NCBI GenBank assembly: GCA_000091205.1
Contig: AP006483.2
From: Cyanidioschyzon merolae
Lineage: Eukaryota
DNA length: 64,000 bases
Direction: 5' to 3' (one strand)
Part shown: positions 1-64,000 of the stretch, one piece after another
Layout of the letters: the number at the start of each line of letters is the position of its first letter
Numbering within the stretch: position 1 is the first letter of the stretch
The notes under the pieces: generated by a model
The model's database searches: none
What the model was told of the DNA's origin: nothing
Seen by the model: the letters and a program-made list of their open reading frames with translations, nothing else
Program-made: the position numbers and the translations under genes

Positions 1-1
1 T

Positions 2-3000
2 TCGATTCGCAGAGAGCCGTACGCAGTGTGGTATACACCATTGGCGGACTACCCGCAACACGATACATACCGGAGCTTTCGGGCTCGAGCGCTGCACCTA
101 TCACTCCAGTGCAAGCTCTCGTGGAGTTCCAGTGTAGCATCCGGAGAGCACGATGCGCAAGGCGCTCAGCTAACCACGTACGCTTTGGCGTCAATGCTCT
201 TCCGAGTGCTCGAACTGGCCGGAGTGAATCGACTACTGGGGCAGTCACCGTATGCCTTCCGCCCAGTATCCCGCAAAGTCGGCCTCATCCGTTCGGGAAA
301 GCGGCGCTATGGTGTACGCTTCGGGGAACTCGTGTCAAGTTTCAGCCTCTCCGCATCGGTCCCCAAACCCTGGGCACTCCGCTGCTACGATGCTTTGCGT
401 CCGACGGAGCACTTTACAGTGCGAGCAGGGCCCGTAATGGCGACGCTGTGCTGGTGCCGTCCAACTGGCTCCGCGTTTGAGTCTATTCGCGGCCGCGCCT
501 TTGAGCAAAATATCCGAGTCTCGGCAGACTGGCTCCGCATCGACCTGAACCGTGGTCTGCTGCTGCTGCAGACCGGGCGAATCCACTATGAGCGTGCACT
601 CGAAGTTGAAAAGATGCAGGGCCTGCTTCTGCCCAGCACCCTGGATACGCTTCGTATCTGGCCGGATTCCTTCGCTGCAGTATTCGCCACGGCGAAGAAA
701 GTCTCACAGCGCACTCTGCTCGCCGGATCCGATGCACTTCATGCGCTGTTTCCGGGGAGCAACTTGGGGAAAGGTGCTGCTGGTGCTGCCGCCACTGCAC
801 CTGCTACCAGAGTCGCCAAGCCGGAGCGCACGCTTGTCGGGTCGCTACGGGACCAGCACGCCGCGGAAGCGGCTCAGAGCGTCGCCGGCACCGCTTCTGG
901 TGCAGTGAACACCGGCGCTGGCACCAGCGGCAGCGGTCTCTGGAACAGCGCACTGAGCGCCCCGAAGAGCACCCAAAGTCAGCAGCATGAGCTGGGCAAC
1001 CGCGCTCGACGTCTCGCCAATGCGCTCGGGATGTCGCTCTCGATGCAGCGCAAGCCAGAGACGGATGTCCTGGACTTGAGGGATTTGTTGCTGCAGGAGC
1101 ATCTAGAGCAGGTCAAGCGGCAGCAGCAACAACAACAACAACAAGAACAGCGGCAGCGAACGCGTTCCGGAAGCGCTGCAGACGCTGCCGCACGCTTCAT
1201 GTCCACGCGGGGCACTCCGGCGAGAGAGCGTGCCAGCGACGCTTCGCTTCAACCTCGAAGCACAGCGATAGCCACTCTCGATGCTGATACATCTGGAGCG
1301 GCTTCGACGACGGCAGCGAGCAGCAGACAAAGAAGAGCGCAGAGCCTGGAAGCGCCGCCATTGTGGCACCAGCGCGGCACTTGGACGAAACCTGGTCATC
1401 AGGGCGCTTTGCCGCAGTCGCTCACCAGTGAGCGACTCTCGGCAACGAGACGCCGTCCAGATGAAGCGAGTCGAGCGTGGGAGCAGTCACGAACGAGTGA
1501 GCGGCGCTCGGAAACGACACTCCATGCAGGCGAGACAACTCAAGTACCGGAGCCGTTGCCACAGACGACAGAGGCGGGCGCTCATGAAGCCAACCTGACC
1601 TCGCCAAACTGGATAGCTTCGTCTTCGGAACGTCCACCAGTTGCTGGTCAGCAGCCGCTACATCCACGCGTTCCCGAGACAGCCGATATCGGACTGCCGG
1701 ATAGCAGTTCCGGTCGAAGTCGTTACACGCAACGTCGCCAACTGCTTTCCCAGCGTGTTCGCTTCCAGTTGACGCTCATCGAGCCCGCTGTCTGGATTCG
1801 CTCCGAACAGGGACGGGATGCGGTGCGTCTGTCAGCCAACCAGGGCATTCTGGATGTCGTGGAGGGCGTCTGTCACCGCGGTGCCCAGGACCTGGGTACC
1901 GAAATCGATTATCGAGTCTGTTTACGCGGTGTGAATATCACCGTCGAGGGCCAGGAACTGTCGCATCCAGCGGAATCGGCACCTATCTTTCTCTACTATA
2001 TTCATCCGGTACCAGCGGAGGACTTGCGGGCTCGCCACGTGGAGGTAGTGGTACCGGCTCTGCACCTGGCGGCCACCGCTCCCGAGTTCCACACGCTTTT
2101 CCGCATTGTACGCGAAGTTCTTCTGAGCAAAGGTAGCCAGGCGTTGCGCGTAAGTCGCATTCTCAAGCCGCTCCGTCAACGCGCTGTGGTCTTCGAGGAT
2201 GCCGACTTTGTGATTGAGCGAGCGCTGACGCTTCGCGCCTTGCTCCAGGATGTGGATCTCTTACTGCTTCATGGCGGTGAGGAGAGTCTCGCCTCTCTCT
2301 GGACGCAGCTGGATAGCAGCAGCGGTAGTACAATGCCACCAGAGAGCCGGCGCGGCAAGATATCCACGGAGGTCGGCAGCACAGGCGCTTCAACCGGTGA
2401 ACGTCTCCTCTGGACGGCAAGTGGCGGTTTGCGCATAACCGGACGAGCAAGTGCTGGTGCTACTGCTGACGCTGCTCTCCGCGAGTCCGAGGAAGGCGCT
2501 GCATCGCGTCCGACGGCACTGAGCGTTGCGACAAGCGCCGGCACTGCCGCCCCACAACCCGTATCCAAGTTACCGACATCCGAACAAGCGTTTGCGTTCC
2601 GTTGGTGGCTTGCTGCACAAGCCCGGGCCTGGCAAGTACTGCTTGTGGATGCATTACGTGGACGCATCCATTATGATGATCGGTCTACAGCGCTGGCAGA
2701 TGAACTCGAGGATCTCGACATCATTCTGGAAGTGGCGCGGGTGCGCTGGTCTCTGCTGCTAAGTCGCCGGCGAGCGTTCCTAGAAGTGAGCATTCGGCGC
2801 ATCTATGGGTTGCAGCGGCGCTATATGAGTGGACGTGAGCTCAACGACTATGGCATTACGGATCTGGTGGTGCAGAATCGCTCACGAGACCTCGACTTGG
2901 GCTGCGTTATTCGTGGTGACTCGTTTCGCTATGTTTCGGTCTCTGAAGGCGTCATTGGTGGGATTATGCGATATTCGCGGTTGACACTGGACATGGCAAA

Positions 3001-4312
3001 GACGCTGCATATTCGCCTCTACGGTGTACTGGTGGATCGTCTCAATGAGTACTTTTTCGGGGTGGCTACGAGCACGAATGCTACCGCTGCTGCATCCGCC
3101 GCACAGGCGACAGTGCCCGCTGCGAGCACCGTAGCGGCACCAGTGCAGCCTCTGTCTGAGACGTCGTCTCTTCCGGGAATGTCGCCTGCAGTCGCAGATG
3201 GCAGGAGGTCGAGCGTATCCAGCATTCTTGCCGGGCAACCTGAGACGAGATCAGCGCACGAGCCGCTGCACGAGGCCCGCGAGGGCTCACTGAACGCGAG
3301 CACTCGACGCAGTCCGTCGCGTTCCGCTGACAACGAAACGCTTGCCCCGACAAGTGGTGGTGGTGGTGGTGCTCACGCTCACGCCACTGCTGGTACTGCT
3401 GGTGCTCTGGCAAGCGTTGGAACTGCACTCGGGCATGATGCCGCCACCTCAGCGTCACCGCCGCAAGCCTCGTTTGGTGCACCGCCTGTGGATGCTGCGC
3501 TTACGGGTACTCCTGGCTATCCCGCTGACCCTTCATCGACGCTATTTTTGCTGCCGCTGGAGGAGAGCGCTCAACGCTACGCCTCCGCCAGCGAGTCGCG
3601 GAGCAGTGCGCGTCCGGGTCGTGGCATCACCGCAACAGGAGCGACCAACACCTCTATAACGCCCGTTCAGATCGACTATGCGTACTTATCCTCATTGGAG
3701 ATCATTGGCTCGTACCACAGCGGCACCGGGAAGGAGCACAGTTTTCTCGATTTCGACGATCTCTGTGTGCTGGTGCCGTCGCTCATGTACCAGGCAGTGA
3801 CAGGTTCGTGGCAAGGTTTTATCGAAATGGTGCGTCGAGACTTTGCCTCAGCTTTTGTTCGCGACGCAATCGGGCAGCTGAGCAAGCGCAAGTTTCTCGG
3901 GTTCCTGCGACGGCCTTTTCGAAGTATATCTACGATCGATGATGGGCGCTCTGCAGGCGAACCAGGCAGCCAGGTGGCGGTACTGGCGTCGCCAGCAGCC
4001 ACAGAAGCAGCCATCCGCCGACGTCGACAACGGGGACGCACGCCAATTGTACAGGCCGTGGAACAGGCTTCCGCAGCAGCAGCAGTACGAAGCACAGCTC
4101 GTGAGCATCTCAGTGAGCTGGTACTTTTCGGTAGTTTACGGCTTGTACGCAGGGCGCTGATGCGTGATCCCCCGGCACGAAGCGCTGCGATGAATCCGGA
4201 GCAGGCGTCAGAGCCACTGAGGCACGAGGATGCAGAGGACAACAACGAAGACGACGGCGACGAAGAAGAAGAAGATGATGATGATGACGAACCGTTAGCT
4301 TTGCCAGCCTAG
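2..4312 (+). CDS. 3' portion (about 1437 codons) of a very large low-complexity protein. The 5' end lies outside the window and the function is unknown.
   Basis: The reading frame is open from nt 2 with no stop until TAG at 4310-4312. The track's start at 26 is a GTG and is not a real start. A 4.3-kb ORF is far too long to arise by chance at this GC. It contains a coding (CAG/CAA)n polyQ tract at ~1118-1150 and a (GGT)5 at ~3354-3370. The C-terminal tail is Asp/Glu-rich and encoded by a (GAN)n tract at 4255-4290. The protein is rich in Ala/Ser/Thr/Arg/Gln. I recognised no catalytic motif by eye. Confidence 0.6.
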   Translation, partial: SIRREPYAVWYTPLADYPQHDTYRSFRARALHLSLQCKLSWSSSVASGEHDAQGAQLTTYALASMLFRVLELAGVNRLLGQSPYAFRPVSRKVGLIRSGKRRYGVRFGELVSSFSLSASVPKPWALRCYDALRPTEHFTVRAGPVMATLCWCRPTGSAFESIRGRAFEQNIRVSADWLRIDLNRGLLLLQTGRIHYERALEVEKMQGLLLPSTLDTLRIWPDSFAAVFATAKKVSQRTLLAGSDALHALFPGSNLGKGAAGAAATAPATRVAKPERTLVGSLRDQHAAEAAQSVAGTASGAVNTGAGTSGSGLWNSALSAPKSTQSQQHELGNRARRLANALGMSLSMQRKPETDVLDLRDLLLQEHLEQVKRQQQQQQQQEQRQRTRSGSAADAAARFMSTRGTPARERASDASLQPRSTAIATLDADTSGAASTTAASSRQRRAQSLEAPPLWHQRGTWTKPGHQGALPQSLTSERLSATRRRPDEASRAWEQSRTSERRSETTLHAGETTQVPEPLPQTTEAGAHEANLTSPNWIASSSERPPVAGQQPLHPRVPETADIGLPDSSSGRSRYTQRRQLLSQRVRFQLTLIEPAVWIRSEQGRDAVRLSANQGILDVVEGVCHRGAQDLGTEIDYRVCLRGVNITVEGQELSHPAESAPIFLYYIHPVPAEDLRARHVEVVVPALHLAATAPEFHTLFRIVREVLLSKGSQALRVSRILKPLRQRAVVFEDADFVIERALTLRALLQDVDLLLLHGGEESLASLWTQLDSSSGSTMPPESRRGKISTEVGSTGASTGERLLWTASGGLRITGRASAGATADAALRESEEGAASRPTALSVATSAGTAAPQPVSKLPTSEQAFAFRWWLAAQARAWQVLLVDALRGRIHYDDRSTALADELEDLDIILEVARVRWSLLLSRRRAFLEVSIRRIYGLQRRYMSGRELNDYGITDLVVQNRSRDLDLGCVIRGDSFRYVSVSEGVIGGIMRYSRLTLDMAKTLHIRLYGVLVDRLNEYFFGVATSTNATAAASAAQATVPAASTVAAPVQPLSETSSLPGMSPAVADGRRSSVSSILAGQPETRSAHEPLHEAREGSLNASTRRSPSRSADNETLAPTSGGGGGAHAHATAGTAGALASVGTALGHDAATSASPPQASFGAPPVDAALTGTPGYPADPSSTLFLLPLEESAQRYASASESRSSARPGRGITATGATNTSITPVQIDYAYLSSLEIIGSYHSGTGKEHSFLDFDDLCVLVPSLMYQAVTGSWQGFIEMVRRDFASAFVRDAIGQLSKRKFLGFLRRPFRSISTIDDGRSAGEPGSQVAVLASPAATEAAIRRRRQRGRTPIVQAVEQASAAAAVRSTAREHLSELVLFGSLRLVRRALMRDPPARSAAMNPEQASEPLRHEDAEDNNEDDGDEEEEDDDDDEPLALPA

Positions 4313-6938
4313 AGCGACGCACCGCGAGGACAAAGACGATCATGATGATGAAGAAGAAACGGGATCAGAAACGGAAGCACCGGTAGATACGCTGGGCTGC
4401 TCGCGCATACGCCACAGATGACGATGAGCATCCTTTTGTACATGGTCATGATGATGCATCGTCGGCTTTGCCGGACCCAGATCGATACTCAGAAAAACGA
4501 ATCCTGGACTACCTGTACCAGTAAATCTTTTTTGTTCTTGTTTGTTGTGCTGCAGGCATTCGAAAACGAAATGCAACCTCTAGAATAGAGGAAGGCCGCG
4601 GAACGGCTTGTGTTGTGATTGCGAGCTGGAGGGAAAGCTGTCTCAGTTGCACAATGCTGTGGTTCAACGGTCAGCAGGTGGATGCATCGCCTTTCTCGTC
4701 GTCCATGAGCTGAAGATCGGGCAACGAAAACAGCGCTCATGAACAGCTATCGTCGCGACTGCTCTCTCGTCGGTGCGTGCCACTCCATACGTTCTCCAAG
4801 CACTACGTTCAGAGATATCACAGGGTGTCACGTTTCCATACAGCCGATACGAAGGGTCAAGAAAGAGATGCGGAGAGGCGAAGAAACGAAACGGCATCCA
4901 GTGGAGAGCGTCACGCGCTGATGAACGCACCCCATTGATTTCGAGCTGAGACGTGAACGCCTAGAACAGGAGCTAAAGGTGTTCGTCGCACATGAAGAGC
5001 ATTCGTTCATTCGAAAGATACGGTAGATCTGCATTTGGGCACTCAAACTGCAACAAACCGTTGTTCGTCAAGAACAGTCAAGCGAGCTTTCCGGCAAGAT
5101 TCGTCCTAGCGACGATTTCATTGTGTGGTCATCTTCAAATCGGTAGACGAGCCGGGTGCTTCGGCACCCGGTCCATCGTCGAAGCCATTCACTGCTTCCA
5201 CCTTTCATGCTCTACTGGTCTGCTCCAAGATAAAGTCGCTCTCCATCAGGCGAAAGCGGCCAAGTAGTACGCATACGAGATTGGCATTCAGTCGATCTTG
5301 GTGCTATCCCATGCTCCGTCATCCGATCCAGTCGAAGGCGTCTCATCAGTTGTAAAAAGTCATTTTCACACGCACTGACTGCTTCAAGAGTCATCCTCTT
5401 TCGTGACACCTTTCTTGAAAAAAGTCGTTCTCTATTTGCACCAGCCCTGACCCGTTGTGTCGCTGCTCAGCTCGTGCACAAGCGGTAGTTGAGCGGCGCA
5501 CTTGTAATCGTTAGCGTGCTTGCAGCGGATAATGTGTTCAAGAGGTGCACGAGGCGTGGAAGATACAGATATAGATTAGGCGACGATTGGTCCAAGTGAG
5601 CCCAGGTGCGTCTGTGTTCCAAGTAAGAAGCGGATATGGAGTGTTGCGACCTCATCAATCCCATTTTGCGAAGCGACAAAGAAAGCGAAAAACGAGCTGA
5701 TAACTACGAACAAGAATACAGGATTCGGAAATCGTAGTGTGGATCATTGGAGCAGCTCGTTCAAGCTTTGTTGCTCATCACGAGAGCACGGAAAAATGCT
5801 ACGGAGCCGATAGAAACGGATGGATTGTCCCACTTTGAGCACTCTGTGATTTCTGAGAAGTCCAACAAGACGCTCAGTCGACCGCTCATGGCAGCGAACA
5901 TGCAGATCTTTGTGATGAGCGTAGACCCCGGTCTACGGAACATCATCTCTTTTGCCGTACCTATAAATGAAGAGTGCGAATCCGAAAACCGGACTAGAAA
6001 GCAGATGAAGCTGCTCAAATTTATGGGTCATGGTATTATCGAGAGTAGCGAACTGCGCACGACAGCAGACATTCTAACAGGTGGAATGACGACATCAGAA
6101 CCCATAACGAGACGCTGGGCACCACGTCGAGCAGAACAGAATACTTTCTAGGCTCTACGCAGATACTATGTGACTGTCGAGGTGGCTACTGCGAGGATCC
6201 TCGGCGGGAGTGCCCGAGACAGCGCTGGGACAGCCGACGTTTTCCGGTCTACGACGGCAAGAAGCGTGCATCGACCAACTTATTCACTCAGTTGGAAAAG
6301 CACATCACCCACGCGTCGCATCATCTACTGGTAGACTACGGCGCTGGACGTGCCGTAGACGCACAGGCTGCGCTCGTGCTCTCTCCACGAGAGCTTACCT
6401 CGAATGAAGGAGTTGCTTCTCTGTGGTTCCCGTCGACGCCTTTGGAATGACATAAACGCATCTCGAGCACGAGTGCACGGCGATGCTTGTGGAAAAAAAA
6501 GCGTGAAACGGAGACAGATGTCCAAAATGGTGAAGAGGGCGTCGACGGATCGTCGGATGTCGAGGCAGTGGACAAGATCGGCTTGTCATCGTTGCATTTC
6601 TGTAGCAGCAACGTCAGCAACCACTTTCTGCCGAGAGACTTGAACCCACTGATCAAGAGACGGGGACATATCGTGCTTCTGGAGCATCCAGCGGCTCAGT
6701 GGCGAGCAAGACTTTCAGGTAGTCGTTTATGATTCAGTTTAGGTATCGTACTGAACCAAGGATGACTTTCGATGCGAAAATCAGTGCCCAGAAGAGCGCG
6801 CATTGGATTCCCGTCAAGATCAAGGCATTGGTATAGTCCGCAATCCGCACAAGCTCGACTACAGCCTATAAACCGAGAACGAGTCTCCTGAGTAGTGCGT
6901 GAACAATAAAAGTCTTCCATTATTCAATATTACAGAGT

Positions 6939-6953
6939 ACACACACACACACA
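6939..6953. repeat. (AC)7 microsatellite.
   Basis: tacacacacacacacag is read directly. Confidence 0.9.
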
Positions 6954-7568
6954 GAAGGGCACGGTGATGCGAAGAGGTGTACGCATCCGATGGCGTGCTG
7001 CTTGGGGTGTACTATACTTTGCAAGCGCGCCCCAGTCTTCCGTGGTCATGGATCGGGGCTCATTGCACTTGGAGGATGGCAGACTAGTCCGCTGGAAACT
7101 GGGTTCCAACGGTGGCATCTGATCGATGACCAACACGCTCCAAATGGAACGCGAACTCCAGTATTACTCAGTTGTAGTAGCATCATGTGCGCTTGTGATG
7201 CGCTGCTACGAAACCGTCTTGTTGTTGAGGAGCCCGATTTCGTGCATTCCAATGACACCGTCCACAAAACATTCGTCGCGCATATCGAAACAGATTCCAG
7301 TCGTGTGAGAACCTTGGCCCGTCGGAACTAGCCGGCAACAACACATTCTTATAAAGACGGTGCTCTCGTTCATGTGCGCGGGATACGCGCCAGCAGCGAG
7401 CATCTCCTTCAGCCGTCGCTTGATCGGTACGACTGCTCCGCTGCTCGTCGCTGCCGAGCACGCCTTTCTCGCAAGCGTGAAGCGCAGCTCCGAGTTGCGC
7501 TGGATGCCCATCTGCAGCCGAGGCATTATGCCTGGCACACCCCTCTGCATGCGCTGTCGATCTGCATC

Positions 7569-8504
7569 CTATCGCTCTATTGCATACGATAGGGTTGATG
7601 AGACGGATTCCCCTCTTCGACCATGCTCCGGTTGCTTCACCGACACAGGTTGCTCTTTGGCTTTCGAGTTTGCCTCCGGCGATGCTGGTGCTTGTGGCAC
7701 AGTGCGAGCACGTTGGCGATCGTGCAGGTCCTGAGCCATCTGGTCGGCAAGTTCAGCTGCACTTGCTCCTAGAGTGCCGTGCTGGTTCCCCAGCCGCCGC
7801 TGCACCAAACGCTTTGCATGGTACGCAAATGACGTTCGATCCTCCTTAAAGTTCCGCGCGAGCGCCAGAAGTGCCTTATCGCCGTCGGCCGCCAAGTCTA
7901 CAAGCCGATCATACTCGGCGCTGCTCAGGGCGCTGCCACCGCCAACGCTGTACAGAATGTGCACGAGCTGTATCGCCAGATCCTGCATTTCAGCCTCTGT
8001 TCGAGGCGTCGTGACTGAGCTACCGCTCGTCTCAGGGGCAGCGCTCTTGACGCGACCTGGGACCTGGCTTGAGCGAGGTATCAGGGGCGGCGCGGACTCG
8101 AGCTTGACGCCTCTGCGCGGTATAACAGCCTCTTGAGGCGAAACCAGCGACCAAAAGAGCCAGCTCGCATCCGGGAGCGCTCGTACATCGGCGTTCGTCC
8201 GTACGGGCTCGGTGAATATAGGAGCATAAAACACGGATATCTGTTTGATGTCGTCACCACGCAAGACAACGGTGGGAAACGGGGGCGGCTGCGCTTGCGC
8301 TATTCGCTGCCTCAGCGAAGTTACGGTCATGGAGTAGAGTTTAATGGTCGCCAAGTCACCATCAGGGTACTCGATGCAGCGCAGCGGCTTCCCGAAAATA
8401 TAGGACTTGATGACGTTGAACACTATCGAAGAACCTCCGAGCAGCTTGAACGTGGCGTCAGCTTTGCCTAGTACTGCCGGAATGAGCAGTGGGGCCGGCG
8501 CCAT
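7569..8504 (-). CDS. Hypothetical protein of 311 aa. A beta-grasp (PB1/ubiquitin-like) fold at the N-terminus is possible but unproven.
   Basis: This is a 320-codon ORF. The track start at 8531 is GTG; the first in-frame ATG is at 8504-8502 (MAPAPLL...). The sequence reads as protein-like with balanced composition. The N-terminal stretch FKLLGGSSIVFNV...IEYPDGDLATIKLYS loosely resembles a PB1 OPCA-like segment. I recognised no confident homology. Confidence 0.45.
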   Translation of the reverse strand: MAPAPLLIPAVLGKADATFKLLGGSSIVFNVIKSYIFGKPLRCIEYPDGDLATIKLYSMTVTSLRQRIAQAQPPPFPTVVLRGDDIKQISVFYAPIFTEPVRTNADVRALPDASWLFWSLVSPQEAVIPRRGVKLESAPPLIPRSSQVPGRVKSAAPETSGSSVTTPRTEAEMQDLAIQLVHILYSVGGGSALSSAEYDRLVDLAADGDKALLALARNFKEDRTSFAYHAKRLVQRRLGNQHGTLGASAAELADQMAQDLHDRQRARTVPQAPASPEANSKAKEQPVSVKQPEHGRRGESVSSTLSYAIER

Positions 8505-11199
8505 GCGCCAGCGGCGGCCAGTGCGCTGCACTTACAGCGTCCCAGTACGGTTGCGTGACCCACCAGTGATGAGGGCGCTGTGCTCTTGCCACACGACTGT
8601 GCTGCACCCGGAGTCGCAGTACGGAGTTGGAAAAGTTGCCGCACTCGACAATGCCAGACGACTCGAAATGTTCGAAAGCGTCATGGCGATATTATGGTAC
8701 ATACATGAACATTACGCCCTCGCCTGCAATCCGCACCGCCTCCTTAAGTTGCGGATCCCATGCTCCCGCTACTGGCGGTGGAGATTCTCTGTGCGCTCGT
8801 CGCGTTCTAGGAGCATGCCTCACAATGCAGAGGCACCGCATTGCATCGAAGACACCTCGTGATAAGTCGTTGATGCGTAAAGGCTCGATGAGGCGCACAC
8901 TTTTCGATTATGCGCTGCGGAATCGTGCCAGCTTTCCAGAACGGATGCCACGAAAAGCGCTAATGAGGTGCTTTGCCCTGCAGCTCGCAGTTGGCGGTAC
9001 GTAGATCTCTGGGCTATTGCCATGGATGTGCATTCGTCTGCACACGCTGCCTCGAGGTCAAAACGATGCAGCTTCGGATCAGCATAGATGGCTCGAATGC
9101 TGTGCTCCGGGCAAGTGCCTGCCGTTTTCGGCTTCTGCCGGTGCCATGACGCAGTCGTCGTGCGGGAACACGGGCATACACTGGGAATCCCGTTCGCAGT
9201 GTCGACTGCGACGTCGCTGTCGCCGCGCACAGGATCCGCTTCGGTGGCGCGGGACGCTACTCCCCGGAAGCGCGTGTCATACAGGCTTCGGCTCTGATCC
9301 AGATCAAGGCCAAAGGTTGCTCGCAACTTTTTCAGCAAGTCCGCTGGGCGTATCATCATCGTCGTCATGGTTACCAGAAAGCAGTTGCTTTCGTCTTGCG
9401 TTCAGGAAACGGCGACGATGCCGAGCCCTGATATGTAGCCGATTCGAGAAGGCGCGGCAGTCCCGTACTTTGCATTCCGAGCAAAGCTGTTATCGAAGTG
9501 CTGCTAGTCGTCATCAGGACGTCTGAAGAGGCTCTAAACGAAGCAATGAATAGATAATCTTTTGTGAGGATGAATCTTAGACACGGGTCGCGCGATACAA
9601 GAGAGAGCGCAGCTCCACTGCAAGCGTGCGAGCCTGGTGCCCACAGCCAGACTGCTGTTCGGTTGGAGCTACCCGGCGGCGGGTTTTGCTACCGTACGCG
9701 TCGTGGAATACCGAATCTTCTACACCCGAGTCAGAATTAATGGAGGGCGTCCTCCACCACTGGCATACGCATACGAGTTTGCATGTCTTTCCATGGTCAT
9801 CAGAACTAGACTTTGCAGGATTTTTCTGCAGCTGCTTCCGTTCCGTTTCTATAGTATCCGGTTTCACATATGCCGGTCTCTGCCTCGCCTCGAGTTTCAG
9901 TGCCAGCACTCGGAGGGCGTTGGTGCCAGCGCTCAAGTCCGAATTATGCCGATTCCGGTATTTCCGAAGCATTTCATGCACGGGTGGAGATTGCGATGCT
10001 CACCTTCTTCGAAGTCAGCGTCGATGAACTCGTCGAAGCGTTGCCATTTGACTATAGTCAGTTGTTCCCGGATGTTCGTGACCACTTCTCCGCCGAGCGC
10101 CGCCTTGGAGCGCGTAAACGCATGCTTCATCACTGCGTATATGGTTCTTGACAGGTTTAGAATGCCCGCCTCGATAAGCACTCCCATTTTCGCACCACGA
10201 GCGGTCCGCGACGCTCAAGGGCATTTCCTGGGCAATGCGTCCTGTGCAGACGCTGGCCGCTGCACGCCCAGGTGCACGCTACGCATTTCGATAGAGAATC
10301 CGCGCAACGAAATGAAGTACGCGGTAAACTAAAGTAAAGGAAGGAGAACCCAGGCCCGAGATCAAGTCGAGAAATTTTGATGCTTCTAAACTTCTTTTGT
10401 GGAAGCAGTGTCGTACGCACCACTTGACGCTATCGCTGTGATGATTCAGGTCTAAATTGAAAACACTTTTGCATGCAAACAGAAGAGGCGGCTTCCTCTA
10501 GCAACGTATCTTTCGAACGGTATTATACTGGTTTCCAATGTTGTTTCATAGATGGCCACTAAGAGATGAGGATTCGTCATTCCAACGGAATCCATTAGTT
10601 TACTTTAGCCTCTCAGTGAGCTTTCGGCAGGAGCTTCTGAAGAAGGCGTCAAGGGACGACATCGGGCGTTTTCCATATTTAATCTACAGTCAGTGAAACT
10701 GCAAATATCCCAGGCCCATGGACGGTAAATGAATATGCACTCACAGACGCCCCGCCAGCCGTTTTCAACCGGTCGACTGCTATCGGCTCTAGTTTCTCCA
10801 TTTACACCTCGACTCTTAGAGGCTACCCCGCAAACCTCGCTTGCGTCAGCTCCTCGGGTCTCTTGTCTTCAGCGCAGCACATAGTCTGCTATTGATAGAA
10901 GCGTTGAATTCTCGGTCCACGAAGTACATGCGTGTATTGCCTCTGGTTGAACTCACTTTTGCAAGAATTCGTCGAAAACATGCCCTCCGTGCCTCTACAG
11001 CATGGTCGTCTTCATGTCGGGCATACACCTTTTCTCCTCCATCCCCCTCTTCTTTTTCTTCGTCACTTACTTTTCTCTGCTCAATCGTCGGCGCCAAGAT
11101 GATTCGTTTCGCTTTTTTCCGGGAGCCGGCAACGGCGGGACCCTTAGACCTCGCTTGCATCTGCAGACCTTTCTGTCGGATTTTGTATTTCTTCAACTG

Positions 11200-12200
11200 A
11201 ACGTAATTCTCTATGCCTTTAGGTGAGGAAGTTAACGAAGGTAGAAGCACTTGCACCAGAAGACGGCGTGTGCCCGGTGTCACCGTACTGAAACCTTCCC
11301 TTATTCGCCACAAATGCAGTCATAAAGTTTAACGATAGAAAGCTCTCCTTCGATGGGGTTCAACCAAGGAGTGCCCGGAGGAATGAGAACCAAATCTATC
11401 CCCCACAGAATCGGTAAAAGCTCGGGCGCAAGGAGAATGGTGAAAAGCCACGGTGTTCAACAGAAGGGCATCACCAAACGTCATGGGAAAGTCTTCAATG
11501 ATTCGACAAGGTGGTTGGTGCTATTGGATAAGCCTTCTCTACGAGCGAAACTGAGGCCACCAAATGAATCCCCTGCGGCTAGAAGAGATGATATCCTTGT
11601 TCTCCTCGGGTTTGATCATATGTAAAACAGGCGCGCTCTCCGCGAGTACCCATATACGTTGTGATTGTTCCGTCCGAATGACGTCTCATCGACTGAAAAA
11701 ACCAACCGAGGAACCTGTGCTTCATACTGATCGCTGAATTTCAGGAACGTTGCAGGTGCGACTTCGATGGAGAATGGCCGTGAATGAACTAGGCTTTTTT
11801 GTTCTACTTTATTCCAATTTTTTCAGGACCATATGATCAATCTTGTGAGAATTAGAGACGCCGATAGCACCTTCTATCGTCGCTTTTGCTTTCCCTAGAA
11901 GATGATCTACTGGTTATTCTCTACCATTGACCGCAAATACGCTTCAAGAATACCAGTTTTTGTAATGGGGCACATGGACCTTACTCTTTCAGTGCTCCTC
12001 AATTAGCTGAGTACTGTGGTATGAATGACATGAAGGAGGAATGCAGTCCTCCTTGCACTGTTCAGTAAAGGATACATACCCTAGAAGTAACTCGTCTACG
12101 ATCTATCGGGTAGATTGGATCGTGATGTCGATCTCCTGTTATAAACTGCGAAAAAACATTCGATGACTCGCAGCGGAGATGAAATAATGAGTTGAAAACC
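11200..12200. repeat. Old, inverted copy of repeat family R2. It is ~75-80% identical to the reverse complement of 43127 to ~44100. Similarity may continue more weakly to ~11050.
   Basis: By-eye alignment shows colinear blocks: CGAATGACGTCTCATCGACTG is shared exactly; ATGGCCGTGAATGAA and AGAGACGCC[A/G]AT are shared; CTGAGTACTG is shared; GAAGGAGGAATG.A..CCTCCTTGC and CAGTAAAG.ATA.ATA are shared. The terminus ATAATGAGTTGAA at ~12190 equals the reverse complement of the R2 5' end TTCAGCTCATAAT. The incidental track ORFs 11353..11625 (+) and 43603..43902 (-) share ITKRHGKV...LVLLDKPSLRAKLRPP versus ITRRQARV...LVLLWKPSLRAKMRPP. Confidence 0.7.
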
Positions 12201-12343
12201 TATAATCTGACATGGGTGTAGAGGCCCGCGTACCGGTCCATTGGCCTTGCATCCTCTGGCAAGAAAGTGTCGGCTGGCAGATCGCGCGTCTTTGCCGCTT
12301 CCGCTCCAGCAGAGCTGATCACGCGCTTCGCAATGCAGCACTG

Positions 12344-12641
12344 CTGATCGATTTCCCTAAAGACGCGTTCATGACTATTGCAACACCATACGTCTCATCG
12401 ATGTCGCTAGAGATGCATCATAACGAATGCGATGCGGTACCGCTGATCGATGTCGCGTAAGATAAATCATACCAATTGCAACATTATACTAATGGCCATT
12501 GTCTCTAGAGTCACTTCAAGCCTATTGCAACTCGATATTGCTGATCGATGCCATTCGCAGAGCACCCTGCGTGCTTCGAAGCGGCAGGCCTCTCTGGACC
12601 GGAAAGCGCGACCCGCTGTGCGAACAGCGCCCCGATCGATG
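12344..12641. promoter_or_regulatory. Cluster of five CTGATCGATG-like palindromic motifs 400-700 bp upstream of the ABC1K start codon. It is a candidate cis-regulatory array.
   Basis: ATCGAT-core motifs with conserved flanks sit at 12344-12352, 12396-12404, 12443-12452, 12531-12540 and 12633-12641. They are embedded in two to three ~140-nt imperfect tandem units (TATTGCAAC...ATCGATG...). This lies immediately after the R2-family copy ending at ~12200. Confidence 0.25.
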
Positions 12642-13042
12642 TTCCCACATATCCCTTACTTGTATACCCCTGGGCACCAAGCTTCAATGCCTCCGAGAAT
12701 CGCAAGACCCGGGCTGATCACACCTGGGAGCGTCTTCTATGACGCTGCGTTCGCTACCCGTTGCGAAGCTCGCGTTGTCGTGCGCTATAGCGCGATCGGA
12801 TCGACGTCTGGATCCCACGAGCAGCAGCGCAATGCAAATTCATGGTACATATCTGAATATAATGAGTCAATATATCCAACCATCGTATGCTGCACACCGC
12901 AGCCACGTGCATCTGCGCCAGTGGCTGCCAAAGGACGCAGGGAGCGCGTGCCTCCAGACTTGCCAATACGTGTGCTTCGTTCACTGTATGAGTGTGGCAT
13001 CTGCCGTCACACTTCGGGTGGCTTTTCAAGCCGAAGGGACCG

Positions 13043-16000
13043 ATGTGGTTTGCTCTTGCGCTATGGGCTCGCCGAATTGTCGTCTACTATGTCGCCCTCC
13101 GGGTTTATGTTGACGTTCGATGGACACGGAGGCGGGCTCGAGCTTTTGGCGAGGACGACGCGCGGTACGCTCTCCTCTGGTCGCGTTGCCATCGACGATG
13201 TGCTCGCCGTCTACTGCGCAGCATGTTGCGACTGCGAGGTCTTTGGCTTAAAGCTGGTCAATACGTCAGCACTCGTGCAGACGTCGTGCCTGTCGAGTAC
13301 GTGGAAGAGCTCATGCAACTACAGGACGCCGTGCCTGCAGAGGCGGGAGATCGCGTGCGGGCTCGACTTGAGCGCGAGCTCGCTAGGGCACCTTTCCAAC
13401 GTGGTCTTCTCGACGTGTTTGCGAATATAGACTTGGAGGAGCCGTTGGGATGTGCGAGCATTGCCCAGGTGCACCGTGCTCGGCTGCGCGGTTCGAACGC
13501 CCAGGTGGTCGTCAAACTTCGACACCGCGGCGTGAAGCGCGTTGTCGAACAGGATCTAGAAAACCTGCGCATCATTTTCGATTGGATTGCATACTACGAA
13601 CCAGACTTTGATTGGCGAGAGCTCGTTCGAGAGTGGTCATCACGCGTACGCGAAGAGCTCGACTTTCGTCTGGAGGCCACGAACCTGCAGCGCACTCGGA
13701 ACTCGCTCGCCCAAGCCGGCATGCTCTACACTGAGGTGCTTATGCCCCAGGTCTTCCCAGACCTGGTCAGTGAACGACTGCTCGTGATGGAGTACATGGA
13801 AGGCGTGCGCATCACGGCGTTCGGACCAGACGGCATTGCCCGGAACGCTGACGGCAGCGTTCGCCTCCGGTTAGAGCCTGCAAGCCTGGAGCTGGTAATG
13901 CAGCGCATTAGCCGTGCTTTTGCACACCAGATGCTTGTGGACGGCGTTTTCAACGGAGATCCTCACGGTGGGAATATTCTGGTCTGTGCATACCAACCGG
14001 GGGTATATCTCCCCGTCCTGCTCGACTTCGGACTCGTCATCCGAATGGAGGAGCGCATGCGCCAAGGCCTCGCGCGGATGATGCTAGCCGCCTCCGACGG
14101 GGACACGTTCCTGCTCATACGGTCGTTTGCGGAGATGGGTATTCGTTTCCCTGGCATCGAAAGTTCGAAAGATGTACCCAAAGGGTCAACGCAACACGAT
14201 TCTACGGCGGTAACGTTGGACGGCGATCCCGGTCGGAGCATGGAGGTTGTGCAGTTTCTTTTTCGAAGCACAGCGCCCATTGAAGAGGCCAAGCGCGAGC
14301 AGGAAGCGTTTTACAGAAAGCGCTCTCAGCCACGCGATGCGTCCCTGCCGGGTCGGAACGATCCCGAGGCTGCCCCCAAAAAAGCGGTTGCATCAAAACC
14401 AAAAGATTTTCCCAGCACTACCATCCCCGGATCGATTATGTTCATGATGCGCGTCGTGGGACTCTTACGGGGTCTAGCTTCCACGCTAGGCGTGCGGCAC
14501 GCCTTTCTTCCAGTCTTTCGGGAATATGCGCTGCGGTCGCTGCCTCCAGCGCCGGATACGTGGATTTCTCGGTCACCAGCACGGTCCCTGTCGGACAAGG
14601 TGCTCGCATTGTGTCATTCGCTCAAGGATCGCGTCGTGGGCATACAAGTGGCGGTCTATCATAAACACCGCTTACTCGTGGACGTCGCCTACGGCCGAGT
14701 CGACCCATACTCCTGGAACCGGGACGGTAGCAATATCGTAACACCAAAAACGCTATTTTCTTCGTTTTCAACCACCAAGGGAATCACCGCAATGCTGGTT
14801 GCGCGTGCGCTGCACCGAGTTCAAACTGCAGCAGCGTCAACATCAACAGCAAGAGCAGAGTCTTACGACGAAGGCTCGCTTGCGCGCTGGCGGCAGGGTT
14901 ATCACACACCGGTGCATACGATCTGGCCAGAGTTTGGCACGAGTACCTGGAAACGCGCCTGTACCATCGGGCACATCATGAGTCATCGGTCGGGGCTGCA
15001 ACACGCGTTACCTGCCTCTTTCAGTATGTGCAACGCCTTGAACTGGGACCTAATGGTCTCTGAGATCGCCCAGGTAGAACCTGTTTTCGAGCCCGGCACT
15101 CGGGTTGCCTACCAGTATCTCTCGTTCAGCTGGCTTGCTGGCGGTATCCTCGAGCGTTGTCCGACCTTGGATGCGCAGCGTCCGTACGCTCGGGTAGCGG
15201 AGCATTTGGCGCAACTGAAAGAGGCTTTTGGAATCGAACCCGATGAAGCATATATCGGACTTGAGATACAGCAGGTCGGTGGCAGCGACGACGGTACATT
15301 CGATAAGCACGGCGCTGTAGTTTGTGATACTCAGGGCATACCGAATGGCATCAAGGAGCACATGTCGGGGAATCCGCCGGTATCACGCGACCGCCTCGCA
15401 GTCTTGAACAAGTTTGGTGCCGGTCTCACCAGTGACGCGCTCCTTGGTGGTGATGGTGCTGCGACTGCGCAGGCGGAAGCCGCGGCACCAGCGGGTGAGC
15501 GCGCTTTTCCCGCTCCTGTGGATGCTGTTGCAACTTCTACGGATCCAGCCGGTTTGGAAACGGGCGAGCGACCCGCCTCGAGCACAGTCGAACGAGCCCA
15601 TCAATCTACCTTGTCCGTGGTGAGCGCAGCGAGTTCGGATCTGCTCAATAGCGGTCTGGATGCCATTGGGACGCTCATGGAAGCCAACGATAATCCCCTG
15701 GAAAAACAACAACTTAGCCAGTTGCGAGAGCGAATCCAGCGAGAGAAGTTGTTCTGGGTACTCGATCCCTGCTTCTTCAATCATTTGTTGGTACGCAAAG
15801 CTTGTCTTCCTGCAGCGAATGGTCACTTCACAGCTCGGGCTTTAGCGCGCTTCTACGATAAGGCAATGCAACAGCCGTGGTGGCGAATGGCAACCGAGGC
15901 CGTTCCCGACAGTGACTGGACTCTGGGCGGATTGCTTCGCTTTGCGGACGGTCTTATTATAGGCCATGGTGGTATTGGGGGCTCCTTTGCGCTGGCGATC

Positions 16001-16150
16001 CCAAAGGCCCAGCTCACCATTGCTATCACTGTCAACCGTCTGGAGCTCAGTCGGAATGGTCCATCTGTGGCCGAACATGTTCTGGAGTTGGTTGCTAAGG
16101 ATCTTCACATCAAGCGCTTTGCTCCAAAGAGACTTTTTCGGAGGCGCTGA
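13043..16150 (+). CDS. ABC1/ADCK/UbiB-family atypical kinase fused to a C-terminal beta-lactamase-like domain (At5g24810-type ABC1K).
   Basis: The ABC1 signature is present: GLWLKAGQYVSTRADVVP, VVVKLRHRGV, and ELDFRLEATNLQR (the ELDFRxE motif). The C-terminal domain carries the serine beta-lactamase SxxK motif (FSTTKGITAM). The N-terminus (MWFALALW..., a hydrophobic helix) resembles the plant orthologue. The track start at 12992 is GTG; the first ATG is at 13043. Confidence 0.85.
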   Translation: MWFALALWARRIVVYYVALRVYVDVRWTRRRARAFGEDDARYALLWSRCHRRCARRLLRSMLRLRGLWLKAGQYVSTRADVVPVEYVEELMQLQDAVPAEAGDRVRARLERELARAPFQRGLLDVFANIDLEEPLGCASIAQVHRARLRGSNAQVVVKLRHRGVKRVVEQDLENLRIIFDWIAYYEPDFDWRELVREWSSRVREELDFRLEATNLQRTRNSLAQAGMLYTEVLMPQVFPDLVSERLLVMEYMEGVRITAFGPDGIARNADGSVRLRLEPASLELVMQRISRAFAHQMLVDGVFNGDPHGGNILVCAYQPGVYLPVLLDFGLVIRMEERMRQGLARMMLAASDGDTFLLIRSFAEMGIRFPGIESSKDVPKGSTQHDSTAVTLDGDPGRSMEVVQFLFRSTAPIEEAKREQEAFYRKRSQPRDASLPGRNDPEAAPKKAVASKPKDFPSTTIPGSIMFMMRVVGLLRGLASTLGVRHAFLPVFREYALRSLPPAPDTWISRSPARSLSDKVLALCHSLKDRVVGIQVAVYHKHRLLVDVAYGRVDPYSWNRDGSNIVTPKTLFSSFSTTKGITAMLVARALHRVQTAAASTSTARAESYDEGSLARWRQGYHTPVHTIWPEFGTSTWKRACTIGHIMSHRSGLQHALPASFSMCNALNWDLMVSEIAQVEPVFEPGTRVAYQYLSFSWLAGGILERCPTLDAQRPYARVAEHLAQLKEAFGIEPDEAYIGLEIQQVGGSDDGTFDKHGAVVCDTQGIPNGIKEHMSGNPPVSRDRLAVLNKFGAGLTSDALLGGDGAATAQAEAAAPAGERAFPAPVDAVATSTDPAGLETGERPASSTVERAHQSTLSVVSAASSDLLNSGLDAIGTLMEANDNPLEKQQLSQLRERIQREKLFWVLDPCFFNHLLVRKACLPAANGHFTARALARFYDKAMQQPWWRMATEAVPDSDWTLGGLLRFADGLIIGHGGIGGSFALAIPKAQLTIAITVNRLELSRNGPSVAEHVLELVAKDLHIKRFAPKRLFRRR

Positions 16151-17697
16151 ACAAGTCATCAATTCGTTGCTCTTGTTTCATGACGCCAGAAGAACACACA
16201 GAGCCGCTACTAGGGTGATGGACGCGTTGAATCAGTCATCACTTGGCTGTGCTTGTTCCGAGGCACCTGAGAAACACACAGAGACACTAGAAGTGTACCT
16301 GGCGCCTTGTTGTTGACCGCCGCGTGTACCAGCCGCACTGCAACTAAGACGCGCGATGCATTCCATTCCGTGGTAGTCGTCGTATCCGGCCAATGTATAT
16401 AAGCTTCGAATGAACCCAGAGAGCGCCAATGACCTCCCCAGTGCAACTGGTTTCGGACTCGGGATACAAACTCGTGTCCAGGCGCTGCGCGTTTAGTTTA
16501 CAGCGGTTGGCATCGAGAGAAGACGCCGATAAGCGCTGCTTTGCCAGCGGAACATGTACGTATTCGCCGACTCCCCTAAGAAAGTTCATTAGGTTTCGGA
16601 CCTCGCTTGCTTTAAAGTCCAAATTGATTCATGCGGAAACCACCGATGCTGACAATCGGAAAGCAGCGTTCAGTATCGATAAGCACCGCTCCAGAGTGTG
16701 CACTTGTGTACGGTTACTGCTGGTGCTCAAGTGCGTTTCATCGCTTACCGAGCTCGTTCGTAGTTCAACGTAAGCGGCATCGTACGTATCCGAAAACAGG
16801 CATCATGCCTCGTTTCGAATACGTTCGGTGGTTGGTAAGGCTCTGATGCAATCACTACAGCTGCTGTGTTCTATTGCGGTTATGCTTCGTTGGGTGCCAA
16901 AGCATACTTCGCGAGTGGAACTGCGCACCTGGGCTACCCCAGCAACGAGTACAGCAGCGTGTCAAGCGTCGTGTTTCCGGCCTGCATGCCACATGAATGA
17001 AAACAACGTTACCTCAAGCAACCAGATAGCTTGCTTCCCAAGCGGGGTCGCCACTAGCACCTTCGGGACAAGCGAATGGCAGCGCTGGGGTCACCGCACG
17101 CATACGAGCCCAGCAGCAACGAAATCTTGCGTCAGTGTGGACGAGTGAGCGCCACGCAGCACTGGACTTGGAACCTAAGCAAGTGCATCCGTTGCCCCTC
17201 TGTTCGTCCGTCGTCGAGCACACTTCTGCGCCGACACAGTGCACTGCGCATAGGGCGTCAGCGCTTTTTCGGAAACGTTTGCAGCAGTGAAGCTCTTCTA
17301 GGATCACTAAGCACGTCTCTAATTGGCTTCGGAACGCTTCAGGTCTCGAGCACAGTTCCGCATAAACGCGGTGCACAGCTCACAGGGAGACAACGCCTTA
17401 TTGCAGTTATTGTTAGTGGTAAAATACCTTCCCGTGCTCGTTTACGCATACAAGTCGATCAGTCCAGGGAAGCTATCGTCAATGAGCGCTGCTTTGCAGG
17501 AGCGCTTCCCGTCCAAGGCCCGCGGTCATGAACAAGCAGGACAGCGTACGGGCGTTACAGCGACAAAACTACGGTACGCTGCGTTTGTAGTCGAGAACTC
17601 GAGCGTGTTTTCGCATGCCTACGCCCTTCAGAGACGCTACACTGTTGAAACTGGTGGACGCGGGCCTGCTTAGACTAGAAGGTCATATTCATGCAAG

Positions 17698-20600
17698 ATG
17701 AATGCGGACCAAGTTGCTGCACTCGCTCGTGCTGTCGCGGAAACAACCTGGCAAGGTACGCTTCAGTATATAGTTGCCAGTACCGCGTTGAGGCAAGAGC
17801 CTCTGAGCAAACCGCAACTTCAGTGGACATCAAGTTTGCGGAGGGCGCTGCATTTGGCCAAAACAGCAAATTATGGTGCCCCGACCAGCAACCAGGAGTC
17901 TGCAGTGCTGAAAGCACCTGCTGAGGCTGCGACTGTGGTACAAAGCGACGCAGCAGTCGCCGGTCAAACTACAGTCCTTGCAGCGTTTACAGGGGCCGCA
18001 TGGTACCTCCAAGGTGCACCCGCACCCAAAATAAGTCTAGAGTGGAATGATGAGGTCTCCGCGGACGACCTATTGGACCCGTGGGGGCTCGTGCTTCCCA
18101 TGTGCTGCTGGACGTTACCGGAGCAGTCAACGTCAATAGCAGCGACAGCGCTCGCGTTCGAAACTAACACGCACCCAGGGATATCTTCACAGAGTATCGA
18201 GCCAGCATGGAATACTGCCGATACACTGGATATGTTTCCAGCAGTCTGGGATCCGCAGTACTACGTGCGTGGTCGCGGTGACGGCATCAGGCGTTTCGCG
18301 AGACCAAAGCAACTGCAACCTCCAGAGCAAATGCGGCCGGTTGTGTCTTTATCCGGGCAAGTAGATGACCAGCTGCCGAGCAGGCCGGACGCTTCAGACG
18401 AACGCAACGATTCGGACTGGTGGAACGTATGTGTAGAGCGTATCCAGAAGTGGAATCCGCCTCTCTGGATGCCAGCAACACAGCCACCTAGCCAGCTCAA
18501 TTGGGTACCTCGGAGACAGACCAAGCAGAACCTTCTTGATCGAATACATCTTGATGAAGCATACCTGCAGTCTTTGGAGCAGCGACGAGCACGCGAGTCG
18601 ATCAGTAACCCCAATGGAGGAAGTGCCCTTGCCTACATCGCCGGCGATGCGGATGAACTCGGTGGACTCGCCTTCACAGGTCGAGTCATGGAGAGAAGCC
18701 GGCAACCCGGATTTTCCTGGGCACAAGCCTTCGAACCTGAGCAAGGCGATGAGATCCTTTTCGGTATTCGACTCGAGCAACTAGAGGAAGAACCTGAGGA
18801 ATCGACGGCTGCTAGAACGCCTCGGATTGCTACGGCAAGGACGCTGGAAACTGCAACTGATCCACCGCGTGCGGTTCCTTCTCTGCCCGCGCTTGATCGA
18901 CTGGATGCACGTCTGGCCTCAGTCGAGCGCTCACTGGAAGAGCTTCTCCGACCCGAACAACAGCAAAGCGACCTCGGCATTGGTGCATCAACTAATATGC
19001 CAAATGTATCAGCAGTAGCAGCAGCAGGAGGAGGAGGAAAGCCAGCCCGGCGCTCTGTCTATGCGCTGGTCGACGAGTCGGATCCAGTGGACTTTGCGCA
19101 ACGCGTCCCAAAGCCAGCACTCGAGTTTCCCTTTGAACTAGATCGCTTCCAGAAGCAGGCCATTCTGCACATTGAGCGCGGAGAGAGCGTCTTTGTCGCA
19201 GCTCACACCTCTGCAGGGAAGACAGTGGTTGCTGAATACGCGATTGCGCTGGCTCGCGCTCATGCAACCAAGGCAATTTACACGAGTCCCATCAAGACGC
19301 TCAGCAATCAAAAGTTTCGGGATTTTAGTGATCGTTTTGGTTCGGAGTCAATTGGTTTGATCACGGGCGATGTCTGCATCCAGCCAACGGCTCCCTGTCT
19401 AATCATGACAACAGAGATTCTGCGCTCGATGCTCTACCGGGGTGCCGACCTCATTCGGGACGTCGAGTGGGTCATCTTCGATGAAGTCCACTACGTGAAC
19501 GATGAAGAGCGTGGTGTCGTCTGGGAGGAGGTCATCATTCTGCTGCCGGAACACGTCAACATCATCATGCTTTCGGCAACGGTGCCGAACGCGCAAGAAT
19601 TTGCCGACTGGGTTGGACGCTGCAAACAGAGACCTGTGTATGTCATCACGACGAGCCACCGACCAGTGCCGCTTCAGCATTATATCTACGCGAAGAACGA
19701 TCTCATTCTCGTGAAAAATGCACGAGGGGATTTTCTCTCACAGGGCTACAAGGCCGCTCAGGATGTGGAGCGGGAACTCGTCGCCAAGCGCGGAGCGAAA
19801 GCGCACCTGGCACCTGCTGGGATACTAGGACGCCCAGCCTGGGGTACATTGGTGCAGTTCCTGCGCAAACGAGAGCTTCTACCGGCAGTAGTTTTCTGTT
19901 TCTCTCGCAAGAGATGTGAAGAGGCAGCGGACAGCCTTGGTACATTGAATCTACACCAGCAGAACCCGGGCGAAGCGCATCGGATCCACGTTGTGGTCGA
20001 GTCGGCACTCTCGCGCTTGCAAGCGGCGGATCGGCGTGTTCCACAGATTCAAAGAGTTCGTGACCTCCTGCACCGAGGCATCGGCATCCACCATGCCGGA
20101 CTGCTGCCCATCGTGAAAGAGATGACGGAAATTTTATTTCAACGGGGCCTCGTGCGGGTCCTCTTCGCCACCGAGACGTTCGCCATGGGTGTGAATATGC
20201 CCGCACGCACCGTCGTCTTCAGCGGCATTCGCAAACACGATGGAAGGCAGTATCGACTGCTGAGTCCTGGTGAATATACCCAGATGAGCGGGCGAGCCGG
20301 TCGCCGGGGCCTCGACGCCTATGGCATCGTGATCCTCTTCTTCTCCGTAGGCGAACTCCCGACTGAGCTAGACCTGAAACGCACTATGACAGGAGTGCCA
20401 CCCCGGCTTTCAAGCCAGTTCCGCCTCTCCTACAACATGATACTGAACTTGATTCGAACGGAGCGCGTGCAGGTCGAAGAGGTGATCCGCAGGAGCTTCA
20501 CTGAAGCGGAGTCGTTTGGCGCGGAACGCCGCATCCAGCGCCTGCTGGTGCACGGACGCGCGAACCTCGCACGCATAGATTCGGAACTAGCGACATTTGG

Positions 20601-22170
20601 GGATCAATTTTCACAATACTATACCTATGTCAATCAAGTTGTACAGCGTGCCAGCGCTGTTCATGAGCAGCTATTCTCCGTGGGTCCGCATGGCTACGCC
20701 AGCATCACTGCGGTCCCTGGTCGAATGCTGTTGCTGCGTCGTACCGATGGTGGCATTGCTTTGGGGATCGTTGTCGGTGCAGCAGCGGAGAAGCGGTATC
20801 GGGCATCCGCGCAACATCTACTGGAGGAAATCCGGCGATTGGTGGTGCCAGTTCTGGTACTCCTGGGTGGCCCGGCGCTTCGCGACACCGTGTTTGCGCT
20901 ATCCGAGGAGCCGTCTGCCCAGGTCGGAAATGCCGCTAACGACGCGGGTGCACGCTCGACGAGCGTGTTCACCGAGCCTGTGCGGCTTGCATATCAGCAG
21001 CGGTTGCACGGTCTGGAGTTTTGCATCGGAGATGCGGTCCCGAGCGAGATTCTCACAGTCTATCATCAGGTGCTGTCCATTCCGAACGAGAAAAATCTTG
21101 AGCGTTCGCTCTTCCCGCTGCGCGGTCGTCCAAACTTGGAGCTCGTGGCCACGCTGCTCGAGTCTTTGCGTTCCGTAGCGGAACGGTTCGGCGCAGCTGA
21201 TGCAACATCGGAGTTTTTGGTGGGTATGCATCCACGGGAGCATTGCGGTATTCCAGATTTGGAGCTCGAAGCAAAATGGATTGAAAAAGAGCGTCTCCTT
21301 CGTGACCATATTCTGAACTCTGCGTGCTTGTGGGACGCCTATAATCGCAGCGTTCTTGCTACCGCGTTTGAACTTGCGGAACGGCGCCACCGTCTTGAGC
21401 AGAAGCTCGAGTATCTGCAGTATGCGAGCAGCTATCGCTCTCTGCAACTCCTACCGGACTATATGCAGCGTTTGGCCGTTCTCGAGCGACTTGGATACAT
21501 AGAGCGCAGCGGTTCTGGAAACAACTTGGACTACGACCCGGTGACGTTCTCGGATGCCGAGCGGCCGCCGTCCAACGGGCTCATGGTGACGCTCAAAGGG
21601 CGAGCCGCCTGCGATGTGGGCACCTGTGATTCTTTGCTTTTGGTGGAATCCATGTTTGAGGGGATCTTCAGTGACCTTGAACCCTGCAGTATTGCAGCAC
21701 TAGCCTCCTGTCTGGTATTCCAGGAGAAACTAGATCCCAGCGAGTACATCTTGCCAGATCAGGCCGCCCGTTCCGAGTTAGATGGCCTGCAGCTGGATGC
21801 AACGGCGATGGAGACGCTGGCTGCCTCCCTGAACAAACTCAAGCGCGTTGCGTTAGCTCTCGGAACCGTCCAAGCAGAGTGCGGTCTTCCGGTGTCACCC
21901 AGCGAGTATCAGAGCATGACGGTGAACCCGGGTCTCTTGATTCCCGCGCTGCTTTGGGCTCAGGGCGCTCCATTTAAAGATATTTGCGTATGGACGCCGG
22001 TGCAAGAGGGAAGCATTGTTCGCACGATTGTGCGCTTGAGTGAGCTCCTTCGAGAGACCGCCGATGTTGCTCGCGTTATTGGTGACAGTCGGCTTCTGTC
22101 CAAGGTTGACACCGCCTCGCGCTCGATCAAGCGAGACATCATTTTCGCTGCCTCGTTGTACGTTGCGTGA
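17698..22170 (+). CDS. SKI2: SKI2-like DExH RNA helicase, the cytoplasmic exosome cofactor type (1490 aa).
   Basis: The ATG at 17698 was verified. Helicase motifs are present: AHTSAGKT (motif I), TSPIKTLSNQK, DEVH (motif II), SAT (motif III), and HHAGLLP/QMSGRAGRRG in the second RecA domain. The Ski2-family signature LSYNMILNL is present. The C-terminal DSHCT reads EGSIVRTIVRL...KRDIIFAASLYVA, which is closest to Ski2 (EGTVVR...KRDIVFAASLYL). A long N-terminal extension and inserts make it larger than typical SKI2. Confidence 0.9.
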   Translation: MNADQVAALARAVAETTWQGTLQYIVASTALRQEPLSKPQLQWTSSLRRALHLAKTANYGAPTSNQESAVLKAPAEAATVVQSDAAVAGQTTVLAAFTGAAWYLQGAPAPKISLEWNDEVSADDLLDPWGLVLPMCCWTLPEQSTSIAATALAFETNTHPGISSQSIEPAWNTADTLDMFPAVWDPQYYVRGRGDGIRRFARPKQLQPPEQMRPVVSLSGQVDDQLPSRPDASDERNDSDWWNVCVERIQKWNPPLWMPATQPPSQLNWVPRRQTKQNLLDRIHLDEAYLQSLEQRRARESISNPNGGSALAYIAGDADELGGLAFTGRVMERSRQPGFSWAQAFEPEQGDEILFGIRLEQLEEEPEESTAARTPRIATARTLETATDPPRAVPSLPALDRLDARLASVERSLEELLRPEQQQSDLGIGASTNMPNVSAVAAAGGGGKPARRSVYALVDESDPVDFAQRVPKPALEFPFELDRFQKQAILHIERGESVFVAAHTSAGKTVVAEYAIALARAHATKAIYTSPIKTLSNQKFRDFSDRFGSESIGLITGDVCIQPTAPCLIMTTEILRSMLYRGADLIRDVEWVIFDEVHYVNDEERGVVWEEVIILLPEHVNIIMLSATVPNAQEFADWVGRCKQRPVYVITTSHRPVPLQHYIYAKNDLILVKNARGDFLSQGYKAAQDVERELVAKRGAKAHLAPAGILGRPAWGTLVQFLRKRELLPAVVFCFSRKRCEEAADSLGTLNLHQQNPGEAHRIHVVVESALSRLQAADRRVPQIQRVRDLLHRGIGIHHAGLLPIVKEMTEILFQRGLVRVLFATETFAMGVNMPARTVVFSGIRKHDGRQYRLLSPGEYTQMSGRAGRRGLDAYGIVILFFSVGELPTELDLKRTMTGVPPRLSSQFRLSYNMILNLIRTERVQVEEVIRRSFTEAESFGAERRIQRLLVHGRANLARIDSELATFGDQFSQYYTYVNQVVQRASAVHEQLFSVGPHGYASITAVPGRMLLLRRTDGGIALGIVVGAAAEKRYRASAQHLLEEIRRLVVPVLVLLGGPALRDTVFALSEEPSAQVGNAANDAGARSTSVFTEPVRLAYQQRLHGLEFCIGDAVPSEILTVYHQVLSIPNEKNLERSLFPLRGRPNLELVATLLESLRSVAERFGAADATSEFLVGMHPREHCGIPDLELEAKWIEKERLLRDHILNSACLWDAYNRSVLATAFELAERRHRLEQKLEYLQYASSYRSLQLLPDYMQRLAVLERLGYIERSGSGNNLDYDPVTFSDAERPPSNGLMVTLKGRAACDVGTCDSLLLVESMFEGIFSDLEPCSIAALASCLVFQEKLDPSEYILPDQAARSELDGLQLDATAMETLAASLNKLKRVALALGTVQAECGLPVSPSEYQSMTVNPGLLIPALLWAQGAPFKDICVWTPVQEGSIVRTIVRLSELLRETADVARVIGDSRLLSKVDTASRSIKRDIIFAASLYVA

Positions 22171-22498
22171 GAAGCAGGCGTTCTCAAGATGCTGCGAACA
22201 CGGCGAGTATTTGTGTGTATTTATGATGCACCCTTAGTTCGTCTGGTCGAGGCTTGGATGCAAGCACCCAGCTTGTGCCATCTTGGGAAGGGTGTCATGC
22301 TATTTGGCCGAGCATCTATGGATCTAGTTCCTTGATCGGAAACAGCTGCGTCTATGAGGTTGCACCTTATGCATTGTAGCTGCCGATGACTTGCGGTACG
22401 AATGTGCATCTTGTTGTGCTGGCGAGCAAGGCCCTTGTTGGTGCCTCGAATCGATCGCTAATCGGCAGTCAATGGGGAAAGCTTCCAAGTAAGCCGGT

Positions 22499-23701
22499 TT
22501 GTCGGAGCATGGATCGATATTTTCTGCCGCGCGTGCACGCCCCGCTTTGATCCCTCGTAGCGGATTCGGATTGGAGTGCTCTGCGAAGCGCACAAGAAGC
22601 GCACTCCTTGAGCTGTCATGTTCCTCTGCGCAATTCCCACCGAGAGGCATGCCTGCGTCTTGGCTTCCCTGGATTCGAATCCAGGAGTGCAAAATCGAGT
22701 TTCTGAGGCAACCAGGCAGGCAGGCAGGCAGGCAGGCAGACCGATGGACAGACGAGATTGGCTCGTCAAATGCGTCTATAATGCGAGACCACATATTCAA
22801 GCATCGTTTAACGCGCGCTTTATATGCGTTCTCGTCCTGCCGAAGCGCTTCTGCGCGACCGATGTCCCAGCATCGGCGAGGCCGTGCTTGGTTTATGGGA
22901 TCCTTGCATTGTGCTTCGAACGCGAATCTAATAGCGAACGGTTCCATTGCAAATCCATACAAAACAGGCGATTTCTGGGAAACGAAAGGCTGTTCCGTTG
23001 GCAGGACATGCAAGGCAGCAAGCTTTGTACACAGCAGAACCCGAGGTATCCGTGAATTCGAAACGTTCTATGGACTCTGGGGGCGTACCGGTTATGGAAT
23101 AGCCATCTGTGCGATGTGTCGATGCCGTTTGGATCCCAGGCTTTTACATACATCTCCACGCAGGTGGAGGAGGATCGCGAAGCATACACCCAGAGTTGTG
23201 TTTGCGAAGCGACCCATAAACGGTCCAATCGTGTGCTATCGTCTTCCTGTTTCGAACGCAGCAAATGCACCGCTGAGCGAAACTGCGCATCGAGCGTGTG
23301 GCTGGGTAAGCTTTCGGGCTAGTCCAGATATGGTCAGTGTATCGACGCCGTCAGCTGCCTTGCCATTGGCACGCGAACGAGCCGGCGACATTTTTTCCAT
23401 GGCAGTAATGCCGCTGCTTTTGTGGATGTGCTCTTACAAAGCGATGCAGATAAGCGCCGAGCGTGCATGGCTCTGTTTCCGTTGTGCAGTTTTCGCTAGA
23501 AACTTGACAGCCAATGATACGAGCGGCACTACTCGAGCGTCACCGCGCTTCTTTTCCATAGACTTCGTAAGAGCCTGGGCGTGCTTCGATTCCGTTGTGT
23601 TGCTGCGATATTCGAGAATCGTTTGGCGGACCGAGGCCAATTGCAGTCGAGGACATGCAGTAGTGCCCGCCGACATGTCGCTTCTGCACTGCTCTCGATG
23701 A
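22499..23701 (+). CDS. Unassigned 400-codon ORF with no recognisable domain. Its coding status is uncertain.
   Basis: A 400-codon open frame is unlikely to occur by chance at ~56% GC. However, the translation is Cys/Trp/Arg-rich and not protein-like. The opposite strand also carries a 229-codon ORF. A (CAGG)6 microsatellite lies at 22714-22738. Confidence 0.2.
   Translation: MSEHGSIFSAARARPALIPRSGFGLECSAKRTRSALLELSCSSAQFPPRGMPASWLPWIRIQECKIEFLRQPGRQAGRQADRWTDEIGSSNASIMRDHIFKHRLTRALYAFSSCRSASARPMSQHRRGRAWFMGSLHCASNANLIANGSIANPYKTGDFWETKGCSVGRTCKAASFVHSRTRGIREFETFYGLWGRTGYGIAICAMCRCRLDPRLLHTSPRRWRRIAKHTPRVVFAKRPINGPIVCYRLPVSNAANAPLSETAHRACGWVSFRASPDMVSVSTPSAALPLARERAGDIFSMAVMPLLLWMCSYKAMQISAERAWLCFRCAVFARNLTANDTSGTTRASPRFFSIDFVRAWACFDSVVLLRYSRIVWRTEANCSRGHAVVPADMSLLHCSR
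22714..22738. repeat. (CAGG)6 microsatellite.
   Basis: caggcaggcaggcaggcaggcag is read directly. Confidence 0.9.
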
Positions 23702-24004
23702 GCGCTTCCAAGAGCGACTACAGCAGCGCGATATGCGAATCGCAGTGAACGCTTCCCCGCAGGAGCTCAGTTGCAACTGGATGCATTCGACATACATAAA
23801 ATATTGGTGAGAGGTACAATCTCAGTAAGATTTGCCCCATTCACTGTTACAAGCGCTGCCGCTGACGCACCGCTGCCAGCTCCACAGCGATTCAGGGTGC
23901 AGTTCGCTAGGACGGCACATGGACAAAACTCGGACACCCCACCGACAGCTATCACCACAGCGAATGGGTTGTTTGGATTTGACGAGACCGCGGCGGCAAC
24001 ACGC

Positions 24005-24385
24005 ATGCATGTCTGTTGCAGCAGTGCACCTACCGTCGAACAGTTGAAGGAGCTTGTTACAGAGGGCGACCCTGATGGTACGCCTGACGGCAACGCAGAA
24101 GCCGCTGCTAACGATGTCGTTGAAGGCGAACCTGAAGGTATCCCTGAAAAGGATGCTGACAATGTTCTCGAAGGTAACACTGATGGTATTCCTGACGGCA
24201 CTCGTGTCAGGGACGCTGACGGTATCCCTGGTACCATCGCTGCGAACGGAGAACTCGAAGGGGAAGCAGAAACTTGCGTTTCCAAAACACCTATATGTAG
24301 TAACTCATCTGCTTCGTCCATAGTCGCGTCGACGGCAAAGTTTCGCGGACACGCTCGCCACAAAAGCAGCCAGCATAACAGGTAA
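24005..24385 (+). CDS. Candidate acidic tandem-repeat protein ORF. It may be an exon of a larger gene.
   Basis: There are about 3.5 imperfect tandem units of 48-60 nt at 24062-24230. They encode (E/D)G(D/E/N)(P/T)(D/E)G(T/I)PD(G/K). Units differ largely at third codon positions in the + frame (gag/gaa, ggc/ggt, atc/att, gac/gaa), which is consistent with purifying selection in that frame. The first in-frame ATG is at 24005. The opposite strand is also open (the Ser/Pro-rich 252-aa ORF 23767..24525), so strand assignment is not certain. Confidence 0.3.
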   Translation: MHVCCSSAPTVEQLKELVTEGDPDGTPDGNAEAAANDVVEGEPEGIPEKDADNVLEGNTDGIPDGTRVRDADGIPGTIAANGELEGEAETCVSKTPICSNSSASSIVASTAKFRGHARHKSSQHNR

Positions 24386-25867
24386 AGAAGCAGCGAGCGG
24401 ACACGCACCGATAGAAACCCACGAGTCTGCGAACCAGAAACGCGCCACCATCTGGAATAGAAAAGCCTGGACAATGACATATCCTTTTTACACTGACCAC
24501 AGGAAAGCCAGTCAGCAGAAAGCACACACTATCCGAGCACCAGTGCACCAGCTTCGCAGACGCGGTTCAAGAGAAAACAGCAATTTGAAATTTAGACGCG
24601 CCAGCAGCGGCATGCGAGCATCCCTACAGAATGGTGTCTGGCGATAACGATGAGGTCGCAGATTCTCTACTGCTCCATGGGACAGCACACGGTGTGTCGT
24701 ATGTTGACCACGATGCTGCCGAGCTCTGTTGCTCAAAGACGAAAACCTTGTGACTTGGTTCCCCTGGGAAAAGCGGCAATGACGAGGCTTAATTTTGGCG
24801 AGCGCTTCTCAGCTATGGATTGCTGACGGTTGCATGCACGACTCCAATACATACCATCACAGAGCACGAACTGAGGCAGTCAAGCACGCGCTTCGAAGTC
24901 CAGCACAAATTGTCTCCGATTCTCTTAGAGGACACCAGAGCATGGGCAGTGACGTTTATGCGCAGTCGACGCAGCAGGCGCGCATGGCGATACCGTGTAC
25001 CATCTGCGCTTTACGTCGATGCTGTTCAGAGACATGGCGACTTGGGTCGTTGCTGCACGGCGACAACCGTAGAGGCACTTTCAGGGGTATAGCAGAAGTC
25101 CACAGCAGCTGTAGCTTTCCAAGTTTTCGCTGTATCTAGTTGGTGTTCGTTTGGGAAACACTGGTATAGAGAGTGAAGCAATGCTCTGCCCGGACAGTCA
25201 TGATGCTCGCCTGACTGATGGCCAGCGCTTCGCCTTCGCGTATCCACGGGGCGATGTCAGTCGGATCCGCCTATCTGACGCCACGAATAACAGCAACCTG
25301 TCCGAGCTGCGTTCGTATCGCGTTCAGCACGTGCAACGAACGATAGGTAGAACACCCGTACATGAATTTCGAGACACGCCCAGCGGTTACTAATGCGACA
25401 GTGCTGACCCTATGGAGCGGATGCACGACAGAGGCAACAGTGCCGGAACGTGTTACAGCACGAAGCGTCCGCGGCGATCTAGAGACCTATGCATGACAAC
25501 AAAGCGACGAACGAAAGGCATGTATCATCCGGCTCGCGGTGCCTCTGCCGATATCGCGATCTCACATAGTTGCTGCTCTAGACGCATCTTGCTCGCAATA
25601 ACCGGCGTGATGGAATAAGCGCTGGCATCGAATTTCGTTGGACATTGACAGTACAGCCCAATGCTTGATGCAACAGGCGATCAAGCGTCAAAGAGAAGAA
25701 TTGGATACCAGATTTTTTTGGTTTTACAAAACGTTCACATCGACCGCGGATTCCATATCGCGAGATGGGTATTGGCTTTAGGAAGCATCCGTCAAACTGG
25801 ACCCTACCTTCAAGTTCCACCATCGGTACTTTTTCTCTGATAGACTAGTCGTTTCGTACGTTTTATC

Positions 25868-26010
25868 GTGTGCCGGGTGCCCCTCTTGCTGCACACGCAA
25901 TCGCGTCGAAACCGCTGGAGCAGATGCAGCGCGGAGACAGAGCGGCGTTGCCATGCCACTGAGGGCGTCGGCTCGAGGCGTTGTTCACCCGGTGTCGAGT
26001 CTGATCTCAT
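25868..26010. repeat. Repeat family R3, copy 1. About 80% identical to 61826-61950.
   Basis: GCAGATGCAGCGCGGAGACAGAGCGGCGTTGCCATGCCACTGAGGGCGTCGGCTCGAGGCG aligns with GCGGATGCAGCATGGAGACAGTACGGCTCTGCTATACCACTGAGGGCGTCCGCTCGACGCACG. It lies directly 3' of the RT-like remnant (minus orientation). Confidence 0.5.
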
Positions 26011-26023
26011 CGTTGATATGTAC

Positions 26024-27100
26024 TCAGCCAGTCTGCGTATGCAGACTTGCCTTTACTGCACGGCACATTGGAGATGCATGGCAGTCAGGATGAATCCTGG
26101 GGGCCGCCCTTCTCCTTCGCTCTCGTGCATGGAACGCGTTGTCGGTTCGCGACGCGGCATTAGCTTGGCATCCGCCAGTGCGCAGGTCTACAAAGCGCTC
26201 GTCTCGTGTGCTCATCTGGTTCACGACACTGAAATCCAGCCTATTCTGGGACGAGGAAGTTGCGCTACTCGAGGTCCTCTGGATCTGATTCGTGAGCGTT
26301 GCGCAAATTAGCCTCATTGTTGATGAGATTAGTGTGACACCGCTGTAGTTGTTCGAGTCTGTTGGAGGATCCATTTTGAGAATGGGTACCACCTCAGCAA
26401 TCTCCCGTACATCTGGGATGTACGTTTCTTCAAACATGCGTTTGATGAGCTCCAGCAAGCGTTTGCCTAGGATTGTGTCACATTCATCATGTATCGATGG
26501 GTCCCTGGCGTCTCATCTTCTGGTAGCACCAATTTGTGCCACTCCGTAAGGATACCGTCAGTGCCTGATGCTTTGCGGTTTCTTATGTTTAGCAGGGTCT
26601 CATCTAGTTCAGGCCAAAAGATTGTGTCGTCCTTTTCCGGTAGCGGGTCAAGTTGTCATAGTTTGGGTCTTGACAGTTTCCAGATTCGTCCGCACGCAGC
26701 TCTGTATAATGGTCTGTCCAGGCTCCATTCACTGAGGCACTTTCTGTCTCCAACTTTCCTTTCTAGTGGATTGGTTGGATCCCCACGGACTGTACTGGTT
26801 GGCCAAGCCTCGTACGGATGTAGAGCCAACTCTCATCTTCGTTGGTGCTCTCGTGGAGAGATTTGCCCAGAGAGGCGCTTTTGCGGCTTCTATCCGTTCG
26901 CATGTCTTCTCTGGTAAGTTTTTTTTCTTTTGATAGCTTCCTCGCGTTGCCCCTGTAGCGCCGGCAGGACTGCACTTACTTTCTTGCCTCCAGCTGTGGG
27001 TCAAATGGCGGTGTGGACGACGACCTTTTCGAGTTGGTAGCATTCACCAATCCGTCCTTTGGTACGTCATTTTAGGTACCGTGGTTTGCTACTGTTGCGT
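26024..27100 (-). mobile_element. Degraded non-LTR (LINE-like) retrotransposon remnant. It comprises an RT N-terminal motif fragment and a lower-GC flank. The total extent is uncertain and may reach ~27700.
   Basis: The minus-strand ORF 26024..26458 reads ...YIPDVREIAEVVPILKMDPPTDSNNYSGVTLISSTMRLICATLTNQI. This resembles RT motif 0/1 of LINEs (IPxxW..a.VtPIfKKG...NYRPISLls...Kile.il..Ri) but is degenerate and interrupted by stops. The surrounding 26300-28200 is visibly lower in GC than the flanking genes. No intact ORF2 or endonuclease domain is present. Confidence 0.35.
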
Positions 27101-28280
27101 TCTGATGCAAGGAGTCCCAGTTCTCTGGCAATCAACTGATTCTCATCCACAAACTCGCGTCTCAAATTGATTGAGGGTTTGCTTGCACGTCTTTTAGGAT
27201 CTATAGCGCTGTGAGCAGGGGTCTGGGTTTGATGGCAGTTTTCTGAGATCCTGCTGGGGTGCTATCGCCGGGGATCACTTGTGATGTGCTCGCGAGAGCC
27301 CCAGCCTATGGGCTCGTTTGGGAGTTCTTCTTTCAGTTCTTCTGTTTTTTTATTGGACTGCTTCTTCGGGCCCTTCCCTAGGCGGCTATCTCTCGTTACT
27401 GTTCTATTACGTGGATCATGAGGCCACTGTGTCTCTTCTTCCGTATCTCGTTCGGTATCTTTCTCTCCTGTAGAGTCCTCTACTTGCATCAGTTCTTCGT
27501 TACTGTACTGGTAGATCGATATCTCGTAGTTCAATTTCGAGGTTATCCCGCTAATATTCCATGATGCGAAACCTATCGAGTTGTAGCGCAAAAGGGGATA
27601 GGAATAGCGTTGGATACTCCAGAGATACGTCGTCGATTTAGTCGCATCCTCCAGAGGGTGTGTGAGCGCCCATGCCACCAGTGCCTCCTGGATTCCAGTC
27701 GTTCATTGAGAGCTTGGCTCAGCGCTAGCGTAGAATCATAAGTACATTAGTCAAGGTCAATTCGAATGCGACTGTCACCTTGCCAGGCGCGTAGAGCCAG
27801 CCTCAACCTCTGGGAATAGTCCAAGAAGCAATCTTTCAAGGCCTTTGTATCCACGCCCGAAACAAATAGGCGGGCAAGTCGCTTATTGCAACTTCGACCG
27901 CGACCATACTGCCAGCCGTCTTCTAAAGTATCCGCCGAGATTTTTTCCAAAGTTGACGTAGACACCGAGGTAGGAGGTATAACTGAGCCCGAGTTCGAGG
28001 TCGGTTTCAGGACTCGCGCCAAAGCCTTCGGAAACGTTTCGGGACAGGTGGATGACTGCTCAGGTATCTCGTCATCGGATGCTGCTACTGCCTCCGCCCC
28101 TTTGATCGTTGCAGTCAGGGGCCCTTACGTGGACTTCTTTCTCCAGTCGCTCGAATCTCACCGCTCTCTTCCGTTATCAGAATTTCTCCGGAAAACTGGA
28201 CATGTCCGTCCGGCGTAGTTTTTAGTGATTTAGATGTTGTTTTTTAATAAATTGAGTGTGTCTGGTTTGTATCTATTTTT

Positions 28281-28300
28281 GGCGGGCGGGGGGAGGGGGG
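28281..28300 (+). promoter_or_regulatory. G-rich tract (potential G-quadruplex), 255 bp upstream of the HSP90C ATG.
   Basis: ggcgggcggggggagggggg gives four or more G-runs of 3 or more with short loops. Confidence 0.2.
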
Positions 28301-28554
28301 CTACCCGTTTTTACATCGTCTACAGGCAGCTGCAGGATATCCGTGATCCTTTCCCTTGATTTCATACAAATATGAATATTTCTGAACATCGGGTGGCGTT
28401 TCTCGAATCCTCGCGGCGACGCCGCCGGTACTCGTACACCGCGTGCTTGACCAGCAGTACTCGGTCGAATTGTGTGGGAAGTCACGAAGCCAACATAAAC
28501 GCGTCTTGGTGAGATCTAACCTTTCGAACCCTTCTCTCGATATACTGAAGAAAG

Positions 28555-30924
28555 ATGACAGCTAGAAACACATTTGTTGCCGGTAACGCTCCAGGAGCAG
28601 TTGCGTTTATCGCCAGTGTCCGTCTTGGAGGACTTTCGGCGAGGTCAAGTTCTTCCGTCTGTCGCTCAGTCAAGGCGCGGTCGTTCGGTATGGGGCGCAC
28701 TTCGGTGGCTATCCAGCCGAAACCAGTCTTGTCGGCTCATAAGTCGGGACGGAACACGGGGCTGCTGCGAATGAGCGCGGCAGAAGCGACACAAAACAAG
28801 GAAACTTACGAGTTTCAGGCCGAGGTTTCACGGGTGATGGATATCATCGTGAACTCTCTGTATTCGAATACGGACATTTTTCTCCGAGAACTTATATCAA
28901 ATGCCTCGGACGCTTGTGATAAGAAGCGTTTCTTGAAACTCACCGGAAAGTCCGATGCAGGAGACTCGCTTTCGGATACAGAGGAGCTTGCTATTCGTGT
29001 GAAATGCGACGAGAAAGAGCGGACCATTAGTATAACGGACAACGGCATAGGGATGACGAAATCCGAACTAATCAATAATCTTGGCAAAATAGCGGCCTCA
29101 GGGACAGCCAAGTTTGTTGAGGCTCTGAAAGAAGGCGCAGCAGACCTCAGCCTCATTGGACGATTTGGTGTTGGCTTTTACTCTGCGTTTCTAGTGGCGG
29201 ATCGGGTCACCGTGCACACCAAGTCGCCGAACGACCAAAAAGCTTGGAGATGGGAGTCCGAACAAACCAAAAACTTTACGATTACTGAAGAATCCGACCC
29301 GCGGAGTTTTCTGCCTGAAGGCGCAACCAGCGGCACAACCGTAACGCTGCACATCAAAGAAGGTATGGAGAAATACCTTAACGACTTCAGCCTCCGTCAG
29401 CTCCTGGAGTTGTACTCAGAATTTGTGTCATTTCCGATTTACCTCTGGATGAGTCGAATCGAGTACGACAAAGTGAAGGAGAAGGATGAGAAAACTGGTG
29501 AAGAGAAAGAAAAGAGTGTACCGCGTACAGTCTACAATTGGGAATTGGTTAACAAGACGAAACCGATCTGGATGCGAAAGCCATCAGAAGTCACCGATGA
29601 TGAGTACAACGAGTTCTACAAATCGATCAGTCGTGACTTTGAAGATCCCTTAGCTCGCACGCATTTTTCCGCGGAGGGAGAGGTAGAGTTTCGCAGCATT
29701 CTCTTCACGCCGCGGCGGCTGCCCTTCGAATTAGCACAGAACATGTTCAGTGAAGCTGCGCGCCCGCTGAAGCTTTACGTGAAACGTGTTTTCATTTCGG
29801 ACAAATTCGATGAGTTGATCCCACGCTGGCTGACCTTTATCCGTGGTGTCGTTGACAGCGAAGACCTACCTCTGAATGTGTCCCGTGAGATCCTCCAGCA
29901 GAGCAAGGTAGCGCGCGTAATTGGACGACGTGTGACTCGCAAAGCGATCGACATGTTCAGGGAAATTGCCGAGCGCAGCAACCCGAAGGATTATGAGACA
30001 CTATGGGAAAATTTTGGTCGGTACTTGAAAGTCGGTGCCTTCGAGGATAATGAATGGTCGAAGGACCTGCGCCCGCTGCTTCGTTTCCATTCGTCCAAGA
30101 GCGGGGACAAGTGGGTCAGCTTCGATGAATACATTGGCCGTATGAAGGAGTCGCAGAACAAACGCATATTTTACCTCGCGGCGGAGAATCGGCTCGCTGC
30201 GATGAATTCTCCGCTGTTGGAGCGTCTGAAGAAGAAAGATTACGAGGTTATCTTCCTGCTTGAGCCGGTCGATGAATTAGTTTTCCAGCAACTGAACGGC
30301 AAGTATGGAGATGGCTACACTTTAGTGGATGTTGCAAAATCTGACCTCGAGCTTGACTCAGAGGCGGAGGATTCGAAAGAGGACAGCAGCCAGACACAAG
30401 CGTTGTCAGAAGCTGAACTCGAACCGCTGTGCAAGTGGCTTGGCGAGCTTTTCAAGGAACATGTTGAGAAGGTGAAGGTCTCGAAGCGGCTGACGGATTC
30501 GCCCATGGCCATCTCACAGAGCACCTACGGAATGTCGCCAATGCTGGAGCGATTCATGCGGACGCAGGCCGCTATGTTGAAGGAGGACATTCCACCAGGT
30601 TTCGAACAGAAGAGGATCATAGAAATTAATCCTGCGCATCCAGTGATCCACCAAATGGCGTCGCAACTGCGCAACTCTGGCGAAGCAGACAGCGAAGCTG
30701 CAACCTTACTCTATGAAACCGCCCTGCTTCAGAGTGGATATAACATTCGCGATTATGGCGGCTTCGCGCGACGCGTGACCAAGTATTTGCAGAGCTCTTT
30801 GTTGAATAATTTGAATACGACTGGTGGTGGGGACAATGCTAATGCGAACGGTGACGCATCAAGTGGTGAGAGCAAAGCAGAGGCCGTCGAAGCGGAAGTG
30901 GTCGGCGATGCAGCGAACCCATGA
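28555..30924 (+). CDS. HSP90C: HSP90 family chaperone, plastid (HSP90C)-type, with an N-terminal transit peptide.
   Basis: The ATG at 28555 was verified. The sequence ETYEFQAEVSRVMDIIVNSLYSNTDIFLRELISNASDACDKKRF matches the HSP90 N-domain, and VSRxxDxIV is HSP90C-like. GxGxG-type GVGFYSAF is present, and a charged linker is present. There is no MEEVD and no KDEL/HDEL at the C-terminus (it ends GDAANP). There is an N-terminal presequence of about 75 aa (MTARNTFVAGNAP...) with Phe near the N-terminus. Confidence 0.9.
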   Translation: MTARNTFVAGNAPGAVAFIASVRLGGLSARSSSSVCRSVKARSFGMGRTSVAIQPKPVLSAHKSGRNTGLLRMSAAEATQNKETYEFQAEVSRVMDIIVNSLYSNTDIFLRELISNASDACDKKRFLKLTGKSDAGDSLSDTEELAIRVKCDEKERTISITDNGIGMTKSELINNLGKIAASGTAKFVEALKEGAADLSLIGRFGVGFYSAFLVADRVTVHTKSPNDQKAWRWESEQTKNFTITEESDPRSFLPEGATSGTTVTLHIKEGMEKYLNDFSLRQLLELYSEFVSFPIYLWMSRIEYDKVKEKDEKTGEEKEKSVPRTVYNWELVNKTKPIWMRKPSEVTDDEYNEFYKSISRDFEDPLARTHFSAEGEVEFRSILFTPRRLPFELAQNMFSEAARPLKLYVKRVFISDKFDELIPRWLTFIRGVVDSEDLPLNVSREILQQSKVARVIGRRVTRKAIDMFREIAERSNPKDYETLWENFGRYLKVGAFEDNEWSKDLRPLLRFHSSKSGDKWVSFDEYIGRMKESQNKRIFYLAAENRLAAMNSPLLERLKKKDYEVIFLLEPVDELVFQQLNGKYGDGYTLVDVAKSDLELDSEAEDSKEDSSQTQALSEAELEPLCKWLGELFKEHVEKVKVSKRLTDSPMAISQSTYGMSPMLERFMRTQAAMLKEDIPPGFEQKRIIEINPAHPVIHQMASQLRNSGEADSEAATLLYETALLQSGYNIRDYGGFARRVTKYLQSSLLNNLNTTGGGDNANANGDASSGESKAEAVEAEVVGDAANP

Positions 30925-31433
30925 CGCGCATGGTTCTCCGCTCGACCCTGTGGCATTGTCCGTATGGTTGGGTTCTTTGGTCCGTCGAATTCGCATCTAG
31001 CGTGGACCCTGTGACAGGGATTCCTCTTTTCTAAACCTGAGTATTCATGAACGCGGCTTGTCGCGGAACCTTGAAGAGGAAATGTGGGAGCTTTCGGGCG
31101 AGCAACTCGGGAGTAACGCTTTCAGGGGCGATATTGCGAACGCTGTAGGATTGCTAAACTGAACTGAATTTTGCCGCACGGGCGATAGTTGCTGCTGATG
31201 AGACATGAGACAACATAAAGATCTGGGCATCCAGATTTCAAAAGGGTGCCTCTCATGATTTTCAACAGTCCGGTCACAGCGCGCTCGAACTGTACCCTTC
31301 CAGCGTTCGAATACTGGTGAGCTGTGGATGTTAGCAAGATTCAGCATGCTGGACACCAGTTACGATTCGGCAGAAATTCAAGTGATCCTGTCCAGCTATA
31401 TGCTGTTGTACCCAAGTCTGACTGACATGGAGC

Positions 31434-32309
31434 GGTCTACTTGGCTACCTCGGGCGTATACTCTAAACATTGGGCGTCTCCCCAGTGTCACCAACACAAG
31501 CCGTTGTGAGCCTTTTCTGAAACTGCATCGCTTCTCGTTCTCATCTCTCGCTTTAAGCACGCCGGCTTCTAAAGTCCCTTCCGCTCTATCGCCAGCATTC
31601 GAAGGGTGATGATCGCGGCGTGATAACCCCGATTAACCTGTTTCCTGATGTCTTCTGTGCTTTTTATGCACAGGCAAAAGTTGCGATCTAAACATCACTG
31701 GCAACTACTCCCTTTCGTGCGTTCGGCCTGGATGCGCACTCCGCAATGGTATCACCGGGCTGTGACGGGGGTTTCTCAAACGTCCACAACTCTTCCTTTT
31801 CAGCGCACCGCCATGTCGAGCGTGAACGCGTGCTTCATGGCTCTATTGCATGCCCTTGACGGGTACAGAAGGCTATCGTCGATGCCCTGCTCCGGTTTTG
31901 CCCCAATTAGAGTGTCCAACGAGTACGGGCGTCTTTCTAGGCGATAGCCTCGGCGAGTGCATTGTCTGTTGCACACGCAAGCGCAAGCTGTTCCGTGCGA
32001 CGGAGTTTCGCGCACTTGATGTTTCCCATGATTACATTGGTACTGGATGAGCAATCCAGACTGGAGACCAAGTTGCGCGATTTTGATTTTTCTACGACCC
32101 CTCATGTGAAGCGGTGACGCACATTGCGTGGTGAAGCGATTGGTGCGGTGACTGAAGTTCTAGACCAAGACTGTCTTCCATCGAACCAGAAGATATGAGC
32201 GCGCCTGGGAGCATGCCCTGTGGGAAGTATCAAGTCGGCGCTGAATACTGGTGCATGGATGTCCGCCAAAAGAAGAGGACTAGTCTCTCAAATGGAACTG
32301 CTTATTTGA
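31434..32309. repeat. Repeat family R1, copy A (876 bp). It is ~99% identical to 41170-42045 and in direct orientation.
   Basis: The track ORFs 31648..31947 and 41384..41683 encode identical 99-aa products. 31800..32105 and 41536..41841 differ by one residue. The nucleotide alignment shows only a few mismatches. Identity drops abruptly at both ends. The element lies 500 bp downstream of HSP90C. Confidence 0.9.
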
Positions 32310-34511
32310 CAAGTTCCGTGAACGCTCGGCATGGGCCTGTAAAACAGTCTTCAGTCTAGCGACTTGAAAGCAGTCTTCACAAGTAGCCTTAAATGTGCAA
32401 GATCCAAAACCTGACGTATACATTATTTCAGCGTGCTACACGCAAGTAGAGGAGAAGTACAGATTGTTGTACATAAGAAGTCGATAGTTATTTTGAGTGT
32501 GTTACCCAATCTTTTCCGAGAAAGTCGCGAGTCATCATGATTCGAACGATGTAACGAGTTCGGAGGCTAACGAGTTGGATGAGCCACTGCAAAAAAAAGA
32601 CCGAAAAAAGTAAACCTATGCACGAGTCCGTAAGCCCTAGTTGCTGCATTTTGGATGCCGAGGCTGTATATCTCACAAAAAGTTTGGAGAATTATCGAAA
32701 TGCAGGAACAGATAGAGCTGTCCATTGTACAATTTTTATTTGGCATGGGTGTACCAGTAGTTGGCGTAAAGACGAGATTTCCCGTCCTACTGGACGACGT
32801 TGGCTGCGTCTGAGATGGAAGGTTTCGGAGTCTGGCTTTAAGAATGAATGCACGAGAATCTGGCGCTTCTTGAGCGAGAGTGTCTTAAGGCGCAACGAGT
32901 CCACAATGAACTCGAATCGTATGCCCATTCGCACGCATGCAAGCAATGAAACGTCCGTCATTGGCACGACTTCAGCATCCATTAGCATTCCTAAGGCGTT
33001 TCAGGTTGTCGATGATCAGTGTAGCATCTCCGATATTGAGAACCTCTCAGAGCGACATTATCCGAAAGATCTCCAGCGGGCGCCCTGTATTATACCGTAG
33101 AGCTGGTCAACCTCCGTGCTGTAACTGCACCGACGCCATGAGTGCTATCGCGGACGCTCAGGGCAAGCTCCATGCACGATAGAACGTGGAAGATAACCAG
33201 TATCTCCGAGAAAAAGAATGTCTATTGGGACATGGCAACAGGTTGAACGATGGATGCTTCACCGCGCCCTGAGATCGAGGGCGTAATCGGAGATTCGTGG
33301 CCTATGTAATCGAGCTGTAAAAATCAGTTGGCAGGTATGATCCAATAATGCACTATTTAGAAGCGGTGTAGGCATTCAACAGAAAAGGTCTCCTCGATGA
33401 CAGTCCACGAGAAGTTCTATAGCTCGACGACGCAAATGCTTCAGAGCCGTGCGAATATGGCTCTCCTTCCACAGGCCTTTCCATGCTGGAATGCCCTATG
33501 CGAGAAAAATTAAGCGAATCTACCGTTGTCGCAGATCCGATGCTTCTTGCACAGCGGACTTTGCTCGATATGTGCATGCGCCTCGCTCCTGGTTTACTTG
33601 AATATACATTGAAACGAGTAATGCACATGGCAAACGATTTTCGCGTGCATGAACAGCACTTTGCACGTCTTGCGAAGCCAATTCTTATTGAGGATCGCTG
33701 AGCGCCGCGAGCAAACCATGTCGAAATCCGTAAAATGATTCCGTACGATTGGACGCTTCCTAACTGCCGAGAGCAATCGCAAAATCGGAGGAATCATATC
33801 AGATTCATCGATGATGTATGATGAAAACGATAGAATGCGTTCGCCAGCATGGGAGCGATTGCCCGGAAGCATGCCATGTCTTTGAGTGATCTCATTGAAC
33901 CGGAGACCTCAGCTTTCTAGGCTCGGGGTTCACGCACATGGTCGCGGTTGAGTTACCTGAACAATTCCAGCAGATAAGTACAATTGTCTCTACTTCCAGT
34001 CCGGAAGGAAAGGATGATTCGAGGCAGGCGTGTAGAATAGAAAATCTCGATTGATTCAGTCAAGGGCTATTGGTACTATTCGTGACAAATCCACAACATC
34101 AGCCAGCACGATAGCTCGAGCGGAGCGATGCTAAGGTCGCTTGTAACAAGTCCGCAAATTTGAGACACTCGATCATTCCAGCTGGAAAAAAACTCGGATT
34201 ATTCCCATGTGACCCGTAGCATAGAGCAGCTCCGTCGTTCCAGTAGGGGAAGCCTTGCAATGCTCGTACGAAGCCCGCAGCATAGAGCCGCTCTGCCCAA
34301 CTTGGTTGTTCTAGCTTTAAACGAAAGAAACGGCGCCCCTGGCTATGCATGCCGTGTTGCAGCGGACAGGATGATGAAAATCCTCTTAATGAAGGCAACA
34401 TATGCTCCACAAGATTGTTCCCCTGAAATTGCACAGCACCTTATGTGCGCCCTACGACTGATGCTACACCTGAACTGCTCGTAGATCTTGCCACCTCTTC
34501 GAGACCGCAGT

Positions 34512-36488
34512 CTATTTGAAGTTGGCGGATCTAAGCCATCGATCGAGAAATGTCGCCGTCGTGGAGCTCCTGCTACTGGGAACCAGAGATGCTGCAGCAT
34601 TTGCATCTGAACAAGGTGCGGGCGCAGGCTTCGCGGAGACCCAGAGGCGAATGTCAAACTGCGCAGGAGCACAGGATCGGCCCCTGGGAAGAAGCGTTGA
34701 CCTCTGGCGTGCTAATTCCGTTGCACTATTCGAGTCGCCCATCAAAGGGTGGCCGCGTACAGGACCACCATCGCCGTCAGCGAGTATCGATGAATCGGTG
34801 TTCAATCGCGTTCGCTTCCCAGACGCATTTTCGTTTCGTATGAAAGCTTGGGCGAGCGGATCATTGTTTCCAAGGAGCATCCCGCATTTACTTGCGCACA
34901 TTGAACACACGTCCGGTCCTACGAGCGCATGCAAGCTTTCTGAGACTCGTCCAGGGGTGCTCCCAGTATTCTCAGGGAACCCAACGGCCTGTGAGCTGCG
35001 CTCATTGCAGACCGTTGCCGACTCTACGACGCTTATCCGTTCCGGTTCAGCAGCGGTTCCGAGGGGCGCAATAGGACCCCTCGGCAGCAGAAAGACAGCC
35101 TCGCACTGCCGCTCTCTCTCCATATCGAGCGCTGATTGAAGTAGCGAAGAAGGCTCGGTATGTCGATAAGAGATAAATTCCGAGAATCCAATGCCGACAA
35201 GCGTGCATCTTTGCTCAGTACAATCGTCCAGATTTTTCTGGAGAAGCTGCAGTGCCTGCGAGAAAAGTAGCCTCTGAGCTTGTTCTATAATGCCAAAGCT
35301 AGAGGTTGATACCAAACGCCTAATTGCAGCTTGCAGCGCTGAATGCATCCGGGTACTGCGAGAGCGTCGGCTTCCCTTACCAAGACGCCAGTATACCGCC
35401 ACTCGGCGTGGCAGCCGACCATACTGTTGGCCATGATGCTTCATTCTCGTTACACAAGCGAGCGCAAGTGCATACAGCTTCTCATGAAATGCCGCAGAGA
35501 AGAGCTCCAGTCCTGGGAAGGAATCCTCTACATGTATACGCTGAAGGGGACCTCGAGAATATACCTCCTCTGGGAAATCCCCTCGCGCTGCCAACCAAAT
35601 GTCTCGTGCTCGCTTCGCAAAGACTGCTGCAAACTTTCCGAATGTTTTTCGTATTGCATGTTCGAGCGTTAATGGAGAATCGAAACGCGTTCGGAGTTCT
35701 TTCACCGTTCGAACATGTAGCTCCTCCGAAAGCAGGCGTTCGAAGCGACGTCCCACGTATGGAAGCGATCGTAGCTCGAGTTCGGAGAGCCATGAGTCGG
35801 CCCTCACAGTGGGCACAAAGGTAGTTTGCCCATTCGGCTTATGCATATTCGCAGCAAACTTGGCGAGCATTTTGTTGAAACCCACCCCACAGGATATCGT
35901 TATTCCTGTTCGTTCGAACGCCGCATCCCGCATATTTTTGGCGATATCAGACCCAAGCGCAAGTCTGAGCTCTTCCTCGGGGCCTACGAGGCAAATATCA
36001 GGTTGCAAACTCTCGGGCATAAAGTCACGAGGAAAGACTGCGCCGACGTATTCGTTCAAAGGGCCTTTCTGGGCGCACTCTGCGTTCATGGAGCGGAGGC
36101 GTCGATCCACTACCGCGGTTAAATCAAAAATATATTCGTCTAAACCTACCGTTTCGCAACGATGCTCCCGACCCACTTCGTCGAGCGACCTCAGCTTTTC
36201 TTCGAGTGCTTCACAAATCCGCTCCTGGGCATCGCGATACGGTGTCAGGTCCTCTCCGCAAAAGAGGACGAGCTCTGGGCAGAGACGCTTCGCCTCGTCT
36301 ACTCTCATTAGTTTGCCAACACCGTATTTCCTAGCCTCATAGTTACAAGTCACCACAAGGTGTTTTTGGAAAACTGCAGCGGGCTTTGAACGGAGAGACT
36401 CGTCGCCAACTGCGTTCAACTCCACCTGACAGTAGAAATAGTCGGCGTCGAACACTGCAACGACTCGCGAGGCGTCAAGGTTAAACAT
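34512..36488 (-). CDS. Y-family DNA polymerase (UmuC/IMS domain), Pol iota-like, with a long low-complexity C-terminal tail.
   Basis: The ATG at 36488-36486 was verified. The N-terminus reads RVVAVFDADYFYCQVE ... QKHLVVTCNYEARKYGVGKLMRVDEAKRLCPELVLFCGEDLTPYRD. This is almost colinear with the Pol iota motif QKYLVVTCNYEARKLGVKKLMNVRDAKEKCPQLVLVNGEDLTRYRE. Pol eta instead has AVSYEARAFGV at the corresponding position. About 230 C-terminal residues are Ser/Ala/Pro/Arg-rich. Confidence 0.8.
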   Translation of the reverse strand: MFNLDASRVVAVFDADYFYCQVELNAVGDESLRSKPAAVFQKHLVVTCNYEARKYGVGKLMRVDEAKRLCPELVLFCGEDLTPYRDAQERICEALEEKLRSLDEVGREHRCETVGLDEYIFDLTAVVDRRLRSMNAECAQKGPLNEYVGAVFPRDFMPESLQPDICLVGPEEELRLALGSDIAKNMRDAAFERTGITISCGVGFNKMLAKFAANMHKPNGQTTFVPTVRADSWLSELELRSLPYVGRRFERLLSEELHVRTVKELRTRFDSPLTLEHAIRKTFGKFAAVFAKRARDIWLAARGDFPEEVYSRGPLQRIHVEDSFPGLELFSAAFHEKLYALALACVTRMKHHGQQYGRLPRRVAVYWRLGKGSRRSRSTRMHSALQAAIRRLVSTSSFGIIEQAQRLLFSQALQLLQKNLDDCTEQRCTLVGIGFSEFISYRHTEPSSLLQSALDMERERQCEAVFLLPRGPIAPLGTAAEPERISVVESATVCNERSSQAVGFPENTGSTPGRVSESLHALVGPDVCSMCASKCGMLLGNNDPLAQAFIRNENASGKRTRLNTDSSILADGDGGPVRGHPLMGDSNSATELARQRSTLLPRGRSCAPAQFDIRLWVSAKPAPAPCSDANAAASLVPSSRSSTTATFLDRWLRSANFK

Positions 36489-37162
36489 GTGTACGAAGGT
36501 TCACAAGAAGTGAGAGCAAACAGTGAAGTGCCTCGTTAACGTCATCAAAGAGCTTTAGATAGTGGCCTTTGTCTGCATTTCTGAGCAACACTACAGTCGA
36601 AGGGAGAGCAAAGCTCTAACTGGTCGCAAACTATTCGACTGCAAACAAAGCTCTTCCTGGCCGAAAATTCTGCAGTGCAGAGCCACGGGGGGACGATGAA
36701 TGCAATCTAACATTGAGCTGCTCGCACTAGTCCAGCTTTTCAGTAAATCCGCTGCCTTGTAGGCGTACAGTATCGACGTTCCAACGGCAGCAATAAGACC
36801 TTAGGGATTCATACCAGCCTTTGCGGTTTTGGTCGTCTTTTAAGTGCGGCATCCTTGACTATTATCCGCTGCAACTTGTTACTTCACAGGAATAAAGATT
36901 ATTCGCGAATCCATCTAGTAGTGGTTCATAAAATAACCGATATCATTGCACAATTCACACGCAGAAGTGTCCACTCTTTGCCTCAAGTCACGTGCAGCGT
37001 GTTAATATAACGCGTCTTTCAAGCTGTCGATTTTTCTGCTCTGAGGCAACTCGCGTCCGCTGCACTTCGCGCCGTAGATTGACAGGGAAGAAAACTTGGC
37101 GTCGTCCCCGAGCGACTTCTCTACAAGCTCATGCTAAAAGCTCACTGAACATCTAACTTCAA

Positions 37163-37561
37163 TTAATCGATACCGTCTGAAAGACGAATTCTCCTCGTTT
37201 TGTCACTATCGAAAATTTGGCATTGGATGGCAGCATGAGAACTCTCGCGGGATGTGCTCGCAGAGGCATCCGTCTCTTCAATTTGCATACAAAAACGGAC
37301 TTGGGCGCCGACAGTTCTCACCGCAGCCACCCTTCTCAGTGGAAAGGGCATCATCGCTTTGCAGGGGGGGGGTGCAAGGACGGCTGGAAAATTCTCGGCG
37401 TCTTCTCTAGCTTTGAATATTTTTTCTGGCGCATGATCCATCGCGGACATCAGTGCATTCAGCAAACCCGTTATCGAACAGGGTAGCGTGCGCCTGCATA
37501 TGTAGCGATCAGAGAACTCGCTGAGGAAATCGCTCAGACGAAGCCCGTGAGCGTAGAGCAT
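37163..37561 (-). CDS. Candidate small hypothetical protein (~132 aa from the first ATG).
   Basis: There is an ORF of 191 codons (the track start is GTG; the first ATG is at 37561-37559). The translation looks protein-like (LRLSDFLSEFSDRYICRRTLPCSITGLLNALMSAMDHAPEKIFKAREDAENFPAVLAPP). I recognised no homology. It lies between the Pol-iota-like and rhomboid genes. Confidence 0.2.
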   Translation of the reverse strand: MLYAHGLRLSDFLSEFSDRYICRRTLPCSITGLLNALMSAMDHAPEKIFKAREDAENFPAVLAPPPCKAMMPFPLRRVAAVRTVGAQVRFCMQIEETDASASTSRESSHAAIQCQIFDSDKTRRIRLSDGID

Positions 37562-38670
37562 GGCACGGGGCGTTGAAACGGAGGAGGGTACCGTGGCGGG
37601 GCTTCTGCATATTTCAAGCGCGTGTACCGAGCGTTTTTGCAAGCGTTCATGCCCCGCAGGACGGAGTTCGTCGTGGGATGTGTGGTATACGAATTGGAAC
37701 ACTTGACTAAAGTCTAGCGTTCCAGCTAGGAGGAGCACACCCAGGCTACATACAAATGCGATGAAAATGGCGAGCGAAGTTTAGATCGCAACTGCCGTCT
37801 GTGCGGGAAATGCGCAGACAAGAGCAGGAAACTGCGTTTTTCCGACGTTAATGCTGCCGTCATCATCTTGAGAGTGTTGAAACCGGAGCTGGAAGAGAGG
37901 GTTAAACTGGCGTATTTTACGTCAAATACACGAGAGAGGAAACGGAATTAGAAGCAGAAAAATCCGCAAAGGCTCGCTCTGATGATATTAGGAAGAAACC
38001 GAAACATCAATGAGTATGCGCGATTTAACTGAGTGGACCCACTCCGTTTTAGTCTGACAGGATGCAACTGAAGACTCATCTACACATATCCTCACAACTG
38101 GGTCATTCTGGATGCGCGACAAGGAGCCGAAGCAACGGGGACTACGCTGCACCACCCTCTGCTGCAGGCTTTTGCGTACCAACGAGTCTACGATTAGTGC
38201 TCTTCTGAATATGCAGGCTTGCCGCATGGTTGTGTGACGATGAGCTCCAGAGCGCGAAACTCTGACAGCAACACACTCCAAAACACATTGAAGTGTCGTT
38301 TCTAAGCTGCAGGTCGCTGGGCTGGTTTCCTTTCCTCAGTGACAGGAAGAAGAGCACAAGTATTTGAAAACCTCCCTTGACGAAAGCATCATTTCGCTAC
38401 GTTCCACTCTGACGTTCTAGAAGCTGTCGAACACCTTCCGTGGGCAGTGCTTCTTCATACCTGAGGGGATAAGCTTCCCGGCGGCGGCCGACTGTTGGTG
38501 GTGGCTCGTGGAGAAGCTTGACGCACACGGGACAACGAACAATAAGCGGACTTCTGGAAAGATACTCTCCAGTGCCTTTTTGGGAATTTGCGAGTTTCTG
38601 TCTGCACTCTCGCACTGTCTGTGAACCGCAGGTGGAGGCAAGAGGTTGGCACCGGAGACGACGTGCGGCA

Positions 38671-39948
38671 ATGTCTCGTACTGACAACGTCGGCGTTTCC
38701 AGAACCCTGAACGCTGCACCGGTTGGAGCACCCAACGCTGCTATACCATCAATGCCTTTCGGTAACTTACTCCTTGTGGGGAGCTGCACTCTGCTCTTTT
38801 TATGCCAACAAGCGTTGCAAATACCGCTATCAGCAGTATGCATCGATCCGGAGCTGCAGATTTCCAGCAATACGTACCGCTTATTCACCGCTCCTTTTTT
38901 TCATGTGAACCTTGTTCACATCTTTGCGAATATGATTGTGCTGCTGGACATTGGGCCTCCGCTTGAACGCCGCCTTGGCTCCTTTCTCTTCCTATTCATT
39001 GTTTTTCTCATGATTTGCGTCTCTGGTGTTTTTAGAGCGATTTTGGCGATGTCTGTTCGGGTCGCCTTGACACCCTTCGAAATGTCGACTAGAGCGCCCC
39101 TGCTGCCGCTCCTTTCGTACATCCGTCGGCAGACGCACGCCTGTGCGGTGGGATTTTCGGGCGTGCTTTTCGCTTTCTTGGTGATCCACGTCCACCAGTT
39201 CGTCGCGACGGATATCCTATGGATACTGGGAGTCGTTCCATGTCCGTCACGCTTCTATCCTCTGGCATTGTTGGTACTACTTCAACTCATGGTTCCAGCT
39301 GTGGACCTTTGTGGTCATCTAGCAGGTATGCTGGTTGGTTACACTTACGTTCGAGGCTGGCTATGGCCGCTGCTTGTTCAACTCATACCGGGGGGGTTTA
39401 TACGGAACCTTGATGAAATACTTGGCTCCCGGATAACAGTCTGGGCAGCAAAGCCTTCCGATGAGGAAGGCAATATAATGCGGAGCAATAGGTTCCATCC
39501 GAGCACAACGGCAACCTCATTCTCATCTATGTTCGAAAATGGTGCAAGATTCTTCGAGTCGCTTCTCCGAAGAGTATTGCCGTCAAGGCGATCGAGCCAA
39601 ACGCGGATGCAGAACAATCTTGACGAGTCAGTTGAAAGCGGCATTGCAGCAGAGGTTAACACGGACCGTAACCAAGACGTTATTCTTTATGCTGATACGC
39701 ATGAAACGGAAACGCAAGCTCCAGTCGAGCAGCTCGTTCGAGCAGGGTACCAGCCGAATGATGCGTTCGAAGCGCTCGCGGAGGTACAAGGGGACGTAGT
39801 GGCGGCTAGGCTGATCATCGACACTCGGCTTACCGCACAGCTGGTCGAAATCGGGTTTGATTCGACAGATATTGAGCATGCGCTGCACTCAGGCTGCCCC
39901 AAAACCATCACTGCAATCGTTGAATGGATTAGTTCATTAGAGCATTGA
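38671..39948 (+). CDS. Rhomboid-family intramembrane serine protease with two C-terminal UBA domains (plant RBL15-like architecture).
   Basis: The rhomboid core is present: HVNLVHIFANM, catalytic GFSGVLFA (GxSG) and downstream CGHLAGMLVGY (the catalytic His). There are multiple TM helices. The C-terminal UBA-like segments are QLVRAGYQPNDAFEALAEVQGDVVAARLII and EIGFDSTDIEHALHSGCPKTITAIVEWI. The track start at 38518 is TTG; the first ATG is at 38671 (MSRTDNV...). Confidence 0.8.
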   Translation: MSRTDNVGVSRTLNAAPVGAPNAAIPSMPFGNLLLVGSCTLLFLCQQALQIPLSAVCIDPELQISSNTYRLFTAPFFHVNLVHIFANMIVLLDIGPPLERRLGSFLFLFIVFLMICVSGVFRAILAMSVRVALTPFEMSTRAPLLPLLSYIRRQTHACAVGFSGVLFAFLVIHVHQFVATDILWILGVVPCPSRFYPLALLVLLQLMVPAVDLCGHLAGMLVGYTYVRGWLWPLLVQLIPGGFIRNLDEILGSRITVWAAKPSDEEGNIMRSNRFHPSTTATSFSSMFENGARFFESLLRRVLPSRRSSQTRMQNNLDESVESGIAAEVNTDRNQDVILYADTHETETQAPVEQLVRAGYQPNDAFEALAEVQGDVVAARLIIDTRLTAQLVEIGFDSTDIEHALHSGCPKTITAIVEWISSLEH

Positions 39949-40021
39949 GAGTGCGCTCTTCGTATGGAGAGCGGTGGAAGCCGTCTGCGTAGCTGAATGC
40001 CTCCTCCCTGCGCAGGGTGCT

Positions 40022-41017
40022 TCAAGTGCGAGAACTGGGCTGGACCTGGAAAAACGTACAGGCAGCCCACATTCCGAGTGTGACAAAGGCGCTGACCACA
40101 CTTGCAGGCTGTAACCATTCAGGCACTAGACCGACGGCGACTGCCTGCTCTATGTTGAACCAGCTGACGAGGGCGAACGCAAGGACGAAACCAATGCCTC
40201 CGAACATGAAAACGAGGCCCATCGTTTTCAGTGCTGCAGGTCTGTTAATGGGGCGCACCTCGCCAACGTTTCCAAATTCATCACGTCGAACCTCTGGTTG
40301 GCCTCTGTTGTATAAAAACGCCATGCTGGTGATGAAAGAGATCGGCAGCGAACTGGTCGCAAACCGTGGAATGAAAAATCCCAAAAGGCCAAGAATCGCC
40401 ATGATAATCGAAGTCTTTCGGAGGTACTGCTTCTCTGGCACTTTGAAGATTCCATAAAGAAGACCTCCAGGGCTAGTGAGCTGCCGACCAAGCCAGCTTG
40501 TCTTCCACCAGGGCTGCTTCCGCAGCCGCTTCTCCAGCGGTGACTCGCGCACTATACCCTCTAGTTTTCCTTGAAGACGGCGTCGGAGCTTATCGTCAAA
40601 TATCTTGTCCCGCAGCACCTCAAGCTTCGAAAGCTGCTTAAAATCGTCTGCGTACTTGATTTTCAGTTTCTCGAACGCTTCCTGGATTTCTTCGAAGGTC
40701 GCACTCTCAGAAACACCAAGTTCGCGATACGGATTCGTGCCGTCGCCGAAACCAGTGCCAGTCCGCCTGCGGCTGGAGCTCGAGCTGTCCCGCGTGGAAC
40801 GTCGAAAAAACCAAAATAGAGCTGTTAAAGCGAAAACTCCTTGAGTCGAACCCCCAGGCAGTTGTTTCTGCGGCCAAGCGCGCTGAGTATGAAATTTTCG
40901 CAAGAACCCGGAGCGTCGGCTGCTACCGAAAGTTCCAAGACAAATCCTCCTTTGTAAAAACCCAGGCCACCGTGCTGAGGTAGGAGAATTACTATGTGCA
41001 AAAGAAGCAGAAAACAT
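40022..41017 (-). CDS. Plastid J-like-domain membrane protein of the CPP1/CDF1 (DUF3353) type.
   Basis: The ATG at 41017-41015 was verified. The J-like domain NPYRELGVSESATFEEIQEAFEKLKIKYADD lacks the HPD tripeptide. It is followed by about four predicted TM helices (IIMAILGLLGFFIP..., LVFMFGGIGFVLAFALVSWF, VVSAFVTLGMWAA). The N-terminal ~90 aa are Ser/Arg-rich and presequence-like. Confidence 0.7.
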   Translation of the reverse strand: MFSASFAHSNSPTSARWPGFLQRRICLGTFGSSRRSGFLRKFHTQRAWPQKQLPGGSTQGVFALTALFWFFRRSTRDSSSSSRRRTGTGFGDGTNPYRELGVSESATFEEIQEAFEKLKIKYADDFKQLSKLEVLRDKIFDDKLRRRLQGKLEGIVRESPLEKRLRKQPWWKTSWLGRQLTSPGGLLYGIFKVPEKQYLRKTSIIMAILGLLGFFIPRFATSSLPISFITSMAFLYNRGQPEVRRDEFGNVGEVRPINRPAALKTMGLVFMFGGIGFVLAFALVSWFNIEQAVAVGLVPEWLQPASVVSAFVTLGMWAACTFFQVQPSSRT

Positions 41018-41169
41018 TCTTTTTGCAAAAGGCAGTGTTTGGGTACCGAAGTACTCGAAGCACGACTACTGAGCTTCTCAAAATAGCTGCAGACAATCAT
41101 CGCCGTCGTCCGCATGCGCATCGCAGAGTAGTCGCTGGCGGCACCCCCAAATCAGAACGAACTTGAAAG

Positions 41170-42045
41170 GGTCTACTTGGCTACCTCGGGCGTATACTCT
41201 AAACATTGGGCGTCTCCCCAGTGTCACCAACACAAGCCGTTGTGAGCCTTTTCTGAAACTGCATCGCTTCTCGTTCTCATCTCTCGCTTTAAGCTCGCCG
41301 GCTTCTAAAGTCCCTTCCGCTCTATCGCCAGCATTCGAAGGGTGATGATCGCGGCGTGATAACCCCGATTAACCTGTTTCCTGATGTCTTCTGTGCTTTT
41401 TATGCACAGGCAAAAGTTGCGATCTAAACATCACTGGCAACTACTCCCTTTCGTGCGTTCGGCCTGGATGCGCACTCCGCAATGGTATCACCGGGCTGTG
41501 ACGGGGGTTTCTCAAACGTCCACAACTCTTCCTTTTCAGCGCACCGCCATGTCGAGCGTGAACGCGTGCTTCATGGCTCTATTGCATGCCCTTGACGGGT
41601 ACAGAAGGCTATCGTCGATGCCCTGCTCCGGTTTTGCCCCAATTAGAGTGTCCAACGAGTACGGGCGTCTTTCTAGGCGATAGCCTCGGCGAGTGCATTG
41701 TCTGTTGCACACGCAAGCGCAAGCTGTTCCGTGCGACGGAGTTTCGCGCACTTGATGTTTCCCATGATTACATTGGTACTGGATGAGCAATCCAGACTGG
41801 AGACCAAGTTGCGCGATTTTGATTTGTCTACGACCCCTCATGTGAAGCGGTGACGCACATTGCGTGGTGAAGCGATTGGTGCGGTGACTGAAGTTCTAGA
41901 CCAAGACTGTCTTCCATCGAACCAGAGGATATGAGCGCGCCCGGGAGCATGCCCTGTGGGAAGTATCAAGTCGGCGCTGAATACTGGTGCATGGATGTCC
42001 GCCAAAAGAAGAGGACTAGTCTCTCAAATGGAACTGCCTGTTTGA
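41170..42045. repeat. Repeat family R1, copy B. It begins 153 bp upstream of the CPP1/CDF1-like start codon.
   Basis: It sits at a constant offset of 9736 bp from copy A along its whole length. See copy A for details. Confidence 0.9.
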
Positions 42046-43126
42046 CGAAAAACCTTGAGTAATCTTTCCGCACACGTTTGCGAACAAGTCGTCAAAGGAT
42101 TTTGTCGCGTTTTTTTCTATCTCAATCCAACTTCTCCAATAATTGAGCCCAATTAGTTGCAGTAAGACAAAATAGATCAAAGCTTAAAGATGGGTTCTTT
42201 TTGCATTCTACACGGAAGAAAAAGGAAGACAACAGATTTTTTATGAGGATGAATAGTATTATGGTATCGGTTGTTTCACGAACTCTCGTTCGAAGGTGTC
42301 GCAAATCAATTTGTTTCCGGTGACGTTACGAATTCCAACTGCAACATATCGAGGGAACCACTCCAAAAAAGCACCTTAAAATCCGAAAACTACCCGCGAA
42401 TTCAATAGCTCTTATTGCTACTGCTTGAATGTCGAGGTCCTCTAACCAAAGAAAGTTTGAGAAGTCGAAAGGCATTAACACTGCAAGCAGTTATATGTAC
42501 AGCGAAGAAAACAACATTCGTTCTACCACCATAGAGGATACATTGATACACACGGATAGACGCCACCCAGACTTTCTTGACTGGCCTCCTCAAATTGTTT
42601 CGGTTCATCCAGGTACAATAATAGCCTGAGAGACTGGTCCACGAAAATAGGTCACCTCAGCTCTTCGAGTATCTTCTTCAGTTCTGCAAACCGTATGATA
42701 ATGATGGCGGTGTTAGAATCATGGTTCACGAATTGCTTGCTTTTAAAGCCTCTGGTGGCGCAGATCTATGCAAGGGTTCCTCGCACTCGCGCCCTCTGGG
42801 CGACTGCAGTCTCGTCATCTTGCCGTCAGGCAAACAACTTTTCTCGCCTATCTCCCCTCGACTTCTTCTTCATTTGCTTTTCTTCTCTCGGTGGGCGATG
42901 AGAGAAGGATTTTTGCTCTTTGTTTCCGAGGGGCATGCGATGACGGCCCTCCAGGATCCCCAGCATTCATGCCGATACCTTTCCCTTAGATTTTTTACTT
43001 TTGAATATGAAAGCACACCGACCTCGTCTGCTATAAACCGCGAGAAAGCATTCCATTACACTCTCCTAGGGTTGGAGCGCAGTCGAAATGAAACACTATT
43101 CACACTATCGCCTTCGATTATAGCCA

Positions 43127-44490
43127 TTCAGCTCATAATTGTTTCACAAGCGCTGCATGCGCTCGAATACCATTTGTCAGTGTGGAGCAGGTGATCCAAA
43201 CCACTCGGTAATCTACCGCATACATCATAGACGAATTGCCTTTGGGACATATATACTCTTTACTGCGCAGAGCAAGGAGGAATACATTCCTTCTTCAGGC
43301 CAATCACACAGCAGTACTCAGATAGTTGAGGAACACTGAAAGAAACAAGTATATGCGCTCTGTGCCAAAAGTCGATATTCGTGAAGCGTGCTTGGGGCCA
43401 ATGGTGGCAAACGACCCATTGATCGTCTTATTGGAAGGAAAAGGGACAACAGTAGCCGACATTGGCGTCTCTGCTTCTCAACAGCTTGTTCTTGTGGTCC
43501 TGGGAACACCCGGATACAATTACAAAGAAATGACAGATTTCATTCACGGCCATCTTGCACCGAAATTGCAACTAGAGCGTACCTGGAACGTCGCGATCGC
43601 TATTAAGCACAGGACAGTCGGTTTGCGTTTCCAGTCGATGAGACGTCATTCGCTCGAAAAAGTCGGAGCTCATATGGGTATTCGGATAGAAAGAGCCCGT
43701 CATATGTGCGACCGAACTCGTTGAGAAATGGGACATCATCTGTTTCGGCTGGAACGGATTCATGTGGCGGCCTCATTTTCGCCCTAAGAGACGGCTTCCA
43801 CAACAGCACCAAATACATCGAATAACTGATGACTCTTGCCTGACGTCTGGTGATGTCGTTCTGTTGCACAATGCGGCATTTCTCTCTTCCCCTAGCGTTC
43901 AAGCTTTTGTCGATTCTATCGAGGGGTAGAGCTGCTGTTCATTCCTGCGTACTCTACGTGGTTGAAACTCATCGGAAGGGTCTTCTCTATCGTGCAAACG
44001 TAGTGATCGCTCCACGAGGCAAATCGCTAAGGCCTTCAGCACACGGTGACACCGGGGCACATTTCGTCTTTCTTCCGCAAACCCTTCTCCGTCAATTACC
44101 GTCCGCATCTGGCGGCATAGTTAAGTGCGCTGTTTCTAAAACATTAAAGGACGGGCTGGGATATCCACTTCATAAGGTCAAGATGGAGCGAAGCGAGCGG
44201 GGCGCTTCGGCGACAGAAAAGCACCCAGAGCTGACAGAGCACCAAATTGCACAGAGGGCTCGAGAGGTCGAGGAATCCCTGATGTGATGCGTTCAATCAG
44301 AGGCAATAAACACGTGGAATTCGTGGATTGAAACTTGGACGCCGCCATAAATACCAGATGATATGTTGTGCTGAAGAAGAGACCCGTGGGGAGAACGTGA
44401 GCGAACTTCATGGGGCAGCCTCTCGGACTCGAATTGTACACGGAGAAACTGAAGCCGATTGCAGGCTGCAGGTCAAAAAGACTGGGAGGC
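43127..44490. repeat. Repeat family R2, copy A (1364 bp). It is ~100% identical to 51981-53344 and in direct orientation.
   Basis: Constant 8854-bp offset. Track ORFs 43139.., 43326.., 43850.. and 44328.. reappear identically at 51993.., 52180.., 52704.. and 53182... The 5' edge is sharp (TTCAGCTCA[T/A]AATTG). Beyond the 3' edge, similarity decays gradually rather than stopping. Confidence 0.9.
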
Positions 44491-44791
44491 CTCTGCCGAT
44501 TGATATATATATATTGTATGGTTGTGAAAGATGTTCATTTTACTGACAAGCCAGGTGACCTTAGTTATGCCTTTCTTACTCCTGCACCAGGATCGTCACC
44601 AAGGCCGGCGGCGTTTCGTCTGCTCGGCAATAAACCTCACCTGAGTCTGCAGGGCGGTTGCGAGCTGTACGGAAACACGCCTGCGGCGCATGATCCAGAA
44701 CACACCTGCGCGTCAATGTACTGTTACTACAGCGCTCCGCTGATAATTCTCAGAGGGACGTTTACTCGTGCAGAGACTGCTAATGCGGTAA

Positions 44792-45661
44792 ATGAGATAC
44801 CTCTTTGCACCGTCTTGGAGTGTGGGACATGGTTGGACCGTGCAGACGCAGCAGCGCTTTCGAGGGTCTCCTTCAACAAAGAGCGGGACGCGGTGCGTGC
44901 CCGCGCCCCGGCGCTCTGCGAGGTTACGGAAGGCCGGGGAGCAGCGTGTGCGTAGGAAACGGTCCATGGGCCTTAAGTGTTTATTAGCTGGGCCAGACAC
45001 TGGTTTTTTTGGTATCGGGACATCTGAAGTGCTTGTCATTCTTCTCTGCGCTTGGCTCCTACTTGGCCCAAAAGGCACTTACGAAGCAGCCCGAAACCTT
45101 GGGAGTTTCATAGCGAATCTTCGTGAGGCAGCAAATCAAGCGCGGGAGCAGTTTATATCTGCTCTCGGAGAAGACTACGACAGCGCTCGTCGTGAGGTCG
45201 AAGGAATCAGGGACTCTTTCGTCGGGGCGCTATCAGGTGAGGTCGACGATTTTGACGGCGAGGCTGGTAAGAACTTAGCTGCTGCGACCGATGACAAGTC
45301 CACCGGAAAAGAGCGTGTTGGTCAAAGTCCGAGTTCGCCGCTAGATATTGCTACCTTTACGAGTCTGACTGGAGGGAAAGGGCGGTCCGAAGATGAAGCG
45401 AGAAGCTACTTTTTAGATGCTCTTCGAAGAGTGAATGATCCGAACCAGGTGCCACCGACATTCGCGAGCGAGCCTGCCAGTGCTGCGAAGGAAATCGAGT
45501 TGGATGGGCATTCTATCAGGGCCGAGCCTGAGGTTCGTGGACTAGAACGACTCACAACGGAGTCAGGGGCTCTCGATCTGCGAAAGCTTGAGCTACGTGT
45601 AGCTGCTCTAGAAGACGAGATTCTAGAGCTTAAGATGATCATCAGGGAGCGGCGGCAATAG
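44792..45661 (+). CDS. TatA/TatB-family protein (Hcf106/TatB-like) with an organellar presequence.
   Basis: The ATG at 44792 was verified. It opens with about 58 aa that are Arg/Ser-rich. Then comes MGLKCLLAGPDTGFFGIGTSEVLVILLCAWLLLGPKGTYEAARNLGSFIANLREAANQAREQF, which is the TatA/B TM helix plus hinge Gly/Pro plus amphipathic helix (compare FGIGxPELLVI..LLVFGPKKLPE). The long acidic/coiled C-terminal extension is typical of TatB/Hcf106. Confidence 0.7.
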   Translation: MRYLFAPSWSVGHGWTVQTQQRFRGSPSTKSGTRCVPAPRRSARLRKAGEQRVRRKRSMGLKCLLAGPDTGFFGIGTSEVLVILLCAWLLLGPKGTYEAARNLGSFIANLREAANQAREQFISALGEDYDSARREVEGIRDSFVGALSGEVDDFDGEAGKNLAAATDDKSTGKERVGQSPSSPLDIATFTSLTGGKGRSEDEARSYFLDALRRVNDPNQVPPTFASEPASAAKEIELDGHSIRAEPEVRGLERLTTESGALDLRKLELRVAALEDEILELKMIIRERRQ

Positions 45662-47488
45662 CCTTGGAATGAACCGTAAAGTTCGTGCTCCGAGCGTCTG
45701 CTTTTCGGGCATCGAGATGAGTTCCGGAGGTGAAGAGCACTATAGGAATATTGCTTATAATATCAGATTGTGTACGCCGCACAGTAGGAAGACGCTTCTT
45801 TTATTCCGGTTGGCAATCATCTGAAAATAAGCCACAATCGGATCATGTCCTACTGAGCCAGAGATCTCGAATCAGAAAACGTAAATTTCCGTGGCGTAAG
45901 CAATTCAAATCCGCAAGAAACCAGACGAAACAACAGAGCGCAAATCTGTTACTCATTGTTAGACACTTACCAAGGGATCTGAGGTGACTGTATCAGAAAC
46001 GGCGCAAGCGGAATAGTATGTAATGGTGGGGACACATCTAAGTATGCGAATTTTAACGAAAACTACAGAATGAGTTCAAATATGATCCAGATCGTTCGAG
46101 CTGAACTACCGCTTCTAGATAAAGCAAAAATTGAAATCTAATTGGTAAATTCAGAATGCGCACCGGCCAATTTTCGATGAATCGATTGGATTTTGCATCC
46201 GCACATCAAAATGTTGGAACTTGTTTTCACTGACACAGGTTCATTCCTCAAAATGTTGCTTAGTATGCAAACACAGCGCTCCATTAATCTTTGTCACCTT
46301 CTGGTTAAGGCTTGCACAATTCTGCTTAAGTATCGTGCTCAAATCCGAGATCCAGTACTCGCGAAGAAGATGTGGGTATTTCACAGCGCAGTTGAATCCT
46401 GGCTGTCTATCCATAGTACAGCAGAGCTTCCGATGCTATGTTTTCTTGTGGCTAACAACTGGTTTGTAATGAATTGCCATATGTGATGTTTTTACGGTGA
46501 TGAAGAAAATTTAAGTTCCCAGTCTTTGCAAACATCATTGTCAACTCTTACTCTTCAAAAATTTCGCGACTGTACTATATGTAGTGCTTTGGGGAAGAAC
46601 TGTGCGAGCCTGCCCTTTCGTTTTTTGTTTTCATCACGAATATGCAACCAAAATGGACGTATCCCGTAGATGGGAGAAAGGTGGCGGGGAGGCTTTCTAC
46701 TATCACTGCTTATTTCGAAAAAACGTCTAAACTTGCTTCAGTCAAGAATCCGAGGCACAGCGGACAAATGCCCTGATCTCCTCCGCGCGCCTACTCTGGA
46801 CGCCATGAAGAAAACATAGAACTCACAGAGCTCCTTCATATAAGACTGTTTCTTCGTAGATTCATTCCACTCAATACCTTCTCTAGAAGGCACTATCATA
46901 GAAGCAACAGGGTTCGAAGAATCAATACCGTCGCTACGAACCGTGATGAAAGGCTATCAGAGGACAAACAGAAAAGCAAGCTTGTATGGACACATACGCG
47001 CTACGAATAATGTTTTATCGACTTCATGCCGAAACGCGAACGCTTATTACAGGATAAAAGGGTGTTCGTCTCACTAGATGAAAATTCTTGATGAAAAAAT
47101 GGTGGGCGAGTCTGTGTGTACTCAAAGAGCGTCAAATGTCTGGTCTTAGAGAATGTATAATCGAACAATGCGAAAACATAAACTCCAGCGGCCGCTCAAT
47201 AGGGTTGTCGCTTACAAAGAATCACATAGACAGGATTGTTCAACACCTCGTCTTTCGTCCGTGCACTATTTGACTTCCCCGCCCAATATTCTCCTATATT
47301 TCTCTAAAATGATGTCGATCTCTGTTACAAAAATGCCGTCTACGAGTGCGCAGCGAAGATGGGCGCTCTTTGCTCTACTAATACTTCCGCTGCCCAGCTA
47401 ACAGCCAGCGCGAGCGGCTTGTGAATAATTTCCCGGTACATGTAGATCGTGGTGCTGCTGGATCGAGCGCGCGTTTTTGGCGCGCTGT

Positions 47489-50400
47489 ATGCATTTGCAT
47501 TCATCTAACTGCGGTTTACGCATGGCGAGACTAGGCACTGAGACCACAGGGGGAAGGCCAAGTACTCCAAGTGAGCAGACTGCAACTCAGACAGCGAGTG
47601 CCCGGCGTACTGCAAAGCGTCGGAGGACTAACACCAGTAGTTTGGCTGACTTTCGCTCCAAGCGTGAGCGGGGAGGTACCTCCGGGCGGACACCGTCACA
47701 AGACGAATCAGTGGGTGCAGCCCAGCTCCCCGAGCCTGTTGCGCAGGCGTCATCACAGTTGCAGCTGGGCGAGTTGGCTGTGGAAACTCGGTTCCCTGTG
47801 AGCGTAGCGGTTCAGAGTCGAGCTCGGAGCTTTGCGCAGTACGGAATTCTGGAATGGATCCGATTGGAGAACTTTATGTGCCACCGTTGCTTTGAAGTCA
47901 AGTTTGGCCCGAACGTCAACATCATATCGGGACCAAACGGCTCGGGAAAGTCTGCGATAGTTGCGGCTCTTCAGCTCGTGTTTGGGTCCTCCTCAACGTC
48001 CACGGACCGTGGGCGACGTGCAAGAGACCTCATACGCATCGGTGCAAGCTCGGGGTTGGTTGCAGTTAGGTTGAAGAACCGGCCTGACGAAACGGATGCT
48101 GTCGACGGGCGCTTTCGACCGGACGTGTACGGAGACTCGATAGTCATTCAACGTCGCTTGACGCGTACTGGAGTCTCCAAGTGGAGCTTTCACAACGCTG
48201 AGGGCAGACGTGTCCAGACTGAGCGCTCCGCACGGCTTGAGCTCGAGGCCATCATGGATCACTTTTCGATTCAAGTGAGCAACCCTGTCGCGATTTTAAC
48301 CCAGAAGAAGTCGAAGGAGTTTCTCTCTAGTGGCAAACCATCCGATCTCTACAAATTCTTTATGGAGGCGACGAAGCTCGGTGAAGTTCGTGACGCGCTT
48401 ATGGAAGTTCGCAACCAGGCGGCTGAGATTCGAAGCATGTACGGTCGGAAAGAAGCTGAGATACCCCGTTTGCAGACGGAGCTTAATGCGGCAAAAGCAG
48501 CCTTCGAAGAAGCCCAACGCATCGAACATCTGGAAGAAGAGCTGAAGAGTCTGAGAGAACATTACGCTTGGGCTCTTGTCGCTGAGGCGGAGCACCGTTT
48601 GGCGCATGCTCTAGAGGACAGAAATAAGGCTCAAAATCTAATCGATGAAGGTGAAAGGCGCCTAGGACTTCTTGAAAATGAGATTAGTGCCAAATCTGAT
48701 GAACTTAATAATCGGAATCGAGAGCTGCGAGAGATCAATGAGATGATTAATCGAGATATCTCAGAGGAGACAAACGTCGAGGCGGCGCTACGAGAAGTTC
48801 GCGCAGAGATTCGCCGCCTTGAGCAGCAGCGAGCGCGTTTGAGCTCGATCCAGACGAATCGCAAAGATGAGCGTGATGCTGTGCTCGCCGAACAAGAAAA
48901 ACTTCGGCATCGTAGCATCTCATCAGACTCGCAACTCGTGCAGCACCACCAACAGCTTCAACAATTGATGGACGAGATTGCCCGCCTATCGACGTTGCTG
49001 GAAACGAAACGCTGCTTGTTGAACCAGCTCGAAACGCAACTGGAAACCGCGCGGGCCGATCAAGCTCAGTTACGCACGCGCCTTCAGTTACGGGAAAGTG
49101 CGCTGCGCCAAGCAGAACGCAGCCTGGTTGAACTGCAACAGAGCACTCAGGACCCAAGAGTGATTTTTGGTGGGCCACATGTCACAGCACTTTTGGCGGA
49201 TGTCGAAAGGGCCATGGAACAGAAAATCTTTAGTCGGAAACCGATCGGTCCTCTCGGATCGTTTCTTCGGGTACGCGATCCCAAATGGACGCTTCCTATT
49301 GAGTTCTCTATCTCCGCGGCTGTTCTTTCGGCTTTTGTTGTCCATAATCTCACCGACGCAGAAGCGTTGCGTAGGCTAGCAGAGCAGCGCAAGTATCCTA
49401 TTCCCCGTATTCTGGTACAGGATATGGACGCTCCTTTGTATCGTCCCCGTGCAGAACTGTTGCCACCAGCTGAGCTTATCACTGTCCACTCACAAATACG
49501 AATAGAGGCCCACGAACAGGTTCTGCAGAACGTCTTGATGGACCACGCAGAGACAGAACTGAATCTGCTTTTTGATACGGCAGAGGATGCACGGCGAGCC
49601 GCGTTTGAGCTGCGTCCCCGAAACGCCCGAGTCTGTTGGTCAGCTGGTGGGGATCGTGCGCAAGTTGGTGCTGGAGGCTCGAATCAATTCCGCGCAGGGC
49701 CTGATCCGTCGAGGTACACGCCGAAACTGGCGGGCGATATCGAGCATCAGATAATACTGAAGCAAAGGCTACTCGAAAATGAGCGACGGGAGTACGAACT
49801 GCTGAAAGTCCGCGAAACAGATTGCAAGAATACTGTAGACGACCTTGAGAGGCGGCGTTCGCAAATAGCTCAAGATTTGGTTGGTCTTGAAAACGAGGAG
49901 CGCATGAAGAGACACCGCATCGAGCTCCTGCGAGAGAGCCGAGAGGATGAGACCACTGATGCATTTTTGCCGGACGCCTATCAGGAACGCGTAGCGGCGA
50001 TCGATGCAGAACTCGAGTCGATTTCGAAACAGCTCCAAGTCTACGAAGATGAAATAAAATTGGCTAAGGACAAAGAGAACGAAATCGAGACAAGAGATCG
50101 CGATCGTCGCCGCATGGAAAGAGAGCTCGATGAGCGCCGACGAGAACTCGCGAAAAATTGCCGCACTCTCGCGGCAGAGCACGCACAGCTGCAGGCGGAG
50201 CTCCAGGCTTTGCGCAGCGGCATTGAAAAGGAGCAGGTGAATCTGGGTGCCCTCGAGACGAGGCTGGAGACTTTGCGCAACGAGCTGCGGCGGGAGGAGC
50301 ATAACGCGCTGCAAGTCTGTGCCCGGCTGGAATGCGAAATACGTCCAGTACAAGAACTGCGTATCGAGATCGCTAGCTTGGAATCACGCGTGCAGACAGA

Positions 50401-51073
50401 GCAAAAACGCCTGGACGGCTTTTCGATTTTGCAGTTACAGGAGCGATATGAGCGTGCGCAGCAGTCTTATGATACAATTAAGACGGAGCTTGGCGCCCTA
50501 GAAAGACTTCTGCAGCGCATTGAGGACGGGCTCGTCGAGCGTGTGAAGTCGTTTATTCAGCTCCGGGCTCAGATCCAGAAGCATGTTAGCGCCTATTTCG
50601 GCTACTATATCCACATGCGAGGCCATTATGGAAGCATCAAGTTCGATGACCGATCCCAGGAAATGCGCTTACGAGTCGCAATCAGCCATCACCGAACGCA
50701 CGAGGGCGAATTGTGCTTCGCCCAAGACCTACGCTCGCTCAGCGGCGGAGAACGGTCTTTCACAACACTGGCGCTCATGCTCGCGCTCGGTGAAGCCATG
50801 GAGGCGCCATTTCGCATCATGGATGAATTTGACGTCTTCATGGACGAAGCAAACCGACGAGTCGCGTACAAAACGCTCATCGACATTGCGAAGCGAGAGA
50901 GCAGGCGTCAGTTTGTTTTCATAACACCGCTGACGCTGCCAAACCTGCGCGCTGACCCTGAGTGCGTTCGTGTTGTGCGACTCGTACCGCCAGTGCGTGG
51001 TACAGACAATGTGCAACAGACAATTCTTGACGATTTCGCCCCAAACGCAGGAGATGTCACTGATCCGCAGTAG
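47489..51073 (+). CDS. SMC6: SMC6 (structural maintenance of chromosomes 6), about 1194 aa.
   Basis: The N-terminus ILEWIRLENFMCH...ISGPNGSGKSAIVAALQLVFG (Walker A) closely parallels the SMC6 N-terminus. There is a long coiled-coil interior. The C-terminal LSGGERSFTTLALMLALGEAMEAPFRIMDEFDVFMDEANRRVAYKTLIDIA gives the signature motif plus Walker B, as in SMC6. The track start at 47477 is TTG; the first ATG is at 47489. An alternative ATG lies at ~47521. A KRRRTN NLS-like segment is present. Confidence 0.9.
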   Translation: MHLHSSNCGLRMARLGTETTGGRPSTPSEQTATQTASARRTAKRRRTNTSSLADFRSKRERGGTSGRTPSQDESVGAAQLPEPVAQASSQLQLGELAVETRFPVSVAVQSRARSFAQYGILEWIRLENFMCHRCFEVKFGPNVNIISGPNGSGKSAIVAALQLVFGSSSTSTDRGRRARDLIRIGASSGLVAVRLKNRPDETDAVDGRFRPDVYGDSIVIQRRLTRTGVSKWSFHNAEGRRVQTERSARLELEAIMDHFSIQVSNPVAILTQKKSKEFLSSGKPSDLYKFFMEATKLGEVRDALMEVRNQAAEIRSMYGRKEAEIPRLQTELNAAKAAFEEAQRIEHLEEELKSLREHYAWALVAEAEHRLAHALEDRNKAQNLIDEGERRLGLLENEISAKSDELNNRNRELREINEMINRDISEETNVEAALREVRAEIRRLEQQRARLSSIQTNRKDERDAVLAEQEKLRHRSISSDSQLVQHHQQLQQLMDEIARLSTLLETKRCLLNQLETQLETARADQAQLRTRLQLRESALRQAERSLVELQQSTQDPRVIFGGPHVTALLADVERAMEQKIFSRKPIGPLGSFLRVRDPKWTLPIEFSISAAVLSAFVVHNLTDAEALRRLAEQRKYPIPRILVQDMDAPLYRPRAELLPPAELITVHSQIRIEAHEQVLQNVLMDHAETELNLLFDTAEDARRAAFELRPRNARVCWSAGGDRAQVGAGGSNQFRAGPDPSRYTPKLAGDIEHQIILKQRLLENERREYELLKVRETDCKNTVDDLERRRSQIAQDLVGLENEERMKRHRIELLRESREDETTDAFLPDAYQERVAAIDAELESISKQLQVYEDEIKLAKDKENEIETRDRDRRRMERELDERRRELAKNCRTLAAEHAQLQAELQALRSGIEKEQVNLGALETRLETLRNELRREEHNALQVCARLECEIRPVQELRIEIASLESRVQTEQKRLDGFSILQLQERYERAQQSYDTIKTELGALERLLQRIEDGLVERVKSFIQLRAQIQKHVSAYFGYYIHMRGHYGSIKFDDRSQEMRLRVAISHHRTHEGELCFAQDLRSLSGGERSFTTLALMLALGEAMEAPFRIMDEFDVFMDEANRRVAYKTLIDIAKRESRRQFVFITPLTLPNLRADPECVRVVRLVPPVRGTDNVQQTILDDFAPNAGDVTDPQ

Positions 51074-51500
51074 CTGTAGGCGGAAGACGAACGGAATTCC
51101 ATACGGTCAGTGCTCTGGAGCAACAAAGTTCGTCATCTACCGCAGACTACTAGGGCCTCAGCGATAAACGGCGTCTTTCATCCCGCTTGCTTGCATGCGA
51201 ATGCATGTGCGAGCGCTGCCAAGATATGGATACTTTCGACGATGCGCACCACACCCTGAGCATCTCGCTGCATTGTTGTGAGCTCTTTTTCGTTTTGCCC
51301 CACCAGCCGGATGGGATGCGCTTGACTGGTTCCCATTGTAGGTTTTCATCGCTCTTCGGGGGCACCTTGGCGCGGAGCGCACTCGACAGCGGACGAGCGG
51401 AATGCCTTGAGTATTTGCTGTGCCAGTACTTGCGCTCATGACCCTTGACTGTTACGTAAGCGTAACTCCACACCCTCATCGGCTAAACAAACTGTGTGCG

Positions 51501-51866
51501 CTAGCAAGGGTTCATCTGAAAAGCCACCTGCTCCAGGCCTGCGAGGCGGTTCGATCGCTTGACGGGCGCGAAACCGCAGCCGGGGCACAGCCGATGTGGA
51601 AGGTGGAATGTCCCGCAGTTCGGACACTGTTGCACGTTCGGATAGGGTCGCAAGCCCTTCCCGCTGGCGCGCATTCGCTTCCGAGAGTGCGACGTTTTTT
51701 TCTTGGGAACCGCCAGCAGTACGTGCTGGAGAAACGGCCGCTCCGAGCAGACGGAGCCCACCACGACATTCGTTAAACGCTCCCAAGCGAGCAGCGCCCC
51801 AAGTCGAAACGTCTCAAGGCACGGTGCGCTGAAACAAGTCAGGGCCGAGGATATTAACGATCGCAT
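51501..51866 (-). CDS. Organellar (bacterial-type) ribosomal protein bL32 with an N-terminal presequence, probably mitochondrial.
   Basis: The C-terminal half reads AVPKKKTSHSRKRMRASGKGLRPYPNVQQCPNCGTFHLPHRLCPGCG. This is the bL32 signature (the KKxTSxSxxxxRR start plus the C-x2-C...H-R-x-C-x2-C zinc ribbon). The track start at 51902 is TTG; the first ATG is at 51866-51864 (MRSLISS...), which gives a presequence of ~65 aa plus mature bL32. Confidence 0.75.
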   Translation of the reverse strand: MRSLISSALTCFSAPCLETFRLGALLAWERLTNVVVGSVCSERPFLQHVLLAVPKKKTSHSRKRMRASGKGLRPYPNVQQCPNCGTFHLPHRLCPGCGFAPVKRSNRLAGLEQVAFQMNPC

Positions 51867-51980
51867 CGGGTGCGGGGGCAAAAACTGTATCCCTAACCAC
51901 AACCAGCCTTGCGGTTGTAGGCGTAAAGCTATATTCTTTCGTCGAGCAAACCTATTTGGAATGCAGGTACGCGATGATCG

Positions 51981-53344
51981 TTCAGCTCAAAATTGTTTCA
52001 CAAGCGCTGCATGCGCTCGAATACCATTTGTCAGTGTGGAGCAGGTGATCCAAACCACTCGGTAATCTACCGCATACATCATAGACGAATTGCCTTTGGG
52101 ACATATATACTCTTTACTGCGCAGAGCAAGGAGGAATACATTCCTTCTTCAGGCCAATCACACAGCAGTACTCAGATAGTTGAGGAACACTGAAAGAAAC
52201 AAGTATATGCGCTCTGTGCCAAAAGTCGATATTCGTGAAGCGTGCTTGGGGCCAATGGTGGCAAACGACCCATTGATCGTCTTATTGGAAGGAAAAGGGA
52301 CAACAGTAGCCGACATTGGCGTCTCTGCTTCTCAACAGCTTGTTCTTGTGGTCCTGGGAACACCCGGATACAATTACAAAGAAATGACAGATTTCATTCA
52401 CGGCCATCTTGCACCGAAATTGCAACTAGAGCGTACCTGGAACGTCGCGATCGCTATTAAGCACAGGACAGTCGGTTTGCGTTTCCAGTCGATGAGACGT
52501 CATTCGCTCGAAAAAGTCGGAGCTCATATGGGTATTCGGATAGAAAGAGCCCGTCATATGTGCGACCGAACTCGTTGAGAAATGGGACATCATCTGTTTC
52601 GGCTGGAACGGATTCATGTGGCGGCCTCATTTTCGCCCTAAGAGACGGCTTCCACAACAGCACCAAATACATCGAATAACTGATGACTCTTGCCTGACGT
52701 CTGGTGATGTCGTTCTGTTGCACAATGCGGCATTTCTCTCTTCCCCTAGCGTTCAAGCTTTTGTCGATTCTATCGAGGGGTAGAGCTGCTGTTCATTCCT
52801 GCGTACTCTACGTGGTTGAAACTCATCGGAAGGGTCTTCTCTATCGTGCAAACGTAGTGATCGCTCCACGAGGCAAATCGCTAAGGCCTTCAGCACACGG
52901 TGACACCGGGGCACATTTCGTCTTTCTTCCGCAAACCCTTCTCCGTCAATTACCGTCCGCATCTGGCGGCATAGTTAAGTGCGCTGTTTCTAAAACATTA
53001 AAGGACGGGCTGGGATATCCACTTCATAAGGTCAAGATGGAGCGAAGCGAGCGGGGCGCTTCGGCGACAGAAAAGCACCCAGAGCTGACAGAGCACCAAA
53101 TTGCACAGAGGGCTCGAGAGGTCGAGGAATCCCTGATGTGATGCGTTCAATCAGAGGCAATAAACACGTGGAATTCGTGGATTGAAACTTGGACGCCGCC
53201 ATAAATACCAGATGATATGTTGTGCTGAAGAAGAGACCCGTGGGGAGAACGTGAGCGAACTTCATGGGGCAGCCTCTCGGACTCGAATTGTACACGGAGA
53301 AACTGAAGCCGATTGCAGGCTGCAGGTCAAAAAGACTGGGAGGC
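51981..53344. repeat. Repeat family R2, copy B. It fills the intergenic space between divergent bL32 (-) and HMG-CoA lyase (+) and ends 67 bp before the HMGL ATG.
   Basis: See copy A. Confidence 0.9.
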
Positions 53345-53410
53345 GTCTGCGCGAGGAGATTAATATACTCTCTGGCTGCGAAACGTTCACGGACCTCTGA
53401 CCGTTCGTCT

Positions 53411-54472
53411 ATGTACAAGCTAACTTGGTGTCTGCGCCACTCGCGTCCAGTTTTTGGACGGAACTCTGTGTCGAATAATCCCGGCTCCCGGCACCAACTC
53501 TCTAACTTTTCTCTCACTGCGAAAAAGCCAGTCCAAATCGTCGAGGTCGGTCCACGCGATGGCTTGCAGACGGAGCGGCCTCTTCCGGTTGAGGACAGGA
53601 CGGAGCTTATACGCCGCCTTGTACTCGACGCTGGATTGCACAAGGTTGAAGTTGGCAGTTTCGTCTCTGAAAAGCGAGTACCGCAAATGGCTCAAACGGA
53701 GCAGGTCATTGCTCGACTACAGGCTACTCTTTCCACCTCCGTGCAGAAGCACGTAACTTTTCCTGTTTTGGTGCCAAACGAGAAGCATCTCGAGCGAGCT
53801 TTGAACGCTGGCTGTCAGGATTTTGCAGTCTTTGTTTCATCCACGGAAGGGTTCAGCCAACGGAACCTAGGCTGCTCTGTAAGCGAGAGCCTCGAGAAGG
53901 TGGACACTATCTTTCGCCGGCTGGAACAGGAACCTAACCGCGACGCCTTTTCAGTTCGAGGGTATGTTTCATGCATTTTCATGTGCCCCTTCGATGGTGA
54001 CGTATCCCCGGCTCATGTACGGCAAGTTGCGAGCGCACTGCTGGAGATGGGTTGCTACGAAGTGTCTCTCGGGGATACGCTCGGCATGGGAACTCCGGCT
54101 CATGTGCGGCGTCTTCTGGATGAACTTTTTGGTCACGAGACTAGAACGGCTGGCAAGTACGCCGTCCATTTCCATGATACATATGGCATGGCCGTTGCTA
54201 ACATTTTATGTGCCATTGAAGAATACGATATTTGTGTAGTGGATAGCTCTGTTGGGGGTCTCGGCGGTTGTCCGTTTGCACCTGGCTCCACGGGAAATGT
54301 TGCCACAGAGGACGTCCTCTACCTATTGCAAGGCCTAGAACGAGCCGAAAGGGGGGTTGATCTAATGAAACTCACTAACATAGGGGCCTGGATTAATGCG
54401 AAATTCGGGCGTGAAACACGATCAAAAGCTGCTCTAGCCCTTTTGCGGAAGCAGCGCAGCGACGAAGGATAG
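53411..54472 (+). CDS. HMGCL: Hydroxymethylglutaryl-CoA lyase (HMGL-like aldolase family).
   Basis: The sequence contains VQIVEVGPRDGLQ (the HMGL signature), the region GCQDFAVFVSSTEGFSQRNLGCS, and HFHDTYGMAVANILCAIE...VDSSVGGLGGCPFAPG (metal-binding His pair and catalytic Cys). The track start at 53264 lies inside the repeat and is part of an ORF read-through. The first ATG after the repeat is at 53411 (MYKLTWCLRHSRP..., a possible presequence). Confidence 0.9.
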   Translation: MYKLTWCLRHSRPVFGRNSVSNNPGSRHQLSNFSLTAKKPVQIVEVGPRDGLQTERPLPVEDRTELIRRLVLDAGLHKVEVGSFVSEKRVPQMAQTEQVIARLQATLSTSVQKHVTFPVLVPNEKHLERALNAGCQDFAVFVSSTEGFSQRNLGCSVSESLEKVDTIFRRLEQEPNRDAFSVRGYVSCIFMCPFDGDVSPAHVRQVASALLEMGCYEVSLGDTLGMGTPAHVRRLLDELFGHETRTAGKYAVHFHDTYGMAVANILCAIEEYDICVVDSSVGGLGGCPFAPGSTGNVATEDVLYLLQGLERAERGVDLMKLTNIGAWINAKFGRETRSKAALALLRKQRSDEG

Positions 54473-55089
54473 GTTGCTTCTCTTGCGAATAGCTTCAATA
54501 ATCTCTCTAGAAATTTGCGGTGCGCCAGACAGGCGCAAATAGGGCCTGCCTGATAGCAAGAGCGGTCGAAGTACTAGGACCAAGTTCTTTTACGCATACT
54601 CGCCGCTCAAACGGAAGGCGTCAGGAACCCTCTTCTGCCGAGGCGTCATGGCATCGCTGCCTTTCGAAGCAGTTGATTAGCGCGCAAGCGTTTCTGTATA
54701 GTGGAACGTTTGGGTTTTGAACATACTCTGAAGTATGCCGCATATGCCCGTATAAAGTGAACCATATCCATTTCAGACTAAAATGAAATAGATCCACTAC
54801 GCTAGGTCTGACGTCAAAAGTACTGTTTTGGTTTCGTCTAGATAGCACCAGCACCAGACCTTGCCGGCATTTTCGGCGATTGCTTCCTTTTCCTCTCTCT
54901 CATCCCCAGTGTTGTACACGCAGCTCTCTCCTGGAACTCTGGCTCCATTGCCAGCAGTCGAATGATATTGATGGCTGCAGTAAATTCCAGATTACGCCGT
55001 TTCTAGCTGCTGTCAACTCAACTCCTTCACATGCGGAAGTTGTTACCTGCACTTCGCTCGGCGTTTCTATCTTGTTAGTATAAAGGCTC

Positions 55090-55500
55090 GGTGTGCCCTG
55101 TACAACGGCGACATGAGAGAGTGGTAAAGTGTTCAAATATGCCCTCCAGACCTCCTCTCCTAACAGTTGCACAGTGGCGCGTTACGCGTGCTTCGCCGCT
55201 TCCTAAATGTCCTTGACGGTCCGAAAGGCTGCCTCAACAACATCCCCGTTTTCCGCACCAGGGCCGAATCATAAGATCATGGGCTTATTCTGAGCGATCC
55301 CAACGGCGAATACTCTGTCCGCTGCACAAGCAAGCGCACGCTATTCAATTCAACAGAGGTTTTTTTAGAACGCGATACAATCTATTACGGAGCATTTTTA
55401 GAAAGGAATGTTAAGGCTGGAGAGCAAGTCGAGAAATATCGATCCGTCAACGCTTCGCTCTTCTAAAGTGGTGACGCACTCTACACTTGAAGTGATCTCT
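55090..55500. repeat. Diverged copy (~75-80% identical) of the internal part of repeat family R1, corresponding to ~31770-32150.
   Basis: Shared colinear blocks: ACGCGTGCTTC; ATG[T/C]CCTTGACGG; CCG[T]TTT[CC/GC]; CTTATTCTGAGCGATCCCAACGGCGAATACTCTGTCCGCTGCACAAGCAAGCGCACGCTATTC versus GCGATAGCCTCGGCGAGTGCATTGTCTGTTGCACACGCAAGCGCAAGCTGTTCC; and the downstream GTGGTGACGCAC. Confidence 0.6.
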
Positions 55501-56461
55501 GGGATGAATCAGGCCCGAGTCCAGAACCAATTTCCATGCATAATTAAGAGAGTGAAGCCTCTGGTAGCATAACCCTCGAGAGTTATCATAGTGCTGTGGA
55601 ATTCGAGTTCGACGATGGCAACAGAGAGACGTGATATCGGCTTTCAAACATGATCGCTAATTCGACGAGAGAAGCTTACTGAATTATTTGTAGTCAGCAT
55701 ATGAATAATTATTCAGTCGCCAACGTCAAATTTATTTTGTATTTAATGCAGAGGCGTGAGTAGTTTGACCCACACGCTGCCTTTTATCAGTGAGATCGAA
55801 AATTGAATAGTGCGCGATGCGCACATGTTACTAGGAAAGAAAGAAACGGTTTGATGCTTGCGCTTATGATTTGGATAAGGAAGAACATTGCTGCTGGAAT
55901 CGCTCTTCAGCGACGTCATCCATTGTCCTGATTCCAGTGCCGTTTTGAATTCGAACGGCGAAGCGTTTAAGGAGTCACTCCGCAACGGCGATTACGAATA
56001 CTGAAATTACGAATGCCCCCGTAGTCCCCAATTGATGCATACGAAATGTTGACTTTGCTCATCCGAAAAATCGGATACAAATCTCAAAGCAGGGACAGAG
56101 CGAGCAGCTCAGCCTTCCATTCTGATATGATACAGGACTAGGGACCGAGTCACGCCGTTCTGCGAGCGGCAACATAGGCAGCGATCTCTTGAGAATCGCA
56201 CACCCCAAAAAGTTCGATACTTCACGAATATGGCTTGTTCGGGTTCAGGGTCACCCATTTCGTGTCGACGAAGATACGCCTTCGATAACGTCTCACAGGT
56301 TGGAGCCACTGGGAAAATTGCACAGTGCTTGCTCCAGTCTGCGTCCAGTTTCCTGATCCGTCCCGAAAAATCTGGCAGTAGGTGCGTGCGCGAAGATGTC
56401 GCTGCCTCATTGATACATCGGACAGGGTTGGACTCCTGGAGGCCAGGCAACGGCAGTAACG

Positions 56462-57211
56462 ATGGGGTCTGTTTTAGGCAAAATAGCGGTAGAAACACCG
56501 CAATTTGAGCTTCTGAAACGCACTGATAGCTACGAGATACGAAAGTACGGTCCTTTGGTGGCTGCGGAGGTTCGTGCCTCAGAAGTTTTCGCGGGTCAAG
56601 AGCACAAAGGCAACAAGCTTGACAGTACCGGGTTCCGGCTACTAGCAAGCTATATTGGTGCGATCGGAAAACCTGCAAATGTTGCTGTGAGCGGCGAGCG
56701 GGCTGAATCCATCGCTATGACTTCACCAGTGGTTAACCAACCAGAGAAAATTGCCATGACGGCGCCTGTTGTGAGCCGCGCTGAAAAGGTTGCAATGACA
56801 GCTCCGGTAGTCACGTCAGACACAACAGAAAGCGGTTCTCGCAGTTCAGCAGGAGGGTTGCGCGGTCAGTCTGGCGCAATGAAGACCGAAGAAGGTGGCG
56901 TCATGGCTTTTTATCTGCCAAGCAAATACAGCTCCGTTGAAAGCGCTCCGAAGCCACTTGACGAGCGTGTCCATCTGGTCCAGATTCCACCGCGAAAGGT
57001 TGCCGTGGCTATTTTTAGCGGAAACACAGACATGCGCCGGTCAAGGACACAGGCAGAGGAACTTTTTGCTGCTCTGAAGGTGGACCAGATTCGGATGAAA
57101 GGAGATCCGGCATCCTTGGATGATGCAGTATGGTGGCTAGCACGGTACAATCCGCCCTGGTCACTTCCCTGGACAAAACGTAATGAAGTTCATATCGAAC
57201 TCGAATCATGA
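56462..57211 (+). CDS. SOUL haem-binding protein family member (HBP/SOUL domain).
   Basis: The ATG at 56462 was verified. The SOUL N-terminus is present: ETPQFELLKRTDSYEIRKYGPLVAAEV. The length is 249 aa. The N-terminus MGSVLGK fits an N-myristoylation consensus. Confidence 0.8.
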   Translation: MGSVLGKIAVETPQFELLKRTDSYEIRKYGPLVAAEVRASEVFAGQEHKGNKLDSTGFRLLASYIGAIGKPANVAVSGERAESIAMTSPVVNQPEKIAMTAPVVSRAEKVAMTAPVVTSDTTESGSRSSAGGLRGQSGAMKTEEGGVMAFYLPSKYSSVESAPKPLDERVHLVQIPPRKVAVAIFSGNTDMRRSRTQAEELFAALKVDQIRMKGDPASLDDAVWWLARYNPPWSLPWTKRNEVHIELES

Positions 57212-57258
57212 GCTCAAAGCACTCGGAGCAGTGAACCAGTTTGTGCCTTACGCGGTGT

Positions 57259-57777
57259 TTATGCACTAGTTAGGGCTATGGCTAAGAAGATCGCGACTGC
57301 GGCAGACACGCTGCCAAGGATAGCGGCTGGCATGACTTTCCTCGTTTTGGCATATCTGATCCCGAACACGACAGTCAACACAAGGGAAACGCCAAGCGCA
57401 AGGGCTATTGATGATTGTGAGTATGCCACCCCAAGGAGTACCGCGGCACCTAAGCCGCTAATAATACTAGCCTTTGACTTGGTGCGCGCATAAGCACCCA
57501 CCCCACCTACTGCCATAACGGCCGCATAGACAAGGGTAACAATTTTTACAGTCTCCGTCATCGTGGCGCGCAGCCGGCCGAGCCGGCTTCGTTTGGAGTT
57601 GTAAACTTCAGAGGGCGAAGCATGCAGCACTCTCCCAGCTCGAGACGGAACCAAAGCACGCCCAGGGAGAGCACTGCGCGGGACACCCACGCGAGGAAGC
57701 GTTGAAACCGAACAGTAAAGTTTGCTGCGCTCCTTATGAAAAACCTTCGCCTTATCTGGAACAACTACTGTAAACAT
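57259..57777 (-). CDS. TMEM14-family small membrane protein (FAX-like) with an N-terminal presequence.
   Basis: The C-terminal ~100 aa form four Gly/Ala-rich TM helices typical of TMEM14: TLVYAAVMAVGGVGAYARTKSKASIISGLGAAVLLGVAY...LTVVFGIRYAKTRKVMPAAILGSVSAAV. The track start at 57837 is TTG; the first ATG is at 57777 (MFTVVV...), followed by a presequence of ~70 aa. Confidence 0.7.
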   Translation of the reverse strand: MFTVVVPDKAKVFHKERSKLYCSVSTLPRVGVPRSALPGRALVPSRAGRVLHASPSEVYNSKRSRLGRLRATMTETVKIVTLVYAAVMAVGGVGAYARTKSKASIISGLGAAVLLGVAYSQSSIALALGVSLVLTVVFGIRYAKTRKVMPAAILGSVSAAVAIFLAIALTSA

Positions 57778-58439
57778 AACTAGTCTCACAAACTGGAACT
57801 GGCGGTGGCGAACGCTACTCGAAAAGCTCGACAACAACAGCGAATTTGTTTGAGCTGGCTGTGCGCAAAGCGTGCACCTCCTGAACGCTTTGCAATCGCG
57901 CGCTGGAAGTCAGGATTGAACTAGATTCTCACGCCACTGGCTTTACAGCAACATGAGAATAAACTGGTACGAGTCCATTCAGCTAGCTTGCGCGTGCACA
58001 TTAGAGTTTGGGTCTCTTTCCATTGCCGCTATGACCCGCCTTTGCTGGCTTTCTCTGCGAATGCTGCCTTTTCCTCGCATATTTCAGGCACTAAGTACGC
58101 GGGTGTCTCCTTTCTCGCAAGCTCCGTTGCCAGCTACCGGAAGAGGATAACGGCAACGTTCAGGCTCTGGTGGCGAAATTTTGGGTTGAAGCCGACGCAT
58201 CTCATGCACAGAGGGAGGTCACGATCTACGCTTCGCTTGATATTCTCATCTTCTTTGTTCAAAGCCGCGGTACGCACGTCGCAGTCGTGGGGTTTGGTCG
58301 TGGTCATACTGTCTTTTTTTGTCCAAAATACCGCCTCTTCTGAAGTCTGCCTGTGGCGCAGGAAGACCGCTTCATCGCTTTGTAGATGTCATTTACTAAT
58401 ACTATAGGCACCGCTCGATGCGCCACTCTGTTTCCAGCA

Positions 58440-58545
58440 CGGTGACGTACATTTTGGTCACGAGCTTCTTATTAGCGATCCCCAATGCTATTATTCTGTC
58501 TGGTGCTCGTTCAAGGGCACGCTGTTCCTTTCCATAGAGGATTTA
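58440..58545. repeat. Short diverged fragment of repeat family R1. It shares the same core as 55260-55365 and 31925-31995.
   Basis: CTGTTTCCAGCAC...CTTATTAGCGATCCCCAATGCTATTATTCTGTCTGGTGCTCGTTCAAGGGCACGCTGTTCC aligns with the 55260-55365 segment, including the ...AGAGG end. Confidence 0.5.
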
Positions 58546-61500
58546 TTGAATGGGATATTGTACATGATGAAAAGAAGACCGAAAGGAAAATCCAAGCTGG
58601 AGAAAATCGAAAAATTCCTTTCGGTGAGGGCTCCATTCGTACAAAAAGATTTCTAAATCTCTACCGGAAGCGATATCTACGACGCCTGAACTGCGAGTCG
58701 AAGAACACATTCATTCAATATAGAAGAGGCAGGAGCCTCTAAGAGCATATTCCGTAAGAGGTACTATGTCAGTGCCGATTCCCGTTTCTTCGATGACTCC
58801 AGAACGAGGGTAATTGGGGTCTGTAACGGAATCGATTATTTTGCATGACGAGTATAATGCAATTTCGGCATGAGCTTGTGAAACAGTCGTCAAGGGACGA
58901 CTCTGGATTCTTTTCCTGTTTCATTTAGCGACGCGAATGGATCCGCCCATGGGTTGCCTTGGACAGAAAGATCAGAACTTCAGAAGTGTGTGATTTGAGC
59001 ATGCCACAAGCAAGGAACGACGGTGAGTGGAGGCTTCTACCTGTGAATTGAATAATGATATCGAATATTTTACGGAAATTTGTTCGAAAGCGTCGCGAAT
59101 AATCGCAATGCTCACGATGTAACAAATTCTGACGGCAAAAAGTCGAATGAGTCACTCCGGAAATGCGGCCAAGAATCTTAAAACTGTGTATGAATCCACA
59201 CGCCCTGGTCGCTGGAGTTCGAATGTCGAGGCTTTCTATGAAAACATAAAGTTTGGCAAAAATCGAAATGTGGGAACACCGCGAAGATTTCGGAGCCCCT
59301 TTTCGTTCTGGCGCTGGTGAAGCAAAACATGCGGACTTGGACATCACACCATGAAACCCTAGACACCCAATAACAAATGATTCCCCGTAGATAAAAAGGG
59401 TTGGGCTTTCCCTTCTGTAGGTTGAAGAAACTGTTTTTCCAAAAATTAAACTTGTTCGATAAAAGTAGGATGCCGCATGTGCCTCGAAAAAAGATAACAG
59501 CTGCTAGGCCCGCTTTCCCTGATTTCTTTCCCAATTCGTCTCCATTCTCCTTGCTTTGGAGGTACGGAGCTATGTTCTTTGATGATATTTAATCGAAAAA
59601 AGGCTCCATTGAAGATCTGAAAAGATGAGCCAGGTGCGATTTATGTATTTCCGCACTTGTGTATAAGGTCTTATATTTCTCTAATGGATGTAGAAGGGCG
59701 TTTTCCTCACCATTCGACCGTGAAATCCTTGTCCCATGCCCCAAGCGATTTGAATAACACTGCGGGATTTGTCTCGGAAGGTTCGGCATTCATTTCTCAC
59801 GCAAAAAGCCAGGATTCAGCCTTCAGGGTCAGGGAATGCGGAGATTTTCCCCCGGATACGGAGAATGTGGGGTGAATAGAATACAGATCATTGCTCGGTA
59901 CTCTCGAATAATGGAGCACCGCGAAGTTTCACCGATTACCCAGCAAAATCTTGCTCGACGTTCATATATCGGGCACCAGCCTTTCTGGATTTCTGACTGG
60001 ATGATCCGCGTGCCCTACTCCAGGCATGCATCCACTGCCATCTCCCCGAGCCACTGATGTTTTGCATCGCTAGGCTCCAGCGTTTCAGCATCGCACCCCA
60101 AATTCGTACCGAAAGATGGCTTCGACATTTCGATAGACACATAGCCGTTTGGCGCTACGGAAGCCCGAGCCGCTTCCCGCGGTTGGTCGATGCGTTCATG
60201 CCTCGGTTTACGAAAGTGCTCGAGCACGTTGCGGGGCAAGCTCACGCCCACCAGAGAAAACCTCTCGCCTTCGATTGCAACGCAGTCGGACACTCCGTCA
60301 GCACATCGAACACCACCTCATGCATCCGTCTATGCTTCACGACAATGTTCTCTATCTGTGTCAGCGAACACCGGTACTCAAGACGCGCGTGTGCGTCGCT
60401 CTCAACATATCGACGTGAATCTTGCAGAATCGATCCCGGGTGTCGTGGTACGCTCTCATGGAAAGCGCAGGCGTGCTGCAAATGCGCGCCGCAGCCCCTT
60501 CAGTACCATACACTGCCACCATCATGCGACGCGACTCGAAGGTCATTACCATTCCAACCGGTTGAGCAAGCTGGCGCAAGCGCGCTTCTTGCCTCCCTAC
60601 AGCCGAGGGCTTCGGCGATCCCAGCACGGTCTCATGTACTCCTGCCAGAGGTAGTGCGCATATGACCTTTGCTCGCTCACGTACGCTCTGGAGCGGGGCA
60701 CAGGGCAGCTCATGGCGGGTGCGGGCAGCGATCTATCAGTCGGAGACCTCCGGTTCGACGGCTGGGAACCACTCGTCTTGAGACCCGCGAGCGTAAAATG
60801 GCGTTTGACAAGAGAGCACACGCTTTGTAGTGGATTGAACCAGAGGACAGCCTGGCACGCAGAGCAGCTCGACACCTGTCTCAACTGCGTACGGCTTGAC
60901 CGCGTGTGATTGATGGCGACCGACGTTATCGAAGCGCTGAATAGAAGGATATGCGAAGGAGAAGCCAGTGAGCGTGCGTCGACGGAGGACGCGGTGTTGA
61001 GCGGTGCTGTACTTTTGGGAACGTGTAGGCGACCGCTGGATAACATCGTCGCTCGAGAAGGTGTTGTCGGAATGCTCGCGTGGCTCTTCTTTACGAACAG
61101 CTGTGTGCGCCTCCCTGAGTAGCCCTAGTCAGGTCTGCTAGTTCTCTAGAATAAGGTCGCATCGAGCGAGACGAAGACGCATCCCTGCAGAAGTAAGCTT
61201 TCGCGCCTCACTGCGACGTCGATAGAGCAGCGTTCAGCGCGGGACACTGGAGTCTAAGAGCGTGCTTTGCGCTTTGTCTACCCGCATCTCCTGCTCTCCG
61301 CTCGTGTGACGGGGTAGGGGATCTGCGCGCACTGGTGCCTCTCTGAGTGTACGATTCAGGAAACGTATGGAGTGGCTTTGATTCCCGTGGAGAGAATCTG
61401 CTAGGCAGAGAATGCTATGTTCTCTTTTGGATGTGCGCTGCTCAGGATGAAGGCATCGACACAGGTGGTTCATCGACCAGGTTAACGCGGATGTACTGAC

Positions 61501-61825
61501 TCGTAGATTTCAAGGGGTTATTGTCTGGCTCGCTTCAGCGTAGGGAAAAGCGCCTTCTCGACCTTCCCGCAGTCTACAGGAAACCTTCATATTGCAGATT
61601 ACCTACGATAAACAACGGACAAAAGTAGAAAGTTAGAGTAGGTAGAGGCTTTCCAACACTTTCTCCATCGAGGTAACTGCGCGCTTAAATTTTTGACAAG
61701 ACATTACCACTGACCACGGATCCCATACAGCGGGATGGATGTTGGCTTTCAAGAAAGTGTCCATAATGGTGTTCCGCATCTTCAAGTATCATGACCCAGA
61801 ATTCGTCTAGGATGCACAGATTGTT

Positions 61826-61950
61826 TTGAACATTCGATTGTGTACAGAGCCTGTCGTAATCGCCCGCCGCAGCGGATGCAGCATGGAGACAGTACGGCTC
61901 TGCTATACCACTGAGGGCGTCCGCTCGACGCACGGTTCGCTAGTCACAGG
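61826..61950. repeat. Repeat family R3, copy 2. It lies about 600 bp downstream of the MTR4-like 3' end.
   Basis: See 25868-26010. Confidence 0.5.
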
Positions 61951-62534
61951 ATCGGGATTTATCATTATTGTGAGAGCCTGGAATCTGTGCATACGCACTT
62001 TCTGCATGCAGCAGCACGAGGCGATATGCTAAGAGACCACCGCGATCAGGGCGACGCCCGGACACTGCTTTAGCACCCCTAGTCCCGGAATAAAGTGCGT
62101 TGCGGAGTTGCTGTTCAGGTCTCGCAACTGCAGCCAACACTGCAGAGGTGCACCGAGCACGAACCTGGCAGACTCGTCCTTCTCGCGGGACCTTCCGCCG
62201 AGAAGGAACAGTTTTGAAAATGCGGAAGTCTCTACCACCTTTTACAGCCTACCATAGAATACGAAAGCAGTTGTTATCTAGTTGCTAGATAGTGGCTAGT
62301 TTCTGTTCTTTTAGCGCAGTTGCAACTTGTAAGTGGATAGTTTCTTTCAGCGAGCTTTGATGAGCGGCGCATACCTTCTGGAATCATCCGCTCAGTGACG
62401 GAAGTAGCATGGAATTTTGGATAGTTTCTTTTCGAAAGAGTTGCTGCCAACAGTGTTCTATTGCAGACCGCACTACTGCAGCCGATTCCGGTTGATGCCG
62501 TGCTCATCAACGTGAAGCAGCGTTTGTAGCTCCT

Positions 62535-64000
62535 TTACAAGTATAGAGACGCAGCGAAAACTATATCTCGATGAAGTAGTGCACTGCTCTGGGCAAACTT
62601 GGCACTCAGAGCTGCGTCGCCTACTGAATCAACCGCGTTACGAAGCTGCTGGAGGACCTCATCGACCCGGCGCATGCAGCGTATGAGACTTCCCTCAAAA
62701 ACTTTCGCAAGTTTCAAGGCTTCAGAGAATGGCTGGCCTTTGCACCACGCATGAATAGCGGAAATGATGTTGGGGTCCCAGTTTGGTTCCTCACAAACGT
62801 ATTCCCATCGCAGACCGGCGTCTCTTTGGACTCGGGCAATACGGCCCACGACGCGGTGAATATCCTGCTGTACCTTTTGCAAATGTTCTCTGATATCCGC
62901 ATCTTCTGCTACAGCCATTTGGCTGTCTTTGGCTTTCTCATCCAGCACAAAACCGCTCAGAATGGCCGGTATCAGGGGCTCTGGCATGTCCCTGAGGATG
63001 CCTTCGAAGATGCATTCAGTCAAGATGAGTTCGTTTGCTGCGCTGATCTCGCAGCATACGCGGCCCTTGGGAGAGAGCTGTTTGTTTTCGTCGAGGTAAC
63101 CGAGCGCGTGAAGAACCCGATTCATCGCTTCGAGCTCGGCAGCATGAATAAGATGACTTCTGACACGTAAGTCCCTCTGGATTTTCTCCGCTTGTGGAGC
63201 AAGTTGGAGACGCAGCCCATAGAGTTTGATATCCTCATGTAACTCGGGTTTCGATGCAGCGCACTTGCGCATTTCCTGCACTAAGCATCGGCGTTCGTGC
63301 ATCAACGCACGCAAACTTTTTTCCCGAATGCCAAAGTCGTAAATCGGGTCCAAGAGCGGCAAGCCGCCGCCAACCGAGGCGTAATGGCGCTCTGCCGACT
63401 GCACGCGTTCGCTGATGATGGAGCGACTCATTTCTGTATCGACTGTTTCGGGCATTTCGATGCAAACCGCCGATATCAACTGGATCAGTGAGCGTTGCAA
63501 GTTTTGTAGACGCCATACACCGTCGACTTTTCTTCGGAATACGGAAAATCCGTGTGTCTTATTCGGAAGGCCGCAGCATTTTGGATCCATAACGACGGAC
63601 CAGTGCTGGTCATCCCGTAGTTTCAGAAGCCGACCATTCTTCAAAAATAAGTCAACATTCTCGCACCGGTAGTAGCGTGATATGTTCCGGTCTATTTCAG
63701 CTAATCTCTGATTCAATTTGTAGAATTGCTCCACCTCTTCTTCTTCGTGTGTAAAGTGCATTTGCTTCATTTCGGCCTCTAGGTTTTCCAATTCCGCAAC
63801 CGCGTTTTCCGCCCGTTTCACTGCCTGAAATTGGGCGAAGGACCGGACCATAATTTGCTCCGGACGAGACTCCTCTGACCGTTGTAAATTCAGTAGCATA
63901 TTGTAGCCAAGGCGGAAAGCGCTGGTCAACTCGTCCGGACGACCAGAGAGGATTCGACGCAGGCAATCCTCGTTGGTGTCATCTTCCAGTCTCAGAATCA
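62535..64000 (-). CDS. MTR4: MTR4-like DExH RNA helicase, C-terminal half (arch/KOW domain plus DSHCT). The N-terminal half lies beyond the right edge of the window.
   Basis: The minus-strand frame is open to nt 64000 (...EDDTNEDCLRRILSGRPDELTSAFRLGYNMLLNLQRSEE). It ends with EGSLIRCMRRVDEVLQQL...LHRDIVFAASLYL, which is the Mtr4-type DSHCT (compare EGSLIRMFKRLEE...IHRDIVSAGSLYL). The track start at 63929 is TTG. Confidence 0.85.
   Translation of the reverse strand, partial: ILRLEDDTNEDCLRRILSGRPDELTSAFRLGYNMLLNLQRSEESRPEQIMVRSFAQFQAVKRAENAVAELENLEAEMKQMHFTHEEEEVEQFYKLNQRLAEIDRNISRYYRCENVDLFLKNGRLLKLRDDQHWSVVMDPKCCGLPNKTHGFSVFRRKVDGVWRLQNLQRSLIQLISAVCIEMPETVDTEMSRSIISERVQSAERHYASVGGGLPLLDPIYDFGIREKSLRALMHERRCLVQEMRKCAASKPELHEDIKLYGLRLQLAPQAEKIQRDLRVRSHLIHAAELEAMNRVLHALGYLDENKQLSPKGRVCCEISAANELILTECIFEGILRDMPEPLIPAILSGFVLDEKAKDSQMAVAEDADIREHLQKVQQDIHRVVGRIARVQRDAGLRWEYVCEEPNWDPNIISAIHAWCKGQPFSEALKLAKVFEGSLIRCMRRVDEVLQQLRNAVDSVGDAALSAKFAQSSALLHRDIVFAASLYL

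What the first reader, a model, noticed from the sequence alone, without database searches (positions are those of the whole stretch)
11200..12200. Repeat R2 has an old inverted homologue directly upstream of the ABC1K gene, which defines a real element terminus
The reverse complement of R2 copy A (43127 to ~44100) aligns colinearly, at roughly 75-80% identity, with 12200 back to ~11200. Several exact 10-21 nt blocks are shared. The alignment ends exactly at the sharp 5' boundary of R2 (TTCAGCTCATAAT versus ATAATGAGTTGAA at ~12190). This supports R2 being a discrete element with a defined end rather than an arbitrary segmental duplication.

All three copies abut the 5' regions of genes (the ABC1K, TatB-like and HMGL genes). 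The family may therefore carry or attract promoter function.

No ORF is conserved between the old and young copies, so R2 is probably non-coding.
Basis: seen in the sequence. Interest (0 to 1): 0.55.

Follow-up and report, generated by a model that had tools for sequence, protein, structure and literature searches.

The report
Decayed Fanzor-carrying transposon copies
The repeat is a dead "cut-and-paste" DNA transposon of a hot-spring red alga, a relative of the main repeat of Cyanidioschyzon merolae: it still carries recognisable wrecks of a transposase gene and a Fanzor nuclease gene, so it is a real mobile element with real ends, but an ordinary one.

Summary
An old inverted homologue of R2 lies at 10687-12204. 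It aligns colinearly with R2-A at about 69% identity (not 75-80%), over the whole 1.4-1.5 kb rather than 1 kb (BLAST E 4e-100).

R2 is not non-coding in origin. It is a decayed transposon of the IS630/Tc1-mariner type.
- The middle is a transposase wreck: Pfam DDE_3 at 37-38 bits, and E 4e-19 to intact transposases.
- The invariant 21-mer encodes the catalytic "VDETSF" motif.
- The 3' 350 nt are the C-terminus of a Fanzor1 gene, homologous to C. merolae CMe-1 (E 3e-12 protein, 3e-36 DNA).
- The 5' end (TATAG...) matches the CMe-1A consensus and lies 8 nt outside the A/B identity boundary.

The window holds four R2 copies, and related families (R1, R3, R4) bring transposon relics to about 30% of it. 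None is present at the orthologous loci of sister species.

The 99.9% identity of A and B is best read as ectopic gene conversion between two old copies, not fresh transposition. The identity stops about 55 nt short of the 3' end.

The promoter idea is untested. It is not empty for copy B, whose 3' end lies about 8 nt from the HMG-CoA lyase start codon. Overall this is an ordinary relic.

The parts
10687..12204 (-). R2-old: a complete but decayed copy of the element. Its 5' end (TATAG) is at 12204 and its 3' end at 10687.
   Evidence: Self-BLAST E 4.5e-100. Profile search covers 10681-12214. The 3' junction reads TA(10685-10686)|CAGTCAGTGAAAC. The 5' TATAG is shared with A and with CMe-1A.
11328..11867 (-). 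Transposase pseudogene (DDE_3, IS630/Tc1-mariner type) inside R2-old. It retains SVDETSF (first catalytic D) and PWLNPIEG (catalytic E).
   Evidence: tblastn with intact DDE_3 proteins gives E down to 9e-18. A translation stitched across two frame switches scores Pfam DDE_3 36.8 bits, E 4.5e-9 and NCBIfam IS630 E 5e-12. It finds 12 database homologues, best E 4e-19.
11675..11695 (-). The 21-nt block that is invariant in all full copies (the same block is at 43632-43652 and 52486-52506). It encodes the catalytic-site motif (S)VDETSF.
   Evidence: and alignment A3.
11016..11246 (-). Relic of the Fanzor1 upstream region and N-terminus in R2-old (CMe-1A positions 810-1047).
   Evidence: nhmmer with the CMe-1A consensus, E 1.8e-5. 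ORF 10846-11313 begins with a KGPAVAGSRKKAKR... stretch resembling the CMe-1 N-terminus (by eye).
10741..10993 (-). Relic of the Fanzor1 C-terminus in R2-old (CMe-1A positions 2834-3086). It encodes YFVDREFNASIN.
   Evidence: nhmmer E 1e-24. tblastn with CMe-1 gives E 1.7e-7 and 3e-5. A HMMER library search with this ORF returns 36 relatives.
42500..43108 (-). R2-D: a short derivative lacking the transposase cassette and most of Fanzor (CMe-1A 782-1066 joined to 2839-3107). Its 5' end lies 10 nt from the 5' end of R2-A, head-to-head.
   Evidence: The same deletion junction is found in an unrelated locus, L020 3027-3558. The 3' junction reads TA(42498-42499)|CAGCGAAGAAAAC, abutting R1-4.
43119..44549 (+). 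R2-A: a full copy. Transposase relic 43245-44105; Fanzor1 C-terminal relic 44151-44498; diverged 3' tail 44498-44549.
   Evidence: DDE_3 38.5 bits; E 3e-12; E 2.6e-36.
51981..53403 (+). R2-B: a full copy. Coordinates 51981-53344 differ from A at one base (copy A 43127-44490, offset 8854). Transposase relic 52099-52959; Fanzor1 relic 53003-53365; diverged tail to about 53403.
43127..44497 (+). The A/B near-identity tract (3 mismatches in 1371 nt), read as an ectopic gene-conversion tract inside older homology.
   Evidence: beyond the tract, at the same fixed offset, identity is 20/32 (p 8e-6), while the 5' flank is at chance; a profile built from old and D only still aligns the tails of A and B. 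A and B share population-specific alleles.
53411..53413 (+). Probable true start codon of the HMG-CoA lyase gene, about 8 nt beyond the 3' end of R2-B. The 49 codons of the ORF upstream of it are the in-frame Fanzor relic and tail.
   Evidence: Orthologues are 351 and 343 aa long and align from window residue about 55.
9721..10690 (+). R1-1: a truncated copy of a second decayed transposon family, broken at a TA by the 3' end of R2-old.

Best explanation
R2 is a family of dead copies of a cut-and-paste DNA transposon of the IS630/Tc1-mariner superfamily that carried a Fanzor1 (eukaryotic TnpB-like) gene. It is a close relative of CMe-1A, the main interspersed repeat of Cyanidioschyzon merolae.

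Inferred full-length element: a short 5' end (TATAG...), then a transposase of about 290 aa, then a Fanzor1 gene of about 730 aa, then a 3' end (...CTG) next to TA. Contig L017, from the same hot-spring sample series, shows the transposase-Fanzor1 part of this arrangement with both genes still open.

The copies in the window are deletion derivatives:
- The old copy keeps the transposase and a Fanzor gene reduced to its first ~50 and last ~90 codons.
- D has lost the transposase as well.
- A and B keep the transposase and only the Fanzor C-terminus.

History (inferred): the copies inserted into intergenic DNA after this lineage split from Cyanidiococcus-like relatives, and then decayed neutrally to K2P about 0.4-0.55. 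The transposase frames of A and B are broken and the two copies are identical across them, so their near-identity did not arise from their own transposition. It comes from recent and probably continuing ectopic gene conversion between two old direct copies 8.85 kb apart, in an organism with very efficient homologous recombination.

Shown: the homologies, the copy boundaries, the absence from sister loci, and the limits of the identity tract.
Inferred: the order of deletions, conversion as the mechanism, and the TA target.
For: Transposase:
- Pfam DDE_3 at 36.8 and 38.5 bits, above the 28.6 cut-off.
- NCBIfam IS630, E 5e-12.
- 12 database homologues, all carrying DDE_3, best E 4e-19, with the motifs DETSFGR / LLDNVAFHHS / PPYSPWFNPIEG aligned.
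- An unbiased tblastn with those intact proteins hits the old, A and B copies.

Fanzor1:
- tblastn with C. merolae CMe-1 hits A at E 3e-12, B at 1.7e-12 and the old copy at 1.7e-7.
- DNA homology to the CMe-1A consensus: E 2.6e-36 for A, 1e-24 for the old copy, and 3.8e-22 plus 1e-17 for D.
- L017 carries an open DDE_3 gene directly followed by a CMe-1 homologue (E 4e-116). L018 has the same gene pair.

Discreteness and mobility:
- Common ends in unrelated flanks.
- The same deletion derivative sits at a second, unrelated locus, L020. A further copy is on L019.
- No R2, R1 or transposase signal in about 90 kb of orthologous sister-species loci. Their intergenic spacers are shorter by about the size of the element, for example 972 vs 2338 nt between SMC6 and the lyase gene.

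Gene conversion:
- One mismatch in 43127-44490.
- Beyond the tract, at the same fixed offset, identity is 20/32 (p 8e-6), falling to chance further out. The 5' flank is at chance.
- The tails of A and B each align to a profile built only from the old copy and D.
- The same pattern occurs in family R1: 877 nt at 99.3% inside 1350 nt of about 52% homology, E 1.8e-17.
- A and B share population-specific alleles in L007 and L008.
- Efficient homologous recombination in this algal class is documented in PMC13353863.
Against: - Terminal inverted repeats are not demonstrable. Only about 7 of 11 terminal bases match between the two ends, and Bao and Jurka also found no terminal repeats in CMe-1A.
- The TA duplication is seen at only about 5 of 8 termini.
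- The Fanzor relics give no Pfam, NCBIfam or PDB hit on their own. Their identification rests on homology to the published CMe-1 sequence.
- The transposase translations used were stitched by eye across two frame shifts. The tblastn is independent of that stitching.
- The population evidence for concerted evolution comes from metagenome contigs, in which a 1.4-kb repeat could have been collapsed by the assembler.
- Trans-mobilisation of a dead copy by an active relative cannot be excluded outright.
Confidence: 0.88

Rival explanations
1. A and B are a young pair made by recent transposition, that is, trans-mobilisation of a dead copy by an active transposase elsewhere in the genome. The old copy is simply an earlier insertion.
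For: - 99.9% identity over 1.36 kb, with a sharp 5' edge within 8 nt of the true terminus.
- Open transposase and Fanzor genes of the same lineage exist in the same environment (L017).
- A deletion derivative has clearly moved (D and the L020 copy).
Against: - Cut-and-paste transposition copies both termini. Here the last ~55 nt of the element are only 44-62% identical between A and B, yet still homologous at the same offset and to the other copies.
- The first 8 nt also differ.
- R1 shows the same pattern, an internal identity tract inside older homology.
- A and B co-vary between populations.
Confidence: 0.1
2. R2, or at least its 3' module, has been taken over by the host as a regulatory element. 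It supplies the promoter and 5' UTR of the downstream genes (HMG-CoA lyase, Hcf106/TatB-like), and that function explains why A and B are kept identical.
For: - The 3' end of R2-B lies about 8 nt from the lyase start codon. About 906 nt of spacer lie upstream of R2-B, against 972 nt for the whole spacer in the sister species, so the element separates the gene from essentially its entire former upstream region.
- The 3' end of R2-A lies 243 nt from the TatB-like start.
- From general knowledge of TnpB/Fanzor systems (not tested here): their guide RNA is transcribed through the 3' end of the element and out into the flank, so outward transcription at that end is built in.
Against: - No transcript data are available.
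- The old copy faces the ABC1K gene with its other end, about 0.8 kb from that gene's start. D faces nothing.
- All transposon relics in the window are intergenic, as expected in a compact genome. About 30% of the window is relic DNA, so adjacency to gene starts is expected by default.
- RNAalifold finds no conserved fold in the 3' 260 nt.
- Homogenisation is also seen in R1 copies that have no such position.
Confidence: 0.25
3. R2 is a non-mobile segmental duplication or a structured non-coding RNA gene family.
For: No frame is conserved between copies (tblastx gives equal scores in all six frames). There are few indels in the first kilobase: 11 events.
Against: - The flanks of all copies are unrelated.
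- No Rfam family and no tRNA were found.
- There is no covariation support.
- Protein-level homology to transposase and Fanzor explains the sequence fully.
Confidence: 0.02

Closest known systems
CMe-1A, the Fanzor1 element of Cyanidioschyzon merolae (Bao and Jurka 2013, PMC3627910). It is probably the same as the 253-copy, 3.2-kb 'WSV486-like' interspersed repeat of Nozaki et al. 2007 (PMC1955436); that equivalence is my inference.
   Same: - DNA homology at both ends: the 5' TATAG...TTGTTTCA...CGCGGTTTATAGCAG stretch, and the last ~350 nt including the identical 22-mer AAAAAGACTGGGAGGCGTCTGC.
- The same Fanzor1 protein lineage.
- The same 3' ...CTG|TA ending.
- A dispersed, old, intergenic repeat in the same algal class.
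   Different: - R2 carries a transposase cassette of about 1.05 kb between the first ~85 nt and the Fanzor upstream region. CMe-1A lacks it.
- R2 has lost most of the Fanzor gene, which CMe-1A keeps.
- R2 lacks the 5' TE-N2_CMe module of CMe-1A. That module occurs separately in the window, as family R4.
- CMe-1A was left unclassified. R2 and L017 tie this lineage to an IS630/Tc1-mariner-type transposase.
Mariner/Tc1-type transposons that carry Fanzor1 (PUl-1, PUl-2 and PGv-1 in Bao and Jurka 2013).
   Same: A DDE transposase followed by a Fanzor1 gene in a single element, with TA at the junctions. Relatives occur in giant-virus-like contigs (L018 carries DUF5832).
   Different: PUl-1 and PUl-2 have clear 24-33 bp terminal inverted repeats and TA duplications. 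These could not be shown for R2. No sequence comparison with PUl-1 or PGv-1 was made here.
IS630 family and Tc1 (DD34E) transposases.
   Same: DDE_3 domain; the motifs DE(T/S)xF, DNxxxH and PPYSPxxNPIE; 34 residues between the second D and the E in the intact homologues (hand count on alignment A3).
   Different: In the old R2 copy the second catalytic D is replaced by N, and all R2 copies have stops and frame shifts. The intact homologues are short (215-260 aa).

Membership tests
IS630/Tc1-mariner superfamily DNA transposon | Encodes a DDE/D transposase of the DDE_3 / IS630 type | tested here: met
   As a pseudogene: Pfam DDE_3 at 36.8 and 38.5 bits, above the 28.6 cut-off. NCBIfam IS630 E 5e-12. 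tblastn with intact homologues. Motifs aligned in A3.
IS630/Tc1-mariner superfamily DNA transposon | TA target-site duplication | tested here: inconclusive
   TA directly abuts the 3' end of the old copy and of D and the 5' TATAG of A and the old copy. It is absent or mutated at the 3' ends of A and B and at the 5' ends of D and B. No empty site was available.
IS630/Tc1-mariner superfamily DNA transposon | Terminal inverted repeats | tested here: inconclusive
   The 3' end, read in reverse complement, is CAGTCAGTGAA. The 5' end is CATTCAGCTCA. About 7 of 11 positions match. This is not better than weak, and CMe-1A is reported to lack terminal repeats (PMC3627910).
IS630/Tc1-mariner superfamily DNA transposon | Dispersed copies with common ends in unrelated flanks; absent from orthologous sites in relatives | tested here: met
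   Four copies in the window plus copies on L019 and L020. No signal in L013-L016.
CMe-1A-type Fanzor1 element | Encodes a Fanzor1 protein homologous to CMe-1 | tested here: met
   Relic only. C-terminal residues 645-734: E 3e-12 (A), 1.7e-12 (B), 1.7e-7 (old copy). The N-terminal region is present in the old copy and D, by DNA homology to CMe-1A 782-1066. The middle of the gene is deleted.
CMe-1A-type Fanzor1 element | DNA homology to the CMe-1A consensus at the element ends | tested here: met
   nhmmer E 2.6e-36 (A), 2.6e-37 (B), 1e-24 (old copy), 3.8e-22 and 1e-17 (D). 5' ends aligned.
CMe-1A-type Fanzor1 element | 5' module identical to TE-N2_CMe (the first 635 bp of CMe-1A) | tested here: not met
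   R2 copies begin at CMe-1A position about 786. TE-N2-like sequence occurs elsewhere in the window (25725-26229, 33069-33318, 61694-62326) and not next to R2.
Fanzor/TnpB RNA-guided nuclease system (active) | Intact RuvC nuclease ORF and a structured guide RNA at the 3' end | tested here: not met
   Only the last ~90 codons of the ORF survive, with the RD.NAA.N motif as FVDREFNASIN or FVD*NLDAAIN. RNAalifold gives -19 kcal/mol with a covariation term of +1. No Pfam TNB hit for R2.
Solo LTR / Helitron / SINE-LINE | TG..CA ends with a 4-6 bp duplication; or 5'-TC..CTRR-3' with a 3' hairpin; or variable 5' truncation with a 3' tail | tested here: not met
   The ends read TATAG... and ...CTG|TA. 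Both ends are shared by all full copies. The coding content is a DDE transposase.

The most novel reading that the evidence does not exclude
The 3' module of R2, made of the Fanzor1 C-terminus and the region where a Fanzor guide RNA would be transcribed outward through the element end, has been domesticated as the promoter and 5' UTR of the HMG-CoA lyase gene. Its start codon lies about 8 nt beyond, or possibly within, the end of R2-B. The same module may serve the Hcf106/TatB-like gene. Concerted evolution of A and B would then reflect maintenance of that function. A more sober new point is that R2 and L017 supply the missing transposase partner of CMe-1A, the major repeat of C. merolae, whose class was reported as unknown.
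Probability: 0.2. Interest if true: 0.5.

Novelty: new member of a known kind. Interest (0 to 1): 0.3.

Why it matters
For genome annotation: about 30% of this window, and probably much of the extra intergenic DNA that separates this alga from its compact relatives, consists of decayed Fanzor-carrying transposons. Gene callers turn these into spurious ORFs. One example is a false 49-codon N-terminal extension of the HMG-CoA lyase gene.

For transposon biology: the copies link the unclassified CMe-1A/'WSV486' repeat of the model alga C. merolae to an IS630/Tc1-mariner-type transposase. Contig L017 points to a still-open transposase plus Fanzor1 pair in the same springs.

For genome evolution: the window gives clean examples of ectopic gene conversion between dispersed relics, and of an inversion whose two breakpoints carry inverted copies of a related family.

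None of this is surprising to a specialist.

Tried and rejected
- tblastx between the old and young copies scored equally in all six frames. I first read this as non-coding. That was wrong: neutral decay after insertion gives this pattern. Consensus building and protein-to-DNA searches recovered the genes.
- Rfam at gathering thresholds and a tRNA scan found nothing.
- The metagenome scan with the 21-mer returned only the same three copies, in conspecific contigs.
- Single-frame Pfam scans of R2-A found nothing because frame shifts split the domain.
- Searches for the Fanzor relics in Pfam, NCBIfam and PDB sequences, using R3 frames, library hits, the R1 region and profile A4, found nothing. 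Only the published CMe-1 sequence made the link.
- Permutation tests on freely aligned 70-nt tails were not significant. The fixed-offset binomial test and the independent-profile alignment were used instead.
- No remainder of R1-1 was found beyond the 5' end of R2-old, so a simple nested-insertion model for that junction is incomplete.
- Solo-LTR, Helitron and LINE readings were considered and dropped on end structure and coding content.
- The bacterial promoter and terminator scanner was not used because the organism is a eukaryote.
Full report
**Organism and setting**

The window is nuclear DNA of an uncultured hot-spring red alga of the class Cyanidiophyceae.
- It carries long intron-free ORFs for typical eukaryotic and plastid-related proteins: Hobbit, ABC1 kinase, Ski2- and Mtr4-like helicases, HSP90, SMC6, Hcf106/TatB-like and HMG-CoA lyase.
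- The ABC1 kinase is 75% identical to that of Cyanidiococcus yangmingshanensis.
- The same locus occurs at over 99% identity in several JGI and Logan metagenome contigs.

**Checking the observation**

Self-BLAST finds the following:
- R2-A (43127-44529) and R2-B (51981-53383) match at 99.1%.
- An inverted homologue matches in two colinear blocks: 11211-12207 vs 44120-43116 (68.8%, 1013 columns, E 4.5e-100) and 10744-10955 vs 44495-44288 (72%).

A three-way alignment and a profile search show that the old copy covers the whole element, not only 1 kb. The exact blocks are real, including a 21-mer at 43632-43652 and 11675-11695.

The profile search also found a fourth copy, D, at 42500-43108 on the minus strand (E 3.5e-44). 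D is internally deleted and lies head-to-head with A, their 5' ends 10 nt apart.

**What R2 is**

tblastx between copies scores equally in all six frames. That is what neutral decay after insertion produces, so it does not show that the element never coded for protein.

Transposase evidence:
- The old copy translates, with two frame switches, to ...LVFSVDETSFGR...YGYSRRA...LLLNTVAFHHS...LVLIPPGTPWLNPIEGELSIVK. R2-A gives a more damaged version.
- Both translations match Pfam DDE_3 above its gathering score: 36.8 and 38.5 bits, E about 1e-9. The old copy also matches NCBIfam IS630 transposase at E 5e-12.
- A search of 5.8 billion proteins returned 12 hits, all DDE_3, best E 4e-19. The catalytic motifs align.
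- Using those intact proteins in tblastn, which needs no stitching, recovers the old copy (11328-11867), A (43245-44105) and B (52099-52959).
- The invariant 21-mer encodes the first catalytic motif, VDETSF.

Fanzor evidence, for the 3' part of the element:
- A HMMER search with the old copy's ORF 10846-11313 gave 36 short relatives. Their consensus is ...LALVSSTxGNKRxEFVNRDFNAAINIRRCAVLKTRP...FVGxPLxLE..LKPIAGGRSKK.
- The supplement of Bao and Jurka 2013 (PMC3627910) holds the Fanzor1 protein CMe-1 and the 3169-nt consensus CMe-1A of C. merolae. The C-terminus of CMe-1 reads ...LALVSTTSDGKKRMEFVNRDFNAAINIRRCAVLEKRPPELTRENFVGQPLKVELYEKKLEAVVGGRSKKTGRRL.
- tblastn with CMe-1 hits A (44302-44487, E 3e-12), B (53156-53365, E 1.7e-12) and the old copy (10754-11011, E 1.7e-7).
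- At DNA level, CMe-1A positions 2737-3086 match A at E 2.6e-36 (68.5% identity). Positions 2834-3086 and 810-1047 match the old copy. Positions 782-1066 and 2839-3107 match D.

R2 is therefore a transposase cassette plus an internally deleted Fanzor1 gene between CMe-1A-like ends.

Contig L017, from the same hot-spring sample series, carries an open 251-aa DDE_3 gene directly followed by a CMe-1 homologue (38.6% identity over 534 residues, E 4e-116). L018, a giant-virus-like contig, has the same gene pair. This is the known architecture of Mariner/Tc1 elements that captured Fanzor1 (PMC3627910).

The old copy and D share one Fanzor deletion, about 1047-1066 joined to 2832-2839 in CMe-1A coordinates. 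The same junction is present in an unrelated locus, L020, so that derivative has moved. A, B and the copy on L019 carry a different deletion. This explains the badly aligned, gap-rich stretch between A and the old copy (44130-44290).

**The termini**

5' end: A, the old copy and the CMe-1A consensus all read TATAG(N)4TTCA..TCA...TTGTTTCA, with unrelated sequence upstream. The real 5' end is therefore at 43119 in A and 12204 in the old copy, 8 nt outside the A/B identity boundary at 43127.

3' end: the old copy and D end ...CACTGACTG|TA and ...TTCGCTG|TA, and CMe-1A has ...CCACTACTG|TA. On the other strand these read TA|CAGTCAGTGAAAC and TA|CAGCGAAGAAAAC, a Tc1-like start.

A convincing terminal inverted repeat and a consistent TA duplication could not be shown. 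I leave those two membership features as inconclusive.

**Insertion history**

The orthologous loci of a Cyanidiococcus genome, two Cyanidiococcus-like metagenome contigs and Cyanidium caldarium (L013-L016) contain no R2, R1 or transposase signal. Their spacers are shorter:

| Spacer | Window | Sister species |
|---|---|---|
| SMC6 to lyase gene | 2338 nt | 972 nt (L015) |
| CPP1 to TatB (divergent) | 3775 nt, of which about 3410 nt are R1-4 + D + A | 153 nt (Cyanidium), 2184 nt (L015) |

**Why A and B are nearly identical**

- The transposase frames of A and B are broken, and the two copies are identical across them, so neither copy could have moved on its own.
- Between 43127 and 44490 there is a single mismatch. 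The identity then collapses. At the same fixed offset the next 32 nt are 20/32 identical (binomial p 8e-6) and the next 68 nt are 30/68 identical (p 5e-4). After that identity is at chance, and the 5' flank is at chance too.
- A profile built only from the old copy and D still aligns A to 44547 and B to 53387. The last ~55 nt of both elements are therefore old, diverged homologues.
- Transposition would have copied these terminal bases. A gene-conversion tract need not include them.
- Family R1 shows the same thing: 877 nt at 99.3% inside 1350 nt of old homology (about 52% identity, E 1.8e-17).
- In conspecific contigs L007 and L008, A and B share population-specific alleles at seven sites. 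That is the signature of concerted evolution, with the caveat that metagenome assemblers can collapse repeats.
- Homologous recombination is highly efficient in these algae (PMC13353863).

**The promoter idea**

Orthologues of the lyase are 351 and 343 aa long and align from window residue about 55. The true start is therefore Met50, at 53411. The first 49 codons of the ORF are the Fanzor C-terminal relic (MGQPLGLELYTEKLKPIAGCRSKRLGG...) and the element tail, which happen to be in frame.

The 3' end of R2-B (about 53403) is thus about 8 nt from the start codon. About 906 nt of spacer lie upstream of the element, against 972 nt for the whole spacer in L015. Transcription of the lyase gene must either start inside R2-B or cross all of it. 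The 3' end of R2-A lies 243 nt from the TatB-like start.

Against a general promoter role:
- The old copy faces the ABC1K gene with its other end, about 0.8 kb from that gene's start.
- D faces nothing.
- About 30% of the window is relic DNA, all of it intergenic.
- RNAalifold gives no support for a conserved fold in the 3' 260 nt.

I rate exaptation at copy B as possible (about 0.2-0.25) and testable.

**Comparison with what is known**

The closest known family is CMe-1A of C. merolae: about 150 copies, about 3.2 kb, no terminal repeats, class reported as unknown (PMC3627910). It is very probably the '253-copy WSV486-like repeat' that makes up 5% of that genome (PMC1955436). That link is my inference. 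It rests on size and copy number, and on Bao and Jurka listing a Fanzor1 in white spot syndrome virus.

R2 differs from CMe-1A in three ways:
- It carries the transposase cassette.
- It has lost most of Fanzor.
- It lacks the TE-N2_CMe 5' module.

It is best filed as a new, decayed member of the Fanzor1-carrying IS630/Tc1-mariner elements.

**Verdict**

The repeat and its terminus are real. The element is an ordinary transposon relic, not a non-coding functional repeat. Interest is modest.

Noticed in passing
window 9721-10690(+), 31406-32750(+), 36705-38083(-), 41130-42498(+), 54767-56130(+), 57934-59312(+): A second decayed transposon family, R1: about 1360 nt, six copies, pairwise E 1e-48 to 1e-87. 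Its consensus, read on the minus strand, hits Pfam DDE_3 (E 1.4e-5) and weakly the TnpB/Fanzor zinc-ribbon domain (E 0.007; motif CHRC..CMKC..RNPDFNAAIIIL). It probably has the same architecture as R2 but belongs to a different lineage.
   Followed up: partly
window 31434-32310 and 41170-42046: The 99.3% 'R1' repeat pair is only the inner 877 nt of two R1 copies that are homologous over 1350 nt at about 52% identity elsewhere. This is a second gene-conversion tract, of the same kind as in R2-A/B.
   Followed up: yes
window 45661-47477 and 57837-62535 (R3 copies at 46551-47369 on the plus strand and 59892-61700 on the minus strand): Compared with a Cyanidiococcus-like contig (L015) and Cyanidium caldarium (L016), the block SMC6-lyase-SOUL-Tmemb14 is inverted in this alga. 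Each breakpoint interval holds a copy of a third transposase plus Fanzor relic family (R3; another copy lies at 4502-6939), and the two are in opposite orientation. This suggests an inversion by recombination between inverted transposon copies.
   Followed up: partly
window 61694-62326(+), 25725-26229(+), 33069-33318(-); L020 3583-3821: Family R4 is homologous to TE-N2_CMe, the first 635 bp of the C. merolae CMe-1A consensus. The best copy scores E 1e-107 at 77% identity, about as close to the consensus as copies in C. merolae itself are reported to be.
   Followed up: partly
window 53264-53410: The long ORF of the HMG-CoA lyase gene begins with 49 codons that are a Fanzor C-terminal relic in frame. 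Gene callers would over-extend the protein. The same relic opens a spurious 181-codon ORF at 44410-44955 that overlaps the TatB-like gene.
   Followed up: yes
L017 (JGI 3300050385, 2425 nt) and L018 (ENA ERZ27313254, 5773 nt): Contigs with open reading frames for a DDE_3 transposase directly followed by a CMe-1-type Fanzor1. L018 also carries DUF5832, which I recall as a domain of giant viruses (not checked here). These may be active relatives of R2. The L017 contig ends inside the Fanzor gene.
   Followed up: partly
window 42498-42499, 10685-10686 and 43109-43118; L020 3025-3034: Relics cluster end to end. R1-4 and R2-D share a single TA. R2-old abuts a TA inside R1-1, but the rest of R1-1 is missing on the other side. 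D and A are head-to-head, 10 nt apart. In L020 an R1 copy and a D-type copy again abut, at different ends. This may reflect a preference for inserting into or beside older copies, or simply that these are the only tolerated sites.
   Followed up: partly
L009 start (window 43127); ends of L004-L006 (window 31460-31560): Short-read metagenome contigs break exactly at the edges of the near-identical tracts. The tracts limit assembly, so the sequence of repeats inside the long contigs should be treated with some caution.
   Followed up: no
No C. merolae protein appeared among the best hits for the ABC1 kinase or SMC6, although Cyanidiococcus and Cyanidium did. Either the collection lacks it or the word filter missed it. 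The exact position of this alga within the class was not resolved.
   Followed up: no

What the first reader, a model, noticed from the sequence alone, without database searches (positions are those of the whole stretch)
34512..36488. Pol-iota-type Y-family polymerase in an apparently non-metazoan, plastid-bearing genome
The N-terminal motif block (QKHLVVTCNYEARKYGVGKLMRVDEAKRLCPELVLFCGEDLTPYRD) is nearly colinear with the animal Pol iota block. It is unlike the Pol eta equivalent (AVSYEARAFGV).

From what I recall, Pol iota is regarded mainly as an animal/opisthokont paralogue of Pol eta. A clear iota-like gene here would therefore be phylogenetically informative. It would indicate either an ancient origin of the eta/iota split or horizontal acquisition.

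The ~230-aa disordered C-terminus could carry PIP/RIR/ubiquitin-binding motifs.
Basis: partly seen in the sequence, partly recalled or inferred. Interest (0 to 1): 0.55.

Follow-up and report, generated by a model that had tools for sequence, protein, structure and literature searches.

The report
Red-alga DNA polymerase iota, already annotated
The ORF is a genuine DNA polymerase iota (a damage-bypass polymerase) of the red alga Cyanidioschyzon merolae, but GenBank already names it that and Pol iota is already known to occur patchily across eukaryotes, so the finding is correct but ordinary.

Summary
Window 34512-36488 (-) is an intact, intron-free 658-aa ORF with a Y-family polymerase core and a roughly 220-aa disordered tail.

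It is 658/658 identical to C. merolae 10D XP_005535058.1/BAM78772.1, already named "DNA polymerase iota, RAD30". So the genome is indeed non-metazoan and plastid-bearing.

Several tests agree on the iota assignment:
- PDB sequence search: human Pol iota 141 bits, Pol eta 79 bits.
- Subfamily HMMs: iota 258-371 bits, eta 129 bits.
- Foldseek: the top 17 hits are all human Pol iota.
- Human iota's Gln59/Lys60/Leu62 pocket and Tyr39 steric gate are conserved.
- NJ bootstraps: iota clade 87-89%; grouping with eta 0%.

I also found a separate eta-type paralogue in C. merolae (XP_005537147.1), which falls inside the eta clade. The eta/iota split therefore predates the red alga/opisthokont divergence. 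The red-algal branch sits among non-opisthokont iota proteins, and the locus is syntenic in three cyanidialean genomes, so horizontal transfer is not supported.

The tail has two conserved PIP-like motifs but no detectable UBM, UBZ or FF-type Rev1-interacting motif.

The parts
34512..36488 (-). Complete CDS (658 codons plus stop) of C. merolae DNA polymerase iota (Rad30B/POLI orthologue); no intron needed
   Evidence: The ORF is listed. It is 658/658 identical to XP_005535058.1 'DNA polymerase iota, RAD30'. N- and C-termini are colinear with the Cyanidiococcus and P0003 orthologues.
35169..36488 (-). Catalytic core, residues 1-440 (palm, fingers, thumb, little finger)
   Evidence: Pfam IMS covers residues 14-213, with a weak IMS_C hit at 318-439. 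AF2 pLDDT is above 90 across residues 1-440. Foldseek aligns about 435 columns to human Pol iota ternary complexes, with target TM-score 0.73-0.78.
36231..36368 (-). It contains Q41/K42/L44 (human iota Q59/K60/L62 pocket), Y50/R53 (triphosphate binding) and K59.
   Evidence: Residue mapping is. The family-wide alignment shows the iota-type block without eta's insertion. The role of the pocket residues comes from PMC2790882.
36432..36449 (-). Motif I, residues 14-19 (DADYFY): catalytic Asp14 (human D34) and steric-gate Tyr19 (human Y39)
   Evidence: Mapping is. The residues are invariant in all three cyanidialean orthologues. The Tyr39 steric-gate role comes from PMC3979402.
36135..36140 (-). 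Catalytic Asp117-Glu118 (human iota D126-E127)
   Evidence: Mapping is. Both are invariant or nearly invariant across 48 iota-family proteins.
34515..35168 (-). Low-complexity, predicted-disordered C-terminal tail, residues 441-658
   Evidence: pLDDT is below 50 for residues 463-642. The tail is essentially unalignable among the cyanidialean orthologues except for two short motifs. It has no Pfam domain at E<=10 apart from one sub-threshold chance match (Molybdop_Fe4S4, E=0.057, below its cut-off).
34638..34661 (-). PIP-box-like motif 1, residues 610-617 (QFDIRLWV), matching Qxx[ILM]xx[aromatic][hydrophobic]
   Evidence: Regex hit. D612, I613, R614 and W616 are invariant in three otherwise divergent tails. 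AF2 predicts a short helix at 613-617.
34533..34550 (-). Extreme C-terminal PIP-like motif, residues 647-652 (FLDRWL)
   Evidence: It is invariant in all three cyanidialean orthologues. AF2 predicts a helix at 647-653 with higher pLDDT. The same [LIM][DE]x[FWY]Φ motif occurs in the last 25 residues of 31 of 181 iota-type proteins, against 0.7 expected by shuffling.

Best explanation
The gene encodes the Cyanidioschyzon merolae orthologue of DNA polymerase iota (Rad30B/POLI), a nuclear Y-family translesion-synthesis polymerase. It was inherited vertically from an eta/iota duplication that predates the divergence of red algae and opisthokonts.

Shown here:
- A complete four-domain Y-family core with the catalytic triad Asp14/Asp117/Glu118.
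- The steric-gate residue Tyr19.
- The triphosphate-binding residues Tyr50/Arg53/Lys217.
- The iota-specific finger residues Gln41/Lys42/Leu44.

Inferred:
- As in human Pol iota, these finger residues would hold the template sugar in a narrow pocket that disfavours Watson-Crick geometry. That would give Hoogsteen-type pairing and the template-dependent low fidelity typical of Pol iota.
- The enzyme would be brought to stalled forks by binding PCNA through two conserved PIP-like motifs in an otherwise disordered tail (QFDIRLWV, residues 610-617, and the C-terminal FLDRWL, residues 647-652).
- No recognisable ubiquitin-binding module was found. Its recruitment may therefore depend less on ubiquitinated PCNA than in animals, or it may use an undetected motif.
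- There is no N-terminal extension ahead of the first core strand, so it is probably nuclear rather than organellar.
For: - Identity: 658/658 to XP_005535058.1 'DNA polymerase iota, RAD30' of C. merolae 10D.
- Sequence affinity: PDB phmmer gives human iota 141.5 bits, human eta 79 bits and kappa 61 bits, and Rev1 is not among the best 60 chains. An animal-only iota HMM scores 258 bits, an all-iota HMM 371, eta 129 and DinB/kappa 135.
- Phylogeny (NJ, Kimura distances, 402-415 trimmed columns): the iota clade including the cyanidialean proteins is recovered in 266/300 and 173/200 bootstraps, and cyanidialean proteins plus eta in 0/300 and 0/200.
- Same-genome paralogue: C. merolae XP_005537147.1 (516 aa) falls in the eta clade in 181/200 bootstraps. 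It hits human eta best (145 bits against 98 for iota) and has Pfam POLH-Rev1_HhH.
- Family size: an exhaustive HMM search finds 316 representative clusters at E<=1e-30, and nearly all of the top 150 carry the insertion-free QK...T.NY.AR block.
- Structure: the AF2 core is confident, and the 17 best Foldseek PDB hits are all human Pol iota.
- Residues: the mapping is, and the residue roles come from PMC2790882 and PMC3979402.
- Tail: the two motifs are conserved and predicted helical.
- Vertical inheritance: the TatA/CPP1-like/Rhomboid/iota/Hsp90 neighbourhood is shared by Cyanidiococcus and a third cyanidialean genome.
Against: - No biochemistry exists for this protein. Hoogsteen pairing, the T:G misinsertion signature and PCNA binding are inferred from conserved residues and motifs only.
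- The tree is neighbour-joining, not maximum likelihood. Eta sampling is thin (human, opossum, yeast, Leptomonas, C. merolae and six unlabelled metagenomic ORFs), and kappa and Rev1 are represented by one sequence each.
- Monophyly of eta plus iota together is only moderately supported (109/200).
- Foldseek separates iota from eta only modestly (target TM-score 0.73-0.78 against 0.66-0.72).
- Leu62 of the pocket is Val in the two other cyanidialean orthologues.
- The animal hallmarks UBM1/UBM2 and the FF-type Rev1-interacting motif are absent.
- The Pfam little-finger hit is below its gathering threshold (19.9 bits against 20.7), although the structural model covers that domain.
Confidence: 0.9

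Rival explanations
1. It is really the alga's Pol eta (Rad30A), as the 'RAD30' part of the database name might suggest, and only looks like iota.
For: Eta and iota are sister paralogues with the same fold, and Foldseek also gives strong hits to human Pol eta (E about 1e-28). The tail has an eta-style extreme C-terminal PIP-like motif.
Against: Cyanidialean proteins group with eta in 0/300 and 0/200 bootstraps. The eta HMM scores 129 bits against 258-371 for iota. The protein lacks eta's finger pattern Q[YW]..[IL]IAVSY and has Lys59 where eta has Arg61. C. merolae has a separate, clearly eta-type gene, XP_005537147.1.
Confidence: 0.03
2. The gene was acquired by horizontal transfer from an animal or other opisthokont.
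For: The highest-scoring named hits outside red algae include shark and ray Pol iota. The quoted motif is nearly identical to the animal one.
Against: Identity to animal iota is only about 30-40%. In both trees the cyanidialean branch sits with non-opisthokont iota-like proteins (an MMETSP transcript, a POLI-labelled EukProt transcript (Hpha), and a green-algal group), apart from the fungi-plus-animals group. The locus is syntenic in three cyanidialean genomes whose orthologues are only 41-43% identical, so the gene is old in this lineage. GC content of 0.53 matches the neighbourhood. Iota-type genes are widespread in Archaeplastida and protists (PMC8595933).
Confidence: 0.03
3. It is a decaying or non-catalytic relic, or has been repurposed (for example as a scaffold), rather than an active polymerase.
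For: POLI is lost repeatedly in many lineages (PMC8595933). The tail has lost any recognisable ubiquitin-binding module.
Against: The ORF is intact at 658 codons. Every catalytic, steric-gate and dNTP-binding residue is conserved. The core is conserved across three divergent cyanidialean species while the tail drifts, which indicates purifying selection on the core. The AF2 core is highly confident. Near-identical copies recur in many hot-spring metagenome contigs.
Confidence: 0.04

Closest known systems
Human DNA polymerase iota (POLI; PDB 2dpi, 2alz, 5kt5 and others)
   Same: It has the same four-domain Y-family core and is the best sequence and structure match in the PDB, with 40.6% identity over the aligned core. 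The catalytic Asp/Asp/Glu, the Tyr39 steric gate, the Gln59/Lys60/Leu62 template-sugar pocket, Tyr68/Arg71/Lys214 and Lys77 are all conserved. Both have a disordered C-terminal regulatory tail containing a PIP-type motif.
   Different: The algal protein has no UBM1/UBM2 (PF14377) and no FF-type Rev1-interacting motif. Its PIP-like motifs lie near or at the extreme C-terminus, whereas from my own knowledge the human PIP box lies directly after the little finger. It has small insertions in the palm region (residues about 100-110 and 140-170). No biochemical data exist for it.
Non-animal Pol iota orthologues described by Vaisman et al. 2021 (Thermomyces lanuginosus Pol iota; POLI in green algae, spikemoss, diatoms, Vitrella, Naegleria)
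   Same: They belong to the same clade of QK-type Rad30B proteins, which co-occur with a separate POLH in the same genome. The T. lanuginosus enzyme shows human-like, template-dependent low fidelity (PMC8595933 abstract), which supports extending the mechanism outside animals.
   Different: That paper does not mention red algae. Tail modules differ by lineage: Chlorokybus has a UBZ zinc finger (Pfam). By my reading of the sequences, with no domain search run, an ascomycete also has a UBZ-like zinc finger, a chytrid a UBM-like motif and one green-alga-like protein a RanBP2-type zinc finger. The cyanidialean proteins have none of these detectable.
DNA polymerase eta (Rad30A/POLH), including C. 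merolae XP_005537147.1
   Same: It is the sister paralogue, with the same fold and catalytic residues. Eta's extreme C-terminal PIP box resembles the algal FLDRWL motif (the eta PIP box is from my own knowledge).
   Different: The finger block differs: eta has Q[YW]..(insertion)[IL]IAVSY and Arg61, whereas this protein has QKHLVVTCNY and Lys59. Eta carries the POLH-Rev1_HhH thumb domain, and non-cyanidialean iota proteins carry the IMS_HHH_1 'Pol iota thumb' domain; the window protein itself shows neither at E<=0.1. The two fall in separate clades.

Membership tests
Y-family DNA polymerases | IMS/UmuC catalytic domain plus a little-finger (PAD) domain, with conserved acidic catalytic residues | tested here: met
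   PF00817 scores E=9.6e-35. The AF2 model aligns over about 435 columns, including the little finger, to Pol iota and eta crystal structures. D14/D117/E118 are conserved. The Pfam IMS_C hit alone is marginal (19.9 bits against a 20.7 cut-off).
DNA polymerase iota (Rad30B/POLI) | Phylogenetic placement in the Rad30B clade, separate from Rad30A (eta), DinB/kappa and Rev1 | tested here: met
   NJ bootstraps recover the iota clade with the cyanidialean proteins in 266/300 and 173/200 replicates, and with eta in 0. HMM scores are iota 258-371 bits, eta 129 and DinB/kappa 135. A maximum-likelihood tree was not available.
DNA polymerase iota (Rad30B/POLI) | Iota-type finger domain: the Gln59/Lys60/Leu62 pocket that narrows the active site, with no eta-type insertion | tested here: met
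   Q41/K42/L44 align to human Q59/K60/L62. The block has the same length as in all iota-type proteins. The residue roles come from PMC2790882.
DNA polymerase iota (Rad30B/POLI) | A distinct Pol eta paralogue in the same genome, so that 'iota' is not simply the lineage's only Rad30 | tested here: met
   C. merolae XP_005537147.1 (P0493) is eta-type by tree, PDB best hit and Pfam domain.
DNA polymerase iota (Rad30B/POLI) | Two ubiquitin-binding motifs (UBM, PF14377) in the C-terminal tail. This is an animal-type regulatory feature and is not universal in the clade. | tested here: not met
   No UBM or UBZ hit at E<=10 in the tails of the window protein or its two orthologues, while the controls (ray UBM 2.3e-8, Chlorokybus UBZ 1.6e-7) were detected in the same search. 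Regex scans were also negative.
DNA polymerase iota (Rad30B/POLI) | PCNA-interacting PIP box | tested here: inconclusive
   A canonical-pattern QFDIRLWV (610-617) and a terminal FLDRWL (647-652) are conserved and predicted helical. Binding to PCNA was not tested and cannot be tested here.
DNA polymerase iota (Rad30B/POLI) | Rev1-interacting region (FF motif) | tested here: not met
   There is no FF dipeptide anywhere in residues 439-658.
DNA polymerase iota (Rad30B/POLI) | Biochemical signature: Hoogsteen pairing, preferential dGTP insertion opposite template T, and stimulation by Mn2+ | not testable with these tools
   This needs purified enzyme. It is inferred only from conserved pocket residues and from the human-like behaviour of a fungal orthologue (PMC8595933).
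Rev1 | N-terminal BRCT domain and a Rev1-type long insert in the fingers; closest similarity to Rev1 cores | tested here: not met
   There is no BRCT domain in Pfam. Rev1 is absent from the best 60 PDB chains. Human Rev1 has a large insert at the finger block that this protein lacks, and it branches outside the eta-plus-iota group.

The most novel reading that the evidence does not exclude
Cyanidialean Pol iota may work without any ubiquitin-binding module, relying only on two PIP-like motifs. The extreme C-terminal [LM]-D-x-[FW]-Φ motif is shared by many non-animal iota proteins and resembles Pol eta's C-terminal PIP box. This would suggest that the ancestral Rad30 tail was eta-like, and that the UBM pair and relocated PIP box of animal Pol iota are later innovations. 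The red-algal enzyme, from an organism I recall growing at about 42-45 C and low pH, would then be a minimal, naturally heat-tolerant Pol iota for structural and mechanistic work.
Probability: 0.3. Interest if true: 0.35.

Novelty: already known. Interest (0 to 1): 0.15.

Why it matters
It matters little as a discovery. The gene is already labelled DNA polymerase iota in the C. merolae 10D genome, and published work has already concluded that POLI is ancient and patchily distributed across eukaryotes.

The modest added value:
- It explicitly confirms that a red alga has both Rad30A (eta) and Rad30B (iota). This adds Rhodophyta to the lineages supporting a pre-Archaeplastida/opisthokont duplication.
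- The regulatory tail of non-animal iota proteins is modular: UBM, UBZ, RanBP2-type finger, or none, plus a recurrent C-terminal PIP-like motif.
- C. merolae can be modified by homologous recombination (my own knowledge). Together with its minimal gene set, that makes it a possible system for asking what Pol iota is for, which is still an open question in animals.

Tried and rejected
- Homology search with the human Pol eta core returned only mammalian eta in the 120 rows listed, so it was of no use for eta diversity.
- I first read the second catalytic core of P0004 as eta-like. Searching with it found mostly bacterial Pol IV, and in the trees it branches at the base of eta plus iota. My early note was corrected.
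- An Arabidopsis POLH sequence recalled from memory failed the exact look-up and was not used. Human eta, yeast Rad30, human kappa and human Rev1 cores recalled from memory were each verified as exact against the PDB before use.
- The look-up of encoding contigs had no record for the window protein.
- Literature searches for Pol iota in red algae or C. merolae Y-family polymerases found nothing specific.
- Pfam at E<=10 and regex scans found no UBM, UBZ or RIR in the tail. The CxxCxxxC stretch at residues 528-535 (CSMCASKC) is not conserved in the orthologues, so I rejected it as a zinc finger.
- There are no tRNA or Rfam RNA genes anywhere in the window.
- Horizontal transfer, misnamed eta and pseudogene readings were considered and rejected (see rival explanations).
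Full report
**Observation.** The window contains an uninterrupted 658-codon ORF at exactly 34512..36488 on the minus strand. The ATG is the first start codon after an upstream stop. The quoted motif block is residues 41-86. Pfam assigns the impB/mucB/samB (IMS) catalytic domain to residues 14-213 (E=9.6e-35), with a marginal IMS_C little-finger hit at 318-439. NCBIfam gives only sub-threshold Pol IV hits.

**Whose gene it is.** The first homology search found a 98%-identical metagenomic protein. It also found full-length orthologues in Cyanidiococcus yangmingshanensis (43% identity) and a third cyanidialean genome (P0003), followed by Pol iota of animals, green algae, ferns and fungi. An exact-sequence look-up showed that the 90% cluster includes C. 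merolae 10D BAM78772.1/XP_005535058.1, named "DNA polymerase iota, RAD30". The window protein is 658/658 identical to it.

Neighbouring genes are Hsp90, a rhomboid protease, a CPP1-like POR chaperone, a Tat/Hcf106 component, an SMC-like ATPase and a Ski2-like helicase. These fit a nuclear chromosome of a plastid-bearing eukaryote.

**Is the iota label right?** Five lines of evidence say yes.
- PDB sequence search: human Pol iota scores 141.5 bits (E=2.8e-40, residues 6-361), human Pol eta 79 bits and kappa 61 bits, and Rev1 is not among the best 60 chains. For scale, human eta against human iota scores 135 bits.
- Subfamily HMMs I built: animal-only iota 258 bits, all-iota 371, eta 129, DinB/kappa 135.
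- Exhaustive profile search of 1.84 billion representatives: 316 clusters at E<=1e-30, and nearly all of the best 150 carry the insertion-free QK.[LIV].VT.NY.AR finger block. Eta proteins instead have Q[YW]..(WKGGG)[IL]IAVSY.
- Structure: AlphaFold2 gives a confident core (pLDDT above 90 for residues 1-440), and its 17 best Foldseek PDB matches are all human Pol iota (target TM-score 0.73-0.78, about 30% identity), ahead of Pol eta (0.66-0.72, about 22%).
- Phylogeny: neighbour-joining trees used references I verified as exact against the PDB (human eta, yeast Rad30, human kappa, human Rev1). The cyanidialean proteins fall inside the iota clade in 266/300 and 173/200 bootstraps, and with eta in none.

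**A second Rad30 paralogue in the same alga.** A metagenome scan with an eta alignment returned L021, a 74-kb contig with 52% GC that encodes an intron-free 516-aa eta-type protein. An exact look-up tied it (513/516 identical) to C. merolae XP_005537147.1, which lies on a different, 866,983-bp chromosome. Its thioredoxin-UBX neighbour is an exact C. merolae protein.

That protein hits human Pol eta best (145 bits, against 98 for iota) and has the POLH-Rev1_HhH domain. It falls in the eta clade in 181/200 bootstraps and is never sister to the window protein (0/200). C. merolae therefore has one eta and one iota, so the duplication predates the red alga/opisthokont split.

**Horizontal transfer or vertical descent?** In both trees the cyanidialean branch sits with non-opisthokont iota-type proteins, apart from the fungi-plus-animals group. 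The TatA / CPP1-like / Rhomboid / iota / Hsp90 neighbourhood is shared with Cyanidiococcus and the third cyanidialean genome, although the orthologues are only 41-43% identical. The gene's GC content matches its surroundings. Vertical descent is the supported reading.

**Mechanism.** Local alignment to human iota residues 26-340 maps the following residues:
- D34, D126 and E127 to D14, D117 and E118 (catalytic).
- Y39 to Y19 (steric gate).
- Q59, K60 and L62 to Q41, K42 and L44.
- Y68, R71 and K214 to Y50, R53 and K217.
- K77 to K59.

In human Pol iota, Gln59/Lys60/Leu62 hold the template sugar in a pocket that is too narrow for Watson-Crick geometry and favours Hoogsteen pairing (PMC2790882). 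Tyr39 is the steric gate, and Gln59 contacts the template T or the incoming dGTP (PMC3979402). A fungal orthologue behaves like the human enzyme (PMC8595933). I therefore infer, but have not shown, the same low-fidelity, template-dependent synthesis for this protein.

**The tail.** Residues 463-642 are predicted disordered. The tails of the three cyanidialean orthologues are unalignable except at two motifs:
- QFDIRLWV (610-617), which matches the canonical PIP pattern.
- FLDRWL (647-652), at the extreme C-terminus.

Both are predicted as short helices. A terminal [LIM][DE]x[FWY]Φ motif recurs in 31 of 181 iota-type proteins, against 0.7 expected by shuffling, and almost all of those are non-animal. 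No UBM, UBZ or FF-type Rev1-interacting motif was found, although ray UBM and Chlorokybus UBZ controls were detected in the same search. PCNA binding through the two motifs is my inference.

**Comparison with what is known, and novelty.** Vaisman et al. [quoted passage not shown] They list green algae, spikemoss, diatoms, Vitrella and Naegleria, and they argue that the POLH/POLI split predates fungi. Red algae are not mentioned, and I found no paper on the C. merolae enzyme.

The identification was correct, the ancient-split alternative is supported, and the gene was already annotated as Pol iota. I rate the finding as already known, with low interest. Its residual value lies in the red-algal eta/iota pair and in the tail that lacks any detectable ubiquitin-binding module.

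**Caveats.**
- The trees are distance-based, and eta, kappa and Rev1 sampling is thin.
- Monophyly of eta plus iota together is only moderately supported (109/200).
- All functional statements beyond residue conservation are inferences.

Noticed in passing
L021:2959-4509 (+); equivalent to C. merolae XP_005537147.1 (P0493), not in the window: C. merolae's second Rad30-family gene is labelled 'similar to DNA-damage-inducible protein P' (DinP/Pol IV-like) at NCBI. By tree, PDB best hit and the POLH-Rev1_HhH domain it is a Pol eta, and UniRef already calls it that. It ends in a PIP-like ...GCITCYFSQPK.
   Followed up: yes
P0004 (1024 aa), P0005 (644 aa); P0008 and P0283 on one 17,741-bp contig: Some unidentified eukaryotes have an iota-type core followed in the same polypeptide by a second, divergent Y-family core (SQFHGGGFVSVSYEAR) that branches at the base of eta plus iota. 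In another assembly the two are listed on a contig of the same length (17,741 bp), probably as neighbouring genes. This is either a natural two-polymerase fusion or a gene-model read-through.
   Followed up: partly
window 28555-30924 (+) and 30925-34511; compare L001 and L002: Hsp90 lies just past the 3' end of the Pol iota gene in all three cyanidialean genomes, but it is inverted in the window relative to the other two. The spacer is about 3.6 kb with no ORF longer than 173 aa and no Pfam hit, against about 1.5 kb in the others. Beyond Hsp90 the others have a condensin-2 SMC gene, whereas the window has a different set. This looks like a local rearrangement breakpoint.
   Followed up: partly
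P0017, P0078, P0082/P0084, P0083: The ubiquitin-binding module of iota-type polymerases differs by lineage. Chlorokybus has a UBZ zinc finger (Pfam hit). By my reading of the sequences alone, an ascomycete also has a UBZ-like finger, the chytrid Synchytrium a UBM-like motif, a GC-rich green-alga-like protein a RanBP2-type zinc finger, and the cyanidialean proteins nothing detectable. Most keep a basic stretch plus a [LM]-D-x-F-Φ motif at the extreme C-terminus.
   Followed up: partly
window 40022-41017 (-), 44792-45661 (+), 38518-39948 (+): A CPP1-like (chaperone of protochlorophyllide oxidoreductase) gene, a Tat/Hcf106-family gene and a rhomboid protease gene form a block next to the polymerase gene that is conserved across Cyanidiales. 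The first two are typical plastid-related nuclear genes.
   Followed up: partly
window 1-64000: There are no tRNA genes (ARAGORN) and no Rfam family at gathering threshold anywhere in the 64-kb window.
   Followed up: yes
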